IMG/VR virus record: IMGVR_UViG_3300042691_047443 | Span: 12,490-76,489 of that record | Strand: one strand, 5' to 3' | Source: a virus | Length of the DNA: 64,000 nt | Shown here: piece by piece, positions 1 to 64,000 of the stretch | Numbering within the stretch: the first letter of the stretch is position 1 | How the letters are laid out: each line of letters starts with the position of its first letter | Position numbers and translations under genes: made by a program | Notes under the pieces: generated by a model | What the model saw: only the letters and a program-made list of their open reading frames with translations | The model's database searches: none | Told to the model about the DNA's origin: nothing

Positions 1-142
1 CTTCCTTGAGAAGCTCAATCTCATCATCGATTGATTCAATTTTCTTTACGAACTCTTTGACCAAAGCACGAAGAGCATTGATCTCTGTGGGTTGCATGAC
101 TGCGATATTGTACTGCTTTTCAGATTTATTCTTTTTTCCCAT
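1..142 (-). CDS. Small coiled-coil protein, GapR/DUF2312/DsbA-like DNA-binding candidate (truncated at window edge)
   Basis: Manual translation, not in ORF track: MGKKNKSEKQYNIAVMQPTEINALRALVKEFVRKIESIDDEIELLKE...; open to base 1. Confidence 0.5.
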   Translation of the reverse strand, partial: MGKKNKSEKQYNIAVMQPTEINALRALVKEFVKKIESIDDEIELLKE

Positions 143-174
143 AAGGGAAAAATAAGTCACACATCATCATATGT

Positions 175-1248
175 TCACATGGATTGAATCTTCTTGATTG
201 TCTCTTTGTACCGAGCTAAAACGTAGTTTTCGTCAGTGATTTTTGCGTTCGTCAACGACTTGATTTTTTGCAACATCTTTTTTATTGCATAATCTTTGAT
301 CATTTTTTTCATGGAAGCAAATTGCTCTTGAGACAATTTTTGATCAGGAATTTTTGCCTTTTTCCCTAACTGCTGAAGCTCTTTGCCGGTTTGAATTTTC
401 TTACCTGTCAATTTTTCTATCTGTTGCACACTTTTCAGTGAAAGTAGTTGCTGCGTCTTTTCTATGATACCTGTCGTTTCTTCATCAACTATTCTCTTCG
501 CCTCGGCGCGCATTTTTTTGACCCTTGGATTGTCATTTATTGCTTTTATCATCTCTGGCGATGACAGCACGCTGGCCAATTTTTTCGGAGACTGTTTCGT
601 GGCTGCCTGACCTTTTCCTTTTACTTTACCTTTTCCCCCACTGGGAGATTCGTCTTCAAAGAGAAAGTTATTTCCCCTGCCGTAAGAACTGGTTTGTATG
701 TTAGAACCAATTGCAGCTACCGCGCCTACCTTTGCTACTGAACTTGCTGCATCTTTGATCTTTTTCAACTTATCTGTCATGGTACCTCCCGTTACAACAT
801 CAATGGCGTCGACGGCAAGTTCCGGAGCTTTTTGTAAAAAAGCATTCGTGATCACAAGAGAGGGATTGGCAAAAAATGCCAAAGAAGCAACGTCACTATT
901 TCCTAAAATTTTAGCAGTTTCATCGTAAGCTTCTCTGAAGACCGGATCGTTCTTTATGGCTTCTATATTTTTTTCTGATTCTTTAAATATTTCGTCATAT
1001 TCTGCTGACGCAAACGGAATAAGGATTGATCCCACCGCTTCAAGTGAAATTCTGACGGCTGTTTTTACCTGCTCAAGCATTTCTTTGGATTTTCCAATCA
1101 CAGTCTTGAATAGTCTTGTAAAACCCCTAAAATACCCCTTTTCACTGATAGAAATTTCAGGTTCACTTGTGATGTCTCCGTCTGACCACTCGACTAAAAT
1201 ATCTTTGATGTATTTACGCAGGATTGCTTCATTAATGTTGTTTTTCAT
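175..1248 (-). CDS. Hypothetical protein with shared N-terminal leader (putative virion/internal protein)
   Basis: 357-aa ORF; starts MKNNINEAILRKYIKDILVE; ATATTTA 6 nt upstream of ATG. Confidence 0.6.
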   Translation of the reverse strand: MKNNINEAILRKYIKDILVEWSDGDITSEPEISISEKGYFRGFTRLFKTVIGKSKEMLEQVKTAVRISLEAVGSILIPFASAEYDEIFKESEKNIEAIKNDPVFREAYDETAKILGNSDVASLAFFANPSLVITNAFLQKAPELAVDAIDVVTGGTMTDKLKKIKDAASSVAKVGAVAAIGSNIQTSSYGRGNNFLFEDESPSGGKGKVKGKGQAATKQSPKKLASVLSSPEMIKAINDNPRVKKMRAEAKRIVDEETTGIIEKTQQLLSLKSVQQIEKLTGKKIQTGKELQQLGKKAKIPDQKLSQEQFASMKKMIKDYAIKKMLQKIKSLTNAKITDENYVLARYKETIKKIQSM

Positions 1249-1465
1249 TTTCTCTAAATATTATCGGTCTGCCGGATAATTCTGTCCAAAGAGCTGCAAC
1301 TTGAGACTCAAGTTCAATTTTTGCGATAATGTCTGATTCGCCGAACTTCTTTCTTTCTTGCGAGGGCAACGATTTTAACAACTCGCGTTTTATGATATTC
1401 CAGTCATCTACGTGACCTGCGTATGCATATACTTCTCTAATTTTATTTATAATCTTTTCATTCAT
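1232..1465 (-). CDS. Hypothetical protein
   Basis: ORF packed between neighbours; likely start MNEKII at 1465. Confidence 0.5.
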   Translation of the reverse strand: MNEKIINKIREVYAYAGHVDDWNIIKRELLKSLPSQERKKFGESDIIAKIELESQVAALWTELSGRPIIFRENEKQH

Positions 1466-1922
1466 TTGTTTGGGCCATAATGTTAAGTCGAAGAACATCC
1501 AGGGCTTTATCTATCAGAGGTTTTTGGTAACTTTGTATGGGAGGTAAGTTATCTACACGAAACCACGACGCATCTGCAACCTCAGAATCTGGATCTTTTA
1601 CGTTCGGTACGTTATTGCATACCTGCCGCGCGAGATAAGCAATCACCGTTTTTGTCTTGTTTTTCAGTTGAATCTTAACGCTTCCAAGCGGGGATTCAAT
1701 TTCTACAAGAATTCCGGTTTCTTCCTGGGTCTCTCTGATTGCGCATTCTTCGTGCGATTCACCCTTGTTGATTTTACCCTTAGGCATACCCCAGACATCG
1801 CTGTCAGAGAATTGTTTAATCAGAAGAATTTGTGCATCCTGAAAAGAACGTGACATCTTGTAGGTTATAGACCCGCAGGATGTCACGTTCTTTTCTTCGT
1901 TGTTATTCAGTTTTTTAATCAT
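1458..1922 (-). CDS. Nudix hydrolase
   Basis: Complete Nudix box GKINKGESHEECAIRETQEETGI. Confidence 0.9.
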   Translation of the reverse strand: MIKKLNNNEEKNVTSCGSITYKMSRSFQDAQILLIKQFSDSDVWGMPKGKINKGESHEECAIRETQEETGILVEIESPLGSVKIQLKNKTKTVIAYLARQVCNNVPNVKDPDSEVADASWFRVDNLPPIQSYQKPLIDKALDVLRLNIMAQTNE

Positions 1923-1968
1923 GTGCTAAATCTTAACACAATAATTACACAGTATACTGAACTCAATT

Positions 1969-2184
1969 CTAAACACTTAAATTAGCTTCTTCTTTTGAGA
2001 TTGCGTTGTTTATCGCCCCCCATAGAAACATTCTAACGTGATCGTCAGTCAAACGTTCGCTACCTAGATTAAAAGTTTCACGAATCTTATTCGTTATGAC
2101 GTTGGTCAAGTCAATCCTTAGTTCATTGCCATTTGGCAGTCTAATCACCCTAGAGTCAACGAAATTAATTGTTTGATTTTCCAT
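1969..2184 (-). CDS. Hypothetical protein
   Basis: 71-aa ORF co-oriented with operon. Confidence 0.55.
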   Translation of the reverse strand: MENQTINFVDSRVIRLPNGNELRIDLTNVITNKIRETFNLGSERLTDDHVRMFLWGAINNAISKEEANLSV

Positions 2185-2189
2185 ATTGC

Positions 2190-2723
2190 TTATTTTTTAG
2201 GTTTAATCGGAGTGGGTCCAGAAGTGTCTTCTTCCGGGGCTGAATCTTTTTTCTCGGATCTTACAATGGTGGGTTTGATGGTGATTGTTTTTCCGTTGGA
2301 TTTCCGTTTCATCCAAATGTTGGCTGGATAATCTGAGGGATCAATTACCTCTTCAGCTGGAATTTCAGCTGTAACAATCTGGGAGATTGCCTTGAGAAAT
2401 GCAAGCAACGCGACTTGCTCTGCTTCCTTCAAGGAGGAGATGTATCTCTGCATCGTTGTCTGTATTTTTTCATCCCTGAATGATCTTCCCGACCTGATCG
2501 AATTCAGTTTTTCGATTATATCGTCGACTTTCACATTTCCCTTCTTTAGAAGAAGGTCATCTTCGTCTTCATCACCCTCATCGCCACCTGACATCATGTC
2601 CTGAACTTCTTCCTCTGTTATGGCCTGCGTCTGAAGTTTTGATCGCAAGGTTTCACTGATTACAGAGTTGAAGTAATCCTTTAGACTCTTCACGTTGTTA
2701 ATGTGTTTTACGCTCATTGTCAA
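2190..2723 (-). CDS. Hypothetical protein with acidic linker (putative head-associated)
   Basis: 177-aa ORF; N-terminal LKDYFNSVISE...ITEE followed by an acidic tract. Confidence 0.55.
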   Translation of the reverse strand: MTMSVKHINNVKSLKDYFNSVISETLRSKLQTQAITEEEVQDMMSGGDEGDEDEDDLLLKKGNVKVDDIIEKLNSIRSGRSFRDEKIQTTMQRYISSLKEAEQVALLAFLKAISQIVTAEIPAEEVIDPSDYPANIWMKRKSNGKTITIKPTIVRSEKKDSAPEEDTSGPTPIKPKK

Positions 2724-2962
2724 TTTCTCCCAAATTTAATCCTGTTCAGGGGTCTTTCTTGATGTCTTCTCGCCCTTTCTCTATTGGGAGAATCAGGTGA
2801 TTGCTTACGATATAACTCCTGAATGACGATAGCATCCATGAACTTATCGAAGGCGAATGACTCTTTATTTATTTTTTTGCAAGTGCAGCCGTCACAGTCT
2901 TCATCACAACTGCAATTTTCCCTATCTTCATCACAGCACTCGCATTTATCACCGTTTTTCAT
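2720..2962 (-). CDS. Small Cys-rich protein
   Basis: Start MKNGD at 2962 after GAGG; CECC...CSC...CDGCTC cluster. Confidence 0.55.
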   Translation of the reverse strand: MKNGDKCECCDEDRENCSCDEDCDGCTCKKINKESFAFDKFMDAIVIQELYRKQSPDSPNRERARRHQERPLNRIKFGRN

Positions 2963-2985
2963 AAACACCTCTTTAATAAATATGG

Positions 2986-3369
2986 TCATTCTTTGATCAA
3001 TTGCATGCTTATGACGCAAGTTCTATGCTCAGGAGAAATGCTCTTTATTGCAAAGGCGTTTATAGAATATGTGCCTTTGTGTTTTATAACTTCATCGCCC
3101 AAAGTGAGATGAAACTCTGACACCTTAAGCGATGACCACGCCTCCGAAAGACCGAATGCATCTTCGTATATGACCTTAACGTCAAGATCAATTTCATTTC
3201 TACGAAAATTACACGAGACAAGAGAACTGTTTAATGGTTCAATATTTTCACCAACAAGCAGAAACACGTCCACAAGAATGAAATTACTTTCATAATCTTC
3301 CATCTCTGTCTCAGAGAGCTGATTCTTGATCGCGTCGCTGATCAACATCTTCGCTTCATCTTGCAACAT
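2986..3369 (-). CDS. Hypothetical protein
   Basis: Likely start MLQDEA at 3369, just after the upstream stop. Confidence 0.55.
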   Translation of the reverse strand: MLQDEAKMLISDAIKNQLSETEMEDYESNFILVDVFLLVGENIEPLNSSLVSCNFRRNEIDLDVKVIYEDAFGLSEAWSSLKVSEFHLTLGDEVIKHKGTYSINAFAIKSISPEHRTCVISMQLIKE

Positions 3370-3373
3370 AAAT

Positions 3374-3766
3374 TTACTCAGTCTTTTTTTTGCTGGAGTA
3401 TGAATAATAAACAATGTCTTTGAAAACTTCATCTGCGTACTTTGCGTACTCCAGATCAAGTTCGGTTATTGTCTCAATATTTTTTGTGAAAAGCTCTAGT
3501 TGTAGTGTTTCTTCTTTTACAACCATGTCAGCATTATGTTGCATTTGCTCCTCGTAGTCCAAGAGAAGCTTGATCATCAGGCTTCTGTCGCCTGACCTAC
3601 GAAATCTAAACGTTTTTACAAGACGTTTTGGGTCATTTTTTTTGACCCACTTATCCATGGGAATGACAGGTAACTCAATGTTTTTAGGTTCGACAGGCAG
3701 TCTTCCAAATGACATCGGTCTCTTCGAAGATTGAATGTAATTTTCATGTATGGTTTTTAACTTCAT
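3374..3766 (-). CDS. Pterin-4a-carbinolamine dehydratase-like (PCD/PhhB fold) protein
   Basis: W...RLVKTFRF...QHNADM...FTKNIETITELDLEYAKYADE matches the PCD pattern; catalytic His set is degenerate. Confidence 0.7.
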   Translation of the reverse strand: MKLKTIHENYIQSSKRPMSFGRLPVEPKNIELPVIPMDKWVKKNDPKRLVKTFRFRRSGDRSLMIKLLLDYEEQMQHNADMVVKEETLQLELFTKNIETITELDLEYAKYADEVFKDIVYYSYSSKKKTE

Positions 3767-4518
3767 GGTATGACCATTCCACCGACAACGGCCGCCTCAG
3801 TGAAGGAAGAGCCGTTTGTCCATATTTTTCTATTTCTATCAATGACGCAGGACCCACCCTTGAATTTCAGGTCCCTCTCTTTTCCCACTCGATTAGAGAC
3901 GATGACATTCGCTCCAGTCTGTTCTGATAGTTCCACCCAAGAAGAATCAGGATAACCATATGTCGAACCCCAGTTAGTCAACAAGGCTATTGTATCAACC
4001 GACCCAGGATAATAAAATTTCTGACCCGGCTTATAGAACTTATATGATTCCCTGTATCTGTTCGCAGAATCTCTACAAATGAGAACACCTAACCTGCCCG
4101 TCGGCGTATTCACAACTGGGTGTAATTCGTCAGATGGTTGTGCCCACATATTATCGCTTCCCCAAAGATTGTGTTTTTGACAATTACCCTCCAATCCATA
4201 CGGGCCAACAATGGCCGCAGAATTGTAAAGCTTATCTTCAGATAGTTCAGGATAGCCGAATATGATGTGACAACCAAACTTTCTCGCAATGGGCACAAAA
4301 GATTGCGTCTGATAACCGTTCTTAGGTTGAGAACAATCAGACGCCTCGCGTAAATTTCTTAACACGAACCCAGACGTACATAACTCAGGTAAAACAACCA
4401 CGCGAGCACCCTTTGCAGCGGCCTCAAACGCCATCTGCTGTGCAATGGCAATGTTGCTTCTTACGTCGTGTAATTTTGGCTCAAATTGAACCGCTGCGAC
4501 AATGATGGGTGCCTGCAT
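3763..4518 (-). CDS. Carbon-nitrogen hydrolase (nitrilase superfamily)
   Basis: AAVQ start; catalytic triad LPEL (E), QKHNL (K), LICRD (C); SNRVG...GGS. Confidence 0.9.
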   Translation of the reverse strand: MQAPIIVAAVQFEPKLHDVRSNIAIAQQMAFEAAAKGARVVVLPELCTSGFVLRNLREASDCSQPKNGYQTQSFVPIARKFGCHIIFGYPELSEDKLYNSAAIVGPYGLEGNCQKHNLWGSDNMWAQPSDELHPVVNTPTGRLGVLICRDSANRYRESYKFYKPGQKFYYPGSVDTIALLTNWGSTYGYPDSSWVELSEQTGANVIVSNRVGKERDLKFKGGSCVIDRNRKIWTNGSSFTEAAVVGGMVIP

Positions 4519-4523
4519 GTGTT

Positions 4524-5600
4524 TTACTCTCTTGCGTTATCAATCTTTCTCAGGACATCTTTGAGACCGCTTGCTACTTCCTTTCCACTTGCGCCTTTGT
4601 GCTTCTTTTGAAGTTCTGAAAAGACTTTCTTGTATTCCTTACTGTCGGAGAAGGTTCTCAAGGAATCAAGCATGTCGTAATTGTCACGCAAAAAGTCAAG
4701 CAAAAACACACAGATAAAGCTTGGCAGCGTGACAACGGCTTCAGGATGCTGTCTAAATGCTTCAACGTCATCTTCTGAGATCATGTCAGAGGGATCTTCG
4801 TAGTTTTCCGGATCTGTTAACCATCTGTCCACGAACAAGTTGATTGCATCCCTTACCTGCGGATCAGCGGCGAGCTTCGGAACATCGTCAGAATTGACCA
4901 AAGATTCGCCGGTATCCTTAAGAGGGTCTGCGCTCCATTGCTTCAAGGCATCTTTTTCAAGCCTGTTCAGGAATTCAATCCCTGCCTTGCGAAATTGTGC
5001 CATACCTGACGCGGGTATAGAATACATCCAGAGGTTGTCAGAGAACTTTTTACGTCCCTCTCTGTCGTCCCTCCAAACTCCTGAGGTTGACTTGCCCAAC
5101 GCCTTTGCAATGTCACTCAGTGCCATCTCAGACTCATCGCCAGCGGAGATATACTCCTTCTTCTCTGCACCATCTTCTTTCTTTGGGCGACCCGGTCTGC
5201 GGGCGGGGGTTGGTAGTGCTTCAAATAGCGATCTATTTTCGCGGATCATTTTACGAATTCTTGATCTTACAAGAGACTCAACCTTTGTGTCTTTTCTGTT
5301 CATTTTCTTATCACCTTTTTTGTCATTTAAGTGCTGAATTACGCCCATCATTTTTTGATAAACGTCAGGAATTTTTTCCTGTGGGATTTCATCTTTCATC
5401 GAGCTTAACGCAATCGTAAGTTCTTCAAAACTGTCAGGCTTATAGTTTGGATTTCCTGGGTTTGTGAGAATCGCGGATGGGTCTACCACGTTATTTACTT
5501 TCACTGGTTCTTTTGACGAATTAGGCGACCTTGAATGCAAGACCTCTTTGATAAGATCCCTTATTGCACCTTCGCTTACGATGACATTTTGTTGCATCAC
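4524..5600 (-). CDS. Putative DNA-binding protein (AT-hook + HTH) with leader-like segments
   Basis: RRPGRPKK AT-hook; MALSDIAKALGKSTSGVWR HTH-like; AIRDLIKE and LVRSRIRKMIRE segments. Confidence 0.55.
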   Translation of the reverse strand: MMQQNVIVSEGAIRDLIKEVLHSRSPNSSKEPVKVNNVVDPSAILTNPGNPNYKPDSFEELTIALSSMKDEIPQEKIPDVYQKMMGVIQHLNDKKGDKKMNRKDTKVESLVRSRIRKMIRENRSLFEALPTPARRPGRPKKEDGAEKKEYISAGDESEMALSDIAKALGKSTSGVWRDDREGRKKFSDNLWMYSIPASGMAQFRKAGIEFLNRLEKDALKQWSADPLKDTGESLVNSDDVPKLAADPQVRDAINLFVDRWLTDPENYEDPSDMISEDDVEAFRQHPEAVVTLPSFICVFLLDFLRDNYDMLDSLRTFSDSKEYKKVFSELQKKHKGASGKEVASGLKDVLRKIDNARE

Positions 5601-5911
5601 TCCTCCACATCATCAGTCTTTTGGTCAATCTTTACAGGTAACTTTGCATCAGTCCATTTTCTACCGAAATAAAGTGTAAGAATGGGAACTAAATACGCTC
5701 CCACGGCACCTGCATCAAATTCCCTAAATTCAACGTTGCCAATTTTTTCAAACCAAGATGCAACGTAGGCAAAAGTTGTCACCCAAAATGAAACAAGCAT
5801 CAGTGTCACGGTCACAGATCCATGCCCTCGAGAGTCTCTAAGCATATACCAGGGTTTTTTATCGCCCTTTTGAGTCTTTTCTTTTTGAGGCCGTGTGCTT
5901 GACATAAACAT
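5597..5911 (-). CDS. Two-TM membrane protein (holin-like)
   Basis: Two hydrophobic helices, YFGRKW then a charged C-tail. Confidence 0.5.
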   Translation of the reverse strand: MFMSSTRPQKEKTQKGDKKPWYMLRDSRGHGSVTVTLMLVSFWVTTFAYVASWFEKIGNVEFREFDAGAVGAYLVPILTLYFGRKWTDAKLPVKIDQKTDDVEE

Positions 5912-5950
5912 CCTCTTACGCTAATTCTAGCCTTAAATAGGAAGAAAAAA

Positions 5951-6458
5951 TTAATTTGATGCTTGAATGGCAAACATTGTTAAAAGCGTAATACCGATTC
6001 CACCAAAAAAACCAAGAGATGCCCACAAGGTGACGTTTGGTCGATTTTCTATTTCTTTTTGCAGTTGGGATCCTAGATCTAGTACTTGTTTTTCACTTGA
6101 CGCCAACCTAGAAGATATAATCGTTTTTTCTGTCTCGTGTTCAATTTTTTGATTAGTAAGCTCACGATCGAGGTTGGCTGAGTGTTCTTTTATTAACCTG
6201 TCTTTCTCTATGGTGACTGCTTCTTCGTAAGAAGATATTTCGGCAATAATCTCAGCGATTGCGCGGGGAGACAATAAGAGACCACTGAACGGCGCTTTCT
6301 GTGTTTTAATCAAAGGGCTAATCACCGCCCCAAGATCTGATTCAGATGAAGGAGACGAGATCGTGGGCAATTTTATTGCCAACTGAGGTTGATCTGCATG
6401 TACGTTTGTTGTATTTAACAAAAACGCCACAATGATCAATGATGAGAGAAATTTCATA
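5951..6458 (-). CDS. Signal-peptide, coiled-coil, C-terminally anchored protein (spanin-like candidate)
   Basis: Start MKFLSSLIIVAFLLNTTNVHA at 6458; coiled coil; C-terminal TM WASLGFFGGIGITLLTMFAI. Confidence 0.5.
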
Positions 6459-6845
6459 TCACCCCTCGGGCATAATAATATCGAATCCGGTAACTTTTGA
6501 GAGTTGTATAGCGAGTTCGGCTGGATCATTTCCGTGATGAGACACAATTGTTTCTATCTGTTTTTTCTTTTTTTCTGTCAACTCTTTTTTAGCAGATTCA
6601 TATTGTAGTTGAATACTTGCGATGATTTCTTGGTATTTTGCCTCGTTCAATTCGCGTAGTCTTCTTTCCTTTTCTAAAGATTCAGATATTTTTTTTATCT
6701 GCTGGTCGTGATCTAGCTGTATTGACCTTAGCTTTGTGGTAAAGTCCGCGTCACGACGTCTAAAGAAAACGACAGAAAGCAAAACACCTAAAATTAATAT
6801 GATGATTTGCCAATTCTTTTTTAATGTCAAGAATATCTTTTTCAC
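6459..6845 (-). CDS. N-terminal TM + coiled-coil protein (i-spanin-like candidate)
   Basis: WQIIILILGVLLSVVFF TM followed by a long charged coiled coil. Confidence 0.5.
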   Translation of the reverse strand: MKKIFLTLKKNWQIIILILGVLLSVVFFRRRDADFTTKLRSIQLDHDQQIKKISESLEKERRLRELNEAKYQEIIASIQLQYESAKKELTEKKKKQIETIVSHHGNDPAELAIQLSKVTGFDIIMPEG

Positions 6846-7082
6846 TTAATTCAACTTTAGTTCGTCAAAAACAAATTCTATATCTTCGTGAGGTTCACTT
6901 AATCTCTTCAACAACTCTTTTTGAAAAAGAAGAAGATCAGTCAATGCACTATGGTGTGCATGAACAATGAGGCTAAGTTGATCAACTGAATCCGACAGAT
7001 TAACAATCTTTTTCTTCGTCTCAGCGTATTCATCTGAGATCTTGAGTGATTTTTCAAAATATTTGTGTAATATGGACATCAA
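6846..7082 (-). CDS. Hypothetical coiled-coil protein
   Basis: 78-aa ORF in tight operon. Confidence 0.5.
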   Translation of the reverse strand: MMSILHKYFEKSLKISDEYAETKKKIVNLSDSVDQLSLIVHAHHSALTDLLLFQKELLKRLSEPHEDIEFVFDELKLN

Positions 7083-7381
7083 TCCTCTTTGTCAGAATTA
7101 ATCATTGTATACAGAGATTCAGAGTCAATTTCATTAAATGAACCCCGATTATTAGATCTCTTGGGACGACCCTCCAACGCATCCTGCAATTTTCTCTTTA
7201 CGATACTTTCGATTATATTTTTACCAAACCTTGTGTCTTCAACGATCTGCTTTGCACATTCATCAAATATTTCTTGCATAGAAATATTGTGTTTGAATAG
7301 CCTTGTTCTAAGCTCAAAGTGAGTGTTTTTTTCAAGACTAACGTGGATGCTTTTTCTTCCCTGAAAAAGATCATGCCCCAT
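7079..7381 (-). CDS. Ribbon-helix-helix-like DNA-binding protein
   Basis: RKSIHVSLEKNTHFELR...ISMQEIFDE beta-alpha-alpha pattern. Confidence 0.55.
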   Translation of the reverse strand: MGHDLFQGRKSIHVSLEKNTHFELRTRLFKHNISMQEIFDECAKQIVEDTRFGKNIIESIVKRKLQDALEGRPKRSNNRGSFNEIDSESLYTMINSDKED

Positions 7382-7944
7382 CAGGCCCCTCCTCCTCCGC
7401 TTGAGCCCGCCCTATCTGCAAACGGTGCCTGAAATTCATCAGATGATGTATTAGGCGATCCATCGACAGACAAATCGAACTGATCTTCCATGATGTCCTT
7501 AAACTTTTCAACAACGTCAAGTTCGTAGTTTTTATTGATAAAGTTTGTGGCACGACGTAATATTGTCGTCCTGATCTCAAGCAAAGAATCGTAATTGTCT
7601 ATTAGGCGAGAAATGCTGTTTGCAAAATTATTTAAATCTATGTCTTCAATCTTAAGCTTCTCGGCTTTTGTCTCTTCTGCGTCACTGCCACTGCCTGAGT
7701 CTTCGTCGCCCTCTTCTTCATCACCCTCAGCCTCAAGGAGGCGTCGAAGGAGTCTTCTCCAGTCCTTGGACTCGTTTTTTGACATCTTAGACTCTGATTC
7801 GTAATCTGATAGAAATCGATCGATCTGTATATCGATTGAATCATTGCCTCTTTCTTGAGGGGTCTCTTCCGCCTCATTCAAAATTTTTTTTCTTGACTCA
7901 GATACGAGTCTTTTCCATCCTATCTTAGGGCTATAACGCATCAT
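7381..7944 (-). CDS. Acidic hypothetical protein (scaffold/core-like candidate)
   Basis: Repeated ILNE|A and LLE|A sites, each followed by an acidic tract. Confidence 0.5.
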   Translation of the reverse strand: MMRYSPKIGWKRLVSESRKKILNEAEETPQERGNDSIDIQIDRFLSDYESESKMSKNESKDWRRLLRRLLEAEGDEEEGDEDSGSGSDAEETKAEKLKIEDIDLNNFANSISRLIDNYDSLLEIRTTILRRATNFINKNYELDVVEKFKDIMEDQFDLSVDGSPNTSSDEFQAPFADRAGSSGGGGA

Positions 7945-8666
7945 GATTTCACCGCCTGAGCGATCAACTCTGCGCGCTCCACCCGTTCCTCAATGACGCT
8001 CCATTTGAATTCTTTCATTTGAGAAACAAGATAGCTTTTCTTGTCAGAGAGGTAATCTCTTGTATAGCTGTGCTCCCACATGTCAACGACGATTACTGGA
8101 AATACGCCCAACATCACGTCTCCACTGTGATGGCTTACGATCATGTTCACAAACCTACGCAAGAACATGTGGTATCCACAGACTGCCCAGCCGTTTCCGG
8201 CAGACATTGCTGTCGCCATGAAGTCCTTTTGCCACGTATCAAAAGTTCCAAAGTCCCTCTGTAGTCGCAGATAGGCCTTGGAATCCATGACAATTTCGCT
8301 GTGTGGATCAAAACAATTTGCAAAATAAAGTTCGTGAAGCCAGACTGCATTGAGGTTATACGACTCATCTAGTTTCAGTGAACGAAATTCAGAGTGACGT
8401 GGATTTGCCTCTGATCGATCTGCGGTATCCAACTTCGAAGAAACGTCGTTCAGCGACTGAATGTAATTCTTGTAGAGGCCTTGGTGCATGTCTTTCGTTT
8501 TTTGAGAGACTAGTTCAGAAACCTGCTTGAATTGCTTCGGTTCTGCAACATATGCTTCATCCAAGGTGCTTCTGTTTTGTGTAACAGATTCTTTGACTGT
8601 TTTCTTCAAAAGCATGTCTAGGTCCGTACTGTCTATGATTGAACGTCCTGAATTAATCGACCTCAT
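7941..8666 (-). CDS. sod: Fe/Mn superoxide dismutase with N-terminal extension
   Basis: HQGLY, LHELYF, FGTFDTW, GWAV and DMWEHSY metal-ligand motifs. Confidence 0.88.
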   Translation of the reverse strand: MRSINSGRSIIDSTDLDMLLKKTVKESVTQNRSTLDEAYVAEPKQFKQVSELVSQKTKDMHQGLYKNYIQSLNDVSSKLDTADRSEANPRHSEFRSLKLDESYNLNAVWLHELYFANCFDPHSEIVMDSKAYLRLQRDFGTFDTWQKDFMATAMSAGNGWAVCGYHMFLRRFVNMIVSHHSGDVMLGVFPVIVVDMWEHSYTRDYLSDKKSYLVSQMKEFKWSVIEERVERAELIAQAVKS

Positions 8667-8961
8667 AATTTTTCTCCAACTTTTTGGCGGTTACTAGAAA
8701 ATCTTTTCCTTCCGGCGTTCTTAAGACACAATCTTCGTTGTTGACGGATATTACAGTATAGCGTATCTGAGACTTTTTGTGACGAACTTTCAATCCCGGT
8801 GACAGGACAGGGATTTCCTCCTTTGGGACTTTTCCCTTCGAAGGAATCTTCACCGCATAATCTATGCCTACTTCTTCCGCAAGGTTTTTCAGTTTTGCTT
8901 CCCATTCCTCACGAATCATTCTGATGATATCGGCTTCTGAAAGTTTCTTTATTTCCTGCAT
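8653..8961 (-). CDS. Small protein with leader and SH3-like C-terminal domain
   Basis: KLSEADIIRMIREEW; GLKVRHKKS..YTVISV. Confidence 0.55.
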   Translation of the reverse strand: MQEIKKLSEADIIRMIREEWEAKLKNLAEEVGIDYAVKIPSKGKVPKEEIPVLSPGLKVRHKKSQIRYTVISVNNEDCVLRTPEGKDFLVTAKKLEKNYEVD

Positions 8962-8969
8962 ATGACTAA

Positions 8970-9407
8970 TTACCCCGATTTGTCCATTTTGATCGCGTCT
9001 TGATAACTGAGCACCTCAATTCCGGCAGATCTCATCATTTCAAGACCTGAAGTGTCCCTGTATTCGTGCAGGTATATGACTCTAGAGATTTCAGCGTTTA
9101 TTATAAGTTTTGAGCATGCCCGACAGGGGCTATGCGTAACATACATATGTTTCTTTTTAGAAAAGTTGTAATCACACTTAATTAATGCATTAACTTCTGC
9201 GTGAATAAACCCGCTTTGGCCTGGTTCTTGTGATTCGTGACAATTAGGGCCGCCCTTGTAGTTACCATTGTAACCCATCGACAACATCTGAGTGTTGTCT
9301 TCTGCTACGACAATGGCACCAACTTTTAACCGTGGATCGTAAGATCTTCCAGAGATAACGTTTGCAACGTCCATCCACGTTTCTGACCAATATTTTCTTT
9401 GATTCAT
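8970..9407 (-). CDS. dCMP deaminase
   Basis: KVGA, GYNG, HAEVNA and PCRAC zinc motifs. Confidence 0.93.
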   Translation of the reverse strand: MNQRKYWSETWMDVANVISGRSYDPRLKVGAIVVAEDNTQMLSMGYNGNYKGGPNCHESQEPGQSGFIHAEVNALIKCDYNFSKKKHMYVTHSPCRACSKLIINAEISRVIYLHEYRDTSGLEMMRSAGIEVLSYQDAIKMDKSG

Positions 9408-9994
9408 TTCTTTAACTTAAGATTAAAAACTGTTGGAAAATGAGTGGCGCACCTGGGTTCGTAAAGTTCATCGCCACCCACCTCAACCACAAATTCATCT
9501 CCGCCTAATGTCTTTTTATGCGTAAAGGGGGCATCATCTCCACAAACGGTGCAAACCGCAGTGCACTTCTCTATCCGGGTTGCCCAAGGCAACATCTGAG
9601 AAATTTCAGGGAAAGGCTTTCCGTTCGATGCCATGTCCAGCGTTGACACGATCACGTTAAAACCACTTTGGTACAAAAAGACAAGAACCTCAGCAATTCC
9701 CGGAATCATAAAGGCTTCATCTACGGCAATAACGTGAGGATCTTCACTTGCATTGGCAAGAAAGTGCAAGATATCTGCGCCTTCTTGCACACAAACTGCA
9801 GAATGCCTCCATCCACCGTGTGTCATGATTTCAGCAACGCTGTACCTCGTGTCCATGGTGGGTTTAAAAACAGCAACCCTTTCACGTTGATACTTGTAAC
9901 GTTCCAGGTCCATCAATAACCTAGACGTTTTTGAGCTAAACATGGGACCACAGTATACATTAAAGACAGGATTTTTCTGCATCAGATTCCCCAC
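9404..9994 (-). CDS. tdk: Thymidine kinase
   Basis: GPMFSSKT P-loop, VDEA, CTVC, VGGDELYEPRC. Confidence 0.93.
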   Translation of the reverse strand: MGNLMQKNPVFNVYCGPMFSSKTSRLLMDLERYKYQRERVAVFKPTMDTRYSVAEIMTHGGWRHSAVCVQEGADILHFLANASEDPHVIAVDEAFMIPGIAEVLVFLYQSGFNVIVSTLDMASNGKPFPEISQMLPWATRIEKCTAVCTVCGDDAPFTHKKTLGGDEFVVEVGGDELYEPRCATHFPTVFNLKLKK

Positions 9995-10581
9995 TAATCT
10001 AAGGTATAATTTTTACATAAGGTGTTCATCAACAAAATATTCAAATTTTCCTTGAATGGCGTCCTGAGCCATTCTGGGATGACATCATGCCAATGGTGAG
10101 GCTTATAATTGTTTCTGTCTGCCGCAACGTTGAAATGCCTATCATAATTAGGACCTTTCTCATGTACGTGACCATGAACAATATGCAAAAAATCACCCAA
10201 GGCTGATTCGTCAAACTTTTTATCGGAAAGTGACTTAAGTGGATAGTGTGACAACGCCACACCCCCTAGGTTAAGATAATCGTAAACAGCGATGAAACCT
10301 GAATCTATGTACCACTGATCCTGCTGGTGATCGTGATTACCTCTGATCAGGATCTTCTTACCGTTCATTCGCCGGATCAATTCTCTTAATTCTTCAATTC
10401 TTCCCTTTAATCCGGCCGATATGTCGCCTACAAAAACCCCGACGTCGTTTTCCTCTACCCGAGAGTTCCAGTTCTCTAACATGTGTTCGTTCATTTGGGC
10501 TGAGTCCACGAAGGGCCTGGAACAATACCTGATGATATTTTCGTGAAAATAGTGATTGTCTGATGTGAAATAAACCGTCAT
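9994..10581 (-). CDS. Calcineurin-like metallophosphoesterase
   Basis: SDNH, GD, GNHD, SHYP, HGHVH. Confidence 0.9.
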   Translation of the reverse strand: MTVYFTSDNHYFHENIIRYCSRPFVDSAQMNEHMLENWNSRVEENDVGVFVGDISAGLKGRIEELRELIRRMNGKKILIRGNHDHQQDQWYIDSGFIAVYDYLNLGGVALSHYPLKSLSDKKFDESALGDFLHIVHGHVHEKGPNYDRHFNVAADRNNYKPHHWHDVIPEWLRTPFKENLNILLMNTLCKNYTLD

Positions 10582-10582
10582 A

Positions 10583-12172
10583 TTAAATTCTCAATGTGTT
10601 CCAAATTGTGTCCTTGTTGTCCTCTGACAGCCAGGATGGTAAATTTTCCTTGAAAATTCTGCTCTCCCCTGAAGAGAGGTAATCTCTCATATCGCTTGCA
10701 CACAAACCATTTGTCAACGTCCTTGAGATCGACACGTGTGATAGTCGTTCCTTAAATTGTGGGAGACGTGTGAGGAACGACTCCAACCTTGACTTCGCAT
10801 CATCGTCGCCATCGCCTGTGGAGCCTCCATAGATTGACACAGAACCAGATGCTCCGGTCAAGAATCTTTTTGCAAACAACAAGGCTTCCGTCATAGGAGA
10901 CCCGGAAAACGAAGCATAAAGACCCGAGCCGTACATAATTTCCATCTTAGGAAAGTACACGTCCCTCCACAACGTCAGCATGTCATGTGTTGATACGTTT
11001 GAACGATCTTTCGTCGACAAGAACAACATCACTGACTTGCAACCGTCACTAAATGCACGATCAATTAGAGAGGCATGACCAGCGTGAAAAGGCTTTGCAG
11101 CCATGGGAATCAAGGCAACGTTGTCTGACTTGTCAGGTCCCAATAGGTTCAGCTTTGCGGTAAGAAACACATCATCTTGGACACTCAAAAGTGTTTTTAT
11201 GGAATGTGCTGGTAGCGTTTTTGTTCGATAAATGCGAGAAGACAGTTCTCCAAAAGTCTCCTGTAGATCACTTATTACGACGTCTTTAGTCATTTCAGCA
11301 GCTACTTTGTGAATAGCTTCCCAGTATGTTTCCTCGTCTCTTTCTGTTGCTTTGAATCTTGATTTCTTTGCGTCTCGTACTTCTTTCAAGTGTTGGTCAG
11401 GAGCAAGCACTTTGCTAAGAGATTTCCCGTCGTCGCCTGTACGTTCAATCACTACACCTTCGGATTGACCACCGAGAACAGATTGAAAATCCTCAAACAC
11501 GCCTATCAGACGTTTCATCACCTCTTCGTGACGATCGAAATCAACGTGTCGAAAAGCCGAAATCAACAATTCTCTAACGCTACCAACAGCCGAACCGAAT
11601 TCAATCGCCTCAGGTGCATTCATCCGTCCTTTAAATAAAGTTGGAAATTCACCAAGCTGTAACAATTGTCGATATTTTTCAAAGCGCTGCGCGTCATCGT
11701 GAAACATCGAAGAGCTGTACAGACGACCACGAAACTGTACAAAATTGCAGTCGCCAAAACCCACAAGGAACATGTTGTGTTTCAGCACATAGTCACGAGT
11801 AATCGTGGGCTTATTCTGTACAAACTCAACGAAAAATTCAGTGTTTCTCGGAATCTCTGCACAATCAGGGTGAACCTTCCGTAAATGATCATGCACAAAC
11901 TTATATTGAGACGTGCCGATGGAAAATTCCCGTATCTCGGAATCACGCTCAGCAAGACCACAAAATTCAGTGGCGTGAATGATGTTGTCCTTGTATGACA
12001 CAATCCAGTTTTTGGTATAATCGATAGGATCAAATACTTCACAATTTCTGATTAACGTAAGCTTTGTTCCATCAATCTTTTCCACGATCTTCAGGTGACC
12101 GTCGAAAAAAATCTTTGCCTTGCTTGCGGATGTTATTGTCTTCTTTAAGTCTTTAATCGAAATATCAAGCAT
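10583..12172 (-). CDS. Fusion of RNA-ligase-like nucleotidyltransferase and HIGH-family (cytidylyltransferase-like) domain
   Basis: EKIDG (motif I), EFFVEF, EGVVI (motif IV), K motif V; C-terminal KPFHAGH and ASDMR. Confidence 0.75.
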   Translation of the reverse strand: MLDISIKDLKKTITSASKAKIFFDGHLKIVEKIDGTKLTLIRNCEVFDPIDYTKNWIVSYKDNIIHATEFCGLAERDSEIREFSIGTSQYKFVHDHLRKVHPDCAEIPRNTEFFVEFVQNKPTITRDYVLKHNMFLVGFGDCNFVQFRGRLYSSSMFHDDAQRFEKYRQLLQLGEFPTLFKGRMNAPEAIEFGSAVGSVRELLISAFRHVDFDRHEEVMKRLIGVFEDFQSVLGGQSEGVVIERTGDDGKSLSKVLAPDQHLKEVRDAKKSRFKATERDEETYWEAIHKVAAEMTKDVVISDLQETFGELSSRIYRTKTLPAHSIKTLLSVQDDVFLTAKLNLLGPDKSDNVALIPMAAKPFHAGHASLIDRAFSDGCKSVMLFLSTKDRSNVSTHDMLTLWRDVYFPKMEIMYGSGLYASFSGSPMTEALLFAKRFLTGASGSVSIYGGSTGDGDDDAKSRLESFLTRLPQFKERLSHVSISRTLTNGLCASDMRDYLSSGESRIFKENLPSWLSEDNKDTIWNTLRI

Positions 12173-13325
12173 TCAACTTCCTATTATAGTACGAAGCGAT
12201 CATCTTCTCTACGTGATGATCATACACCTTCAGAAATTGAAGTTCATTCCTGAACATATTTACCGCAGGCATCTTTGTGCTATAATCATTCGATTCATCA
12301 AAAATGTCGAGGACTTGGCTTTTTTGACCGAAAAGTTTGTGATCTACGAAGTCAAGGTATATGTCACATATAACCTTTTCTTCAAAGAAAGAGTTCAGCA
12401 GCGTCAACAGGCCCAGAAATGATGAGAACAAGTTCAGATCATCTTTAGTCGGGACTCGTGACACGAGCATTTCAAAAATGTCAGATTTACTCCTGACAAA
12501 AATAGAATCACGTGCCTCAGTCTTTTTATATGCAAATTTTCCCGACACCATGACAGGAGTACAATCACGGTAGAATTGTTGTTCAGCTGCAACTCTCAAT
12601 CCTTTGTCAACAGAAAATGACAAAGTGTGAACATGGTCTGATTTTGCAAGCCTAATTTTTTCGAACGGTTCTAACGGGCTTTGTGGCGTTAACAACACTG
12701 CATCATGTCTGGATGATACAACAGTTGCAATACTTCTCAACAGAAGTTTGTGGAACACGCCTTTGACGCCTGCCTTTACGTCAAACCAATTTGATGACTT
12801 AGAAAATTTAATGAACTCGAGCGGACCATTAGCATCATATGGTGTCCCTTCAAAATCTATCTGAACCTTTAACTTGTTTAACTCATTGAGTTCATATTCA
12901 AAAACAGAATTTATCTGACCGTTTGTTAATGAAGGCTTCTGACCTAAAAAGCTATGCTTTTCGGTAATTTTTTTACCCTGCATTGAACTAAGAACCTCGG
13001 ACAGCGCACGTAAATTATTGTCTGGTACTGTTATGTCAAGATCGCCGATCTTCGGCTTGTATCGAACAAACTCCTCAGAGGAAATACCGTAGTCAAACAA
13101 GTGAGATGAAGAACCGTTGAAAACAGCGCATGTTGAAAAAAGATCGCTCCTCACCCCTTTTGGCCAAAGATTTAGACCGACGTGATCATGATACGCAGAA
13201 TCTATCTGCTCAAACAAAAGTAAGAAATCATTCACAAAACGATCCCTATCTAGGATCCTGAAGTCAGGTTTGTCAGGCCTTTGATTGAGTCCATTAACGT
13301 CAACAACAACAACATTCCCACCCAT
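12165..13325 (-). CDS. Pol-beta-superfamily nucleotidyltransferase-like protein
   Basis: NGSS...GDLDI and QIDF pattern (GS, DxD, third D). Confidence 0.65.
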   Translation of the reverse strand: MGGNVVVVDVNGLNQRPDKPDFRILDRDRFVNDFLLLFEQIDSAYHDHVGLNLWPKGVRSDLFSTCAVFNGSSSHLFDYGISSEEFVRYKPKIGDLDITVPDNNLRALSEVLSSMQGKKITEKHSFLGQKPSLTNGQINSVFEYELNELNKLKVQIDFEGTPYDANGPLEFIKFSKSSNWFDVKAGVKGVFHKLLLRSIATVVSSRHDAVLLTPQSPLEPFEKIRLAKSDHVHTLSFSVDKGLRVAAEQQFYRDCTPVMVSGKFAYKKTEARDSIFVRSKSDIFEMLVSRVPTKDDLNLFSSFLGLLTLLNSFFEEKVICDIYLDFVDHKLFGQKSQVLDIFDESNDYSTKMPAVNMFRNELQFLKVYDHHVEKMIASYYNRKLNA

Positions 13326-13331
13326 CTTAAT

Positions 13332-13880
13332 TTAATCCTGGTTCAATACTACGAACGGAGATTTTACGCTGGGAGAATACTCCCCTGCGACCGCAAGGGC
13401 CCTTTCTATCTTTTGCTTTGGCGTCAGCGATATGTCATGGTAAAGAACATTCATCGCGCCTAGCGCATATGCAAATCCAGAGCCTGACACTGCAAACTTT
13501 TGTCTTAAAGAACTTACGTTAAAGTCGGCCTCAATCACGTATATGTTTCCCTTGAATCCAAGAACGATCTCGGAGTCATGAGCATCTCCAGTTTCTTCCT
13601 TGAAAAGAACGCCCTTTGTGTCAAGCAGATTTCTCAGGCACTCCACAAAGTCGCACACTAGATATTCCATGTGTGCCTTATTGTTGAGAAACTTGGGAGG
13701 CCTGAGAGACCAACGTAACAGTTGTCCTATTCTGAAACTGCCTGAAAATCCAATAAGAAACTCACCGTTCTTGAAAACCTTTTCATCTTGACGAATGAGA
13801 ACCTCATCCTCCCGATAAGAAGCGGAATCTGCACCCATCCAGATGGAACCATTATCTTCAAGTGCGACAACGCAGGTCAC
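13332..13880 (-). CDS. HslV/proteasome-beta-like Ntn protease
   Basis: N-terminal Thr (MTCVVAL), GADS, KVF, GFSG, GSG..YALGAM. Confidence 0.85.
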   Translation of the reverse strand: MTCVVALEDNGSIWMGADSASYREDEVLIRQDEKVFKNGEFLIGFSGSFRIGQLLRWSLRPPKFLNNKAHMEYLVCDFVECLRNLLDTKGVLFKEETGDAHDSEIVLGFKGNIYVIEADFNVSSLRQKFAVSGSGFAYALGAMNVLYHDISLTPKQKIERALAVAGEYSPSVKSPFVVLNQD

Positions 13881-14674
13881 TTGAAAGCCTTTCCATATAC
13901 AGACTCAGGATAAGCGTCTCGATACTTTGACCTTGTAATACTCAACTCGCCAGTTTTCAAAAAGTGATCGACTAGGTAAAAATCTCTCTCATATACATGG
14001 ATGCTTCCGACCTGCCAGTGCAGATTACCTGCAGGATAACCAAGCTCACTCGCTACCTTCTCTAACATATGTTGCTGCCAAGATCTATCATTCTTGTATC
14101 CAATTAGCGCATCGTTACTACGCATTTGCACGATAGCATGGCACTGTCCATTTCTTATAACATACTGAACTGCGTTGGTACACATGAAATCACTGCGACC
14201 GTTTGCGCTGTAATCTTCCCACATTGAAGGTCTTGTGTAGATGATGATTGCCCGTCGACTTTCTGGGTTCTTCCTCAATTCGCCTACGACCTTTTCGAAC
14301 TGAGATCCGTTCTCGGGGCTTCGGACGCACCACCCATAGTTAGAGTTGATCTTACCGTCGGCACAGGCAATTGCACGCCAAACAGCAGGTGCGCCACCGG
14401 GAAAATCATTCACGTTAAGCGACATGGAGTCATACCACTCTTCTTCACGCTTTACGTAATCATGGTTCACTTCTCCGAAAATAACTTCGTCGCCTGCAAT
14501 GAAACTGGCACCGACAATCTCAATCGTGCGAGACCCCATGAGATTGGTCATTGATGCCTCTCGATTGATGGACGTGAAGTGATTCCCCAAAAATAGATTT
14601 GCGAACTCATTCCTAATATCGATCACATTATTGTAATTCACTTGTTTAACCTCATGTTGCTGATCCATGACCAA
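13877..14674 (-). CDS. dCMP hydroxymethylase-type thymidylate synthase homologue
   Basis: INSNYG, SRRA, DFMCT (catalytic Cys), MRSNDALIGYKND (Asp at the pyrimidine-specificity position, as in T4 gp42), SIHVYE. Confidence 0.85.
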   Translation of the reverse strand: MVMDQQHEVKQVNYNNVIDIRNEFANLFLGNHFTSINREASMTNLMGSRTIEIVGASFIAGDEVIFGEVNHDYVKREEEWYDSMSLNVNDFPGGAPAVWRAIACADGKINSNYGWCVRSPENGSQFEKVVGELRKNPESRRAIIIYTRPSMWEDYSANGRSDFMCTNAVQYVIRNGQCHAIVQMRSNDALIGYKNDRSWQQHMLEKVASELGYPAGNLHWQVGSIHVYERDFYLVDHFLKTGELSITRSKYRDAYPESVYGKAFK

Positions 14675-15606
14675 TTGTTATTATACCACTCGATAGTACG
14701 TTCCAGACCTTCCCAGAATCTAACAAGGGGACTATATCCCAACGTTATATGGATACAGTTAACGCTTGCTTGAGTGTGCATCACATCGCCCGAGCGCCAT
14801 GGTGCATCGTGGCTTTTTGCATCTGGAAATCTTCCTTTAAGAAACTCAAGGATTTCTTTATTTGTTGTCCTGTCGCCGCAGGCAACATTGAAACAAGCGG
14901 CCGCAAGATCGTTATGGTGCGCTGCTGCACGCACGCAGGCATCTGTCACGTTATCAACGTAGCACATGTCTCGTGACTGTGAACCGTCTCCGTCACTGCG
15001 CATCGACATGCCTTTGTTTATGGCCGTAAGCCACGCAGAAACCGCAGTTGAATATGGAGAATCTCCCAATTGATTTGGTCCGAATACGTTGAAGAACCTC
15101 AAGGCAACTGAATCAAGTTCGTACAGATCATAATAGATCTTCAGGTAATCTTCAATAATTGACTTCTGCAACGCATAGGGGGACTTTGGGTCCTTCTTTG
15201 TGGCTTCAACCGTTGGAAGCTTTTGAGCCCCACCATAGACAGAGGACGAAGATGCAAACACAAAGCGTTTTACGTTGTTGCGACAGGCTTCCATCAATTG
15301 AAGCGTCTTATTTACGTTGGTTTCGTGCGTCTCAATGGGGTGTTCCACAGAATAACTCACCCGTGGTACAGCTGCGAGGTGAAAAATCACATCAAACCAC
15401 TTTGACCTAATCCTCGAAAGAACAGACTCAGAAGAAAAGTCTTCCTTTAAAAAGAGATTTGGATTGGCTGCAAAAAGAGGGGGCAAAAATTCCGTGTGAC
15501 CATTTGAAAGATCATCAACACCTGTGACATCCCAACCTTCCTTGAGACACCTTGCTACGAGGTTACTTCCGATAAAACCTGCAGCACCTGTGATCAAAAC
15601 TCGCAT
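14638..15606 (-). CDS. NAD-dependent NDP-sugar epimerase (GalE/WbpP-like)
   Basis: GAAGFIG, HLAA, ASSSSVYG, YALQK, RFFNVFGP. Confidence 0.9.
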   Translation of the reverse strand: MRVLITGAAGFIGSNLVARCLKEGWDVTGVDDLSNGHTEFLPPLFAANPNLFLKEDFSSESVLSRIRSKWFDVIFHLAAVPRVSYSVEHPIETHETNVNKTLQLMEACRNNVKRFVFASSSSVYGGAQKLPTVEATKKDPKSPYALQKSIIEDYLKIYYDLYELDSVALRFFNVFGPNQLGDSPYSTAVSAWLTAINKGMSMRSDGDGSQSRDMCYVDNVTDACVRAAAHHNDLAAACFNVACGDRTTNKEILEFLKGRFPDAKSHDAPWRSGDVMHTQASVNCIHITLGYSPLVRFWEGLERTIEWYNNNWSWISNMRLNK

Positions 15607-15627
15607 CTAAATCTCCTGAATGAAACA

Positions 15628-15656
15628 AATTTACAACAGAAAAAGCTCATGTACAC
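15628..15656 (-). promoter_or_regulatory. Sigma70-like promoter
   Basis: GTGTAC-N17-TAAATT upstream of an AGGAG RBS. Confidence 0.5.
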
Positions 15657-15661
15657 ATGAC

Positions 15662-16984
15662 TCAAAGTAGGTTCATCTTACGCATTGCATGTGTGGTTGT
15701 CGACTCATAGGAACAACGATCCCTCACAACGTTGAGCAACGGAACCATCGAATTGCACCACTCTTTTGTGCCCTTGTTTTGCTTAACGTGATCTATGAGA
15801 TTGGACGCAACTTCAACTATGTCAGAGAAATCTGACTTTGCTAGAACGGGTACTTTAAACCCAAGCTCAGATGCATCTCGAATGATTCCGGAGTATTCAA
15901 AATTATTCAACCATAGAGGTAAACAGCCCAATTCTACACACTCTCTGGCGACAGTTCCACCATACGTGTCTTGGTCATACAGGCCTAAAGCGATGTCGAC
16001 ATGCGTTGCAACAACCTTGAATTCATCACGTGTAAACGAATCAGGAACAAGAGAGACGTAACCGTTGTGACCGCACTCTGACGTAAGTTCCTCATTGGAG
16101 AACTTCTGGCTTGGGTTCCCAGCAAGAACGACGAAATCATTTCGTCTCTCATGTAAACGTGGAAGTACGTCAAACATGAATTTGCCACAATTTGTGTAAT
16201 CTGACGATCTTCCTTTGCCACCGATCCGGTTTGGAACAAAGATAATTGTCTTGCCTTGCTCACGCCATCGATTGAAGACATTGGGATCAAATCGGATCCC
16301 ATCAAGGTCAGGCGCGGACCTAATCTCCTCGATCGAATATCCGTCATCCCACGGTGATGATTTTGCCATTACAGCGTCCACGACGCCATCACGGAATAAC
16401 TTACGTGCCTCTGCCTCAAATTCAGAAAGCGCGGACCCACATTGCCAAAAGTTCCAATCTGCCTTTAAGGCGGCCTCACATTGACCCAACCACAATGATG
16501 CATCAATCGGAAACTTGGGACAGGACGGCACATCTACAAAGTGTGAATGAACATAAAATTTAGGTTGATATCCACCTTCAAGGAGGAACATCGCCTTAAA
16601 GTTTCTAAGGTGCATCGGATCGTTGAGATACACCGCATCATATCTCACTGTAACTTCCGTCTTGTGCCTTGAAAGACCTAGTCTACGTGACAGCGAAGAA
16701 ACGTCAAAGTTGTACCGAGTCGCAAGTGCATTCGGAAAAATGTCATGCTCCACGTAGTGTACACGTGAACCCCATGGAATATCAGGATTTACCTGATACG
16801 GTGTGGTGACCACAGACCCTTCGGAAAGAAGGGGACCCATAACGTGAATCACGAGATCCGGATTCTGTTTTAGCATTTCACGGACACGACCCATGACCAT
16901 CTGCCATCCAGAGTCACACTCAAGGATGAATCTGCCTCGTGTGTCATAGTTAGAAAGTTGTGTTTGAATAAGTAATTTTTTCAT
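15662..16984 (-). CDS. GT-B fold glycosyltransferase (putative DNA/nucleotide glycosyltransferase)
   Basis: HSH, PNR, and DTYGGTVARECVELGCLP resembling the GT-B E/D-x-F/Y-G...E...G-x-P motif; sits between an epimerase and a dNMP kinase. Confidence 0.7.
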   Translation of the reverse strand: MKKLLIQTQLSNYDTRGRFILECDSGWQMVMGRVREMLKQNPDLVIHVMGPLLSEGSVVTTPYQVNPDIPWGSRVHYVEHDIFPNALATRYNFDVSSLSRRLGLSRHKTEVTVRYDAVYLNDPMHLRNFKAMFLLEGGYQPKFYVHSHFVDVPSCPKFPIDASLWLGQCEAALKADWNFWQCGSALSEFEAEARKLFRDGVVDAVMAKSSPWDDGYSIEEIRSAPDLDGIRFDPNVFNRWREQGKTIIFVPNRIGGKGRSSDYTNCGKFMFDVLPRLHERRNDFVVLAGNPSQKFSNEELTSECGHNGYVSLVPDSFTRDEFKVVATHVDIALGLYDQDTYGGTVARECVELGCLPLWLNNFEYSGIIRDASELGFKVPVLAKSDFSDIVEVASNLIDHVKQNKGTKEWCNSMVPLLNVVRDRCSYESTTTHAMRKMNLL

Positions 16985-16997
16985 GTGTTTCTTTGTG

Positions 16998-17540
16998 TTA
17001 TCCCAGAAAAGAAATGATATCAGACACTTCTCTGTCTAGATTTTCGTCGTCGACATTCAGCTTCATATAATCACAGGCTGTGATTTCATGTAGGTATTTT
17101 TCATAGTGATCGTCTAGCTTCTGCAGGGTTTCTTGCTGAATTCTAGAATCTAGATCATCAATGATTCCTGTGTACGAACTTCTGCGACAAAAGATTATTT
17201 TTGCCCCCAAGGATGCCCACTGCTTGTCCATGTGGACAAGAAACTTCTCATCAGTCTTGCGATGAAACACGGATGAATAGACCCATTCACACGGAAAACC
17301 CCTGTCAAATATAACTCCGTAACCGGTCTGCTTCAAAAGATCAAGTACGCGAGGATCGGCATGCCGCAATTGTGACAGAAACAATTCATTTTTGTCATCC
17401 ATCGACAAAAACGATGAATGTTCAGAGGAGGCCTTAAAATAAGGAACACTTAGTCGGACCGACAACTCTTTTGCAATCTGTGTCTTGCCACACATATCAG
17501 GACCAACCATGAACACTAAACGTTGTTTTTGTTTCAACAT
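16998..17540 (-). CDS. dNMP (thymidylate-like) kinase
   Basis: GPDMCGKT P-loop; FDRGFPCEWVY. Confidence 0.82.
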   Translation of the reverse strand: MLKQKQRLVFMVGPDMCGKTQIAKELSVRLSVPYFKASSEHSSFLSMDDKNELFLSQLRHADPRVLDLLKQTGYGVIFDRGFPCEWVYSSVFHRKTDEKFLVHMDKQWASLGAKIIFCRRSSYTGIIDDLDSRIQQETLQKLDDHYEKYLHEITACDYMKLNVDDENLDREVSDIISFLG

Positions 17541-17546
17541 GAAGAT

Positions 17547-17575
17547 ATCTTAACTTAAGTTATGTCGCTGTACAC
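17547..17575 (-). promoter_or_regulatory. Sigma70-like promoter, leaderless
   Basis: GTGTAC-N17-TAAGAT-N6-ATG. Confidence 0.6.
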
Positions 17576-18099
17576 ACTTCAAAATCGATGATGTGACCGT
17601 GCGTACCCGCACCCTTCTTGACATGTCCATGTTGGGGGCAGTGAATTGTGTACTGTGCTGCGTCTGGATAGATTTTAATGATCTCTCCTGTTTCCTTTTT
17701 GCCCTTAAATGTAAAGGACACCTGATCTCCTAAAGCAAACTTTGCAGTGACCCCGTGTGCAAGAATCCAGCTATGATATACAATCTCCTTATGTGCAAGG
17801 TAACGCTGATGTGCAACGTCTTCAAGCAAGTCAACAAGATCGGCATCAGGGTCCCAGCCAGCGTGTTCCAAGTTCTTGGCGATGTGATACGCATCGTCGT
17901 CGTACTCAATCGCTGAAAAAATCTCAGCCTTTATCACCTCAAGCTCTTGAGCTGAAGGAGCCCCGCCTTCTTGGCACACCCACTGGATGATTTTTGGTGT
18001 GACGCGTTCTGAAGTGAGAGAGTTGACTTCCTTGCTAAGATAGCGAGGTCGCGGCGGAAGAGGAAGGTCATCGAATAGCTGAAGTTGCATACCTTTCAT
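17560..18099 (-). CDS. Hypothetical protein with C-terminal SH3/KOW-like domain
   Basis: 179-aa ORF; FALGDQVSF...GEIIKI. Confidence 0.6.
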   Translation of the reverse strand: MKGMQLQLFDDLPLPPRPRYLSKEVNSLTSERVTPKIIQWVCQEGGAPSAQELEVIKAEIFSAIEYDDDAYHIAKNLEHAGWDPDADLVDLLEDVAHQRYLAHKEIVYHSWILAHGVTAKFALGDQVSFTFKGKKETGEIIKIYPDAAQYTIHCPQHGHVKKGAGTHGHIIDFEVCTAT

Positions 18100-18131
18100 A
18101 GGTTAATCCTTTAACAGGTCGTATAAAGATT

Positions 18132-18320
18132 TCACTTTTTATTTCCATAACCATCAGCGTACCACCCACCGCCTTGCAGGAGGAAACCTGAGCCCCCCGT
18201 GATGAGCCTGTTCCGAGTCTCTGAACCGCACTTTGGACACGTGGCTCGAGCTTCTTCTTTCATCGACTGATTCACTTCAAACTGATTTTCGCATGCATCA
18301 CATTTATAATCGTACTTCAC
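18132..18320 (-). CDS. FmdB-family zinc-ribbon protein
   Basis: YDYKCDAC...CPKCG...GFLLQGGGWYADGY; GTG start overlaps the dnaE stop. Confidence 0.85.
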   Translation of the reverse strand: MKYDYKCDACENQFEVNQSMKEEARATCPKCGSETRNRLITGGSGFLLQGGGWYADGYGNKK

Positions 18321-21300
18321 GTTATCTTCCTCATTTTCCATTGGGATGTTGAAAGTCCAAAATCATCTCTCTTGACTTCTGCACAGAACAAGGTAAATGC
18401 ATCAGGCAGGTCCTTTTGCCCCCAAACTGTCACTCGTTGAACCTTGCCTGTAGGGCCTGCAACATAGATTTGGACGTATTCCTTTCCTGCCTTTGAGGAT
18501 TTTTTGATACCTGTCACAGGCGTTGCTCCCTTCTTCGGGGAAGTTGGAGATACAACCATCCAACACAATTGCGGATCTCCTTGTTCAACCTCTTCGATCG
18601 ATTTGATGCCCCTTGTTTCAAAGGCGTTCAACACATTTGAATCTATCAGGCTGATGATGTCAATCGCACCAAACACCTCCACCATGTTTTGCGCCCTCTC
18701 CGTCGGAGACCATTCCTCTACGGAAGAATTTTGCCTCAGTAAGTTGTAAAAATTCTTGAGTCCTTCGTGAGGATCAGACTTTGTCGAGCGTTTGATGAGT
18801 GCCGAGTGATCAAATTCAACATCCTCCGTGACTTCAATTCCCTTCTTTTTCCTTGTCACGGACTCAACATGCGATCCAAGCAAGGTTTGGTACATGTGAT
18901 TGTAGTTGTTAAATAACATACCTTCACCAACCATGTTCATGGAGTCAAAAGCCCCAATCTTTATCAGGGCCTCAAGCGCCTTCTTGTTGAACTTACTGTG
19001 TCTCCATTCAAAGTTTTTGTCCCACAGCAGCTCTTCAATCGTAGAATAGGGCCGATTTTGGACAATCTCTTCAAGAGCGGAAGAACCGACACCCTTACAC
19101 GATGTCATAGAAGGCATCAATCTTCTTCCCGGAAGAACTGTCCAACCAGACGTCGCAAGATTGATATCGATTGGTACGATCTGATAACCCAGAGACTTTA
19201 CCTCACCGAAGGCTTTGGCACGCGACTCCGGGTTGTTTGACATTGACTCAAGGTATGCGGAAATCCACTCCTCCTCGTGGTAGGTGAGCAACCATGCACA
19301 CCAAAACGAATCAATTGCGTATGCAACTGCATGTGCCTGATTGAAACCGTATCCCGAGAAATACAGAATCTTGTCGTAGAGGTTGTTTGCCACAGGTTCA
19401 AGGTAACCATTTTTTACGCAACCAATCACAAAGCTCGATCGCGTCTCCTCTGCTGCTTTCTTTGCTGCCTCGCCCCCTGAGATAGAACGCTTCATGATGG
19501 CTCGACGAACCTCATCGCACTGCTCCTTAGGGAATCCGGCACACTTCTCTGCCAACTCCATGACCTGTTCCTGGAAGATGATCAGGCCTCGTGTCTTTTC
19601 CAGGATTTTGTTGATTCTTTGATCACCCCATTCGTACTCTTTTCCTTCCCTTGCCTCAAGGTACAGCTTGTCCACGTTTGCAGCAAGAGGACCCGGTCGA
19701 TAGATTGACGTCAGCGCCGCAATGTCAATGATGCTCTTTGGTTTTGCCTTCACAAAGAGTTTCTGCGCGCCTTGAGACGTCAGCTGGAAGATACCAGACC
19801 ACTTTGCTTTTTCATATACCTCATAAGGTTTTGGGTCATTGAAATCGATCTTACTGGGGGCCATGTGTTCGTCATACCATGCCCTGATGTCGGAAAACGT
19901 GGGATTCTGATTCCCGCCCTTGCGAAGGACCAATTCAATTGTCCTTTCAATCAAACGAAGGGTCTCAAGGCCGAGAAGGTCGTACTTGATGAAGTTGCCA
20001 ATATATTCTAGGTGTTTAAAATTTACCCCTTCGACCCATGGAGACTGTGGCTCACCACCGGATGTGATGAGTGGCATCTTTCGTGGAAGATCATCTGCGA
20101 TGAGAACGCCGCCTGCGTGGCGACCCAGTGAACGATTCTGTTTGAAGAGAATCTTGATGGATTCGGCAACGTGTGGATACTTGTCGATGAAGTCCTTGAA
20201 AGTAGGAGAGTGGGCGTATGCATCATCATATTGCAGCACGAAAAGGTTTTTGTCATCGCCATGCTTCGTGGTCGCCCTTCTTACGTCCTCCTCAACCGTC
20301 TTTGTTGCTGCATTTACCTCTTCAAAGGGAATTCCGTAAAACTTGCTTACGTCCTTGACGAGACTTTTCACCTTGAAGGTGTTGTAGTTCGAGATAGGAA
20401 CCACGTTGTCAAATCCGAAGTAGTTTCGCAACTGTTCAAGGACCTTATCTCTGTCGGCAAGGTCGGTATCAATGTCAGGTGCACCTTTACGATACACCGA
20501 GAGAAAACGGCTGAAAGGCAAGTCCCAAAAGACAGGATCAAGGTCTGTAATGTACAGTACGTAATTGACTAGAGAACCTCCTCCCGATCCACGTCCGGGG
20601 CCGACAAGGCACACTTTTCTCGCAAGTTCAATGATTTTCTGGTACGAGATGAAATAGTCTGCGTTCTTCATCGTCTTGATGACGCCTAGTTCTTCACGTA
20701 AACGCTCGATGTACTCAGGCTTATCCTGTAATCCTCGCTTCACCATTCCTTCCTTACAGAGGGAAACAAGGTGATTGAACGAAGAAATGTCTTTGGGAAC
20801 CAACCTTTGGGTTGGAAACTTGGAGGTCCTGTCTGGCGGCACTTCGCCGATAACGTGATGCGCGATGTCGTGAGAGCGTTCGATGGCCTCCAGCACCTCA
20901 TCATCATCGTAAAAGCCTGTCTCCTCCTTAGAGCGGAGGTACTCCTCCCATACCTGAGAGGCGTTCTTGGGGTACAGCTCACACTTCAGATCATCCTTTG
21001 ACTTGGGGAGAGAATCTGGGCTGTACGTGGTGTAGTTCATGAACCCGAGCTTCTTATACAGCTCACGCTCTTTCCACAGCTCGGGCCGGTGGTAGTGCGA
21101 ATCGCAGGTTACCACGAGCTGTTTAGTTGTCCCCGTACGACGTGCAAACTCGAGAATCGCACGATTGACAAGGTTCTGAGCGGGAAGCCTATTGAACTGC
21201 AACTCGAGAAAGTAATTCTCTCGACCCACCGCAGAGGTCATCATGTCGTACACATTGCCGATGGCATTTACGCACTTATTCAAGAGGACGGCGTCATCAA

Positions 21301-22009
21301 GCAACTTCTCGTTCAGGTTGTCAAAAGCCACTCTCTGCAACTCTTGAAAGACAACCCAGGACGGAAAACCACCGAGGCAAGCGGAGGAAACAACAATATC
21401 ACCGTTTTTTCCAGCCTCACGCAGCATACCGAGATCCATTCGAGGAAACCTATAAAAGCCATGTAGATATGACTTAGAGGTTGCCTCGAACAGAGACAGG
21501 AGACCACGCTGGTTCTTCGGTAGGATCACCATGTGATGGCGTCGATTCACTGGATTAAAGTGCTTCGTCGACTTTGACTCGTCCTCATTCTCAATGGTGA
21601 GAGCGTTTGTAGTCTCAATCTCTTCTGTCTCATCCTCAGAGTCCACCCGAGCGATGATCCTCGTCTTCAGGTCTTCCTGTTGCTTCTGCAACTTTGAAGC
21701 AGCCTTCTTGTCGATGGCGGCCTGATCAGCCAGATCCTTGTCACGCTGCCACTGGGCAAGATCTGGGTGGAAGTACGCCTCGATTCCAGGAATGTACTTA
21801 AACTTTCCCTTGTCGGAAGAATTCCACTTTTCTACCCAAAGCTGGGCGTGTGCATATGAATTAAAGTTACCGTGTTCAGTGAGAGCATGGGCGTCAAGGC
21901 CGTTCTCCATGCACCAAGTAAAATGCTCATCAGGATAGCCTAAGCCGTCAAAGGGGCTGAAGCCTGAATGACCGTGAAGGCCGACGAAACGATTGGGTGT
22001 GCGAGACAT
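18317..22009 (-). CDS. dnaE: DNA polymerase III alpha subunit (C family)
   Basis: PHP domain (HGHS, TEHG, DSHY), GRGSGGGS, PDIDTD, KYDLLGL, IFQEQ, YGFN. Confidence 0.96.
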   Translation of the reverse strand: MSRTPNRFVGLHGHSGFSPFDGLGYPDEHFTWCMENGLDAHALTEHGNFNSYAHAQLWVEKWNSSDKGKFKYIPGIEAYFHPDLAQWQRDKDLADQAAIDKKAASKLQKQQEDLKTRIIARVDSEDETEEIETTNALTIENEDESKSTKHFNPVNRRHHMVILPKNQRGLLSLFEATSKSYLHGFYRFPRMDLGMLREAGKNGDIVVSSACLGGFPSWVVFQELQRVAFDNLNEKLLDDAVLLNKCVNAIGNVYDMMTSAVGRENYFLELQFNRLPAQNLVNRAILEFARRTGTTKQLVVTCDSHYHRPELWKERELYKKLGFMNYTTYSPDSLPKSKDDLKCELYPKNASQVWEEYLRSKEETGFYDDDEVLEAIERSHDIAHHVIGEVPPDRTSKFPTQRLVPKDISSFNHLVSLCKEGMVKRGLQDKPEYIERLREELGVIKTMKNADYFISYQKIIELARKVCLVGPGRGSGGGSLVNYVLYITDLDPVFWDLPFSRFLSVYRKGAPDIDTDLADRDKVLEQLRNYFGFDNVVPISNYNTFKVKSLVKDVSKFYGIPFEEVNAATKTVEEDVRRATTKHGDDKNLFVLQYDDAYAHSPTFKDFIDKYPHVAESIKILFKQNRSLGRHAGGVLIADDLPRKMPLITSGGEPQSPWVEGVNFKHLEYIGNFIKYDLLGLETLRLIERTIELVLRKGGNQNPTFSDIRAWYDEHMAPSKIDFNDPKPYEVYEKAKWSGIFQLTSQGAQKLFVKAKPKSIIDIAALTSIYRPGPLAANVDKLYLEAREGKEYEWGDQRINKILEKTRGLIIFQEQVMELAEKCAGFPKEQCDEVRRAIMKRSISGGEAAKKAAEETRSSFVIGCVKNGYLEPVANNLYDKILYFSGYGFNQAHAVAYAIDSFWCAWLLTYHEEEWISAYLESMSNNPESRAKAFGEVKSLGYQIVPIDINLATSGWTVLPGRRLMPSMTSCKGVGSSALEEIVQNRPYSTIEELLWDKNFEWRHSKFNKKALEALIKIGAFDSMNMVGEGMLFNNYNHMYQTLLGSHVESVTRKKKGIEVTEDVEFDHSALIKRSTKSDPHEGLKNFYNLLRQNSSVEEWSPTERAQNMVEVFGAIDIISLIDSNVLNAFETRGIKSIEEVEQGDPQLCWMVVSPTSPKKGATPVTGIKKSSKAGKEYVQIYVAGPTGKVQRVTVWGQKDLPDAFTLFCAEVKRDDFGLSTSQWKMRKIT

Positions 22010-22015
22010 GTGCCA

Positions 22016-22045
22016 ATCATAACTTGTGTCAATGCTAGTTTACAC
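22016..22045 (-). promoter_or_regulatory. Sigma70-like promoter, leaderless, for dnaE
   Basis: GTGTAA-N18-TATGAT-N6-ATG. Confidence 0.55.
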
Positions 22046-23048
22046 TAGAAAGTTCTTCCATGAACCACTTGATCGTACGACGGACCCCTTCCTCAAGGTC
22101 TACGGTGGGTTCCCATCCAAGAATCTCTTTTGCACGAGAAATGTCAGGTCTTCTCTGAAGAGGATCATCCTTGGGCAGGGGCATGTTGATCAATTCGGGT
22201 TTTGTCGCACCATACAACAGGCGATTCACGAGGAGGGCAAGATCCATTACTGTGAACTCTGCGGGATTTCCAAGATTGATCGGCCCCCCTGGATTTTTCG
22301 ACAGTCCTGCGAGTGTCGTGATGCCCCTGATCAAATCAGACACATAGCAAAAACTTCGGGTCTGCTTTCCACCGCCGTAGATGGTGTATGGCTGCCTCTT
22401 CAAGGCCTGAACAATGAAATTACTGACGACTCGACCGTCAAGGGGATCCATGTTTTCGCCGTACGTGTTGAATATCCTGACGAGTCTTGCATCAACACCG
22501 TGCTTGTGCAGATAATCGTAACACAAGGCCTCAGCGGCGCGCTTTCCTTCATCGTAACAGGATCTTGGGCCATATGAATTGACGTTTCCCTTGTAGGATT
22601 CCGACTGTGGCGAGACGTCTGGGTCTCCGTACACTTCAGACGTTGACGCGTGAACAAACACAGAATTGTGCTTTCGAGCAACATCCAGTATGTTTACGGT
22701 GCCTGCGGTACAGGTAAGAAGCGTCTCGACGGGAATCTCCTGATATCTAGGAGGTGACGCAGGACACGCAAAGTTGTATATCAGGTCGATTTTTCCACCG
22801 TTTGTAGTAATGAAATCATCAACTGCCGCGACGACGTCAAGTGTTGAACATATGTCAACTTTTCGAATCATTGCACGTTCAGGACTGTACATCTTGCGCA
22901 CAAACATCGAATGATGAGAATCTTCTCGGGAGGAGGAATAGTTGTCAAGTCCTAACACATTGTCACCAGCCTTTAAGTGATGAATCGTGAGATGACTTCC
23001 GAGAAAACCAGCCGCACCAGTGATCATAACATTCTTACCCATAACCAT
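22035..23048 (-). CDS. UDP-glucuronate decarboxylase (UDP-xylose synthase)
   Basis: GAAGFLG, ACPASP, STSEVYGDP, GNVNSYGPRSCYDEGKR, RIFNTYG, DDPLQRRPDI. Confidence 0.92.
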   Translation of the reverse strand: MVMGKNVMITGAAGFLGSHLTIHHLKAGDNVLGLDNYSSSREDSHHSMFVRKMYSPERAMIRKVDICSTLDVVAAVDDFITTNGGKIDLIYNFACPASPPRYQEIPVETLLTCTAGTVNILDVARKHNSVFVHASTSEVYGDPDVSPQSESYKGNVNSYGPRSCYDEGKRAAEALCYDYLHKHGVDARLVRIFNTYGENMDPLDGRVVSNFIVQALKRQPYTIYGGGKQTRSFCYVSDLIRGITTLAGLSKNPGGPINLGNPAEFTVMDLALLVNRLLYGATKPELINMPLPKDDPLQRRPDISRAKEILGWEPTVDLEEGVRRTIKWFMEELSSVN

Positions 23049-23116
23049 CCTTTGCTCAAGATTAAAGAGCGCAAAATTACTATATAATAAGTGTACAATG
23101 TGTACAAGGAACAAAC

Positions 23117-23398
23117 ATGAACAATCAAAGGCTCAATGAAAGTGATGTCACGTACTACAATCAAATTCTGACCGAGAGGTTTGGAAGACCTATCGGTGAT
23201 TCACCCTCAACCGTCGGAGTCCCAGATGAACGTGAGGAACTCACGGAGAAGAAAAAAGGCCCATCAAAGAAGACAGCGAGAAAGATCTTGAAGGGAACCA
23301 AGACCTTTAAAGACAAGGTTAAAAAAGTGTCTTCTTGGGCAGAAGATCCAGAGGCCATGGCCGGTTGGTTGATGAAACGTGCGGACTACAAGAAGTAA
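23117..23398 (+). CDS. Small basic hypothetical protein
   Basis: AGGA RBS; fills the gap between two minus-strand genes. Confidence 0.65.
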   Translation: MNNQRLNESDVTYYNQILTERFGRPIGDSPSTVGVPDEREELTEKKKGPSKKTARKILKGTKTFKDKVKKVSSWAEDPEAMAGWLMKRADYKK

Positions 23399-23401
23399 TG
23401 A

Positions 23402-23956
23402 TCAACTCATACAGCGCTGCTTGAGCAAGTACACGTGAGATTCGTGCTTATCCTCAATGCCTGCAATCATATTATCGAGACCACGTGTAAGAAGTCCGCA
23501 TTCCTTGAGACATTCAACGAGGTGAGCGGCAACCTTAAGGAAGGTCATTTCCACCTGATAAGATCGACGTATCAGTTCCGAAGTCTGCGCAACTGTCGAT
23601 GTAGGACCATAGTTTTGAACCAATTTATTACACTGAGCTGTGACAAGGCCAATGTCTACGTTATGTATCGAACCTAGGCCCACAACTTTCTCGGCCACCA
23701 TGTCGATTTCGTCCTCAATACATTCGTACAACCTAGAAAACAGGAGGTGGTCGCCATAAAATGGATCGCCTTTTGCAATCCAGTGATGTGTATGATGAAC
23801 CTTATTCAAGAACTGAAGATAGGATAGAAGTACAGAGAGTTCAGCGTAACGAACCCCTCCCCACTCAGCGATCATGTTATCAACTACAATTCCAGTGTTG
23901 GGCTCGACCACTAGCGATAACTCAAACGTCTCTTTTAAGGTTCTTCTCTTCATCAC
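23402..23956 (-). CDS. Dps/ferritin-like protein
   Basis: HHTHHW..G..FYGDHLLF..LY...IDMVAEK; HESHVYLL. Confidence 0.82.
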   Translation of the reverse strand: MMKRRTLKETFELSLVVEPNTGIVVDNMIAEWGGVRYAELSVLLSYLQFLNKVHHTHHWIAKGDPFYGDHLLFSRLYECIEDEIDMVAEKVVGLGSIHNVDIGLVTAQCNKLVQNYGPTSTVAQTSELIRRSYQVEMTFLKVAAHLVECLKECGLLTRGLDNMIAGIEDKHESHVYLLKQRCMS

Positions 23957-25053
23957 TTCAGCTCCACGTTAAAGGAAAATGATCCGATGGACATCGTGTT
24001 AGGGGTCCATCCTATTCTCACGGGTTCACCCCTTCTCGACTGAACGTCGTTCCACTTATTTACGTACATGTCAAGTGCACGCTCAGTCTTCGGCGTCATC
24101 CCCATTCCAAAAGGAAGCTTTCCCGTGCAAGGAATCATGATATCACCGGATAGACCCTCTGTCATCCTATACTTACGCAATCCTGCGGGCATGATTGATT
24201 CCCTGATCGAAAATAACCTATTCGCCCGTGTCACATATTCGTGAGACGAAATATTTGATTCAACAAGTTCTGTGACAGGGTCAACTTGCTCATAAGCGTC
24301 GTCTTCTCCCAATTCATTATATGAAACCCTCGACTCTTTCAGAGAATTTCTTTCCAGAACGCGATCGTCACGGTCTGTTAGACGTTGTTGAATTGCCTTC
24401 CATAGCCTCGCGGGCTCATACTGGATACCTGTCGTCGCCTTCACTGAGGCACAATACCTGACAACAAATGGTTCGTCCCACTGGCCTTCGATGTTTGAGT
24501 TATAATCGCTTATTGCCTTCTGTGCCAGAAGCTGATACGTAAAGTCGCTCAGTTCAGGGGAATTTGGAACTTTAACGTTGCCCTTTAGTCTCTCTCCGAT
24601 GGAAACTTCAGCGGCTTCGCCAAGCCTTCTGCTACGATAAATTACGTGTAACTCGTCGTCGCCCGGTGATCTGCGCAACATTTCTTTCACTAGAGAAAGA
24701 GGAACTCTTTTTGCCGCGGCATGCCTGACGTAAGGATCTCTATCTGTGATAAAGTTCCTTGCAAACTTTTCAGGCAAAAGCCTGACCACGAGTCTTCTGA
24801 CTTCCGGATTTGGATTATTTGCAAATCTGAGAAGCGTCGCAGGCCTAAACCCTTGTCTTAATTCACGACCCGTTCTTTCAAGAACGTCCATTCTGTCGTT
24901 GATGTTTTCGGCAAGTTGGTCAAGTTTCACCTCAGTGATCACAGATGGTCCAAGGTTACGTGTTGTTTCTTCACGTAAAACATCTAACGCCCTCTCTTCT
25001 GCGAGGGTTTGATTTAAAACTTTCTTTAGTTCTTTAACTGTGATAGTTTTCAT
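23953..25053 (-). CDS. Leader-bearing protein with LRV/HEAT-like repeats
   Basis: MKTITVKELKKVLNQTLAEE; NPNPEVRRLVV and DRDPYVRHAAA repeats. Confidence 0.65.
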   Translation of the reverse strand: MKTITVKELKKVLNQTLAEERALDVLREETTRNLGPSVITEVKLDQLAENINDRMDVLERTGRELRQGFRPATLLRFANNPNPEVRRLVVRLLPEKFARNFITDRDPYVRHAAAKRVPLSLVKEMLRRSPGDDELHVIYRSRRLGEAAEVSIGERLKGNVKVPNSPELSDFTYQLLAQKAISDYNSNIEGQWDEPFVVRYCASVKATTGIQYEPARLWKAIQQRLTDRDDRVLERNSLKESRVSYNELGEDDAYEQVDPVTELVESNISSHEYVTRANRLFSIRESIMPAGLRKYRMTEGLSGDIMIPCTGKLPFGMGMTPKTERALDMYVNKWNDVQSRRGEPVRIGWTPNTMSIGSFSFNVELK

Positions 25054-25122
25054 GAGAATAGATATATCAATGCCTACGTCAAAATCAAGGTAAGAGTCTT
25101 ACTATGTGAATTAAACATATAT

Positions 25123-25314
25123 CTAGCCAAGCATCATGTCTTTTATCCATTTTTTGATGGACTTTTTGATATCATCAGGCACGTAAACGCTTTTTGAATT
25201 AATGGATTCATCGTCATACAATTTTTTATCGTATGATTCTGCCAACCATTCTTCTCTTAAGGAACGTACTTCAGCAATGATGAAAGATCTCAGCGTTGAT
25301 ATTTCGTTTGTCAT
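25123..25314 (-). CDS. Small leader-bearing protein
   Basis: MTNEISTLRSFIIAEVRSLREE; ATACTTA upstream. Confidence 0.6.
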   Translation of the reverse strand: MTNEISTLRSFIIAEVRSLREEWLAESYDKKLYDDESINSKSVYVPDDIKKSIKKWIKDMMLG

Positions 25315-25326
25315 CACTCATAAGTA

Positions 25327-25854
25327 TCACTTACGTTTGATAAACATTGACCAATCTTCGTGCCACTCTTTGCCCCTTGCGTTTTCCCAAAATTGAAATG
25401 GACTTGGCTCTGCGGGAATCGTCAAAAGGGGCATATTTGCTTCGTGCGGCGTCTTATTGGCTTTTTTTCTATTGCAGAACTTACAAGACGCAACACAGTT
25501 CTTCCACGAAGTTTTTCCGCCACGAGAACGCGGTTGAACATGATCGATGGTTGCGGAATTTTTACCTAGGTCCATTCCACAGTATTGACAACACCAATTG
25601 TCACGCGTGTAGATTGCAGATTTTCTGAATCTTGGTGGTTGCCACTTTCTGTTCACCCTATTTAACAAACGAATAGTTGCGGGAAGCGCGATGGATTCCT
25701 TTGTGGTGTTAATAACCTGCTGAGACCAGGTACTTAACTTACCTCCTGTGTCCAATATTTCTGCCCTACCTTTGTGTACGAGTAGAAATGCACGTACATT
25801 GCTGACAAAGTGCATAGGAGAGTAGTCAGAATTGAGGAGAAGTGCCTTGCTCAT
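25327..25854 (-). CDS. HNH endonuclease
   Basis: ALLLN..Y, RDNWCCQYCG, TIDHVQPRSRGG..SWKNCVASCKFCNRKK. Confidence 0.92.
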   Translation of the reverse strand: MSKALLLNSDYSPMHFVSNVRAFLLVHKGRAEILDTGGKLSTWSQQVINTTKESIALPATIRLLNRVNRKWQPPRFRKSAIYTRDNWCCQYCGMDLGKNSATIDHVQPRSRGGKTSWKNCVASCKFCNRKKANKTPHEANMPLLTIPAEPSPFQFWENARGKEWHEDWSMFIKRK

Positions 25855-25894
25855 GCTTCAAATTCCCTGATCATATACGACCATCATACACCCT

Positions 25895-26236
25895 CTATTC
25901 CCAAACTACAAGATTCAACCTCTCTAAAAGAAATTTTATCTGTTCCACAAGAAGCAGCGATTCCTCTTGCTCTATCTTTGCGGCAGACAGTCTTTTTTTG
26001 ATTCTTTCAAGTTTTGATATCGAAAGGTCTTTTGACGATTGACGTTCAAGAAGATCTTCCAGTCGGTGTCGACGCGAAGACGAAGACGTTAATTTAAAGC
26101 TGTACGTTTGCCAGAGTTTTTTAACGTACTCTGGGTCGTTCTCTAGATCTTTTTGCTCGTCTTTTGCTTCTTTACTTTTCTTCGTCAACGATCCCGGACG
26201 ATAATTTTTCAACGAAGCGGCCATAGTGTCCCTCAT
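25895..26236 (-). CDS. Hypothetical basic coiled-coil protein (start uncertain)
   Basis: Fills the gap on the coding strand; overlaps the MTase end. Confidence 0.4.
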   Translation of the reverse strand: MRDTMAASLKNYRPGSLTKKSKEAKDEQKDLENDPEYVKKLWQTYSFKLTSSSSRRHRLEDLLERQSSKDLSISKLERIKKRLSAAKIEQEESLLLVEQIKFLLERLNLVVWE

Positions 26237-26957
26237 CCTGTTCTATTGCGATGAACTTTCTGCCTAACTTGCGAGCCGCAAATGCAGCAACACCAGATCC
26301 GGCAAACGGATCTATTACCCAGTCACCTTGATTTGTGTTTACTTCAATTGGTATTTCAAATATTTTTGTCGGTTTTTGTGTTGGATGAACCTTTCCCGAA
26401 AATAGTTCATTTACGTCCATCCATACGTTAGTCCTTCTATAAAATTCGCTTTTGGCAGGATATTTGGCATTATAACCCGCATAACCTCTTTTTGTTTCAA
26501 GAAGCGGAACGTTAAAAACGGCGGGTTTCTTTATGTCTCCCTTGATCATGTACAATAGTTCTTCACGCGTAGATAGGTAATTGTGTTGTACGCCATAAGC
26601 ACGCTTCTTCGACCAGGTGATCAGGTTTGAAACGTTCATATCTGACTCTGATTCTATACGCGAAGCGTATTCAAAGAACGGCCTAAATCCTGCAACACCA
26701 TAACCTCCCCAAACATACATTGCGCCCTGTGGAACCAGCAAATTGGAATAGGATTTGGTCCAAGAGATCATCCAGTCAACAAATTCAGACTGTGTTCCAC
26801 TCCATCTGTCCCAACCATGGCGCAATATATTTCCGTAAGGAGGATCTGTGCACACAACGTGAACCTTGTCAACGATTGTTTTCACAAAGGAAACGACTTC
26901 TTCGCTGGTTGAGTCTCCGCAGATTGCAACGCCGTCATCGAATCTTTCAAACTTCAT
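26172..26957 (-). CDS. DNA N6-adenine/N4-cytosine methyltransferase (beta class)
   Basis: DPPY precedes HPTQKP and DPFAGSG. Confidence 0.92.
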   Translation of the reverse strand: MKFERFDDGVAICGDSTSEEVVSFVKTIVDKVHVVCTDPPYGNILRHGWDRWSGTQSEFVDWMISWTKSYSNLLVPQGAMYVWGGYGVAGFRPFFEYASRIESESDMNVSNLITWSKKRAYGVQHNYLSTREELLYMIKGDIKKPAVFNVPLLETKRGYAGYNAKYPAKSEFYRRTNVWMDVNELFSGKVHPTQKPTKIFEIPIEVNTNQGDWVIDPFAGSGVAAFAARKLGRKFIAIEQDEGHYGRFVEKLSSGIVDEEK

Positions 26958-27478
26958 TTCCGGTACTCCTTGAATCCGGACAGTCGATACAACAACGACT
27001 TTAGGTCGCTTGGATTATTGACGCTCCATCTTGTGTAATAGTGTTCCATCTGCGAAGGGTACAATGTTGACATTTGTATTGCATGATTCAATACAACATT
27101 TAGATCACTTGCTGACGTACATAACAACTCAGAATAACAAGCGGGCGCCTTTAAGGCGGCCACGATGTCTTCATCGTTTAACAGTGAAAACATCGTGAGG
27201 TGACAGCGCCGATAATGAATCGCATCCCTTTCTAGGGAGAACTGTTTGAAGTCAGGTGTTGGTTCACCATCATGACCCAATGCAACCCATGATTCTTTAA
27301 CAAGATCGTGATGTGCCAGGGTGCAATAAATTCTGATGTCGTTAAATTTTGTCTTGTATTGATCAACGTGAATCGTAGAAATGACGCCTGTGCCATTGCA
27401 AGGTGGTACTGGGTGTCTTAACGCTGCCCCTACAAACATTGCAATATCATTCATCGAAGATTTGTTATGGAAGTTCAT
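26954..27478 (-). CDS. Hypothetical protein
   Basis: 174-aa ORF in operon. Confidence 0.6.
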   Translation of the reverse strand: MNFHNKSSMNDIAMFVGAALRHPVPPCNGTGVISTIHVDQYKTKFNDIRIYCTLAHHDLVKESWVALGHDGEPTPDFKQFSLERDAIHYRRCHLTMFSLLNDEDIVAALKAPACYSELLCTSASDLNVVLNHAIQMSTLYPSQMEHYYTRWSVNNPSDLKSLLYRLSGFKEYRK

Positions 27479-27510
27479 AACAAATAAAATATAGCGAAGA
27501 ACTAAAAAAT

Positions 27511-27535
27511 AAAAGGGGACCGCTAGTCCCCTTTA
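27511..27535 (-). terminator. Rho-independent terminator
   Basis: GGGGAC-N5-GTCCCC hairpin followed by a T run on the minus strand, after hsp20. Confidence 0.75.
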
Positions 27536-27551
27536 AATTTACCAAATTTTG

Positions 27552-27911
27552 TCACTTAATTGGAATCTTATAGGCCTTTGGCTTGGCTGTTTCAAGCTTG
27601 TTGAAAACAAGCGTTAGGACACCGTCCTCTAATCTAGCAGATCCAGATAGGGGATCGTAGTTCTTGGGAAGTCGATAATTGTAGAGAAAATCCTTACCTT
27701 TTTGCTTTCCCGTAATCTTTACGTCACCTGAAACTGATTCTACGAGTAGGTCAGAGGACTTAGCGCCGGGTAAATCCATGTTTAAGGTGATACCAGATTC
27801 ATTTTCATGAATCTCAAAATTGACTGTGTTCACCTTTGCGGCCCAAGGGTCAAGTAATCTATTGTAAACCAAAGAACCGTACTTATTAGTATCAGTATAC
27901 CACCAATTCAT
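27552..27911 (-). CDS. Small heat-shock protein (Hsp20)
   Basis: DLPG...YRLP...ARLEDGVLTL...IPI. Confidence 0.88.
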   Translation of the reverse strand: MNWWYTDTNKYGSLVYNRLLDPWAAKVNTVNFEIHENESGITLNMDLPGAKSSDLLVESVSGDVKITGKQKGKDFLYNYRLPKNYDPLSGSARLEDGVLTLVFNKLETAKPKAYKIPIK

Positions 27912-27980
27912 TTTTCACTCCTTTTATTGAGGTTGTGAAATCAGTAAGAACATCTTGAAAGAAAGAAAGGAAAAAGTGCA

Positions 27981-28349
27981 TCAATATCCATTTTCAATCC
28001 TATCAAAATTTTTGACGCCTTTTTGCATGTATGCATGATACATTTCGTCAAGACTCACACCTGATGCAATCACAATCTCAAAGAAAAAATGCAGAGAATC
28101 AATAAGTTCCTCTAAATACGCATCTTTATCGAGGTCATTGACCTCTGTTGCACGGTGAGTTTTACTGTTCTTAAGCTCCTGATTTGCCTCGAATAATTCA
28201 CCCATGCACTCATAGGTGATGCTCTTCAGGAACTTTTGTCCAGCCTTTGAGCGAATGTCGACTGGGAACTCTGGAAATCCTCTCTTTTTCTTTAGAAGAT
28301 TCATGAACTCCAGTTGCTGGTTCCACATTTCTTGTAATTTGTCCTGCAT
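27981..28349 (-). CDS. All-alpha NTP pyrophosphatase (dimeric dUTPase/dCTPase/MazG-like)
   Basis: ELFEA..ELK..K.H, EELIDSLHF, YMQK..KNFDR...GY. Confidence 0.8.
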   Translation of the reverse strand: MQDKLQEMWNQQLEFMNLLKKKRGFPEFPVDIRSKAGQKFLKSITYECMGELFEANQELKNSKTHRATEVNDLDKDAYLEELIDSLHFFFEIVIASGVSLDEMYHAYMQKGVKNFDRIENGY

Positions 28350-28358
28350 AATTATCTC

Positions 28359-28613
28359 TCAGGAGTCAAAAAGAAATGTTGTGCTTTCTGCTCTCTTGTT
28401 TTGAAGAGAGTCTGCTTCCTGCAGCAACTTTTCATGATGTTCACGCACCCTCTTTGCATATTCTGCGGTCAACTCAAGCTCATGAGAGTCATCGACGCTA
28501 TGCACGGGCTCAACTTCAATCTGCCTCATAAGATCCACAACATCAACGCCCAGAAGCATTCCCTCTTGGACGATCTGCGCAATTCTACCAATCACATTAT
28601 CGCTAAACTTCAT
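28359..28613 (-). CDS. Hypothetical protein
   Basis: 84-aa ORF with AGGAG RBS. Confidence 0.65.
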   Translation of the reverse strand: MKFSDNVIGRIAQIVQEGMLLGVDVVDLMRQIEVEPVHSVDDSHELELTAEYAKRVREHHEKLLQEADSLQNKRAESTTFLFDS

Positions 28614-28625
28614 TTTAACTCCTTA

Positions 28626-29285
28626 TCATTCAAATGGCGGACAGGTGCTACCGTCTTCCAGGATCAACCCATGAGCCCGAAGACTAAGATCAAACTTACC
28701 AGTGTCACGAACACACTCCAGCATTTTATACGCAACCTCTCTGATCTCCAACTGCGCATGCTTCGAGTACCTCAATTGCAAAAAATGGACAAAGCTTCTA
28801 AAATTAAACATAACATCAGCTGTCAGCTGAACACCGTATGGAAGATAAAGTCGAGCTGATTCTTTGGCACGCTTTCTTGGTAAACCCTTGTCAATCAGGC
28901 GCTGAAGCGTCTCATGATAATTCTTAAGAGAAAGATTCAAGTGCTCAATGTATCGAGTCTTCTCTTCATCGTCCCAATCAACAGGAACATAAAACTTGTC
29001 ATCCTTCAACTCCTTATAACGAGCTGACTCACCGTTAAGAGACACACCTGCTCGATGCTTGATAAGGTGAATGTGGGAAGCAATGTCGGTGGTGACAAGA
29101 AAATGGATGCTCGACTTTTCAAACGGCGTTCCGTGATTGTCACGAGCCAACATATTTAAGAGATTACCAATCCTGGAACGTTTTTCGTCGGTTAGGTCTC
29201 TTGAGGTGGAGGTCCATGCTGAAAGAGCATGAGTTTCATCTCCGCCATAAAATCCAATCAACTCTACTTTATTTTCATTCAGCAT
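28626..29285 (-). CDS. thyX: Flavin-dependent thymidylate synthase
   Basis: HGTPFE, KHRAGVSLNGESARY, ESARLYLP, NFRS, LRYSKHAQLEIR. Confidence 0.92.
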   Translation of the reverse strand: MLNENKVELIGFYGGDETHALSAWTSTSRDLTDEKRSRIGNLLNMLARDNHGTPFEKSSIHFLVTTDIASHIHLIKHRAGVSLNGESARYKELKDDKFYVPVDWDDEEKTRYIEHLNLSLKNYHETLQRLIDKGLPRKRAKESARLYLPYGVQLTADVMFNFRSFVHFLQLRYSKHAQLEIREVAYKMLECVRDTGKFDLSLRAHGLILEDGSTCPPFE

Positions 29286-29291
29286 GTGTGC

Positions 29292-29320
29292 ATATTACAA
29301 TATGCAATGGTTTTGTTCAA
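29292..29320 (-). promoter_or_regulatory. Sigma70-like promoter, leaderless, for thyX
   Basis: TTGAAC-N17-TAATAT-N6-ATG. Confidence 0.6.
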
Positions 29321-29580
29321 GATTTGTGCATGAATGACCAAATTTTCCCTTCAATTGTGTCGAACAATTCTTTTTTTAGGTCTTCAAGCATTTCATTAGC
29401 ATTGTCATGCAACTGTCTTGCCTCTAGCGGACTCTGCGACTTGAGTTGGATGTACCTTTTTATGTGACCTTCAACCTTAGAAGCGCAGTCTTCCACAACT
29501 TCTCTTACCATAAACTCAGGAACACCACGCATGTATTCTTCTGCAATGATGCTCCTGAGATTTTTTGCCGTGAGTTTCAT
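29317..29580 (-). CDS. Small leader-bearing protein
   Basis: True start is likely MKLTAKNLRSIIAEEY at 29580, which removes the overlap with nrdA. Confidence 0.7.
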   Translation of the reverse strand: MKLTAKNLRSIIAEEYMRGVPEFMVREVVEDCASKVEGHIKRYIQLKSQSPLEARQLHDNANEMLEDLKKELFDTIEGKIWSFMHKS

Positions 29581-29593
29581 GACAATATATAGT

Positions 29594-31933
29594 TTATGCG
29601 CTGCAAACCTGACACTCTTCAGGATTTTCTGTTGAACGAACGACGTCATCTGCATCACCGTGTTTGTCTTCCACGGTAATTGCCTTAGCATTTGATGCAG
29701 GCTTTGAACGCAGGTAATACATTCCTGTCTTTAACCCCTTTTGCCAGGCGTAAAAGTGCATAGAATTGACAGACCCAACTGTCGGCGATGCAATAAAGAG
29801 GTTCATAGATTGAGACTGACAGACGTACACTCCTCTGTCTGCAGCTTGATCAATGATGGGCCTCATGGACATTTCCCACACAGTCCGATACCTTTTACGA
29901 ATGTTCTCAGGAATAGTTGTGATAAATTGTATTGACCCTCCATGCTTGACAATTTCGTTCTTTATGTCTTCGTTCCAAAGTTTAAGTGCAATGAGATCGT
30001 TAACAAGATGTCTGTTCACGACGACAAATTCGCCAGACAGGACTCGTCTCACATAAATGTTTGAAGTGAACGGTTCAAAACACTCGTTGTTACCCAATAT
30101 CTGAGACGTTGACGCAGTAGGCATCGGAGCAAGCAACAGGGAGTTACGAAGCCCAGTCTTTGCAATTTTCCCCTTCAACGCATCCCAATCAAGCGTTGAA
30201 TGAGGCGACACTCCCCACATGTCAAATTGCAACTGACCTTGAGACACCGGACTGCCTTCGTAAGAATCATATGTTCCATCACGTTCCGCAAGGTCAGAAG
30301 AGGCCTCAAGTGCACCATAATAAATATTAGCAAAGATCCTCTTATTGACTTCCTCGGCGTCTCGAGAATCAAAGTCCATCTTCATCATGGCATATACGTC
30401 AGCAAGCCCCTGAACACCAATTCCTATCGGGCGGTGCTTAAGATTAGAGACCTTGGTCTCGGGGGTCGGATAAAAGTTCCTATCTATAACCTTATTCAAA
30501 TTATGGGTGACCTCATATGCCGTCTTCTTGAGCGACTCGTAATCAATTCTGGAGTCTACTACAAACTTTGGAAGGGCAATTGACGCCAGATTGCACACTG
30601 CAGTTTCATCCGGTGATGAAAACTCCATGATCTCCGTACAGAGATTTGAGGATTTGATCGTGCCCAGGTTGTTCTGATTGCTCTTCGCATTTGCGGCATC
30701 CTTGTACAGGATGTAAGGTACGCCAGTTTCCATCTGCGCAGTTAGAATCTTGAGCCACAGGTCTCTTGCCTTTACTTGACGAACAAAGCGACCTTCACTT
30801 TCATATTTTGTGTACAAAGAATCAAATGCATCTCCCCAAACCTCTGAAAGGCCAGGGCATTGGTGTGGACACATCAGCGACCAGTCTTCATCATTTTGAA
30901 CCCTTCGCATGAATAGATCAGGCGTCCATAGGGCGTAAAACAGATCCCGCGCCCTCATCTCTTCCTTGCCATGGTTCTTCTTCAAGTCAAGAAAGTCTTC
31001 AACGTCAGAGTGCCAAGGTTCAAGATAGACGGCAAACGCGCCCTTGCGTTTTCCTCCTTGGTTAACGTACCGAGCAACTTCGTTCAAGACCTTGATCATT
31101 GGAACAACGCCATCAGACATGCCCCCGGTCCCATTTATCAGGGTTCCTTTTGCACGTAAGTCATGAATGTGTAGACCGATACCTCCAGCCCACTTTGAAA
31201 TGTGGGCAGTCTGCTTGTACGTGCTAAAGATACCATCGATTGAATCATCGGCAAGGCTTTGCAAGAAACAACTTGCCATCTGAGGTCGCGGAGTTCCAGC
31301 GTTAAATAAGGTCGGAGTTGCGTGTATGTATTTACCCGTACTTAACCCTTCATAACACTTGATTGTAGACTCGATATCGTCACCATGAATTCCCAATGCG
31401 ACACGCATCCAGAGAAATTGAGGCGTCTCAGCAACCTGACCGTTAACAAGCTTCAGGTAACCTTTTGCGAGGGTTGTAAGCCCAAAATAGTCAAAATTCC
31501 TATCTCTATCGTGAATAATTGCGCGATCAATGTGCTCTGCGTGCTTTGGATTTAAAGCAATGTTGACAAGTTCATCACTCACAAGAGGAGAATGTCTACC
31601 CGTGACAGTGTCAATATTATCATAAAGCCTGACTACGTTTTCAGAAAAACTCACGGGTATTGTCTTTTGCCATCTTGTGACCAAGACTCGACCAGCAAGA
31701 TAAGAATAGTCAGGATGAATTGTCACCATCCTTGCCGCTTCTTGCGCGATGATATTGTCAATTTCTGCTGTTGTGATCCCATCAACAATAGACTCCGCAA
31801 CTCGACGAGTGACCTCCGTTGCGACTACATACCTTTCATCGAGGTCTTTGCACAATCTTTTGATGCGTTGAGTGATCTTATCGAACTTAATTTCTTCTGA
31901 CTTTCCATTACTTTTGACGACACAGTGACGCAT
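29594..31933 (-). CDS. nrdA: Class Ia ribonucleotide reductase alpha subunit with ATP cone
   Basis: VVKSNG ATP cone, TPTLFNAG, SCF, SNLCTE, APMPTAS, C-terminal CQVCSA. Confidence 0.97.
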   Translation of the reverse strand: MRHCVVKSNGKSEEIKFDKITQRIKRLCKDLDERYVVATEVTRRVAESIVDGITTAEIDNIIAQEAARMVTIHPDYSYLAGRVLVTRWQKTIPVSFSENVVRLYDNIDTVTGRHSPLVSDELVNIALNPKHAEHIDRAIIHDRDRNFDYFGLTTLAKGYLKLVNGQVAETPQFLWMRVALGIHGDDIESTIKCYEGLSTGKYIHATPTLFNAGTPRPQMASCFLQSLADDSIDGIFSTYKQTAHISKWAGGIGLHIHDLRAKGTLINGTGGMSDGVVPMIKVLNEVARYVNQGGKRKGAFAVYLEPWHSDVEDFLDLKKNHGKEEMRARDLFYALWTPDLFMRRVQNDEDWSLMCPHQCPGLSEVWGDAFDSLYTKYESEGRFVRQVKARDLWLKILTAQMETGVPYILYKDAANAKSNQNNLGTIKSSNLCTEIMEFSSPDETAVCNLASIALPKFVVDSRIDYESLKKTAYEVTHNLNKVIDRNFYPTPETKVSNLKHRPIGIGVQGLADVYAMMKMDFDSRDAEEVNKRIFANIYYGALEASSDLAERDGTYDSYEGSPVSQGQLQFDMWGVSPHSTLDWDALKGKIAKTGLRNSLLLAPMPTASTSQILGNNECFEPFTSNIYVRRVLSGEFVVVNRHLVNDLIALKLWNEDIKNEIVKHGGSIQFITTIPENIRKRYRTVWEMSMRPIIDQAADRGVYVCQSQSMNLFIASPTVGSVNSMHFYAWQKGLKTGMYYLRSKPASNAKAITVEDKHGDADDVVRSTENPEECQVCSA

Positions 31934-32901
31934 CAAAAATCTCCTTCCCAAGTTAAGGTCTGGGTTGCACCGTTCTTTACGCCTGCCTTGGCGTATTCAC
32001 TAACTCGTCTCTCAAAGAAGTTTGTCTTCCCTTCAAGACCTAACATCTCCATCCAAGGAAATGGATTCTTTACATTATATAATTTAGGACAACCCAGGTC
32101 AGTCAACAATCTGTCTGCAACAAACTCAATATAATTGGACATTGCGTCGGAGTTCATTCCGATCAGACTTACGGGCAAAGCTTCGCACACAAATTCTTTC
32201 TCGACTGCGACGGCATCCGAGATGATCTGCTGGATAGTTTCCACCGAAGGTTTGTTCTTGATGTGATTTCTAAAAAGCTTAATCGCAAAATCAGTGTGAG
32301 CGGCCTCGTCCCTACTGATGAGCTCATTGGAAAAGGTCAAACCTTTCATCCCAAGCCCCCTGTGCTTCAACCAGAATATCGCGCAAAATGAGCCGCTGAA
32401 GAATATACCCTCGACACATGCGAAGGCCAGAAGCCTATTCACGAATGGCGCGTCGGCATTCATCCACTTTAAAGCCCATTCTGCCTTCTTCTTCACGGCA
32501 GGAATGGTCTCTATGGCACGGAGCAACCGAAGCTTTTCCGTAGAGTCATTTATGTAGGTGTCAATCAACAGCGAGTAAGTTTCGCTGTGAATTGTCTCCA
32601 TAGCAGCCTGAAAGGTGTACGCGGCTCGTGCCTCTGGGTACTGGACCTCACTGGCAAAGCGGTAACACAGATTTTCATTTACGATACCATCGGATGCAGC
32701 AAAGAACGCGAGCACATGCTTGATGAAGTGACGTTCGTTGTCCTTCAACTTGAGCCAGTCATTTCTGTCCTCGGCAAGATCTATCTCTTCCGCGGTCCAA
32801 AAGGACGCCTCTTGTCGTTTGAACTCTTTCCAGAGATCATCGTGTACGATAGGATAAATGACAAACCTGTCTGGGTTGTGCTGAAGAATCGGTTCTTCCA
32901 T
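31933..32901 (-). CDS. nrdB: Ribonucleotide reductase beta subunit
   Basis: [46 protein letters not shown]. Confidence 0.97.
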
Positions 32902-32960
32902 AATTTCTCCAAATGAGACACGCATAACTATCTTCTTGCTCCCTATATGACAGGCAGATT

Positions 32961-34382
32961 TTAGACTTCACTTACTTTTGACATGCGCTTAGAGAATTCA
33001 GGATCATCGCGTAGTTCCTTCCATTTGAGCCTTAAGGCCTTTTTGACTTCATCTTCGTCTTCCTTTGCAGTCGCATCCAAAGACCCAGCACCCCCGATGA
33101 TTTCGAACCTACTACGAGCAGTGTCAATCTTTAGCGGAAAAACGAGACCGTCACGGCCGGCTCGATTCTTTGCAACATACAACCTACCAAAACCTGTGGA
33201 CTTTTCATGTGACTTACGAGAAATACCAACTACAATGTCTGCGACCTGTGCCTTTCCGTACGCTTCACTCATGTTGCTGAGATCCACGATGTCACTCTGC
33301 GAACCTTCCTTGTTGGACTGGGAAGCCGTCCAGATCGGAATACCTCTTTCACCCGCAAGACCACGAAGCTCTTCATAGATCAACTTCAACTCGTGCCGAA
33401 GAGAATCATACTGTCGCGTAGACCGCATGATGTCGGCATAATCGATGATGATAACGCCTGGTCTAAACCCCTTCACGTCAAGGCGTTCGATATGGCTTCT
33501 GAGCGTGTAGATGGACGCAGTATTAGTCGGAAACTCTTTGATGATAAGTCTTCCCAGCTTCATGTCCTTGTATTTCTCGAGCACCTGGTCTTTGTTGTCG
33601 ATGACAGTGTTCGAATCCATATCACAAAGATTCGAATCGTAACGAAGACCGATCGCAGATTCAGACAACTCAAAAGTATAATGAAGCACGTCAATGCCCT
33701 GCGTAAGAGCGTAGGCGCCCAGGTTGATCAAGAAGTGAGACTTTCCGACACCGGTCGGGGCGACGACGACACCGATTTCACCTGCCCCGAGGCCACCGTT
33801 GAAGATGTCTTTCTTGTCTAGCTCGCCGAGACCTGTAGGAACTGCGTTTCGCTGAAGCCGAGTGAACCTGCTCTCATAATCTGCAAAAAAGTCGTGACCG
33901 AGTTGGGGAGCTGTTCCAACCATGACAGCCTTCTTGATGCCATCCACGATAGACTCATACTTTTCAGCCTGAATCTGCTCGACTGCCTCCTCGAGGGCCT
34001 TCTTAAGGGCCTGCTTTTTGCAAAAGTCAAGAGACTTTTCACGGACATACTGGAGATCGCCAGGGTCTGGATTCGCTCGCATTCGCTGGAGATAATCCAC
34101 AATCTGGTCTCTGATGATCGTGTCGGTTCCAGTCTTCAGTTCATCACGAATGATGGTGAGAAGAAGCTGGAGAGTCGGGAAAACCTTATACTTTTTAGCA
34201 TAAGAGAAATACCGATCTGCCAAATATTGCAGATACTTCGGTTCAAAGTAACCCACTTCGAACACTTCAAGCATTTGCTCGGCATAGTGCTTGTCCACAA
34301 GAAATGCCTGAACAACTTTTTCTTGAAATGACTTTCCATAAGTGCCAAAAGACACTTTTGTGACAACTTTATCCTCGATCAT
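32961..34382 (-). CDS. Replicative DnaB/gp41-like helicase
   Basis: [24 protein letters not shown]. Confidence 0.93.
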
Positions 34383-35353
34383 TCATTCCTCGTGTTTTCG
34401 ATGTTTTCGATGCAATTGAAGGTCATCAAGAATTCCGCCACGTCGAAATCATTGACACCCTCTTTGATCAGGTTCTTGACAAGACCCATCCTATCCGCCC
34501 GGGGGACATATGTATCAATTAACGAATCTATCTTGGAGGCCTGATGAGGTGACAACATGCCTCCGTCAAGGTGAACAAGTTTCCAGTTTCTCCTTATTTC
34601 ATCCTTGGATTCTAGAATCCTCCTGTAGGAAACAGATTCATCTGAGTGTGAACCGCAGTAGTCAAATACATCCTGAAGAAGGATGTCATTCTCAAGGGAA
34701 AGAAACGGCAGAATTTTTGCAACTGTCTTAAACCCCAGTCCTTTGACGCCTGGGATGTTATCAGAGGGATCACCGCACAATGCCTTTGCAAGTGCAAAAT
34801 TTTTAGGCTGCACTCGAAATTCATTTACTACATCCTCTGTGGTAACATACGTCTTTTTGTGAAGATTATAGATCTTCGTTGTGTCGTCTAAAAGTTGATA
34901 CATGTCCTTGTCTGATGACACAATTATCTTGAGTCTGTCCTTGAATCTCCTGCGAGAGAGGTATGCGATGACGTCATCGCCTTCGCAATCGGAGACATAA
35001 AGTTGACATGCAGGAACTCCTTTCAACATGCCCAAAAGCGCTATGATTTGGTGTTTTTTGTTTTCGTCTGAGTCGGGAATGTCGTCTTCATAGAAACGAT
35101 TCAGTTTCTCGGGCTTTCTATTCATCTTGTATTCTGAATATAGGGCCCTGCGTTTCTGTGAACCCCCACCTTCCCAAGCAACATATATTGCTCGAGGACC
35201 TATTTCGTAGACAAGTCTGCGAAACGTTTTTAAAAAACCGATGCAACCTCCCATCTGGTAACCGTGAGACGACATCGTCGGATATGCGCTGTACGAACGT
35301 ACAAAGAGGTTCATCGCATCTACGATGAGAATCGGTCTTTCGTTGATTGACAT
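34379..35353 (-). CDS. 5'-3' exonuclease / flap endonuclease (RNase H-like)
   Basis: IVDAMN, YKMNR, EGDD, SSDKD, GDPSDNIPGVKG. Confidence 0.93.
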   Translation of the reverse strand: MSINERPILIVDAMNLFVRSYSAYPTMSSHGYQMGGCIGFLKTFRRLVYEIGPRAIYVAWEGGGSQKRRALYSEYKMNRKPEKLNRFYEDDIPDSDENKKHQIIALLGMLKGVPACQLYVSDCEGDDVIAYLSRRRFKDRLKIIVSSDKDMYQLLDDTTKIYNLHKKTYVTTEDVVNEFRVQPKNFALAKALCGDPSDNIPGVKGLGFKTVAKILPFLSLENDILLQDVFDYCGSHSDESVSYRRILESKDEIRRNWKLVHLDGGMLSPHQASKIDSLIDTYVPRADRMGLVKNLIKEGVNDFDVAEFLMTFNCIENIENTRNE

Positions 35354-35417
35354 GTAGCAGACCATAACATAAATGGTCGCTCAAGTACACCACGATGCAC
35401 ACGCAGGGAAAAAACAA

Positions 35418-35442
35418 AACCCACTGTGGTATTCAGTGGGTT
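35418..35442 (-). terminator. Rho-independent terminator
   Basis: AACCCACTG-N7-CAGTGGGTT hairpin plus T tract on the minus strand. Confidence 0.72.
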
Positions 35443-35450
35443 GAACATCA

Positions 35451-35789
35451 TTAGGGCCTGTGAACACTCACAGGGTGATGTCTTTCAACGTCGTCGATTT
35501 CCTCCCATCGACCCTCTTCGTCAAGCCAGTACTCTACATCGACTCCTTCTTTTTGACCAACGATCTGACCGTACACCACGTGATAGGAAAGCTTTGTGTC
35601 CACTGCAAGACCAGCAGAAGAAAGCAATTTGTGAGGAACCATCCTTGTGGGATCATTGTCGTATGCAACGATTATCTTAAATAATTTCATTCTATCGATT
35701 TTTGATTCTCTTACAGGAGACCCACGCCCTGTCGCCGCCCTGTATTCTTCAATAATGGCCTGTTTTAACTGTGAAAGTGTGATCTTCAT
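35451..35789 (-). CDS. Small leader-bearing protein
   Basis: MKITLSQLKQAIIEEY; ATATGTA 6 nt upstream. Confidence 0.7.
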   Translation of the reverse strand: MKITLSQLKQAIIEEYRAATGRGSPVRESKIDRMKLFKIIVAYDNDPTRMVPHKLLSSAGLAVDTKLSYHVVYGQIVGQKEGVDVEYWLDEEGRWEEIDDVERHHPVSVHRP

Positions 35790-35826
35790 ATGCAATACAT
35801 ATACACAAATCGTGCATTTTTTAAAA

Positions 35827-35849
35827 ATTGCCCCTACTGACGGGGCAAT
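35827..35849 (-). terminator. Rho-independent terminator after dut
   Basis: ATTGCCCC-N7-GGGGCAAT hairpin plus T run. Confidence 0.72.
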
Positions 35850-35852
35850 CAG

Positions 35853-36308
35853 TCACTTTCCGGTTGACCCAAATCCGCTAGCGGAACGTTTCGTGTTGGC
35901 AAGATCTGCCGCAGACACCTTGACAAAGATGACGCTGGGAATCTTCGAGAACACAAGCTGTGCCACCCTCATTCCCTTTTCTACGAGAAAATCGTTTTTT
36001 CCCATGTTTGCAAGAATGACCTTCACTTCTCCCCTGTAGTCGCTGTCAATCGTACCGACACCATTTAAAACAAAAATGCCTTCCTTGGCTGCCAGACCAG
36101 ATCTTGATCTGACTTGACATTCATAACCTTTGGGAATTTCCATCGAAAGTCCTGTCGGCACCGGCGCCCAACCTCCCTTTGGGATCCACGTATTTTCAGA
36201 GGCAGTGACATCGCAGCCCGCGGCACCGTGAGACTGGTAGCTTGGCTGCGTTTCTCCTGCGTACTTGACTGTAATAACGTTATCCTTGTAGTCGTCTACG
36301 TCAATCAT
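35853..36308 (-). CDS. dut: Trimeric dUTPase
   Basis: AAGCD, RSGLA, GTIDSDYRGE, AQLV, GFGSTG. Confidence 0.96.
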   Translation of the reverse strand: MIDVDDYKDNVITVKYAGETQPSYQSHGAAGCDVTASENTWIPKGGWAPVPTGLSMEIPKGYECQVRSRSGLAAKEGIFVLNGVGTIDSDYRGEVKVILANMGKNDFLVEKGMRVAQLVFSKIPSVIFVKVSAADLANTKRSASGFGSTGK

Positions 36309-37548
36309 CGGATGATTCCTCTTCATGTTCATCAAGTTCTGCTTCGAGTTCAGTGACACTACCTCCGTTGATTGTCAGGGCGCAGTCAACGATCTTGTCG
36401 ATGAATGGTTTGTGAGCCGGACTCTTCATCAGTTCTCCAAACTCACTCTTGTAGAATTTCTTCTCCAAAATAACTTCACCAGTTGACGCATCGCTGACAG
36501 TGAGATCCTTCCATGCTCCGGTTCCAGAGATAGATACCTCTACTTCACGAGTGACCTTCTTGTCATCGATCCATGACATGGTTGCCTTGTTCTTATCACA
36601 CCAAGCTCTACATTCATCAAAGATGTACTCGTATTCCACAATGCCCTTTCCAAAGTGGATGTCAAACTCGCACTTTCGGAATGGTGGGGCGACTTTGTTC
36701 TTTTTGAGAGAAACTGTCGTGTGAATACCTATGATGTTTCCCGCCTTATCCTTGATCGGATTTCCGCTACCGAGACGAATTCTCACGGAAGCGTGAAACG
36801 GAAGAGACTTTCCTCCTGGGCTGACAAGAGGATCGCCGTGCATCACGCCGATCGCTTCACGTAACTGATTGATGCAGATCAACGTTACGTTGTTTTGACC
36901 GATTACACCCGTGATCTTGCGGAATCCCTTACTTAACACTCGAGCCTGTAGGCCGACGGTGTTCTGATCGTAGTCGCCGTCTAGTTCTGCCTTTGGAGAC
37001 GTGGCTGCCACGGAGTCCCATATCACCAGGATAGGAACGTTCTTGTCCACGAGCTGCTTTGCCTTAGTGATGGTGCTTTCAATGATGGAAAACACCTCCT
37101 CAGTGCAGTGTGTATCGCAGTACACAAACCTCTTTGCCACGTCAATTCCCATGTGACGCAGTTTTTCTAGAGGTGTGGCATTTTCGGTATCAACGTAGAC
37201 GACCAGACCGCCTTGCGATTGTGTCACAGCTGCTGCATGATACGCAAGGTGCGACTTTCCTGAAGACGGAAGACCTGAAATCTCGATGATTCTGCCTTCG
37301 GGATAACCACCGCCAAGCGCATTTTTGATGGCGTAATTGAGTTGTATCGATCCGGTGTCTATCCATCGCTTGACGATGGTGGGAGCCTCATCTTCACTTA
37401 GGTTATAAGCCACCCTTTGCCCAAATTCCTTGTTTAACTGCTTGATAAGATCAGCAGTGAGATTGTCCATCTCATCACCGACCTTCTTTCTTGCAGATTT
37501 TTCAGGAACATCGACAGGAGCAGCAACCTTATTCGTTGCCTTTACCAT
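36301..37548 (-). CDS. recA: RecA/UvsX recombinase
   Basis: GRIIEISGLPSSGKS, DTEN, WDSVAA, INQLR, PGG, KNKVAPP. Confidence 0.95.
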   Translation of the reverse strand: MVKATNKVAAPVDVPEKSARKKVGDEMDNLTADLIKQLNKEFGQRVAYNLSEDEAPTIVKRWIDTGSIQLNYAIKNALGGGYPEGRIIEISGLPSSGKSHLAYHAAAVTQSQGGLVVYVDTENATPLEKLRHMGIDVAKRFVYCDTHCTEEVFSIIESTITKAKQLVDKNVPILVIWDSVAATSPKAELDGDYDQNTVGLQARVLSKGFRKITGVIGQNNVTLICINQLREAIGVMHGDPLVSPGGKSLPFHASVRIRLGSGNPIKDKAGNIIGIHTTVSLKKNKVAPPFRKCEFDIHFGKGIVEYEYIFDECRAWCDKNKATMSWIDDKKVTREVEVSISGTGAWKDLTVSDASTGEVILEKKFYKSEFGELMKSPAHKPFIDKIVDCALTINGGSVTELEAELDEHEEESSDD

Positions 37549-37564
37549 GTTTTTGTCCTTTGGT

Positions 37565-38407
37565 TCAATCGTCGTTCATCAGGTCTTCAAAGGCCTCGTC
37601 GAGTGTCTGCTTCCTTGACACAGGCGCAGTATCATCAACTGACGGCTTTGGTGGTTTTGCCACCGACTTTACATCATCAATGATGTCATCCAAGGATTCA
37701 CGGACCTGCGTATTACCTCTCGTTGTTCCTTCGTCTGAAACATTGGGAACAACATCACCATTCAACCAGGCATTGAGAATCGTCTCAATCTCCTCTCGAG
37801 ACTTGAGTCGATACATGTCATCAATATTGGGAACAGAGTCCATCCACTTCTTCACCATGGTAGGATCATCGTGGATCTTTGTAGGCCTTCCCTTACAGTC
37901 GACGACCGTGTCCTGAAACTGCTTTCCTGGAGGCTGCGTGATCGTGACCTTCAGATCAAAACCCTCGTTGGGGTCAAGGATGTCGCCGTAATCTTCATCG
38001 ATAAAAAAGCTGAGAAGGCGTTGGTAAACGATCTTGCCAAAAGACCAAACCATCGGTCCCTTATCTTCCTGACCACGAACAATGACTGGCGCATATGCGC
38101 GCATCTTAGACTGAAGCTGCTTTGCAAGCGTACGATCATCTGGCTTGCCCGAACTGTAAAGCTTGCGAATCAGATCATCAATCGGATCTGGCTTACCGAA
38201 CTGCTTGGGGGCAAGAATACCTGCGTTATTACCGATGTAATAGAACCATCGCTCAACAAAGGGCTGTCCTTCAACCGAGTTCTTCCAGGGAAGACAACGA
38301 ATCTTGTATTCTCCTACCCCCGGCTTCCACAGCTGGACGTTGGAAGTCTTCTTAACACCACTAAGTTCCGCCATGCGGCGACGAATTGCCTCTAGATCAA
38401 CTGCCAT
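37565..38407 (-). CDS. gp32-like single-stranded DNA-binding protein
   Basis: LWKP...IRCLP, WSFGK, DILDPNEGFDL, acidic tail LDEAFEDLMNDD; adjacent to recA. Confidence 0.82.
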   Translation of the reverse strand: MAVDLEAIRRRMAELSGVKKTSNVQLWKPGVGEYKIRCLPWKNSVEGQPFVERWFYYIGNNAGILAPKQFGKPDPIDDLIRKLYSSGKPDDRTLAKQLQSKMRAYAPVIVRGQEDKGPMVWSFGKIVYQRLLSFFIDEDYGDILDPNEGFDLKVTITQPPGKQFQDTVVDCKGRPTKIHDDPTMVKKWMDSVPNIDDMYRLKSREEIETILNAWLNGDVVPNVSDEGTTRGNTQVRESLDDIIDDVKSVAKPPKPSVDDTAPVSRKQTLDEAFEDLMNDD

Positions 38408-38506
38408 ATTGATTCCTATTCCTCTTCCTCTTTGAGTTAGGTTTGCCCACACCCTGTGGGTATCCCCAACTTAAATTCAATTCCGCTGATAGTTCAAGTT
38501 TAAAAT

Positions 38507-38797
38507 TTAATACCACTTCTTTTTAGGACCGCGTTTTGATTTTACGCCCATGTCTGAGGCGCCGAGTCCTAAGGGTGCCGTGAAACCCGCTATTGCACCG
38601 ACACCGGAAAATTCAGCAAGCTCTGACTCATCTTGGTGATCAGAGTCATTCTGATTCTTTCGATCTCGTTTATCACCCTTTTTTTCGCCTTGAGGAACCT
38701 TAGGCGCGCTCGGCGGCAGCAATTGATCTGCCGCGGCCGGATTAACGTCTGTCTCAATGATCATCTTAATGAATTGTTCAAGCAAGGCATAGTTCAT
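38507..38797 (-). CDS. Small leader-bearing low-complexity protein
   Basis: MNYALLEQFIKMIIE...LAE|FSGVGAIAG; ATATTTA 4 nt upstream. Confidence 0.6.
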   Translation of the reverse strand: MNYALLEQFIKMIIETDVNPAAADQLLPPSAPKVPQGEKKGDKRDRKNQNDSDHQDESELAEFSGVGAIAGFTAPLGLGASDMGVKSKRGPKKKWY

Positions 38798-38813
38798 GTG
38801 ATAAATATAACAA

Positions 38814-39071
38814 TCACGCCAAAACGACCTTAGAACGTACAAGGTTTAAGGTCTCTGTGATCTTTCTATTTAACTCTTTCTTGAGGGCTTCAGAGTGTGC
38901 CTCAACTTCGGAGGCCTTCAATTCCTCAAGCAATACCCAGGCTGACTCTGCTTCATCCTTTAAAGCCTTGATTAACTCGATGGCTGCCTGCAAAGCGAAA
39001 AACATTTCAGCAGGTTCTGTCCAAGAACTTACACTTTCAAGCTCTTTAATCTCATTTTCAATGTCTCTCAT
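38814..39071 (-). CDS. Hypothetical coiled-coil protein
   Basis: 85-aa ORF coupled to the HD gene. Confidence 0.6.
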   Translation of the reverse strand: MRDIENEIKELESVSSWTEPAEMFFALQAAIELIKALKDEAESAWVLLEELKASEVEAHSEALKKELNRKITETLNLVRSKVVLA

Positions 39072-39676
39072 GTGAATTCACCTTTTTCTTGGCGAGTCGA
39101 TACGTAGTCAGCCGTCATCACGACGTGAGACAACAAGGGCTCCTTTAGACAATACTGTTTGTTGTCATCCACAACAAATCCATCATTTAACAATATCGCA
39201 AGGTACTCATCTGTCTTTAGGTGAAGACCGTAGTGCTGGCACATGAAGACGCTGCGTTGAGGAGTCTTCATGTGAATGATACCCTTGTTGTGCTTGTACA
39301 TCTCGCCCAATTTTTCCCGGTGCCAATCGGAATCTTGAGGTACGTAATATTCATTAAACGTACCGTCTGGGCGGTGTAGTCCCACCTTGCCAATGTCATG
39401 AAACAGACAACCTATGATGAGAGAGTCTTTCGGAAGAGACCACCCGAAACACCTTGTGTAGGCAATTGCGTTTTGCAACACACGCAAGGAATGATCAACG
39501 AGGCCACCCGGTTCAGCGAGGTGATAGTCTTTGCGGGCGGATGCCGGGCACAGTGCGAGCTTCTCCCCCAGGTCGTCGACCATGGACAAGGCCGCTGAAG
39601 ACCTATCGCCCAATTTTTCGCACAAGGATCGAAACTTCAAGAAATTTTGCTCAATATGTTCTGCTGAAAGTGTCAT
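39068..39676 (-). CDS. HD-domain phosphohydrolase
   Basis: PAS...HLAEPGGLVDHSLRV, FHDIGK, TAD. Confidence 0.88.
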   Translation of the reverse strand: MTLSAEHIEQNFLKFRSLCEKLGDRSSAALSMVDDLGEKLALCPASARKDYHLAEPGGLVDHSLRVLQNAIAYTRCFGWSLPKDSLIIGCLFHDIGKVGLHRPDGTFNEYYVPQDSDWHREKLGEMYKHNKGIIHMKTPQRSVFMCQHYGLHLKTDEYLAILLNDGFVVDDNKQYCLKEPLLSHVVMTADYVSTRQEKGEFT

Positions 39677-39756
39677 AAAAAAAATATATCACACTGAAGA
39701 CCGAGTGTATATTTACATGGTCGTTTAGACGTAAATTCAAACAGTGGGGGTAAGTT

Positions 39757-40092
39757 ATGAGATTGACGATTGGACAGCTGAGAAGAATCATCAGGGAAAC
39801 AGTGGAAGAGGTGGTCGAAGAGCAGGAGACGGCCGAGCTCGAAGAGCTCGAAGAGGGTGAGCCTAAGTCGTGGTTAGACTTTGCGGGCGGAGGTGGGTTC
39901 CTCGGCGGCGGTGGTGGTAAGTCCTCTAGAGACTCTGATGAAGACTCATATTCTTCAAGAAAAGAGCCTGAAGGCAACCCCTACGGGTACGGCGACTCTC
40001 GCGGGGGTGGCAGCTACTCGACCGACAGCGAAGGAAACTACCACGGTCGCTCAAGCGGCGGCGGCAATCAGCGCGGCGCAGCCTGGGACTGA
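39757..40092 (+). CDS. Leader-bearing Gly/Ser-rich protein
   Basis: MRLTIGQLRRIIRETVEE followed by a disordered Gly-rich tail. Confidence 0.75.
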   Translation: MRLTIGQLRRIIRETVEEVVEEQETAELEELEEGEPKSWLDFAGGGGFLGGGGGKSSRDSDEDSYSSRKEPEGNPYGYGDSRGGGSYSTDSEGNYHGRSSGGGNQRGAAWD

Positions 40093-40095
40093 TCC

Positions 40096-41304
40096 CTAGA
40101 TTCTCTCCACTTTCACTGGGAACCTGTTCGCATAACCTGCGACGTTCACGCTGGAGAGTGAGTGCACTCTATCCAAAGACGAACTTGAAACGTCCAAGAT
40201 GAGTGCATCGTGCAAGATGAAAAGGGGCCTGATGCCCGGGTCGCTCGCGAGCAAGTCCACGATGGTGGAAAAACCTAGCAGCGACACGTCGACCCCTGTC
40301 GATTGAGCGTATGAATTGACGAAGATGTGGTCCAGGGGCTCATCGATCGCGATGCGTCGTCCGTGACGGTTGCGAATGAATCCCGACCTGATGAATTCCT
40401 CCTTCACGCGTTTCTTGAGCTCCGGAGTCTTGAACAGCGACCTGACACCCCTCACGACGGTGTCTAGTTCGACGCCAGATATGCCTAAAGCGATGCCCAG
40501 TTTTTCCTTAGAGGAGCCATACAACTCCGAGATCACCGCTCCCTTTGCGACCTTGCGACTCACCTTTCCACCGAACACATGTGATGATATGTGCTCGTAT
40601 AGGTCGGCGTCGGGACAGTCACCACCGGCCTCGTACAACATGATGCGAGCCTCAAGGGCGGAAAAGTCTATCGACACGATGGCACCTCCTGGGTCCGAAG
40701 GCACGATCACGTTCCTGTATTCCTTTTTTAGGGTCAGGATGTCAGGACCTGACTTCACTGTCAGCCTGCCTGTCCGCGTTCCGAACCTATTGTAGGTCAC
40801 CGGAGGTGCGTGACCGTCGGGACCCGGTCTAAAGCTGTCAACCACACGGTGGTTGATGCCGCTCTCCTCTCGGATCTGCGAGAAACGAACAGGATCAATC
40901 TTGGCGGGTAACAGTGACCGCAGCAACCGCGTCTGAGGCGCCCACGTCTCCTCGAAGTAAGACCTATTTATTCGACCGAATGTTTCAACCACGTCATTTG
41001 TGAGCCTCTTCACGAAGTCACGGTGTGCACACATGGGCATAACGTACTCCCAAGGCACTTGTCCCAGGGATCCCGTGACAAGAGACGACATCGACGTGAC
41101 GAATCTCTCGGGAGGGTTTACGTCGATCGAGATACCTTCGGACGCAAAAAGGGAATCTAGGCAACGTTCCCTACGTGAATCAGGTCGACCCGAAAGACAC
41201 CACGAATCTTCGGGAATTTCACCGAGCCACAAATACCCAGAATCAATCACCAAATGCCGTCTTGTGCCAAGAACATTTTTATCTATGCAGACCTTGTATG
41301 TCAC
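40096..41304 (-). CDS. Family A DNA polymerase, polymerase domain only
   Basis: TRTGRL, motif A DFSALEAR, motif B RKVAKGAVISELYG, NSYAQS, motif C LHDAL. Confidence 0.85.
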   Translation of the reverse strand: MTYKVCIDKNVLGTRRHLVIDSGYLWLGEIPEDSWCLSGRPDSRRERCLDSLFASEGISIDVNPPERFVTSMSSLVTGSLGQVPWEYVMPMCAHRDFVKRLTNDVVETFGRINRSYFEETWAPQTRLLRSLLPAKIDPVRFSQIREESGINHRVVDSFRPGPDGHAPPVTYNRFGTRTGRLTVKSGPDILTLKKEYRNVIVPSDPGGAIVSIDFSALEARIMLYEAGGDCPDADLYEHISSHVFGGKVSRKVAKGAVISELYGSSKEKLGIALGISGVELDTVVRGVRSLFKTPELKKRVKEEFIRSGFIRNRHGRRIAIDEPLDHIFVNSYAQSTGVDVSLLGFSTIVDLLASDPGIRPLFILHDALILDVSSSSLDRVHSLSSVNVAGYANRFPVKVERI

Positions 41305-41341
41305 GATACCAAGGTAAACAATTGCTTCGTGATTTACACAA

Positions 41342-44300
41342 TCAACTTTGTACTCCGTTGAGTTCTTTCACACGAGACGCAAGATCCTCTATCTCGCCTT
41401 CAAGGGTAGCTGCCGATTCATACTTGCCATACGAATCATACGAAGCAAATGTCAGGTTAGTGTCGAACTTTCCTTGTCCAAAGGTATGAGTAATTCCAGA
41501 TACACCATATACGTTGTCCACGCTTGTTCCTGTGTTCATATCAACAAAAAACATCTGCGTAAAGCCAATTATAGGGATTCCTACTGTCCTCATTGACAAC
41601 TGGGCAGGTATGATTCGAAGAGGAAGGTTACCCACCCCTGAGCCTCGAGGAGTGGCTTGTGTCATATTACCTTTGCCCATCGATATCATTTGTGCAGCGG
41701 CAAGCATGGCATTTCCCTGAGATCCCAGAGTGACCTCAAGAATACCGCTGCCATTTACACCAGGTATTAAGGTAGGAATCATTCGAGAAACATATGCCTT
41801 CGTCGAGTTCCAATCCGCAGCAGTACCGTTCACAATCAACTGCCTTCTCAGGACCTGACCTCCGTCAATCATTTTCGTGACATTGTCGGCCACTTCTATC
41901 GACTTTTTTAGTCTTCTTTGCGGATTTTTTTGCGATTCAGTCGCGTCTCTCACGTCCTCAGGTTTCAATTTTATCACTCTGTCTCTTGCGTATGGATTGT
42001 TAATCTCGTACAGAGCGAGAAACGTATTTGTTTCACTGTTCCTGAATCTGAGAAAATTTGTCGCTTCCTTGTATGGATTCAAGGTACGATCATATATGTG
42101 AACCTTCAAAATCCTGCTATAATCTTTGCCATATGGAGATGTGATTGGATTTGAATTTTGGTAAGCACGAAGCAAATCACCTGTTCCTTCTTCATACTTT
42201 ACGCCATTAGGCGTACTCAATCGTCTTTTCTTATAAGTTACTTCAAGCAATATCTCTATTTCTGGTTGTTTAAACGGTCCTCTTCCTCTGTTAAATGACA
42301 GTGCAAGAGAGTTAAATAACGTATCCATATTTTCAGAAATTTGCGTAGGCTTGCCTTTTTCCCATGGGGTTAACAACGGATCTTTCATTCCCGTCTTTGC
42401 CCTGAACCCATAAGGAACTGCAGCAAGATCTCTCACTTGAGATGTGATCACGAGTTGCAAAAATTGTTCTACAGTCATCGTAGTGCTGCCGTTATTTGCG
42501 ATTGTTTCCCTGTAGGTGTATAAAAATGCAGGTAAATCTATCGCAAACTCGGCAATGTTTGTACTTGCCGCAAGACCGCAATATTCGTTCAGATTGTAAA
42601 AAATGATTTGTGATTCGTCTATTCCTTCCAATCCCAACAAGACGGGACCCATAAATACGCTAAATAGTTTACCAAAAGAAACTATCCTGCTGTTTATGAT
42701 TTTTGTCAACTGATCGTTTGGTAATACAGTTTTAAAGTCTTTAACAAGATAAAGATATGGATATCCGTAGTCTGGGCCGTAACCCATGTCGTCTTGTAAA
42801 AGAAGTTTTTCCTTCTCGCTTGATGCAATGATGAACGGATCCGGAGTTGTCGCAAGTACGTCAAATTTCTTCTTTACTATTGCGTCTGCAACCTGTCTAA
42901 ATGCCTGTCTTATGGCTAATTTTTCACCGGAATCATTGTCCTGCGTGACCTCTTCAGTCTTCGATTCGGTCTCCGGTTCGTCTTCTGAATTTGTATCTTT
43001 ATCTCCGACAGCGCTCGACTCTTCTTCCTCCTCCTCGGAAACTTTTGAGCGTGGCCTCTTTTTCCCGCCGTGATAATAATCGTCAAGTGCACTTCCAAGT
43101 GCACTAATCTTTTCCTGTGGAATCTGTTGATCTCCCCTCTTTTTCGCGAGCTGATTTGCCTTCTCGAGAGAATTAAGTAGTTCTGTGATGGCATCACCAA
43201 CCTTGTTAGTGTCCATCTGAGGAATGGTCATGGTGGCAGCAGCGTTCAGGACCACCTGCGACCTAACTTCTGCAGCATCTGACGCTGATCCATTTCGAAG
43301 GTTGAGGTCATTGGCAAGGTTGTTGATAAGTTGTGACAGACGACGCTGTCTTTCTTTCAGTTTTTTAAACTCAAGATCCTCATCAATTGTCGCCTTTTTG
43401 ACATCTGAAACGTGCTTTGTGAACAACTCGAGACTGATACCCACTCCACCACTCTGATTAAAAGAGTATGTAGAGCCCACGATACCGTAGGCTTCTCTGA
43501 GAAGCATGTTGTTGTTTATGAATTCTGCATATGTCCCGTTCGCATCATCACCAAGATTATCTGGATATCTCCAACCGTAGGTAAGCCACACGGTTGATCT
43601 ACCGTAGGACGCCGGTTGCAACACATCGGCAAACTCTGATAATCTCGACTTGTCAAATAATGTCATGCTCAAGGCGGCTGTCTTGTGACTCATGACCCCC
43701 GTGGTTCCCTTGATGTTAATTGTGACGCTTTCAAGCGAAGCAAGAGGACGCATGGGGTCCAAGACGGGAACGTATCTATTGTTGGGATCCGTCGGATCCA
43801 GATTTATTAGCGTCTGTGGCGATGTAAAGAGCTCCATTCCTGCGGTTGTGCGTTGTCTGATGAGCTCGTCGCCGTAATAATTTGTTTCCTTGTATGAGCC
43901 ACCATATTGTGACTTATACATGATTGTGTTTGGATCACTTTCATTTTCACTTATTGAAGTTCCACCCATCAAAAACTTTAAAAGGCTTGGAGTGCTGAGC
44001 TTGTTTTCTGTCCCGTCAGGACGATCAAAGACAAATTCAAGTTCGACGTATGGGATACATTGCGATAAAATCACAGGAGGCAAGAAATTGAGGAATGTCT
44101 CAACTTTGCTTGCATCCCTTGTTGCCGGCGAGATGAAAGCATTTCTCGACAGACAGATGCTCATATTTTTTTCTTTAAGGCTCGGAGAGTTATCCGGAAT
44201 GCCCAGTATGTTAGCGAAAGTCAGGCCGTCTTTGACCAATTTCCCAGTCTTTGGATCCTGATATGCGCGTGCAGACTTCTGGTACGATAATGTCGTATCA

Positions 44301-44566
44301 CCTGATGATGAAAAGAACGAAAACCAACGATTCAACTGATTTCGTTGTTCAACATCTGTCTTTGCAGTCCCCAGTTCGTCTAATTTTTCTCGAAGAGCAT
44401 CAACACCAAATGATCCATTGTTGTTGCTCACAAGCAGTTCTGTGAGCCTCCTCACCATGGACAAAGGATCGTTTGCGTTACCATTGGAGTTCAGGAGCTC
44501 CGCCGCAATCTCTTGCGTAGGAGAGAAAATCCTGTATATGTTTTCAAGTTTTGTGAAGTCAGACAT
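41342..44566 (-). CDS. Putative baseplate hub / tail-associated protein
   Basis: Position in tail module; LTYGW and C-terminal G.P...YGVSGITHTF...FDT hub-like pattern. Confidence 0.6.
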   Translation of the reverse strand: MSDFTKLENIYRIFSPTQEIAAELLNSNGNANDPLSMVRRLTELLVSNNNGSFGVDALREKLDELGTAKTDVEQRNQLNRWFSFFSSSGDTTLSYQKSARAYQDPKTGKLVKDGLTFANILGIPDNSPSLKEKNMSICLSRNAFISPATRDASKVETFLNFLPPVILSQCIPYVELEFVFDRPDGTENKLSTPSLLKFLMGGTSISENESDPNTIMYKSQYGGSYKETNYYGDELIRQRTTAGMELFTSPQTLINLDPTDPNNRYVPVLDPMRPLASLESVTINIKGTTGVMSHKTAALSMTLFDKSRLSEFADVLQPASYGRSTVWLTYGWRYPDNLGDDANGTYAEFINNNMLLREAYGIVGSTYSFNQSGGVGISLELFTKHVSDVKKATIDEDLEFKKLKERQRRLSQLINNLANDLNLRNGSASDAAEVRSQVVLNAAATMTIPQMDTNKVGDAITELLNSLEKANQLAKKRGDQQIPQEKISALGSALDDYYHGGKKRPRSKVSEEEEEESSAVGDKDTNSEDEPETESKTEEVTQDNDSGEKLAIRQAFRQVADAIVKKKFDVLATTPDPFIIASSEKEKLLLQDDMGYGPDYGYPYLYLVKDFKTVLPNDQLTKIINSRIVSFGKLFSVFMGPVLLGLEGIDESQIIFYNLNEYCGLAASTNIAEFAIDLPAFLYTYRETIANNGSTTMTVEQFLQLVITSQVRDLAAVPYGFRAKTGMKDPLLTPWEKGKPTQISENMDTLFNSLALSFNRGRGPFKQPEIEILLEVTYKKRRLSTPNGVKYEEGTGDLLRAYQNSNPITSPYGKDYSRILKVHIYDRTLNPYKEATNFLRFRNSETNTFLALYEINNPYARDRVIKLKPEDVRDATESQKNPQRRLKKSIEVADNVTKMIDGGQVLRRQLIVNGTAADWNSTKAYVSRMIPTLIPGVNGSGILEVTLGSQGNAMLAAAQMISMGKGNMTQATPRGSGVGNLPLRIIPAQLSMRTVGIPIIGFTQMFFVDMNTGTSVDNVYGVSGITHTFGQGKFDTNLTFASYDSYGKYESAATLEGEIEDLASRVKELNGVQS

Positions 44567-44569
44567 TGA

Positions 44570-44863
44570 TCATCCAATCAGGTTTATGACGCTTGCGAGA
44601 TCCGGTATTTTTATTTCGGTGTTGGGAGGAACCTGAAGTCCCCATCCGATATCGGAGGCGGCTGCTAACACCCACCAATAACGAGCATCACCATATATCT
44701 GTCCCGCTAGTACGTCTAGACGTTCACGTTCCCTGAGAAACATTGCGTCGGTGTAAAGGCTTCCATTTTTAACCGCGGAACGTATCACGGCAATCGCAAC
44801 AGAGGTTCCATATTGAGTCCCAAAAGATAAAATTGGTGTCCTATTATATCTGCTGTGTGGCAT
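44570..44863 (-). CDS. LysM-like baseplate wedge (gp53/tail X-like) protein
   Basis: ERLDVLAGQIYGDARYWWVLAAAS...IKIP. Confidence 0.8.
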   Translation of the reverse strand: MPHSRYNRTPILSFGTQYGTSVAIAVIRSAVKNGSLYTDAMFLRERERLDVLAGQIYGDARYWWVLAAASDIGWGLQVPPNTEIKIPDLASVINLIG

Positions 44864-44887
44864 TGTCTACCTTTTTACAAGACATTC

Positions 44888-47800
44888 TTAATCTTCTTGC
44901 TTGGAATCTGAAATTTCCACCTGTTTGTTCATTGGCACTACTGAGTATATAGGCGCCCTATTGTAACCTTGCGAATCAAGACCCGGGCTGATGTCATGTA
45001 TTGGCGAGAATGAAATGGTGATCTTACAGGCCTTTGGCGCGACGCTGCCGTTTGTTTCCCAAGTGTACGTGAGCCAGTCAAAATTCATGCTCTCTATGAC
45101 ACCTGCAAGGCCCTTACCTGATGCAGATTTGAACGATTTTACGATTGCATTATTTTTTTCATCCAAAAATGACCCAAGGCCTTCAATCCTTGCTTTGTTA
45201 CGTGCTTCCGGAGTCATCAGTTTTTGTGCGCGAGGAGTTAATCCAGAGATCCAGAGATCTCGTTCAAATAATATGTACACAGGTGGATTGGGAAAGGACT
45301 TTTCAAGGTCTTCATTCTTTTTACGAATTGCCTCCTGCTCCGAGGTCAGGACGTAGCCCTCTTTTTTCCAAAGTGCTTTATTTGCCCACGGAATCGTAAA
45401 TGCCCACAACCATTCCCCTTGCTGGATTACACCTTTCTTGGCGCTTGTTGGTACACCTTGCTGAGAAGCATCAAATTGAAATCTCTTTACTCTTTCAATT
45501 GGAACATTAAACGATGGACGTTCCTTGAAAAAGTTAAGATCACCAGAAGAACGAAGGATTGAAGGCGAATATACGTCGCTTGTCAGTCCCGGTGCCAACC
45601 ACTCTCCTTCAAGACGACGGCTGCGGACTACGATTTGACCTGTAGATAGGTTAAAAATTTTCTCTCCCGTATCTTCATACTTCTTTTTTGCTTCGGCCAA
45701 CAAGGTGTTAGGGTTCGAAGTGGTTTGTTTTGGAGGTTCGTTTGTCGTTTCCTGACTTGTTTCAGTTACTTCAGCCTCTTTGTCAAATCTTGATTCAGGC
45801 AAATTTGCGCCGAACAAACGAGCAAGCGCAAATTTTGAGTAGTTGCTCTTAATGAGATCACCCAACCGAAGTCTGATGAGAGGCGTTGCGCCGACAAGTT
45901 GAGAAAAGGGTTGTATGAAACTGTAATTTGTTCCCACGTTGTGTCGACGGCCTTGCGTATACTGTGGATACATCAAAGTCGTCATTTTATTTATCTTTTC
46001 CCACATAAACTGGTAGTCTGATTCATTCGTGGAAACCACCACAAACGAGATGCCGATCTTTCTTTGGGTTCCTTTGTATATCCTCACTGGTTCGATTCTG
46101 CCTATTCCCTCTATCGATTCGTACGCCGTGGAAAAATCATCAGACAACGATTCAAGAAATGCGTGGAACGACACGATTTCATTTGTTCTCAGGTCGTGAA
46201 AATAAAATGGAACGTATTCTGCGTCTAATCGTCTTTCCACGAAAGACACAGTCACATCGTCAAGAGATTTTGGTGGCACATCGTCGCCGTTCGGTATCCT
46301 CCCACTGATGGGACGAATGTATTTAACCCTGGAGAGGTCGTCCAACAGTTTGACCTGTGGGGTGTCCATTTGTGTTGCAACGTTACCAACAAACTCCTCA
46401 ATATTTCTAGGAAGCAGTAAGGTGGCTATTGCCCTACTTGTTCCCATTGACAATCTGTTGGTTACGTTGCCGAACTTGTCGATCACACGTGGGAGATGTA
46501 TTCTCGGAATTCCTGCCGATGCCTGTTCTGCTGCACTTTGCTCTTGAAAATAATATCGAGTAGCCAGGTCGTAATCGCCCTTGATGGCAGCAATCCTTAT
46601 TGCTGCCATCAACTTAGAGTTAGAGAGCTCCTCAATCAAATTTTTCATCTTATACAAAGATTCTGAAGGAGAACCTATCAGGTTTAAGCTAAAAAGACCT
46701 ATCACCTGTTTTATCAATTTTATTCCCGACACGATTATCATCTTTATGTAAAAGACGACCTGGGCGACCCCAGAAATTCCGTTTATCGCAATTTCGCTCA
46801 AAGAATCAACTGAATCAGTCAGTCCACCGAGGCCCAAGGCGCTTTCAAAAATAAGCGAAGTGCCACGAACCACTGCCTCAGCCAGTGAAAATTGGGTGGG
46901 AGGTATTCCCAACAGGTTCATCACCGGATTGATTTCTTGTGAACTTCCAAACTTCTTCCTGCTCGTTGTTGGCAAAAGACTCTCTTTCCCAAAGATGAGC
47001 AATAGGATCTGATAGACCTCCTGAATGATTTCCACAACGACGTTGGACATGACGCTTGCCAACGCCAACATTGAGGTCGATGTAAATGTATTGATCACGT
47101 TGTTTACGTTTCCCCATGAAGCGTCATTGGTGACGTTCAGGTAGAACTCGTCTTTTAGGTCTAACTCAGATATCTCCTTGATGATCTCTTCGAGCTCTAA
47201 ATCGACAAGATCTACTGTTTGGCCTCGGGCTTGCTTTGCAAGCCACGACTTTTGCACCACGGCAGGATCATTTGCGGCCTGACTTGACACCACTGATTCA
47301 CCGGTTGCTCGCAGTGAAAGCGCAGTTCCAATCTGGGCAAGACGACCCGCGGTAATGGCTCCATATCTTGGATGGTGAAACGTTGGATTGAACCGAACAT
47401 CATCTTCAGTTTCAACGTTCACAACAGAGACTCCGTCCTGCTCAACCTTTGTTTTCTTCTTCTTCTTACCTTCGCCGCTGAAGGTCTGTGACCTGTCCGA
47501 AATTGACGCAAACCGGTTATTTGCAAGGATCGCGTTTTGGTAACGAGTCATTGCTTGTTTCGGTTCATCCTTGAGAAGAGAATCTCCTGTCTGGGCATCG
47601 CGGCTTTCAACCTGACTTTTGCCTTTTTTTACAACGTCCTTCAAGAGCGCCTCGGGAGTGTCTGAGGTCGCCGCAGTGGTGACCCATCCCCTGAGTGGAC
47701 TGTCCGGAGATTGCAGGTTTACGCCTGATAGATTACCTGCATCACGAGTGTGATAATTAGAATTTGTTGCACCCGGAGGTTGTATCTGCGGGGTTGTATT

Positions 47801-48199
47801 GTTTTCTCCGGTTATGCGAGTTTCTACGATCGAAGACACACCATCCACCGGGTATCGATTTACCTCTGTCTTTTTTCCAAGGTAATCAGCCAACGTTCTT
47901 TTTGTGTCCTTGCTCAGGTCTTTTGGCGTGTGATCAACGTTTACATTTCCTCCGCGAAGCGACAGGTCAAACGGCAGATCTGGGTCCTGTTGCCTCGCTG
48001 GATCACCCACGATGTACGAATAAATCCCGGGTTTGGAGTTGTTTACATCCCCTGGACCGATGACCACACCACCCAACCCGGTGTCTATGCCAACGTAATC
48101 AGCGTCCACCCCGGGAGCCGGAAGAGGTGAAGCCTGAATTCCTGGTCTTGCTTGTCCCGGTGGTTGTGGCGTAAATGGTGGGGTCGGAGGTTGTGCCAT
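44888..48199 (-). CDS. Large tail/baseplate protein (tube-initiator-like C-terminal domain)
   Basis: PFYF...FHAFLESLSDDFS...GRIEPVRIY...RKIGISF, PLIRLRLGD; follows the tape measure gene. Confidence 0.6.
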   Translation of the reverse strand: MAQPPTPPFTPQPPGQARPGIQASPLPAPGVDADYVGIDTGLGGVVIGPGDVNNSKPGIYSYIVGDPARQQDPDLPFDLSLRGGNVNVDHTPKDLSKDTKRTLADYLGKKTEVNRYPVDGVSSIVETRITGENNTTPQIQPPGATNSNYHTRDAGNLSGVNLQSPDSPLRGWVTTAATSDTPEALLKDVVKKGKSQVESRDAQTGDSLLKDEPKQAMTRYQNAILANNRFASISDRSQTFSGEGKKKKKTKVEQDGVSVVNVETEDDVRFNPTFHHPRYGAITAGRLAQIGTALSLRATGESVVSSQAANDPAVVQKSWLAKQARGQTVDLVDLELEEIIKEISELDLKDEFYLNVTNDASWGNVNNVINTFTSTSMLALASVMSNVVVEIIQEVYQILLLIFGKESLLPTTSRKKFGSSQEINPVMNLLGIPPTQFSLAEAVVRGTSLIFESALGLGGLTDSVDSLSEIAINGISGVAQVVFYIKMIIVSGIKLIKQVIGLFSLNLIGSPSESLYKMKNLIEELSNSKLMAAIRIAAIKGDYDLATRYYFQEQSAAEQASAGIPRIHLPRVIDKFGNVTNRLSMGTSRAIATLLLPRNIEEFVGNVATQMDTPQVKLLDDLSRVKYIRPISGRIPNGDDVPPKSLDDVTVSFVERRLDAEYVPFYFHDLRTNEIVSFHAFLESLSDDFSTAYESIEGIGRIEPVRIYKGTQRKIGISFVVVSTNESDYQFMWEKINKMTTLMYPQYTQGRRHNVGTNYSFIQPFSQLVGATPLIRLRLGDLIKSNYSKFALARLFGANLPESRFDKEAEVTETSQETTNEPPKQTTSNPNTLLAEAKKKYEDTGEKIFNLSTGQIVVRSRRLEGEWLAPGLTSDVYSPSILRSSGDLNFFKERPSFNVPIERVKRFQFDASQQGVPTSAKKGVIQQGEWLWAFTIPWANKALWKKEGYVLTSEQEAIRKKNEDLEKSFPNPPVYILFERDLWISGLTPRAQKLMTPEARNKARIEGLGSFLDEKNNAIVKSFKSASGKGLAGVIESMNFDWLTYTWETNGSVAPKACKITISFSPIHDISPGLDSQGYNRAPIYSVVPMNKQVEISDSKQED

Positions 48200-48220
48200 C
48201 TGTCATAATCCTATCTGAAG

Positions 48221-48460
48221 TCATGCGTTATTCTTAAGTATCGGCCATACATCCTTTGCGACTCTTGACAATTCATTGCGGACACCGACATCGGTCTTGA
48301 TCTTGTCTAAGAACGTCTCGAGGCTCACAATAACGTCCAAAAATTCACCTTGGATCATACCTTCGATATTTTTTCTTTCGCCTTCTGGCGCTTTTTCTAT
48401 GGCCTTTAGATAAGTCTCGCCTTTGAGCATACTGGCGATTATTTCTTCCCTGGATCTCAT
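48221..48460 (-). CDS. Hypothetical protein
   Basis: Start MRSREEII at 48460 after GGAGG. Confidence 0.6.
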   Translation of the reverse strand: MRSREEIIASMLKGETYLKAIEKAPEGERKNIEGMIQGEFLDVIVSLETFLDKIKTDVGVRNELSRVAKDVWPILKNNA

Positions 48461-48461
48461 C

Positions 48462-51400
48462 TCATACCTCCGGTGTTGCTCCTGACGCCTGCAGACCAAA
48501 AGTCCTCGGCAGGCCGCTCGCTGTCGTTGCTGGGAACGGTGGTGGATTTCCCTCGTGCGGGATCGCAGAGGCAACCTTTGTCTTCTCTCCTCCTTGCTCG
48601 CCACCCGCCAAGAGGTTAATGTAGTCACGTATTATCGATTTCTTCCTGATGAGGATTGCACGTTCAAGCTCTGATGCAAGCATCTCCACGTGAACCTCAA
48701 GGTTGATCTGCAGTTGCTTATTCTTGATGACAAGGTCGTTCTTCCCACCGACACCCATGTTCTCAGCCAGTGATTTCAGGCGAGTCTTGATGTTTACCGT
48801 CCCCAGCTGATCAGGGGCCAAGGCTTCATTCATGCTGTTGATAGAGCGCACCAAGTTGGTGACGGCATCCATCGTGCCTTGGGCGACGCCCTTGCTCATT
48901 GCGCTCTCTACCTTTGCGAAGGACCGTTGTACCTTCACCAAAGAACCGGCAAGTTTGTCGAAATCAGATATCGCAGAATTCAGCGTTGCATAGTCGATGT
49001 TTTTTAACGCCGTGGTGAGTTCGGAAAGCTGGTTCTTACCGTCTTCGCCGACAAACCCCTTGGTCAATCCTCCCAAGGCAAGGGCAATCGAGGAAAACTT
49101 TTCAGGTGCACCACTGAACCCAGCGGTGTCAATCTTGATGATGCTTTCAATTGATGATGCGGCATTCGCAAGGGACTCAGAAAACTTTGCCAGTCTTTCC
49201 ATCATCTTGGTGCTGTTGGTCTTACCAAGAGAATCTCCAAGAGAATCTATGTGTCCCACGATATTTTCAACTGACTGCCCTATTCCCCCATTGCCCTTTC
49301 CAAGAATGACATCAAGGGCCGACATTCCACTGCTCAAACCTTCTTGAAATGTCGGTTCATCGGCCTTCACAGTGTTGATTTTCGCACCGAAATCCCTGAG
49401 GCCGGTGAATGAATCCGAGAGTTTCTTCAGGTTTTCGAAGAACGTAGTGAGTTTTCCGGTGATCTTGGACAAGGACGTACTGCGGCCTTTCGTCAGGAAA
49501 TCGTAGACCTTCTCCACTTTGTTCATCAGAGGAGGGAGGTACCCGCCGTTTGGACCTTCGATCATGCTTCCCATGATCTGTGTGATCCTCAAAATGGCGT
49601 CTCCCATGTCGAATTCCTTGATAACGATGTTTCCCTTGCTGTCCTTGGTCTCATCGAGGCTCCTCACGGCAGCGGCAAGTTCAGGCACCGCCTTCAACAG
49701 ATTAAAGAGCCCAACCACTGTCTTCACCTTCTTGTCAAAGGTCTCACCGGCCTTGCCTGAAGGCATGGTGTCAGCAACACGCTGAACGCCTTCTACGAGG
49801 GACCCAAAGAGTGGGCCAATCTCACGTAAAATTTCAGTCAGCGTAGGCGCATTTGATGTGATATTGACAACGTTGCCCACGGCACCCTTGTCTATCTTCA
49901 CTGACGGAACCTTTGCGCCCTGGTTGATCGCCGAACTAAGATCACCCACAGCCTTCAATATCTCCCCGATGCTGCCCATGGCGTTCAACTTGTCGACCGG
50001 TACGTCCTTCACGTAATAAAGCAGGTCTTCGATCAGCCCTCCTGCCAACGTGCTAACCAATGATCTGATCCGTGGTAGGTATTCCTTGAAAAACTGTGTC
50101 ACGCCCTCGATGTCGAGCTTTTGGTTACCGTCTTTATCGGTGACCTTGAAGGCGTTTATCACCTCTGGGTTCGGTGATATGGCTTGCAATAAACTGGCTA
50201 TTCCACTGAACAATCCTCCTATGGCCTGTATCTTCTCAGGCGGCGGTAGAGGCTGTTCCAACATGCCCGAAACAGCATCGATCGAATAGCGGATGAGTTG
50301 CCGTAACGACCCGGTCATGGTCTTCATGGTCTCGTTGACGCCATCAACGAGTTCAGGAACGCTGGGCCCAAACATTGCCTCCGTTGCTTTGAAGAACTCG
50401 GGCGATGGAGTCAACGCCTTAGCCAGCTCTCCTACGGACCCGAGGACGCCGCTAAAAACACCAGCAGCTTCACCCATACCCTCAACGTTAAGATCCTTGA
50501 TGGCGTTGATCACGACCTCAACTATTCCAATAATTCCGTTGCCACCGCGTTCACCTATCAACATCTCAATAAATTCAGTCGCTTTGTTAATCTTCTTTGC
50601 AAAAGAGGTGCCCTGGATTATGTCACCCAGGCCTGGCGTCATCAATTCCATGATGCTGGCGATTGAATCAATCAGACTGCCAATGGACGACATCACCTTG
50701 ACAAATACATCTGCCTTCGGTCCGATGTCGTCTGAAACATCTAGTTTATTGAGATCCTTTATGATCGTCATTGCAACTTCAGAGAGAGAGTACGTCGCGA
50801 CCCCCAGGGCGGCAAATCCAGCCAACATGAATGGCAGCGCAAATGTTGCGGCGGCACCGACAATCACAGAAGCCAACAGGACAGGTACCATGATGAGGAA
50901 TACGATCGCGAGTGACTCCAACATCGAGGTGTAAGCATTTACGATTTCCGGATCTATCTTCACCTCTTGTAAGGATTCAACGATGTTGATACCGATTTCG
51001 CTCAAGGCCCAAACGACGGCAGTGATCGCCGCGAGGCCGATGAGCACCTTGCCAATACCACCAGCTGATAAGCCGGATAGGCCCTCCATGCTCTTCATTA
51101 CGAGAGAGGCGGCGAGTGAAACCGCACCGAGCAGAGCGGCGGCGATCCCGACCTCTTCAAGCGTGAATCCAGCCTCTGTGACAGATTGCAGGAGAGCATA
51201 GCCCACGAAGCTCAACGCAGCAATAGCGAGGGTCACGCCGACCAAAGCGCCAGCCATAGTCTTCCAGTCGACATCTTTCACATTTTCCATCATCAATCCC
51301 AGCGCACCCGCTGCCAGCGTCATCGCCCCTATCAAGGCTGCGGCCACCCCGATCTCTTCGATCTTGTAGTCCTTGACCATCTCTACGATTTTTGACCCTG

Positions 51401-54400
51401 CGAGGCCTAAAAGATATATGCCGAGTGCAAGTGAAGGCAGGATTCCCAAAAGGGCACCCCACGAGATGTCCTTGATCTTGTCGTACATCCCCCCGAACGC
51501 TATCGCGATGGCCGTCATCGGTGCCATTATGAGCGCCGCCGTCCCAATCTGTTCGATCGTAAACCCGCTGAGCATCTTTACGATCGCCGCCCCTGCGGCG
51601 CCCAAAGCAAGGATCCCAAGTGCAAGAGATGGTAAGATCAACAGAAGTTTGCCCCACGAGATGTCCTTGATCTTGTCGTAAAGTTCACCGAACATTGCGC
51701 CTGCCATCCCCATCGCGGCCAAAATTCCCGCGGCTGCCAAGATCTTCCCTGCGCCTGCGTCACCGATGATCTCAATCATGAGCTTGATCGCGCCTGCCAC
51801 AAGTACACCACCCACAGCAATCGCGGCGGCGATGGCTATCAGCTTCAAACCAAGTTTTTTAGCAGCGGCTGCGTCCCATCCTGACTCCTTTTCTTTTTGC
51901 ATCACCTCGTTGATTTTTCCAATCACGTATGACACATTATCGACGCCACCGGAATCTTGTCCCACCTTTTCTGAGGCTTGCGTGACCTGTGCAGCAGCAC
52001 CGCTATCGATCGCCGCCGCAGGTGCGGCGGCGTCGGCGGTTTTTTTACCGCCTCCGAGCAACTTTCCGATGCCACCTGAAAAATGTGCGCCGATCTGCGC
52101 TGTGACGACAGAGAGGATACCCTTTAATGCGGCCGCGCCAAATAGCGCCCCAAGGAGAATTGGTGCAAGTTGCTTTAACTTGGGCAACAACGTGTCAGAT
52201 GCCCAGTCCAATATAGAATCACCTAGGGATTTTAGAGCATCCCACATCACAGGCTTCAGGTTTTCCCACGCATAAAGAAAGGCTTCGCCAATTGGGGCAA
52301 GTGCGTTTGCAAGGAAACTTCCGGCTCCACCGTCAGACAATTTCTTCTTGCCCGAGATGAGGTCGACAATCGTGACAATTCCGTCTCTCACCATCTCAGA
52401 CATCCATTTTATGGCACTCGCAACGATCCCGCTGACGGCCTTGAAGAAGGTCTTAAACCCGTTCAGAACGTTCTTTCCTGACTCACCTTGCGAGTTAAAG
52501 AAGTCAAGGAACTTCTCCTTGATTCTCTTCATCAACTCTGAGAAAGAAAACCTTCCCGTGGAAACTTCTTTGAAAAAGTCTTTGATCACATCAACGATTC
52601 CACCCGTGAGTTTCCTAAACTTGCTGGGTTCAAACATGTCTTTCAGGCCTCCAAAGAGTTGCTTAATGCCTGGGAACATGTCCATAATTGTCTTTCCTAA
52701 CCTCCTGCCCTCTTCGCGGAAGACCTTGAGCGAACCGCCCATGTTCTTGAGAAGGTCCCTGAATTCATCAGTTCTCTCAAATCCTTGGGTAACGCCGTCT
52801 ATGAATTGTTTAAAGAACCCGCCTTGTGCAGAGAAAGGCTTCTGCATCTCAACGAGGGCATCCTTCAGTTCTCTGAGTACGGTTGTCTGATCGATCTGGG
52901 CTTTTTCCGCCTCTTCTCCTTTTTGCGTGATCTGATCCAGCGCAATTCCCTGGTTTTTTAGGGCAAATACCTGTCTGGCTGTTGCCTCGTCCATTCCGAC
53001 TGACGTAGCCAGCAGGTTTAATTCCTGCCTGTTCATTTTTTCTGCGTCCTTGCCGGCGGCGGCAAATGACTTACGTAACATATCCACTTGAGACGCAGGA
53101 TCTTGTGCCTCCATCATCTTGAAGGCATCTATGTTGACACCAAACGCCTGAGAAAGTTTTGATGCATTTTCCGCAGCACCTTCAAATGTTTCAAACGCAC
53201 CCAAAGTTCCTGTGATTTTATCAAGTTCAACACCGAGCTTTTGGGCATACGTTGCTGCGACGCCTATCTGTTTGATCGTCGCACCTGCAAAATTCTTCAC
53301 GTCACCCATGGCCTTTGCCATGTCTCTAGCGATGTGTTTTGAATCAACTCCAAACGCCTTACTCATCGCACGTGATTGCTTGTGAACGCTTGTTGTTACA
53401 CTGTTCAGGTCTTGACCCGTTGCAATCGCAACGCTTCCCAAGGCACGCATGTCTTCATTCGTCAGGCCAAGGCCCATTTGGATCGCCGGAAATGCTTGCC
53501 CTGCAGACTTTATCTCGGCAGAAAGCTGGTTGAACACCGGTCCCATACCTTGAGCCATCGACAAAAACGTCCGCGCCGCTTCAGCATCTGTGCCAAAAAT
53601 CTTAAACGAATCAATCCCGGCCTGCGCCAGTGACTTGGTGTCACGCGCCATGGAAACGACAGCCTTAGAACTCGTTTGCTGCAGGTTTCCATACTCTCTC
53701 TTGATCTCCTGCAACGCGTCAAACCATTCGCTTGTTTGACCTGCAAGTTCATTTGCCTTTCCGGCAAGGTCGTCAAGGAATTCAAATGGAATTGATATGA
53801 TTGCCTTTCCAATCTCCAGTATTGAATCTACGACTGTAGAGATGGTGCCTTTCAACAACTTAAAACCTGCGCCCACGGCGCTCAACGACGACATCAACCC
53901 ATCAAGCGCACCGGCGGCGAACACCGCCGATTTTGGAAATCTTACCTTCAACTCCTCGGTGAAGTTTTTCCAGCGATCTGACAGAGAGAGTACCACTTCG
54001 TCATTTTTCTTCAAGGCGGTCGTCAATTCACCCGATTTTGAGGCAGATTTTTCAGCCGCCTCGGCGGCCTGGTTGACGGTGTCATTTAACGAGCCCATCG
54101 ATTCGTTTGCCTCAAGGGCCTCTTCGTTCATGTCCTGCAAGGCTTGTTGACTAGTTTTACCCATTTCCTGGATTTTTTTAGTCAGTTCATTTACGGCCTT
54201 CACGACCTTGTCTAGGCTTGACACAAGGGATTGTGTGTCTAGAGATTTCATGGAATCATGAATCTGACCCATTATCTGAACTTGTTCTATTTGCTTCTTG
54301 TTTACAGAGTCAATTGCAGTGGCCATCTGCTGAGTGATGGACAACATGCTCTTGGCGATGCCAAGTTGCTCTTGCGATGGATCTGAACTTCCGGGTTTTG

Positions 54401-54404
54401 CCAC
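48462..54404 (-). CDS. Tail tape measure protein
   Basis: 1980 aa, helical and Ala/Gly-rich with hydrophobic repeats; downstream of tube and chaperone genes. Confidence 0.88.
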   Translation of the reverse strand: MAKPGSSDPSQEQLGIAKSMLSITQQMATAIDSVNKKQIEQVQIMGQIHDSMKSLDTQSLVSSLDKVVKAVNELTKKIQEMGKTSQQALQDMNEEALEANESMGSLNDTVNQAAEAAEKSASKSGELTTALKKNDEVVLSLSDRWKNFTEELKVRFPKSAVFAAGALDGLMSSLSAVGAGFKLLKGTISTVVDSILEIGKAIISIPFEFLDDLAGKANELAGQTSEWFDALQEIKREYGNLQQTSSKAVVSMARDTKSLAQAGIDSFKIFGTDAEAARTFLSMAQGMGPVFNQLSAEIKSAGQAFPAIQMGLGLTNEDMRALGSVAIATGQDLNSVTTSVHKQSRAMSKAFGVDSKHIARDMAKAMGDVKNFAGATIKQIGVAATYAQKLGVELDKITGTLGAFETFEGAAENASKLSQAFGVNIDAFKMMEAQDPASQVDMLRKSFAAAGKDAEKMNRQELNLLATSVGMDEATARQVFALKNQGIALDQITQKGEEAEKAQIDQTTVLRELKDALVEMQKPFSAQGGFFKQFIDGVTQGFERTDEFRDLLKNMGGSLKVFREEGRRLGKTIMDMFPGIKQLFGGLKDMFEPSKFRKLTGGIVDVIKDFFKEVSTGRFSFSELMKRIKEKFLDFFNSQGESGKNVLNGFKTFFKAVSGIVASAIKWMSEMVRDGIVTIVDLISGKKKLSDGGAGSFLANALAPIGEAFLYAWENLKPVMWDALKSLGDSILDWASDTLLPKLKQLAPILLGALFGAAALKGILSVVTAQIGAHFSGGIGKLLGGGKKTADAAAPAAAIDSGAAAQVTQASEKVGQDSGGVDNVSYVIGKINEVMQKEKESGWDAAAAKKLGLKLIAIAAAIAVGGVLVAGAIKLMIEIIGDAGAGKILAAAGILAAMGMAGAMFGELYDKIKDISWGKLLLILPSLALGILALGAAGAAIVKMLSGFTIEQIGTAALIMAPMTAIAIAFGGMYDKIKDISWGALLGILPSLALGIYLLGLAGSKIVEMVKDYKIEEIGVAAALIGAMTLAAGALGLMMENVKDVDWKTMAGALVGVTLAIAALSFVGYALLQSVTEAGFTLEEVGIAAALLGAVSLAASLVMKSMEGLSGLSAGGIGKVLIGLAAITAVVWALSEIGINIVESLQEVKIDPEIVNAYTSMLESLAIVFLIMVPVLLASVIVGAAATFALPFMLAGFAALGVATYSLSEVAMTIIKDLNKLDVSDDIGPKADVFVKVMSSIGSLIDSIASIMELMTPGLGDIIQGTSFAKKINKATEFIEMLIGERGGNGIIGIVEVVINAIKDLNVEGMGEAAGVFSGVLGSVGELAKALTPSPEFFKATEAMFGPSVPELVDGVNETMKTMTGSLRQLIRYSIDAVSGMLEQPLPPPEKIQAIGGLFSGIASLLQAISPNPEVINAFKVTDKDGNQKLDIEGVTQFFKEYLPRIRSLVSTLAGGLIEDLLYYVKDVPVDKLNAMGSIGEILKAVGDLSSAINQGAKVPSVKIDKGAVGNVVNITSNAPTLTEILREIGPLFGSLVEGVQRVADTMPSGKAGETFDKKVKTVVGLFNLLKAVPELAAAVRSLDETKDSKGNIVIKEFDMGDAILRITQIMGSMIEGPNGGYLPPLMNKVEKVYDFLTKGRSTSLSKITGKLTTFFENLKKLSDSFTGLRDFGAKINTVKADEPTFQEGLSSGMSALDVILGKGNGGIGQSVENIVGHIDSLGDSLGKTNSTKMMERLAKFSESLANAASSIESIIKIDTAGFSGAPEKFSSIALALGGLTKGFVGEDGKNQLSELTTALKNIDYATLNSAISDFDKLAGSLVKVQRSFAKVESAMSKGVAQGTMDAVTNLVRSINSMNEALAPDQLGTVNIKTRLKSLAENMGVGGKNDLVIKNKQLQINLEVHVEMLASELERAILIRKKSIIRDYINLLAGGEQGGEKTKVASAIPHEGNPPPFPATTASGLPRTFGLQASGATPEV
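51457..51680. repeat. 29-bp direct repeat within the tape measure gene
   Basis: CCCCACGAGATGTCCTTGATCTTGTCGTA at 51457 and 51652, 195 nt (65 codons) apart; encodes YDKIKDISWG. Confidence 0.8.
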
Positions 54405-54414
54405 AACTTACCTC

Positions 54415-54708
54415 TCACAGGGGCCAGGAGATCCCAAACACTTTTTCGAACTTTGCTGCAGATGAGTTTTTCAGATTTAATTTTTTCATGACGGAATCGA
54501 CGGTTGCATTCGGTTTGTGCAATTCTTCTTGAAATTGTCGAGAAGCAAGCATTGCCTCCTTTATGGCATCTATCTCTTCCTTGGTTCCTCTGATTTGGGT
54601 GTTTACAGTTTTCCCCTTGGTCGACGCAACAAGTGTTGCAAGCAACAACCTGCATAACTTGTTGAATCTTTGTTTGTCATTTGATTGCGGCACAATATCT
54701 TTCTGCAT
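54415..54708 (-). CDS. Hypothetical protein upstream of the tape measure gene
   Basis: Likely start MQKD at 54708; ends FGISWPL. Confidence 0.65.
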   Translation of the reverse strand: MQKDIVPQSNDKQRFNKLCRLLLATLVASTKGKTVNTQIRGTKEEIDAIKEAMLASRQFQEELHKPNATVDSVMKKLNLKNSSAAKFEKVFGISWPL

Positions 54709-54723
54709 GTGACACCCCCGATC

Positions 54724-54761
54724 AGATATGTATGTCAATACTTAGATATGTATGTCAATAC
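54724..54761. repeat. Tandem 18-bp direct repeat in a promoter region
   Basis: AGATATGTATGTCAATAC at 54724 and 54744. Confidence 0.85.
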
Positions 54762-54762
54762 A

Positions 54763-54792
54763 AAAATGGCGGCCTTTATTGGCCGCCATTTT
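54763..54792 (-). terminator. Rho-independent terminator
   Basis: AAAATGGCGGCC-N6-GGCCGCCATTTT inverted repeat. Confidence 0.8.
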
Positions 54793-55069
54793 ACGTAAAT
54801 CTTCTCAACCTAGAGGGAACTTGAGCACGAGCCTTGTTTTGCAATGACCTTACATCAGGTGTATTTTGATGCAAAGCCTTGGATTGTGTCTCTCCATTGT
54901 CTTTATTGAGTTCTTTTCCGATTCTCTCTATGAACCAACGTTTATAAGAAACTGGCATCCTATAAACTTCTTCGTAGAGAAATCCACCATAGTACATCAA
55001 TAAAAACGTGGGCTCAAGTAATACTTGCTCCTTATCTTCCGGCCGAAGGCCAAAGAAAGCTGACCCCAA
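54791..55069 (-). CDS. Tail assembly chaperone C-terminal extension (likely reached by frameshift)
   Basis: FFGL...FLLMYYGGF...VYRMPV..KRWF; overlaps the upstream gene and has a weak TTG start. Confidence 0.65.
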   Translation of the reverse strand: MGSAFFGLRPEDKEQVLLEPTFLLMYYGGFLYEEVYRMPVSYKRWFIERIGKELNKDNGETQSKALHQNTPDVRSLQNKARAQVPSRLRRFT

Positions 55070-55901
55070 GGGGCATATTTACCTCCTCTACGTGACCACA
55101 AGCAGGACACGTTGTCTCCTGCTTCATTTCAATGCCTGGTTCGTTGTTTTTTACGTAATTTCGAAGCGCAAGAGAATCACGAGCGGGCATTACCTTAACG
55201 AAGGACGCAATCTTTGACCTATCGTCGATACCGTCGATTGAAACAATTGAGTAAAGAAGAGAAGTCGTCACGTTAGACTCAGAAGATAAACCTAGCTTCT
55301 TTTGCTTCTCTCCCGTCGCCAGGATTTCCTCCTCATCCCTACCGGTCAAGAACCTAAACTTTACCGTCTTCTTAGACACCGGAAGCATAAACTCGAATAA
55401 GTTCTGACCCATTGAGACGGGAGAAACTTCAAGTCTCTTCAGGGGTAGACCCGTCAGGTCAAACCTATGCGGCGCCTTCGTGCCACACTCGCCACACTCC
55501 ATCTCTGCGTCATATTCAGATCCATAACCGGTGATCCTGATGGCGACCATCAGCGCATTTCTGTCTCCGGTGAGCAATTCTCTCGGATCAATGCTCTTGT
55601 CCACAAGGCACGATCTGATCAATTCGGTGATGACAACGCCCTTCTTGAGGTACGCCTTGCTCGTCAAGATGTCCTCCTCCCTTGCTGTCATTGCTCTGAT
55701 GTCAACAGTTTCACGTCCATGAAGAGACGATTCAACTGGGTAGACAAGTCCGTTTGATGGAAGTGGCATCGTCTCCACCGGGATGTCTAGACCGAAATCT
55801 GACTTCGCCTTATCGTAGGAACTTACCTGCTGAAACCTCGGATCAACACCCGGAACTCCACCTCTAAAAATTTCGTTCTTCTGTTCACGTACTTCTGACA
55901 T
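55032..55901 (-). CDS. Tail assembly chaperone / T4 gp26-like baseplate hub assembly protein
   Basis: LPSNG..Y, MTAREEDIL, GDRNALMVAIR..GYG, CGEC and CPAC. Confidence 0.78.
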   Translation of the reverse strand: MSEVREQKNEIFRGGVPGVDPRFQQVSSYDKAKSDFGLDIPVETMPLPSNGLVYPVESSLHGRETVDIRAMTAREEDILTSKAYLKKGVVITELIRSCLVDKSIDPRELLTGDRNALMVAIRITGYGSEYDAEMECGECGTKAPHRFDLTGLPLKRLEVSPVSMGQNLFEFMLPVSKKTVKFRFLTGRDEEEILATGEKQKKLGLSSESNVTTSLLYSIVSIDGIDDRSKIASFVKVMPARDSLALRNYVKNNEPGIEMKQETTCPACGHVEEVNMPLGVSFLWPSAGR

Positions 55902-55999
55902 TATAAACTCCTTGTGTCAAATCTTAAAAATTGGGGTGACGACGTAAATAACAAATTGACGCAAAACGAACATAATTTATTGTGACTGATATTTACAAC

Positions 56000-56392
56000 A
56001 TGTCACTAAATCACACATACGTAGGCGAAGGCTACACCCCGGCATACCAAATATCTGCCGTGCCATTCTTGACGTCATCCACGCTGCAGGCAGAAGAGAT
56101 AAAACTGGTACGTTTTGAGTACGTTACCCGGTTCCTGACGGTGAAGAACACGGGTCCGACGAGCAGTACCATCGCCATGGGATTCACCGGCAACGGCCTG
56201 AAGCCATCAAATTCCAATTTCTTTGAAATTGATGGTGGAGAAACCTTTAGCGAAGAAATCAGGTGCACCTCGGTGTTCCTGTCGGCCTCTGTGGGTGCCC
56301 CAACGTTCTCGCTGGTCGCCGGATTGACACAGATCCTCGACAGGAACTTCAACCCGATCACCGGATCGAATGGTTATCCCGGAGTTGGTTGA
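56000..56392 (+). CDS. Putative structural (beta-rich) protein
   Basis: ATG at 56000 is 4 nt after ATATTTA; AYQISAVPFLTSS...AGLT. Confidence 0.6.
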   Translation: MSLNHTYVGEGYTPAYQISAVPFLTSSTLQAEEIKLVRFEYVTRFLTVKNTGPTSSTIAMGFTGNGLKPSNSNFFEIDGGETFSEEIRCTSVFLSASVGAPTFSLVAGLTQILDRNFNPITGSNGYPGVG

Positions 56393-56394
56393 GG

Positions 56395-56670
56395 TCACCT
56401 GTTCGTGAGGTAACCGTGAACCTGCTGAAGGTTTTCGTGAGCGACTGAAATGTGGTCCTGAACCCACCCCGGAAGCTGATCGTTGTGATCCAACAACGAT
56501 GCGACCTCTTCGGCCATCTTCACCATGGAGGACAGCTTGCCCATCGCCATGCCTCCCTCTGAGTCAGAGGGATCTTCACCGTGAAGAAAGCGACTTGAGT
56601 CTAACTCACGTAATGCACATTCACACTCTTCTGCAATCAACCTTCTCAACATATTTGCCGATAATTTCAT
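56395..56670 (-). CDS. Small leader-bearing protein
   Basis: MKLSANMLRRLIAEECECALRE; EGGMA...LPGWVQ. Confidence 0.7.
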   Translation of the reverse strand: MKLSANMLRRLIAEECECALRELDSSRFLHGEDPSDSEGGMAMGKLSSMVKMAEEVASLLDHNDQLPGWVQDHISVAHENLQQVHGYLTNR

Positions 56671-58323
56671 ATACTTCCTTTTGATGGTTGTCGCCCAAGG
56701 GCGATGACGTCTCTCTTATTGCGAGGAACTTTCAACTTGTTAGTGACAGGGTCAACTTCATATCCGGTGGGAAGGATGCAATCCAAGAACGTCGCATCAC
56801 CCAACGTCTTCATATCGTATCCTCTGAGGTCTTTGGCAAAAGAGGTCGAGCCAAAGTTACAGCGAGTGAACGTACAGCCACTAAAGTCGCAATTAGACAG
56901 TGTTGCATTGCTGAAATCGCATTCTTTGAAATTGGCATTTGTCATTGTGGTTTTATTGAAGACGGTGTTTATGAAACCACAGTTCGTGAATTTGGCACCC
57001 TGAAATGATGAATCCGTGATTTTACTCGACTCAAATCTCGAAATTGTGAACTGTGCTTGTCCGGCGATCACATGACGGATCGTCGTACGAAAGAAATTAT
57101 TGCTTTCGAGTGTTGAATTTGAGAACTTAGAGTGACTCAAGTTTGCATCGGTAAAATCACATCCCTCGATTGAGGCTTCGTTGAAATTTGCGTACTCGCA
57201 ATTTGTCCGAATGAAGTCACAAAAGCGTATCTCCGCAGACGTGAAGTCAACACGGGTCATGTTCGAATGAACGAACTTTTCCCTTGTGATGTTTTCACCG
57301 GACAGGTCTAACCCGCTCATGTCGCGACCGGAGGCAGGCACTTTTGTGAGCTCGAACGGAAAATCGACTGAACCTTTTTTAATAACGTCAACGAGCTCTA
57401 CATTTGACGAGTCAAATATAACCACCTGATCAGGCTCATCAGCGTAGATGATTCCCGTGCCTTCGTCTAACACACCATCATAACCCAGATTTTTGAAAAC
57501 GTTCGACCAGTTGTTCGCCTCTGGGTTTGACGGGTAGGCCAATTTCTTGGGATCCAACAACTGAGGGTCTCGAAATCTGATCAAGACGTCTCCCAAGAAA
57601 TACCTTTTCTCCTCTACCTCTCCCGTCTTCATCGTCTTAGATACGGTTGTCGTCGGGACAGGCAGATTGGGAAATCTTGTTTCCCAACTACGAATGAGTG
57701 CCTCTCTTTTTTCAGAGAAAGATTTCCCCTGCCACGTCTTGTCTTGCAGTTTGAGATCATCAATCAATCCAAGAAGCCTGTTCTTGTCATTGATAACCTG
57801 TTTATTAAATGGGTTAGTTGCGTCAGCTGCCGCGGGATTTTCAGGTAAAGTCCTTTCCGTGCCTCTTGAGAGAGTACGAGCCACTTGCCAGATGCGTTCG
57901 CCTGGTTTGTTTGTTTTGAACTTTGCAAGCGTTGCGTCTATTTCTTTGATTTTGTTCGAATAGGTGTTTTTCAATATCGAGATATCGTATCGCAACTCGT
58001 CTTCCTGATACTTTGCGACATTCAAAATGCTTACGTCAGGCTTTATCCTGCAAACAATTGCATACTCTCTGCCGATCGCGAACGGTGCAATCTTCTCCGT
58101 GTCAAGTGGATACATGTAAAATCCCGTGGGAGTGTTGAACTCATTCAACGGATTGAGACCGAGTTTGGGGTACCTAGAGAAATGAACAAAGAGACCACCT
58201 TGTTTTTCGTACTGCACCAACATCTGCTGCCAACGAGGTAGGCTCTTTCCGGTCTCTCTCTTGTACCTAGTCGACATTTCTGAGACGACAGATCTGATAT
58301 GTTGCTTGAGTAATTTGATCATA
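56667..58323 (-). CDS. Leader + ADP-ribosyltransferase-like domain + pentapeptide repeats
   Basis: MIKLLKQHIRSVVSE; VHFS, TPTGFY, LGYDGV, EPDQVVIFD; C-terminal A(N/D)(F/L)xx repeats. Confidence 0.7.
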
Positions 58324-58346
58324 TTGCCCTGAAATAAATTAAACAA

Positions 58347-58371
58347 ACCCCGCGTGGGTCGCAGGCGGGGT
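58347..58371 (-). terminator. Rho-independent terminator after the tail tube gene
   Basis: ACCCCGC...GCGGGGT hairpin followed by TTGTTT on the minus strand. Confidence 0.65.
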
Positions 58372-58405
58372 CATCGTGATCATCTTGCAGGCTGCGGGGC
58401 CTATG

Positions 58406-58894
58406 TCAGAACTGCAGGACGCAGTTGTCGAACCTGAGGGTCAACGAGATCTCAAGGGGTGCACCGTCTTCATACGACAGGTCGCCGAAGTTGACTTCTG
58501 TCGGGAACGCTCCCTTGATGTCCCAGAGCTCCACCACGGTACCGACCGGATCGAGTAGCTTCAACTGGATGTCTCTCTTATAAAAGTCTGCGTAGCCACC
58601 GCGACCTGACACCGACTCGTAGCAGGTACGGATCCACTCCATCGCCTGCTGGGCACCGGACGGTGCGATCGGGTCGTGGAGGGTGACGCTGATCGTTCCG
58701 AATGTGGTCTTGCCCGCGATGTAGCGACGTGAGTTGATGAACGGAATCTCCTGTTCCTCGGTGCTCACGGTCGGACGTGAGGCCGTCTTGCAGATGTAGG
58801 CGTCAATGCCCTCGATCATGAGAACCCACCGGTTCTTGCGCTTGGGCTCGAATTTTGTAGGTAACATCGATGATACTTCAAGTGTCTCGGCCAT
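58406..58894 (-). CDS. Tail tube protein (T4 gp19-like)
   Basis: FEPKRKNRW, RP, GK..F..ISVTL.D, YKRDIQL..LDPVG..VE.W...GAFP. Confidence 0.88.
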   Translation of the reverse strand: MAETLEVSSMLPTKFEPKRKNRWVLMIEGIDAYICKTASRPTVSTEEQEIPFINSRRYIAGKTTFGTISVTLHDPIAPSGAQQAMEWIRTCYESVSGRGGYADFYKRDIQLKLLDPVGTVVELWDIKGAFPTEVNFGDLSYEDGAPLEISLTLRFDNCVLQF

Positions 58895-58942
58895 TTTCTT
58901 CTCCTGTTTGTTCTAAATATTGCTCAACGTGAATTTAAACTT

Positions 58943-59287
58943 TCAAAATCTTAATTTGTCCAACCGAGCGAATCTTGCGTCGTCTTCGGCAGGAATTGGG
59001 TCTAGATCCGGTTCTTCATCCCAGTATCCCCCGGGATCGAGCTCCTCACCATCACCCAGGTATTCATCGTCCTCAGGTGAGTCGAGGTCTTCGACGTCAT
59101 CGTACTCGCCCATGTCTGCGTCTGTGGGCAAGTACTGACCCAGTCTGCTGTCGAAGTATCCACCACGTTGTGCCTGCGGATTATAATGACCCCGCGGGGC
59201 CTCCCGAATTGTCATATTTTGACCCCGGGAGGCCCTTTGGACCTCTTCAAATATTATCTTTTTTAGTTCATTGACCGTAATTCTCAT
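58943..59287 (-). CDS. Small acidic leader-bearing protein
   Basis: MRITVNELKKIIFEEV...IRE|A followed by a D/E-rich body. Confidence 0.7.
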   Translation of the reverse strand: MRITVNELKKIIFEEVQRASRGQNMTIREAPRGHYNPQAQRGGYFDSRLGQYLPTDADMGEYDDVEDLDSPEDDEYLGDGEELDPGGYWDEEPDLDPIPAEDDARFARLDKLRF

Positions 59288-59314
59288 GTTCTTCTCAGGG
59301 TGACGTGGTGTTTA

Positions 59315-62293
59315 TCACTGAAGGGTATTTGATACCTCAAAGTCAAGCGAGACGAACTCGATGGACTTTGTCGGCTGGACGAAGATCTTACCACGGACGG
59401 TGTTGTTCTCGATGTCCTGTTGTGTTGTCGTCGACGAGTCGATCACCACACTGAACCTCTCGAGGCCCGCCTGTGCCTGAATCCTTGCAAGCCTTGGGGT
59501 TACAGCTGCGCTGAAGCGAGCGAGTGTCGCTGCGCGATTTGGCTCGAAAAGGATCGTCTGGGCGATGTCGCGGACCTGACGCCTGATCTCGATGAGCAAT
59601 CTACGAACGTTGACGCGGTCGAGAGCCGAAGCAGCCGCCTGAAGTGTCTTCTGCCCCCAGATGATTGGTCCGCCTGATCCCTGCAGTGAGACAATCGGAT
59701 TGATTCTTGCGTCATACAATCGATCAAGGTCGGATTGTGACAATTTTACCTTGGCATCTATCGAGTCCTTTAACGAACCTCTCGTGAAACCTGCAGGTGC
59801 GAACCAAGGATGACCAACTTTGTCGTTCAGGGCAAGTGCCCCAAGAACCACAACAGAGGGAGGAACAATTACGTTGTTTCCGGTGTTGGGATCTCTCACA
59901 TTTACGTCAGGGAAGTATGCTGCGGCGAAACTGTTGTCAATCAACCTCTCATTGAACGTTGAGATCGTGTTGCCTACATGGACATTCACGTCTGTGCCCA
60001 ATCTGATGTCGATGCCGTCTTTGTCCCTCTGGATAATGTCCATGACGTAAAGGGCGTCGAATCTATCCCTCACAAACTCAGCGGCCATGTTAGTGACGTA
60101 TTCCTGCCTGATACCCGGCATCGCTAGCAACTGAATGTCTACGTTCACAACGTTCTTGAGGATCTCAAGGGCCTTTGTGTAGGCCTTCACGACGCCGCCG
60201 TTCTCAGCACCTCTGTCAACCCACGACATGTCTGCATCTACTGCATTATCATTCAGGTCCGCGGAGTCACGATCAAAGATGTTGACGCCATCAAAACCAC
60301 CTTGCATGATCATTGTGAATTTGGCAAATCTTCTGTTCTTGGTTTCAAGCAAGTCAGCGACCGTAAGAGGGTATCTTCCGGCCGGGGTTGATCCGTCTCT
60401 TGAATATCGAGATGACACCCAGTCTTCAGGGTTTGCAACACCATCAACGGTATGAGTTACCATTACGTTCTCTAGCGTAAACATATTGTTACAGAACCTA
60501 TCTGCATCAATGATCCCAAGTTGGGCAGAATCAGGTTGACCAGAGTTGCTTCCTGTCAAGAAGCTTGCCTCTCCGACAGCGTAATTAGGGAAATATTTTG
60601 TGAAACTCTCGATTGAAGAGTTTTTCTTGATCGACTTGTTGGGTTCATCAACGCTTTCGAGTCTCTCTGTCAATACGCCCCAGTAAAGCCTGTTTGAGGC
60701 CTGGGCGATGTTGTTCTGAACGGATCCATTATTAATTGATGTCCTGAAAGGAAGTGGTGGAGTTACCACGCTCTTGAGGGCGTCGGTCGTTAGTATGATA
60801 CCATCTAGGTCTCCGCCGGAGAGAGGCGCGCTGCCTGACGTAACAAGGTGATCGATTCCCCTGAATCCCATAGGAAGGGCTTCTTCATCAATTGTACCGA
60901 GTTCAATTGCGGGATCCACCTCTACCCTAACATAATTTGACTGAGCTGCGTAGTTTCCTTCGACGACAAGCTTTTGTGCCCTTTCGTCTCTGTCGAAGTC
61001 AAAAAACGTATGTGCATCCCCAATGACTTTAGAGATGTAACGATCGCTGCTTGGGTCAAGATTCAGGTTGGGATATTTGCCCAGGACTGACGTCTGATTG
61101 TCCCTGTCGTTAAATCTTCTGATGATTACGTCAAAAGATCCGAACCTGTAGGCAGAGCCTTGACGTGCGGGAGTCAGGTTCTCTATCGAGATCTTAAACT
61201 CCGATGAGACTCCTGCACCTGCACTCAGGGCATGGAATCTAAACAAGTTAACGGGCTTTCCACCAAACCTCTGAGAGATGACCCAGGGTGACTTCGCATG
61301 TGAAAACCTGTCGCTGAATGACTCATAGTTTGGAACTGTCGCAGACGCTGCATCTCTTCCCAAAGAGCTTGTCAAAAGAAAGACGCCCAAGGCCTCTTTC
61401 CCAGAGACTGGGACCGCATTGGTAAGTCCGGTTGCCGTAACAACTGCCTCCGCAGGCATGATATCCCAGTTGGCATACAGGCAGTGTCCGTGCTGTCTGA
61501 TCTTTGATGGATCTTTGTTGAGTTTTGTTGCAAAGTAATCTGGGAACAAAGGGTTTAACGAACAGGTTAGTACGTTAGGTGTATCGGCGACGTTGATGTG
61601 ACCATTCTGAAGCAACACGAATGTCTGGTTGGCTGTTACCACGTCTCCGACGTAGCTTCCCTTGAGGCCGGCGCCGCCCTTTCTTGCTATAAGCGTTGAT
61701 GACGGATTATCGCTTAGCGTTGTTGTCAAAAATGAAGATGAGACGTTCAGAATGACACCTGACGCTGCCATCAACACGCCTCGAATGATCGGTACAGAAA
61801 TATTATCTCCGGCAGTCTGCAGGCCCGCAGCAGAGAAAGAGGTAGATCCGGCCGACTCTGACATGAATGTGCCAAAGAAGTACGTACGACCCGGGTCTCC
61901 TCCGGAGTTTGCATACGGATTTTGATCGATGTCGCCCAAGTACGTATCAACCACTGTACGTGGAAGATCACCTCCGACCACAAATCCTGCATTCGTAACA
62001 GACCCATCATCGTTACGTTTTTTACCGTCACCCACGCCAAGTACCCTGAGGTAAGTGACCGATCCGGCACCTTGTCCCAGCCATTGTGCTACGGCCATAG
62101 GCCCAAACTTTTTACCGTCAGTACGTCCGAACTTGTCATAAAAGTCAGACAGGTTTCCAACAGTGACAGGTACAAATGCAGGCCCCTTTGTTGACGTACC
62201 GACAATTCCCGCAGGAACGCCGGACGGTTGGGTTGTCACGGGACCTGATGAATCTATCTCAGTTGCGGTTACTTTTGCGCTTCCTTGTGCCAT
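59315..62293 (-). CDS. Contractile tail sheath protein
   Basis: KGPAFVP, FG, PWFAPAGFTRG, INPI, WGQKTLQ, LDRVNVRRLL, FEPN. Confidence 0.95.
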   Translation of the reverse strand: MAQGSAKVTATEIDSSGPVTTQPSGVPAGIVGTSTKGPAFVPVTVGNLSDFYDKFGRTDGKKFGPMAVAQWLGQGAGSVTYLRVLGVGDGKKRNDDGSVTNAGFVVGGDLPRTVVDTYLGDIDQNPYANSGGDPGRTYFFGTFMSESAGSTSFSAAGLQTAGDNISVPIIRGVLMAASGVILNVSSSFLTTTLSDNPSSTLIARKGGAGLKGSYVGDVVTANQTFVLLQNGHINVADTPNVLTCSLNPLFPDYFATKLNKDPSKIRQHGHCLYANWDIMPAEAVVTATGLTNAVPVSGKEALGVFLLTSSLGRDAASATVPNYESFSDRFSHAKSPWVISQRFGGKPVNLFRFHALSAGAGVSSEFKISIENLTPARQGSAYRFGSFDVIIRRFNDRDNQTSVLGKYPNLNLDPSSDRYISKVIGDAHTFFDFDRDERAQKLVVEGNYAAQSNYVRVEVDPAIELGTIDEEALPMGFRGIDHLVTSGSAPLSGGDLDGIILTTDALKSVVTPPLPFRTSINNGSVQNNIAQASNRLYWGVLTERLESVDEPNKSIKKNSSIESFTKYFPNYAVGEASFLTGSNSGQPDSAQLGIIDADRFCNNMFTLENVMVTHTVDGVANPEDWVSSRYSRDGSTPAGRYPLTVADLLETKNRRFAKFTMIMQGGFDGVNIFDRDSADLNDNAVDADMSWVDRGAENGGVVKAYTKALEILKNVVNVDIQLLAMPGIRQEYVTNMAAEFVRDRFDALYVMDIIQRDKDGIDIRLGTDVNVHVGNTISTFNERLIDNSFAAAYFPDVNVRDPNTGNNVIVPPSVVVLGALALNDKVGHPWFAPAGFTRGSLKDSIDAKVKLSQSDLDRLYDARINPIVSLQGSGGPIIWGQKTLQAAASALDRVNVRRLLIEIRRQVRDIAQTILFEPNRAATLARFSAAVTPRLARIQAQAGLERFSVVIDSSTTTQQDIENNTVRGKIFVQPTKSIEFVSLDFEVSNTLQ

Positions 62294-62344
62294 GTTTATG
62301 CTCCCATTTAGACACTAAATATTCATGAACTCAAATTCAAGTTA

Positions 62345-64000
62345 TTAAACAAACTGTACGCCGCTATTTGTGATGATGAAATCAATTGCGATGTATTCAA
62401 TGACCCTGGTCGGAACAATCACAATTTTGCCGTTTAGACGGTTGTTATCAAAGTCGTCCTGGCTATTATTCGTTTCATTCATCACGACCTGGAATGCTTC
62501 AATTCCTGCCTGCGACTGTATGAGACTGAGTTGTAGCGATGCATCGGCCACAAATCTATTTCTTACCTCGGGCGTATTTTGCTCAAAGATCAACCTTTGA
62601 GCGATTGCGATCACGACTCGTTTCACCTCAAGCAACAAGCGTCGTACGTTCACCCTATCCAACGCTGATTTGGAAATTTGCAAGGTCTTTTGCCCATAGA
62701 TGACATATCCCAAGCGAGGGAACGTGGCGATCGGGTTGATCCTTGAGTCGTACAGGGAATCCCTGTCCGAGACATTGAGGCGAACACCAACATTTGTCAC
62801 AAAGTCAAGCGCGGCACGATTAAAACCTGCAGGTGCAAACCATGGATACGCAACTCTGTCGTTGTAGGCAAGGGCGCCGAGCGCTGCAATCGACGCAGGA
62901 ACTTTTACCTTCCTGCGATTCGTAGCATCATCAATGAATACGTCCGGGAAATAGGTTCCTACGTAATTATTGTCGATCAGTCGACCGTCAAATGATGCAA
63001 TTGTGTTGTCTACGCTGACGCGCTTGACCGAATCGTCGAACAGTCGCTGTGCATTATCATCATAAGCAGGAACGTCCATCACATAATAAGACAGACCGTA
63101 ATCCTTCACCTTTGCCATCGTATAATCGGTGAGATAAGGCTCTCTGATTCCCGGAATTGCGATGACGTTTACGTTTACAGAAAGTGGGTCAGTCATCAGG
63201 TCAACTGCCGTCTTGTACGACATGACCGTGGAGTTAGCAGAGCCTGAACCCGCAAAATTCGTAGTAAATCCCGGCGAACTAAAGCTAGTTGAAGCGCCAG
63301 AATCAAACGACGCAGCTTTGTCATTTAATCTTCTTGCGTTTCTATCTAGGATGTTTACGCCATCCCAACCGCCATGCATAAAAGTGACGAACTTGGTGTA
63401 TGGAGAAAACTTATTGAATTCCGATGGGGTCAGTTCTTTCAACAAGGTTGCCATTGTGTACCGATTACCCAAGAAATCATCAGAAATTGTGTAACTCGAT
63501 GGATTAACTTTTCCGTTTCTAATGTAGGCTGCTTCTCTCATGTGTTGCTCGACAGAACCTGTCAAGTTAGACCTTGAGGTGGCAGAGAGGGCTACGCGTG
63601 CCAAAGTAAATTTATTGTTATTTAAGTTGTCTGCGCCTGAACCCGTTACAAGAGCATCCAATTTCATGATACCCATAAACTTGGACAAGGACGAAATCAA
63701 TCCGTTCTTTTCGCTTGAACTGTTTGGATTCAATGCATAATTGTTTCTCTCGAATTTCACACCCCAGTGGAACAATGATGAAGGATTTTCTGTCTGTGCA
63801 GGTTGACCCAACCAAGCATAGTTTTCCAACTCGGCACCACGAGTTACTTTTGTTCTAAGCGGGATGGGAGGAAGAATAGATCCTCTGAGGTTGGTTGTAA
63901 CGCCTCTTCCGCTGATTCTTGCGTTGGATGCAGGGTCTGCATTTGTTGCAAGGTCGGTGGTTTTTAGAAGATTGTGACCCCTGAAACCAAAGGGTAGTGA
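62345..64000 (-). CDS. Second contractile tail sheath paralogue (5' end outside window)
   Basis: PWFAPAGFNR, INPI, GQKTLQ, LDRVNVRRLL; frame stays open to the window end (SLPFGFRG...). Confidence 0.93.
   Translation of the reverse strand, partial: SLPFGFRGHNLLKTTDLATNADPASNARISGRGVTTNLRGSILPPIPLRTKVTRGAELENYAWLGQPAQTENPSSLFHWGVKFERNNYALNPNSSSEKNGLISSLSKFMGIMKLDALVTGSGADNLNNNKFTLARVALSATSRSNLTGSVEQHMREAAYIRNGKVNPSSYTISDDFLGNRYTMATLLKELTPSEFNKFSPYTKFVTFMHGGWDGVNILDRNARRLNDKAASFDSGASTSFSSPGFTTNFAGSGSANSTVMSYKTAVDLMTDPLSVNVNVIAIPGIREPYLTDYTMAKVKDYGLSYYVMDVPAYDDNAQRLFDDSVKRVSVDNTIASFDGRLIDNNYVGTYFPDVFIDDATNRRKVKVPASIAALGALAYNDRVAYPWFAPAGFNRAALDFVTNVGVRLNVSDRDSLYDSRINPIATFPRLGYVIYGQKTLQISKSALDRVNVRRLLLEVKRVVIAIAQRLIFEQNTPEVRNRFVADASLQLSLIQSQAGIEAFQVVMNETNNSQDDFDNNRLNGKIVIVPTRVIEYIAIDFIITNSGVQFV

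Follow-up and report, generated by a model that had tools for sequence, protein, structure and literature searches.

What modification of its DNA, if any, would be specified by a block of nucleotide- and sugar-metabolism genes that flanks the replicative polymerase gene of a jumbo phage? The block lies in a stretch of 64,000 nucleotides (IMG/VR record IMGVR_UViG_3300042691_047443, positions 12,490 to 76,489; hereafter the window) that covers about a quarter of a genome of roughly 330 kb, that of an uncultured jumbo myophage from fresh water. The original prediction was that five genes, encoding a nucleotide kinase, a GT-B glycosyltransferase (here GT440), an NDP-sugar epimerase, a homologue of thymidylate synthase (ThyA) and, on the other side of dnaE, a UDP-glucuronate decarboxylase (UXS), together produce a hypermodified cytosine bearing a pentose or some other non-glucose sugar. 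All five open reading frames were confirmed at their positions on the minus strand (Table 1). The UXS frame as a whole spans 22035-23114, with a likely ATG start at 23048, and the DnaE encoded between UXS and the other four genes shares less than 30% identity with DnaE of cultured phages.

Table 1 Features of the cassette and of its nucleotide-metabolism setting.
Feature	Position	Strand	Basis
dCMP deaminase	8970-9407	-	Pfam dCMP_cyt_deam_1, E 1e-19
Thymidine kinase (TK)	9404-9994	-	Pfam TK, E 8e-39
dCMP hydroxymethylase of T4 gp42 type, ThyA superfamily; predicted 5-hydroxymethyl-dCMP maker	13877..14674	-	PDB 1b49, active-site residues
NAD-dependent SDR, NDP-sugar 4-epimerase of GalE/WbgU/WbpP/TviC type	14638..15606	-	Pfam Epimerase, WbgU
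GT440, orphan GT-B glycosyltransferase, GT4-like (retaining type); candidate hmC-DNA glycosyltransferase	15662..16984	-	AF2 model fold
P-loop nucleotide kinase, thymidylate-kinase/deoxynucleoside-kinase fold; candidate hm-dCMP kinase	16998..17540	-	PHROG, profile, AF2/Foldseek
179 aa protein between kinase and dnaE	17560..18099	-	Matches only PHROGs of unknown function
DnaE-type replicative polymerase, 1230 aa (context gene)	18317..22009	-	Cassette downstream of dnaE across clade
UDP-xylose synthase (UDP-glucuronate decarboxylase, UXS), which may tailor the sugar donor	22035..23048	-	Human UXS1, motifs
All-alpha NTP pyrophosphohydrolase, MazG/dimeric-dUTPase-like; candidate dCTPase	27981..28349	-	PF08761, E 1.2e-5; PHROG nucleotide pyrophosphohydrolase, E 1.6e-12
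ThyX flavin-dependent thymidylate synthase	28626-29285	-	Pfam Thy1, E 7e-35
Trimeric dUTPase, distinct from the MazG-like protein	35853-36359		

The ThyA homologue, which matches Pfam Thymidylat_synt, aligns through residues 42-255 with the dCMP hydroxymethylase of phage T4 (PDB 1b49; E 4.4e-74, ~52% identity). In particular, its FMCTN and REEEWY motifs align with FMCTN and RELEWY of the T4 enzyme, and the catalytic Cys148 (T4) and Glu60 are conserved. The RSND...GYKND signature described in the original prediction is present as claimed: Asp occupies ThyA positions 143 (SDFMC) and 177 (GYKND), where E. coli ThyA has Leu143 and Asn177 and the T4 enzyme has Asp179, and an acidic residue at 143 together with Asp at 177 are the published criteria for a cytosine-type enzyme (PMC13326640). 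These features support the assignment of the protein to the cytosine-directed, T4 gp42-like family, in which it would probably act as a hydroxymethylase. Consistent with this, dTMP can be supplied separately by ThyX, thymidine kinase and a dCMP deaminase, all of which the phage encodes. The predicted kinase beside the ThyA homologue carries the P-loop GPDMCGKT, matches the thymidylate kinase PHROG (E 1.2e-7) and, in a profile search, deoxyguanosine kinase 2jas; its AF2 model (pLDDT 91) retrieved YorR, thymidylate kinases and deoxynucleoside kinases with Foldseek (E 3e-7 to 1e-5, TM 0.6-0.7). The model thus has the fold of a P-loop nucleoside or nucleotide monophosphate kinase, for which we propose hm-dCMP as the substrate.

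GT440 is the sole glycosyltransferase on the 76 kb contig. It matched no Pfam, PHROG or NCBIfam family at E 0.01, no PDB sequence, and nothing by tblastn in 50,697 phage genomes; Pfam Glycos_transf_1 (PF00534) hit nothing on the contig, GT440 included, and PF09198 (T4 beta-glucosyltransferase) matched neither GT440 nor the control. Its AF2 model (pLDDT 92), however, adopts the GT-B fold of two Rossmann domains and superimposes on BshA with Z 28.9 and an rmsd of 3.6 over 352 residues (Foldseek E 2e-12), and on MshA, PimA and PglA with Z 26-27. 7qsg and 8ixp match too, and a 'DNA alpha-GT' model from cyanophage S-TIM5 is a mid-rank structural match only. As judged from the model, then, GT440 is a GT-B enzyme of the GT4-like (retaining) kind, which at the sequence level forms its own, previously unnamed family, a small one with 147 representatives among 1.84e9 proteins. 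The prediction of a GT-B enzyme beside the ThyA homologue is supported, and we propose that hmC in DNA, rather than a nucleotide, is its acceptor.

Both sugar-nucleotide enzymes bear out the predicted identifications, the epimerase at the level of its family. The epimerase (Pfam Epimerase, E 6e-52) has as its nearest solved structures WbgU (E 1.3e-50) and WbpP, and its SSS, SPYALQK and NVFG motifs, which include the Ser...YxxxK triad, align with the catalytic positions of WbgU. Its sequence identifies it as a GalE-family NDP-sugar 4-epimerase of the extended SDR type, although, as regards a choice among UDP-Glc, UDP-GlcNAc, UDP-GlcA and UDP-Xyl as its substrate, it falls below the cut-off of every NCBIfam equivalog (TviC, 172 vs 760; GalE, 150 vs 262). 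The names attached to its Atlas matches are generic. UXS aligns with human UXS1 (2b69) with E 3.7e-88, scoring 299 bits vs 100 bits for the next family, and carries the motifs HASTSEVYG, YDEGK, RIFNTYG and QTRSFCYVSD; on these grounds it is a clear UDP-xylose synthase.

In all, 80 related dnaE loci were found. The order kinase-GT440-epimerase-ThyA(Asp) downstream of dnaE recurs in 28 related IMG/VR loci, in 25 of which the epimerase adjoins GT440, and UXS accompanies the other four genes in 19 of the 28; the 179 aa protein keeps its place in 7 related loci. Moreover, two small, unrelated PolA phages with no further similarity carry GT440 homologues of 32-34% identity next to ThyA(Asp), and one of them (L028) additionally has a TMK-like kinase beside the GT440 homologue. 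The grouping of genes on which the original prediction rested is thus real and beyond chance. In sister clades, an unrelated family of ~350 aa occupies the place of GT440, the two never occurring together, and in seven loci with this ~350 aa family a UDP-galactopyranose mutase lies inside the cassette; the epimerases of these sister clades are 43-48% identical to the present one. The presence of the mutase inside sister cassettes shows that enzymes for donor tailoring are recruited to the cassette, and that its epimerase feeds the transferase. Relatives also have a separate glycan island with at least eight glycosyltransferases, GMD, a PseB-like enzyme and DegT.

A T4-like hmC pathway joined to the GT440 family and to sugar-nucleotide enzymes of the phage indicates that the DNA probably carries a non-glucose sugar. 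In the pathway that we envisage, the gp42-type enzyme would convert dCMP to 5-hydroxymethyl-dCMP, the TMK-like kinase would phosphorylate this product towards the triphosphate, and DnaE would incorporate it, while the MazG-like NTP pyrophosphatase may deplete dCTP and so exclude unmodified dC; after replication, GT440 would move a sugar onto the 5-hydroxymethyl group. We put the probability that hmC is made and is glycosylated by GT440 at about 0.72-0.75, a figure that excludes the identity of the sugar. As the product of the adjacent 4-epimerase, the donor should be a galacto- or arabino-configured UDP-sugar and not host UDP-glucose. The leading donor route would run from UDP-GlcA to UDP-Xyl through UXS and on to UDP-beta-L-arabinopyranose through the epimerase, giving L-arabinopyranosyl-hmC, or xylosyl-hmC if GT440 takes UDP-Xyl directly.

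Our preference for a pentose, with L-arabinose more likely than xylose, is a tentative one that falls short of even odds; the distribution of UXS counts in its favour. In this clade, UXS lies within 5-20 kb of the cassette and abuts dnaE wherever checked, and it is never located in the glycan island. Its presence tracks the PRVSYS subtype of the epimerase and the subtype of GT440, even if one record (L043) has the same epimerase subtype and no UXS. UXS is missing from 17 of 18 sister-clade records, including three with a glycan-island dehydrogenase; G004, G035, G040 and G044 all have that dehydrogenase and no UXS. This pattern speaks against the main alternative, which we regard as somewhat less likely than the pentose, namely that GT440 glycosylates hmC with a galacto-hexose or HexNAc, from UDP-Gal or UDP-GalNAc made from host UDP-Glc or UDP-GlcNAc, and that UXS feeds the island, for a virion or cell-surface glycan. 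Several observations nonetheless point that way. The epimerase is closest to the HexNAc 4-epimerases WbgU, WbpP and TviC and has a small gatekeeper residue, Thr where these have Ser, which is identical in the UXS-linked and mutase-linked subtypes; the sister epimerases must make UDP-Galp for the mutase of their cassettes; GT440 occurs without UXS in G004, L018 and L027; and the closest phage UXS outside the clade lies in a GT2/GMD/DegT cluster of a complete phage that lacks any ThyA homologue. A UDP-glucose dehydrogenase, which the original prediction had proposed to seek, was found nowhere on this contig, and the relatives have only a truncated NDP-sugar dehydrogenase, in the glycan island. 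Thus, of the predicted scheme, T4-like pre-replicative hmC synthesis with non-glucose glycosylation is supported by the gp42-like ThyA homologue, kinase, GT-B enzyme and epimerase, whereas the pentose is not established, since the glycan island could use UDP-Xyl.

Considerably more improbable is the idea that hmC is left bare or otherwise modified, and that GT440, the epimerase and UXS act on a virion protein, a host envelope polymer or a small molecule. It is true that GT4-like enzymes mostly target lipids, small molecules and polysaccharides, and that GT440, with a pI of about 5.9, is on the whole an acidic protein, whereas T4 beta-GT has a pI of 9.05. It is also true that gene order in jumbo phages is loosely functional; gene order alone is weak evidence here, because much is syntenic within one clade, HslV, TK and SOD equally so. 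However, the adjacency of GT440 homologues to ThyA(Asp) extends to the unrelated small phages, GT440 and the second family exclude each other at one and the same cassette position, and GT440 lies amid early replication and nucleotide genes, distant from both the structural genes and the glycan island. Rhizobium phage RL38JI and T4, moreover, have a like adjacency of kinase, glycosyltransferase and ThyA homologue.

The least probable alternative, that the ThyA homologue resembles that of RB69 in yielding 5-hydroxy-dCMP, or that of XP12 in yielding 5-methyl-dCMP, can appeal to the RB69-type 5-hydroxy synthases, which share the acidic residue at 143 and Asp177 and were long annotated as hydroxymethylases (PMC13326640), but is opposed by the identity to solved T4 gp42 with its aligned active-site residues, by the acidic residue at 143, which speaks against a methylase, and by Asp169 (RSND; E. 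coli ThyA numbering), which is retained here and in each of the 26 related ThyA homologues that were compared by alignment, whereas its change to Asn is diagnostic of 5hodCMP synthases and occurs in all tested ones (Lee et al. 2026, PMC13326640). Because Asp169 is kept, the product should be 5-hydroxymethyl-dCMP rather than the 5-hydroxy form that the original prediction had also allowed.

Among known systems, RL38JI (Pootjesviridae) likewise groups the genes of a TMK-like kinase, a GT-B glycosyltransferase and a ThyA homologue, and it encodes a donor-tailoring enzyme of its own, an NDP-sugar mutase, much as the sister clades have UDP-galactopyranose mutase. Its DNA glycosyltransferases share the structural neighbours 7qsg, 8x3q and 8ixp with GT440, although tblastn detected no sequence similarity between them, and RL38JI, in which cytosine is hexosylated, differs in making 5hoC and in the sugar enzymes that it uses. 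Phage T4 glucosylates hmC by means of the gp42 dCMP hydroxymethylase, the gp1 dNMP kinase, the gp56 dCTPase and alpha- and beta-glucosyltransferases. The likeness to T4 lies in an orthologous type of hydroxymethylase, in pre-replicative hm-dCMP synthesis followed by kinase and then glycosyltransferase, and in gene order, the T4 b-gt gene adjoining gene 42 close to the polymerase gene as a glycosyltransferase gene adjoins that of the hydroxymethylase here. Unlike T4, which draws on host UDP-glucose, the present phage encodes a 4-epimerase and UXS; GT440 has no detectable sequence relation to the T4 glucosyltransferases, as judged by the PDB sequence search, by tblastn and by a PF09198 profile search in which the control was also null; the kinase has a TMK/dNK fold, with T4 gp1 absent among its matches; and the polymerase is of DnaE type in an unrelated jumbo backbone.

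The SDR-based donor route has a precedent in Sinorhizobium meliloti, in which Ugd, Uxs and a GalE-family 4-epimerase, Uxe, form a known route to UDP-L-arabinopyranose, with the product going into polysaccharide. Here, in contrast, the dehydrogenase step is missing from the contig and action of the epimerase on UDP-Xyl is a candidate activity. RB69, DLP3 and HY126, which make arabinosyl-5-hydroxycytosine (PMC13326640), resemble the present phage in combining a ThyA homologue bearing Asp at 143 and 177 with a dNMP kinase and DNA glycosyltransferases, and in using a phage-made non-glucose UDP-sugar, which here may also be an arabinose. They differ in the Asp169-to-Asn change that accompanies 5ho-dCMP, and in their sugar, D-arabinofuranose made from ribulose-5-P via an isomerase, kinase, phosphatase and pyrophosphorylase (PMC13326640), whereas UXS and the 4-epimerase would give L-arabinopyranose or xylose. 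For this Afh route, which would call for an arabinose-5-P isomerase, a kinase/pyrophosphorylase fusion and a HAD phosphatase next to the cassette, no SIS or HAD domain was found in the ~58 window ORFs scanned with Pfam, which cover all but about ten small ORFs. Separately, a 529 aa ORF (10583-12172) contains a HIGH-motif nucleotidyltransferase domain. Shewanella phage Thanatos likewise carries a pentose, putatively xylose, on cytosine and encodes a UDP-xylose-making enzyme, a UDP-xylose pyrophosphorylase and not a UXS (PMC12838424); its ThyA homologue is a 5-hydroxy synthase according to Lee et al. (PMC13326640).

The most far-reaching possibility, which we hold with less than even confidence, is that the clade places a pentose (beta-L-arabinopyranose or alpha-xylose) on hmC by means of an SDR donor route and an unrecognised family of GT4-like DNA glycosyltransferases, and that sister clades swap in the ~350 aa family and UDP-galactopyranose mutase. 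If so, the cassette downstream of dnaE would be a modular engine that diversifies the DNA sugar across abundant freshwater phages.

Homology searches and AF2 models established that all five genes of the original prediction are present: a kinase, an orphan GT-B glycosyltransferase (GT440), an epimerase and a hydroxymethylase, which form a cassette downstream of dnaE, and a UDP-glucuronate decarboxylase (UDP-xylose synthase, UXS). The enzyme first described as a thymidylate synthase homologue is of the ThyA type, and more exactly is a match to T4 dCMP hydroxymethylase (E 4.4e-74). ThyA homologues of the RB69 type make 5-hydroxy-dCMP and are diagnosed by an Asn at E. coli ThyA position 169, and an acidic substitution at position 143 together with Asp at position 177 is common to the RB69-type and T4 homologues (Lee et al. 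2026, PMC13326640). The window enzyme (motifs SDFMC...RSND...GYKND) is acidic at position 143, keeps Asp169 and has Asp at position 177, and it therefore groups with the T4 synthases of 5hm-dCMP. Since Asp169 is kept both here and in the ThyA homologues that adjoin GT440 in related loci, 26 of 26 of which have the complete three-residue pattern, the alternative of a 5-hydroxy product is disfavoured. These neighbours of GT440 take two forms, one gp42-like and the other of ~340 aa with the motifs DVPCT and MRSSD..YD. Independently of the hydroxymethylase, dTMP is supplied by ThyX, TK and dCMP deaminase, all encoded in the window. A MazG-like pyrophosphohydrolase encoded next to thyX is, by analogy with T4 gp56, a candidate dCTPase; a separate trimeric dUTPase is encoded at 35853-36359.

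Features of the proposed modification pathway in the window and in related records
Feature	Position	Strand	Remarks
T4-type dCMP hydroxymethylase	13877-14674	-	solved T4 enzyme, E 4.4e-74, ~52% identity; Cys148, Glu60 and Asp179 aligned
Extended SDR, 4-epimerase type	14638-15606	-	closest WbgU, WbpP, TviC model; Ser/Tyr/Lys triad aligned
GT440, orphan GT-B glycosyltransferase	15662-16984	-	
Kinase	16998-17540	-	P-loop; thymidylate-kinase/deoxynucleoside-kinase fold
UXS	22035-23114, likely ATG 23048	-	human UXS1, E 3.7e-88; TSE, YDEGK and RIFNTYG motifs
All-alpha NTP pyrophosphohydrolase, MazG/dimeric-dUTPase-like, 122 aa	27981-28349	-	adjoins thyX
Sister-clade cassettes	L038-L081, e.g. L048:13595-18382, L040:5999-9596		downstream of dnaE; DnaE ~50% identical
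Glycan island	L029/L030 (G002:C1:26000-60000); equivalents in G001, G003, G005, G011		outside the window's contig

GT440 had no match in Pfam, PHROGs, NCBIfam or PDB sequences, and none by tblastn against 50,697 phage genomes. Its AF2 model (pLDDT 92) has a GT-B fold that superposes on retaining enzymes of family GT4 (BshA, Z 28.9, as well as MshA, PimA and PglA), and residues R33, R35, R74, R90 and K157 of the N-terminal domain are invariant. Metagenomes hold several hundred homologues; in a set of 1.84 billion proteins the family comes to 147 cluster representatives. Co-occurrence in relatives, which the original prediction had proposed as a check, was borne out for the cassette: the kinase, GT440, the epimerase and the cytosine-type ThyA homologue, ThyA(Asp), are found together in 28 IMG/VR loci, in the recurring order kinase, GT440, epimerase, ThyA(Asp), HslV-like, TK, dCMP deaminase, SOD. 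The epimerase adjoins GT440 in 25 of the 28, though homing endonucleases are often inserted elsewhere in the cassette; the other genes found between cassette genes of relatives encode an RNase T-like exonuclease, a helicase and unknowns, with no further sugar enzymes among them. Just downstream of the hydroxymethylase, at 9994-13880, are genes for a phosphoesterase, an HslV-like peptidase, a 386 aa unknown and a 529 aa protein whose nucleotidyltransferase domain has the HIGH motif; in one relative (L043) this set sits upstream of dnaE.

The gene order across the 28 loci is by itself weak evidence of a shared function, since genes with no relation to the pathway keep their order just as well in the clade. 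Linkage evidence beyond shared ancestry is provided by a pairing in small phages, by a trio in Rhizobium phage RL38JI and by replacement of the transferase in sister clades. In particular, two small PolA-type phages (L026:6668-10161 and L028:6647-11233) carry a GT440 homologue of 32-34% identity paired with ThyA(Asp), next to which L028 also has a TMK-like kinase, and otherwise have nothing in common with the jumbo clade; they are a second, independent home of the GT440 family. (These phages are ~50 kb and have a DUF5906 primase-helicase.) The experimentally supported cluster of RL38JI is the same trio of kinase, GT-B enzyme and ThyA homologue, and its glycosyltransferase models match the same PDB neighbours as GT440; in T4, b-gt adjoins gene 42. 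Given this linkage evidence, and since no other glycosyltransferase was found on the 76 kb contig, we take GT440 to be the transferase of the cassette. We infer that its acceptor is DNA, with the caveat that GT440 is acidic overall (pI ~5.9, vs 9.05 for T4 beta-GT).

When the comparison was widened to 80 DnaE loci, ThyA(Asp), kinase and epimerase were retained, and in 18 loci the place of GT440 was taken by an unrelated family of ~350 aa; the two families never occur together in any locus, and hhalign found no relation between them. The ~350 aa family tentatively resembles T4 beta-glucosyltransferase: its Atlas feature score against PF09198 clusters is 0.97, and hhalign gave a probability of 47% (E 2e-4) over 86 C-terminal residues; an HMM search with PF09198 found no match, nor did its control. 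The cassette of seven sister-clade loci contains an inserted gene for UDP-galactopyranose mutase (PF03275, E ~1e-78), which suggests that galactofuranosyl-hmC is made there. The epimerase of these loci must then supply UDP-galactopyranose, which makes the epimerase a donor-supply enzyme and the cassette one that recruits tailoring enzymes.

The window epimerase scores below every NCBIfam equivalog cut-off, and an Atlas search with it returned generic SDR clusters only. Its gatekeeper and pocket residues are the same in the UXS-linked and mutase-linked subtypes, bar PRVSYS vs PRVE[YF]S. The assignment of UXS is clear-cut, at 299 bits to human UXS1 vs ~100 bits to the next SDR family. Several observations favour a role of UXS in feeding the cassette. 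It is encoded on the strand of dnaE, 25 nt from that gene and 5 kb from GT440, and is placed likewise in relatives; 17 of 18 sister-clade records lack it, among them three (G035, G040 and G044) that have an NDP-sugar dehydrogenase; and its presence tracks the PRVSYS subtype of the epimerase, not PRVE[YF]S. The expected co-occurrence of UXS with the cassette held in part, with orthologues in 19 of 28 GT440 records. Those without it are mostly small fragments; G004, L018 and L027, which have GT440 and no UXS, count against the link, as do a PRVSYS epimerase without UXS (L043) and a UXS together with the ~350 aa transferase family (L038). Also against it, the nearest UXS from a phage outside the clade (47% identity) lies in a GT2/GMD/DegT cluster, of the very kind of the glycan island of relatives, in a complete 84 kb phage that has no ThyA homologue. 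The UXS orthologue in the record of L009 (G012:C1:53828-54859) contains a TGA and a TAA stop in frame and may be a pseudogene. The neighbouring dnaE is interrupted in several relatives (e.g. L009:4518-6035): the finger domain lies in an ORF of its own or the match extends over ~5 kb, and inteins or homing endonucleases are the probable cause.

UDP-xylose could instead be used by a separate glycan island of ~25-30 kb, which lies >100 kb from the cassette in near-complete or complete relatives and could serve virion or cell-surface glycosylation. The island encodes five to six GT1 and two to three GT2 enzymes, a GDP-mannose 4,6-dehydratase, a PseB/CapD-like dehydratase, a DegT aminotransferase, an NDP-sugar dehydrogenase and NAMPT. 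The dehydrogenase of relatives is truncated, with no C-terminal domain, and stands at much the same distance from UDP-Glc, UDP-ManNAc and GDP-Man dehydrogenases, so that it is not assignable as a UDP-glucose dehydrogenase, a further point against a role of UXS in the cassette. G004 is the only large record with GT440 that lacks UXS; in it an NDP-sugar dehydrogenase adjoins a different SDR of 287 aa and a UDP-galactopyranose mutase lies 10 kb off (97058-99597 and 109318-109920 of C1), a gene set that hints at a different sugar repertoire.

Taken over these observations, we give a probability of about 0.4 to a pentose as the sugar on hmC; among pentoses, L-arabinopyranose is favoured because the epimerase adjoins the transferase. 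A galacto-hexose or HexNAc is the main alternative, at only somewhat lower odds, and what is left of the probability goes to a different sugar or to an acceptor that is not DNA.

The window covers bases 12490-76489 of one 76.5 kb viral contig (CheckV completeness 23%), with all its major genes on the minus strand. These include replication genes (DnaE, DnaB, RecA, a gp32-like protein and a 5'-3' exonuclease), nucleotide-metabolism genes (RNR, ThyX, TK, dCMP deaminase and dUTPase) and myovirus tail genes (sheath, tube and baseplate). Megablast of the region against 50,697 phage genomes gave no match, and the DnaE is <30% identical to that of any cultured phage, so that no cultured relative is at hand. 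Related contigs run up to 309-340 kb, and the window is thus part of the genome of a jumbo phage that has not been cultured. Public runs with near-identical sequence come from lake, river and freshwater metagenomes of several studies, with no RNA runs listed among them. Between 13000 and 23600, predicted promoters and terminators were no more numerous than in shuffled sequence. The auxiliary genes at 1458-8666 and 27552-27911, which are unusual in a phage, encode a Nudix hydrolase, a pterin-4a-carbinolamine dehydratase, a carbon-nitrogen hydrolase, an Fe/Mn superoxide dismutase and Hsp20. Positions 56667-63829 encode a 559 aa protein with C-terminal pentapeptide repeats and two adjoining tail-sheath paralogues (992 aa and at least 494 aa). 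An N6/N4 DNA methyltransferase (26172-26957), next to an HNH endonuclease (25327-25854), may add a second layer of DNA modification.

Full-text literature searches found no paper in which the sugar donor for modifying phage DNA is made by UXS or by other SDR enzymes. Whereas T4 draws on host UDP-glucose, the phage described here encodes nucleotide-sugar enzymes of its own. It likewise differs from RB69, DLP3 and HY126, in which D-arabinofuranose derived from ribulose-5-P is attached to 5hoC, from RL38JI, in which 5hoC carries hexoses and a sugar mutase is involved, and from Thanatos, which obtains a pentose via UDP-xylose pyrophosphorylase (PMC12838424). The proposed pathway joins known hmC chemistry to a transferase family that is new and to a sugar that is probably so.

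If this reading is true, the short list of phage DNA glycosylations (T4 glucose, RB69 arabinofuranose and RL38JI galactose/glucose) would gain both a transferase family and a donor route, the latter with nucleotide-sugar decarboxylation and epimerisation in place of host UDP-glucose or pentose-phosphate salvage. Such DNA would resist restriction enzymes and Cas nucleases and would be under-represented or mis-called in some sequencing libraries, and the enzymes are possible tools for labelling 5hmC with non-glucose sugars. The cassette appears to be modular across a widespread clade of freshwater phages. On this reading, T4-type hmC chemistry would be widespread among uncultured, DnaE-replicated freshwater jumbo phages, with one genomic slot holding two interchangeable transferases and interchangeable sugar-tailoring genes.
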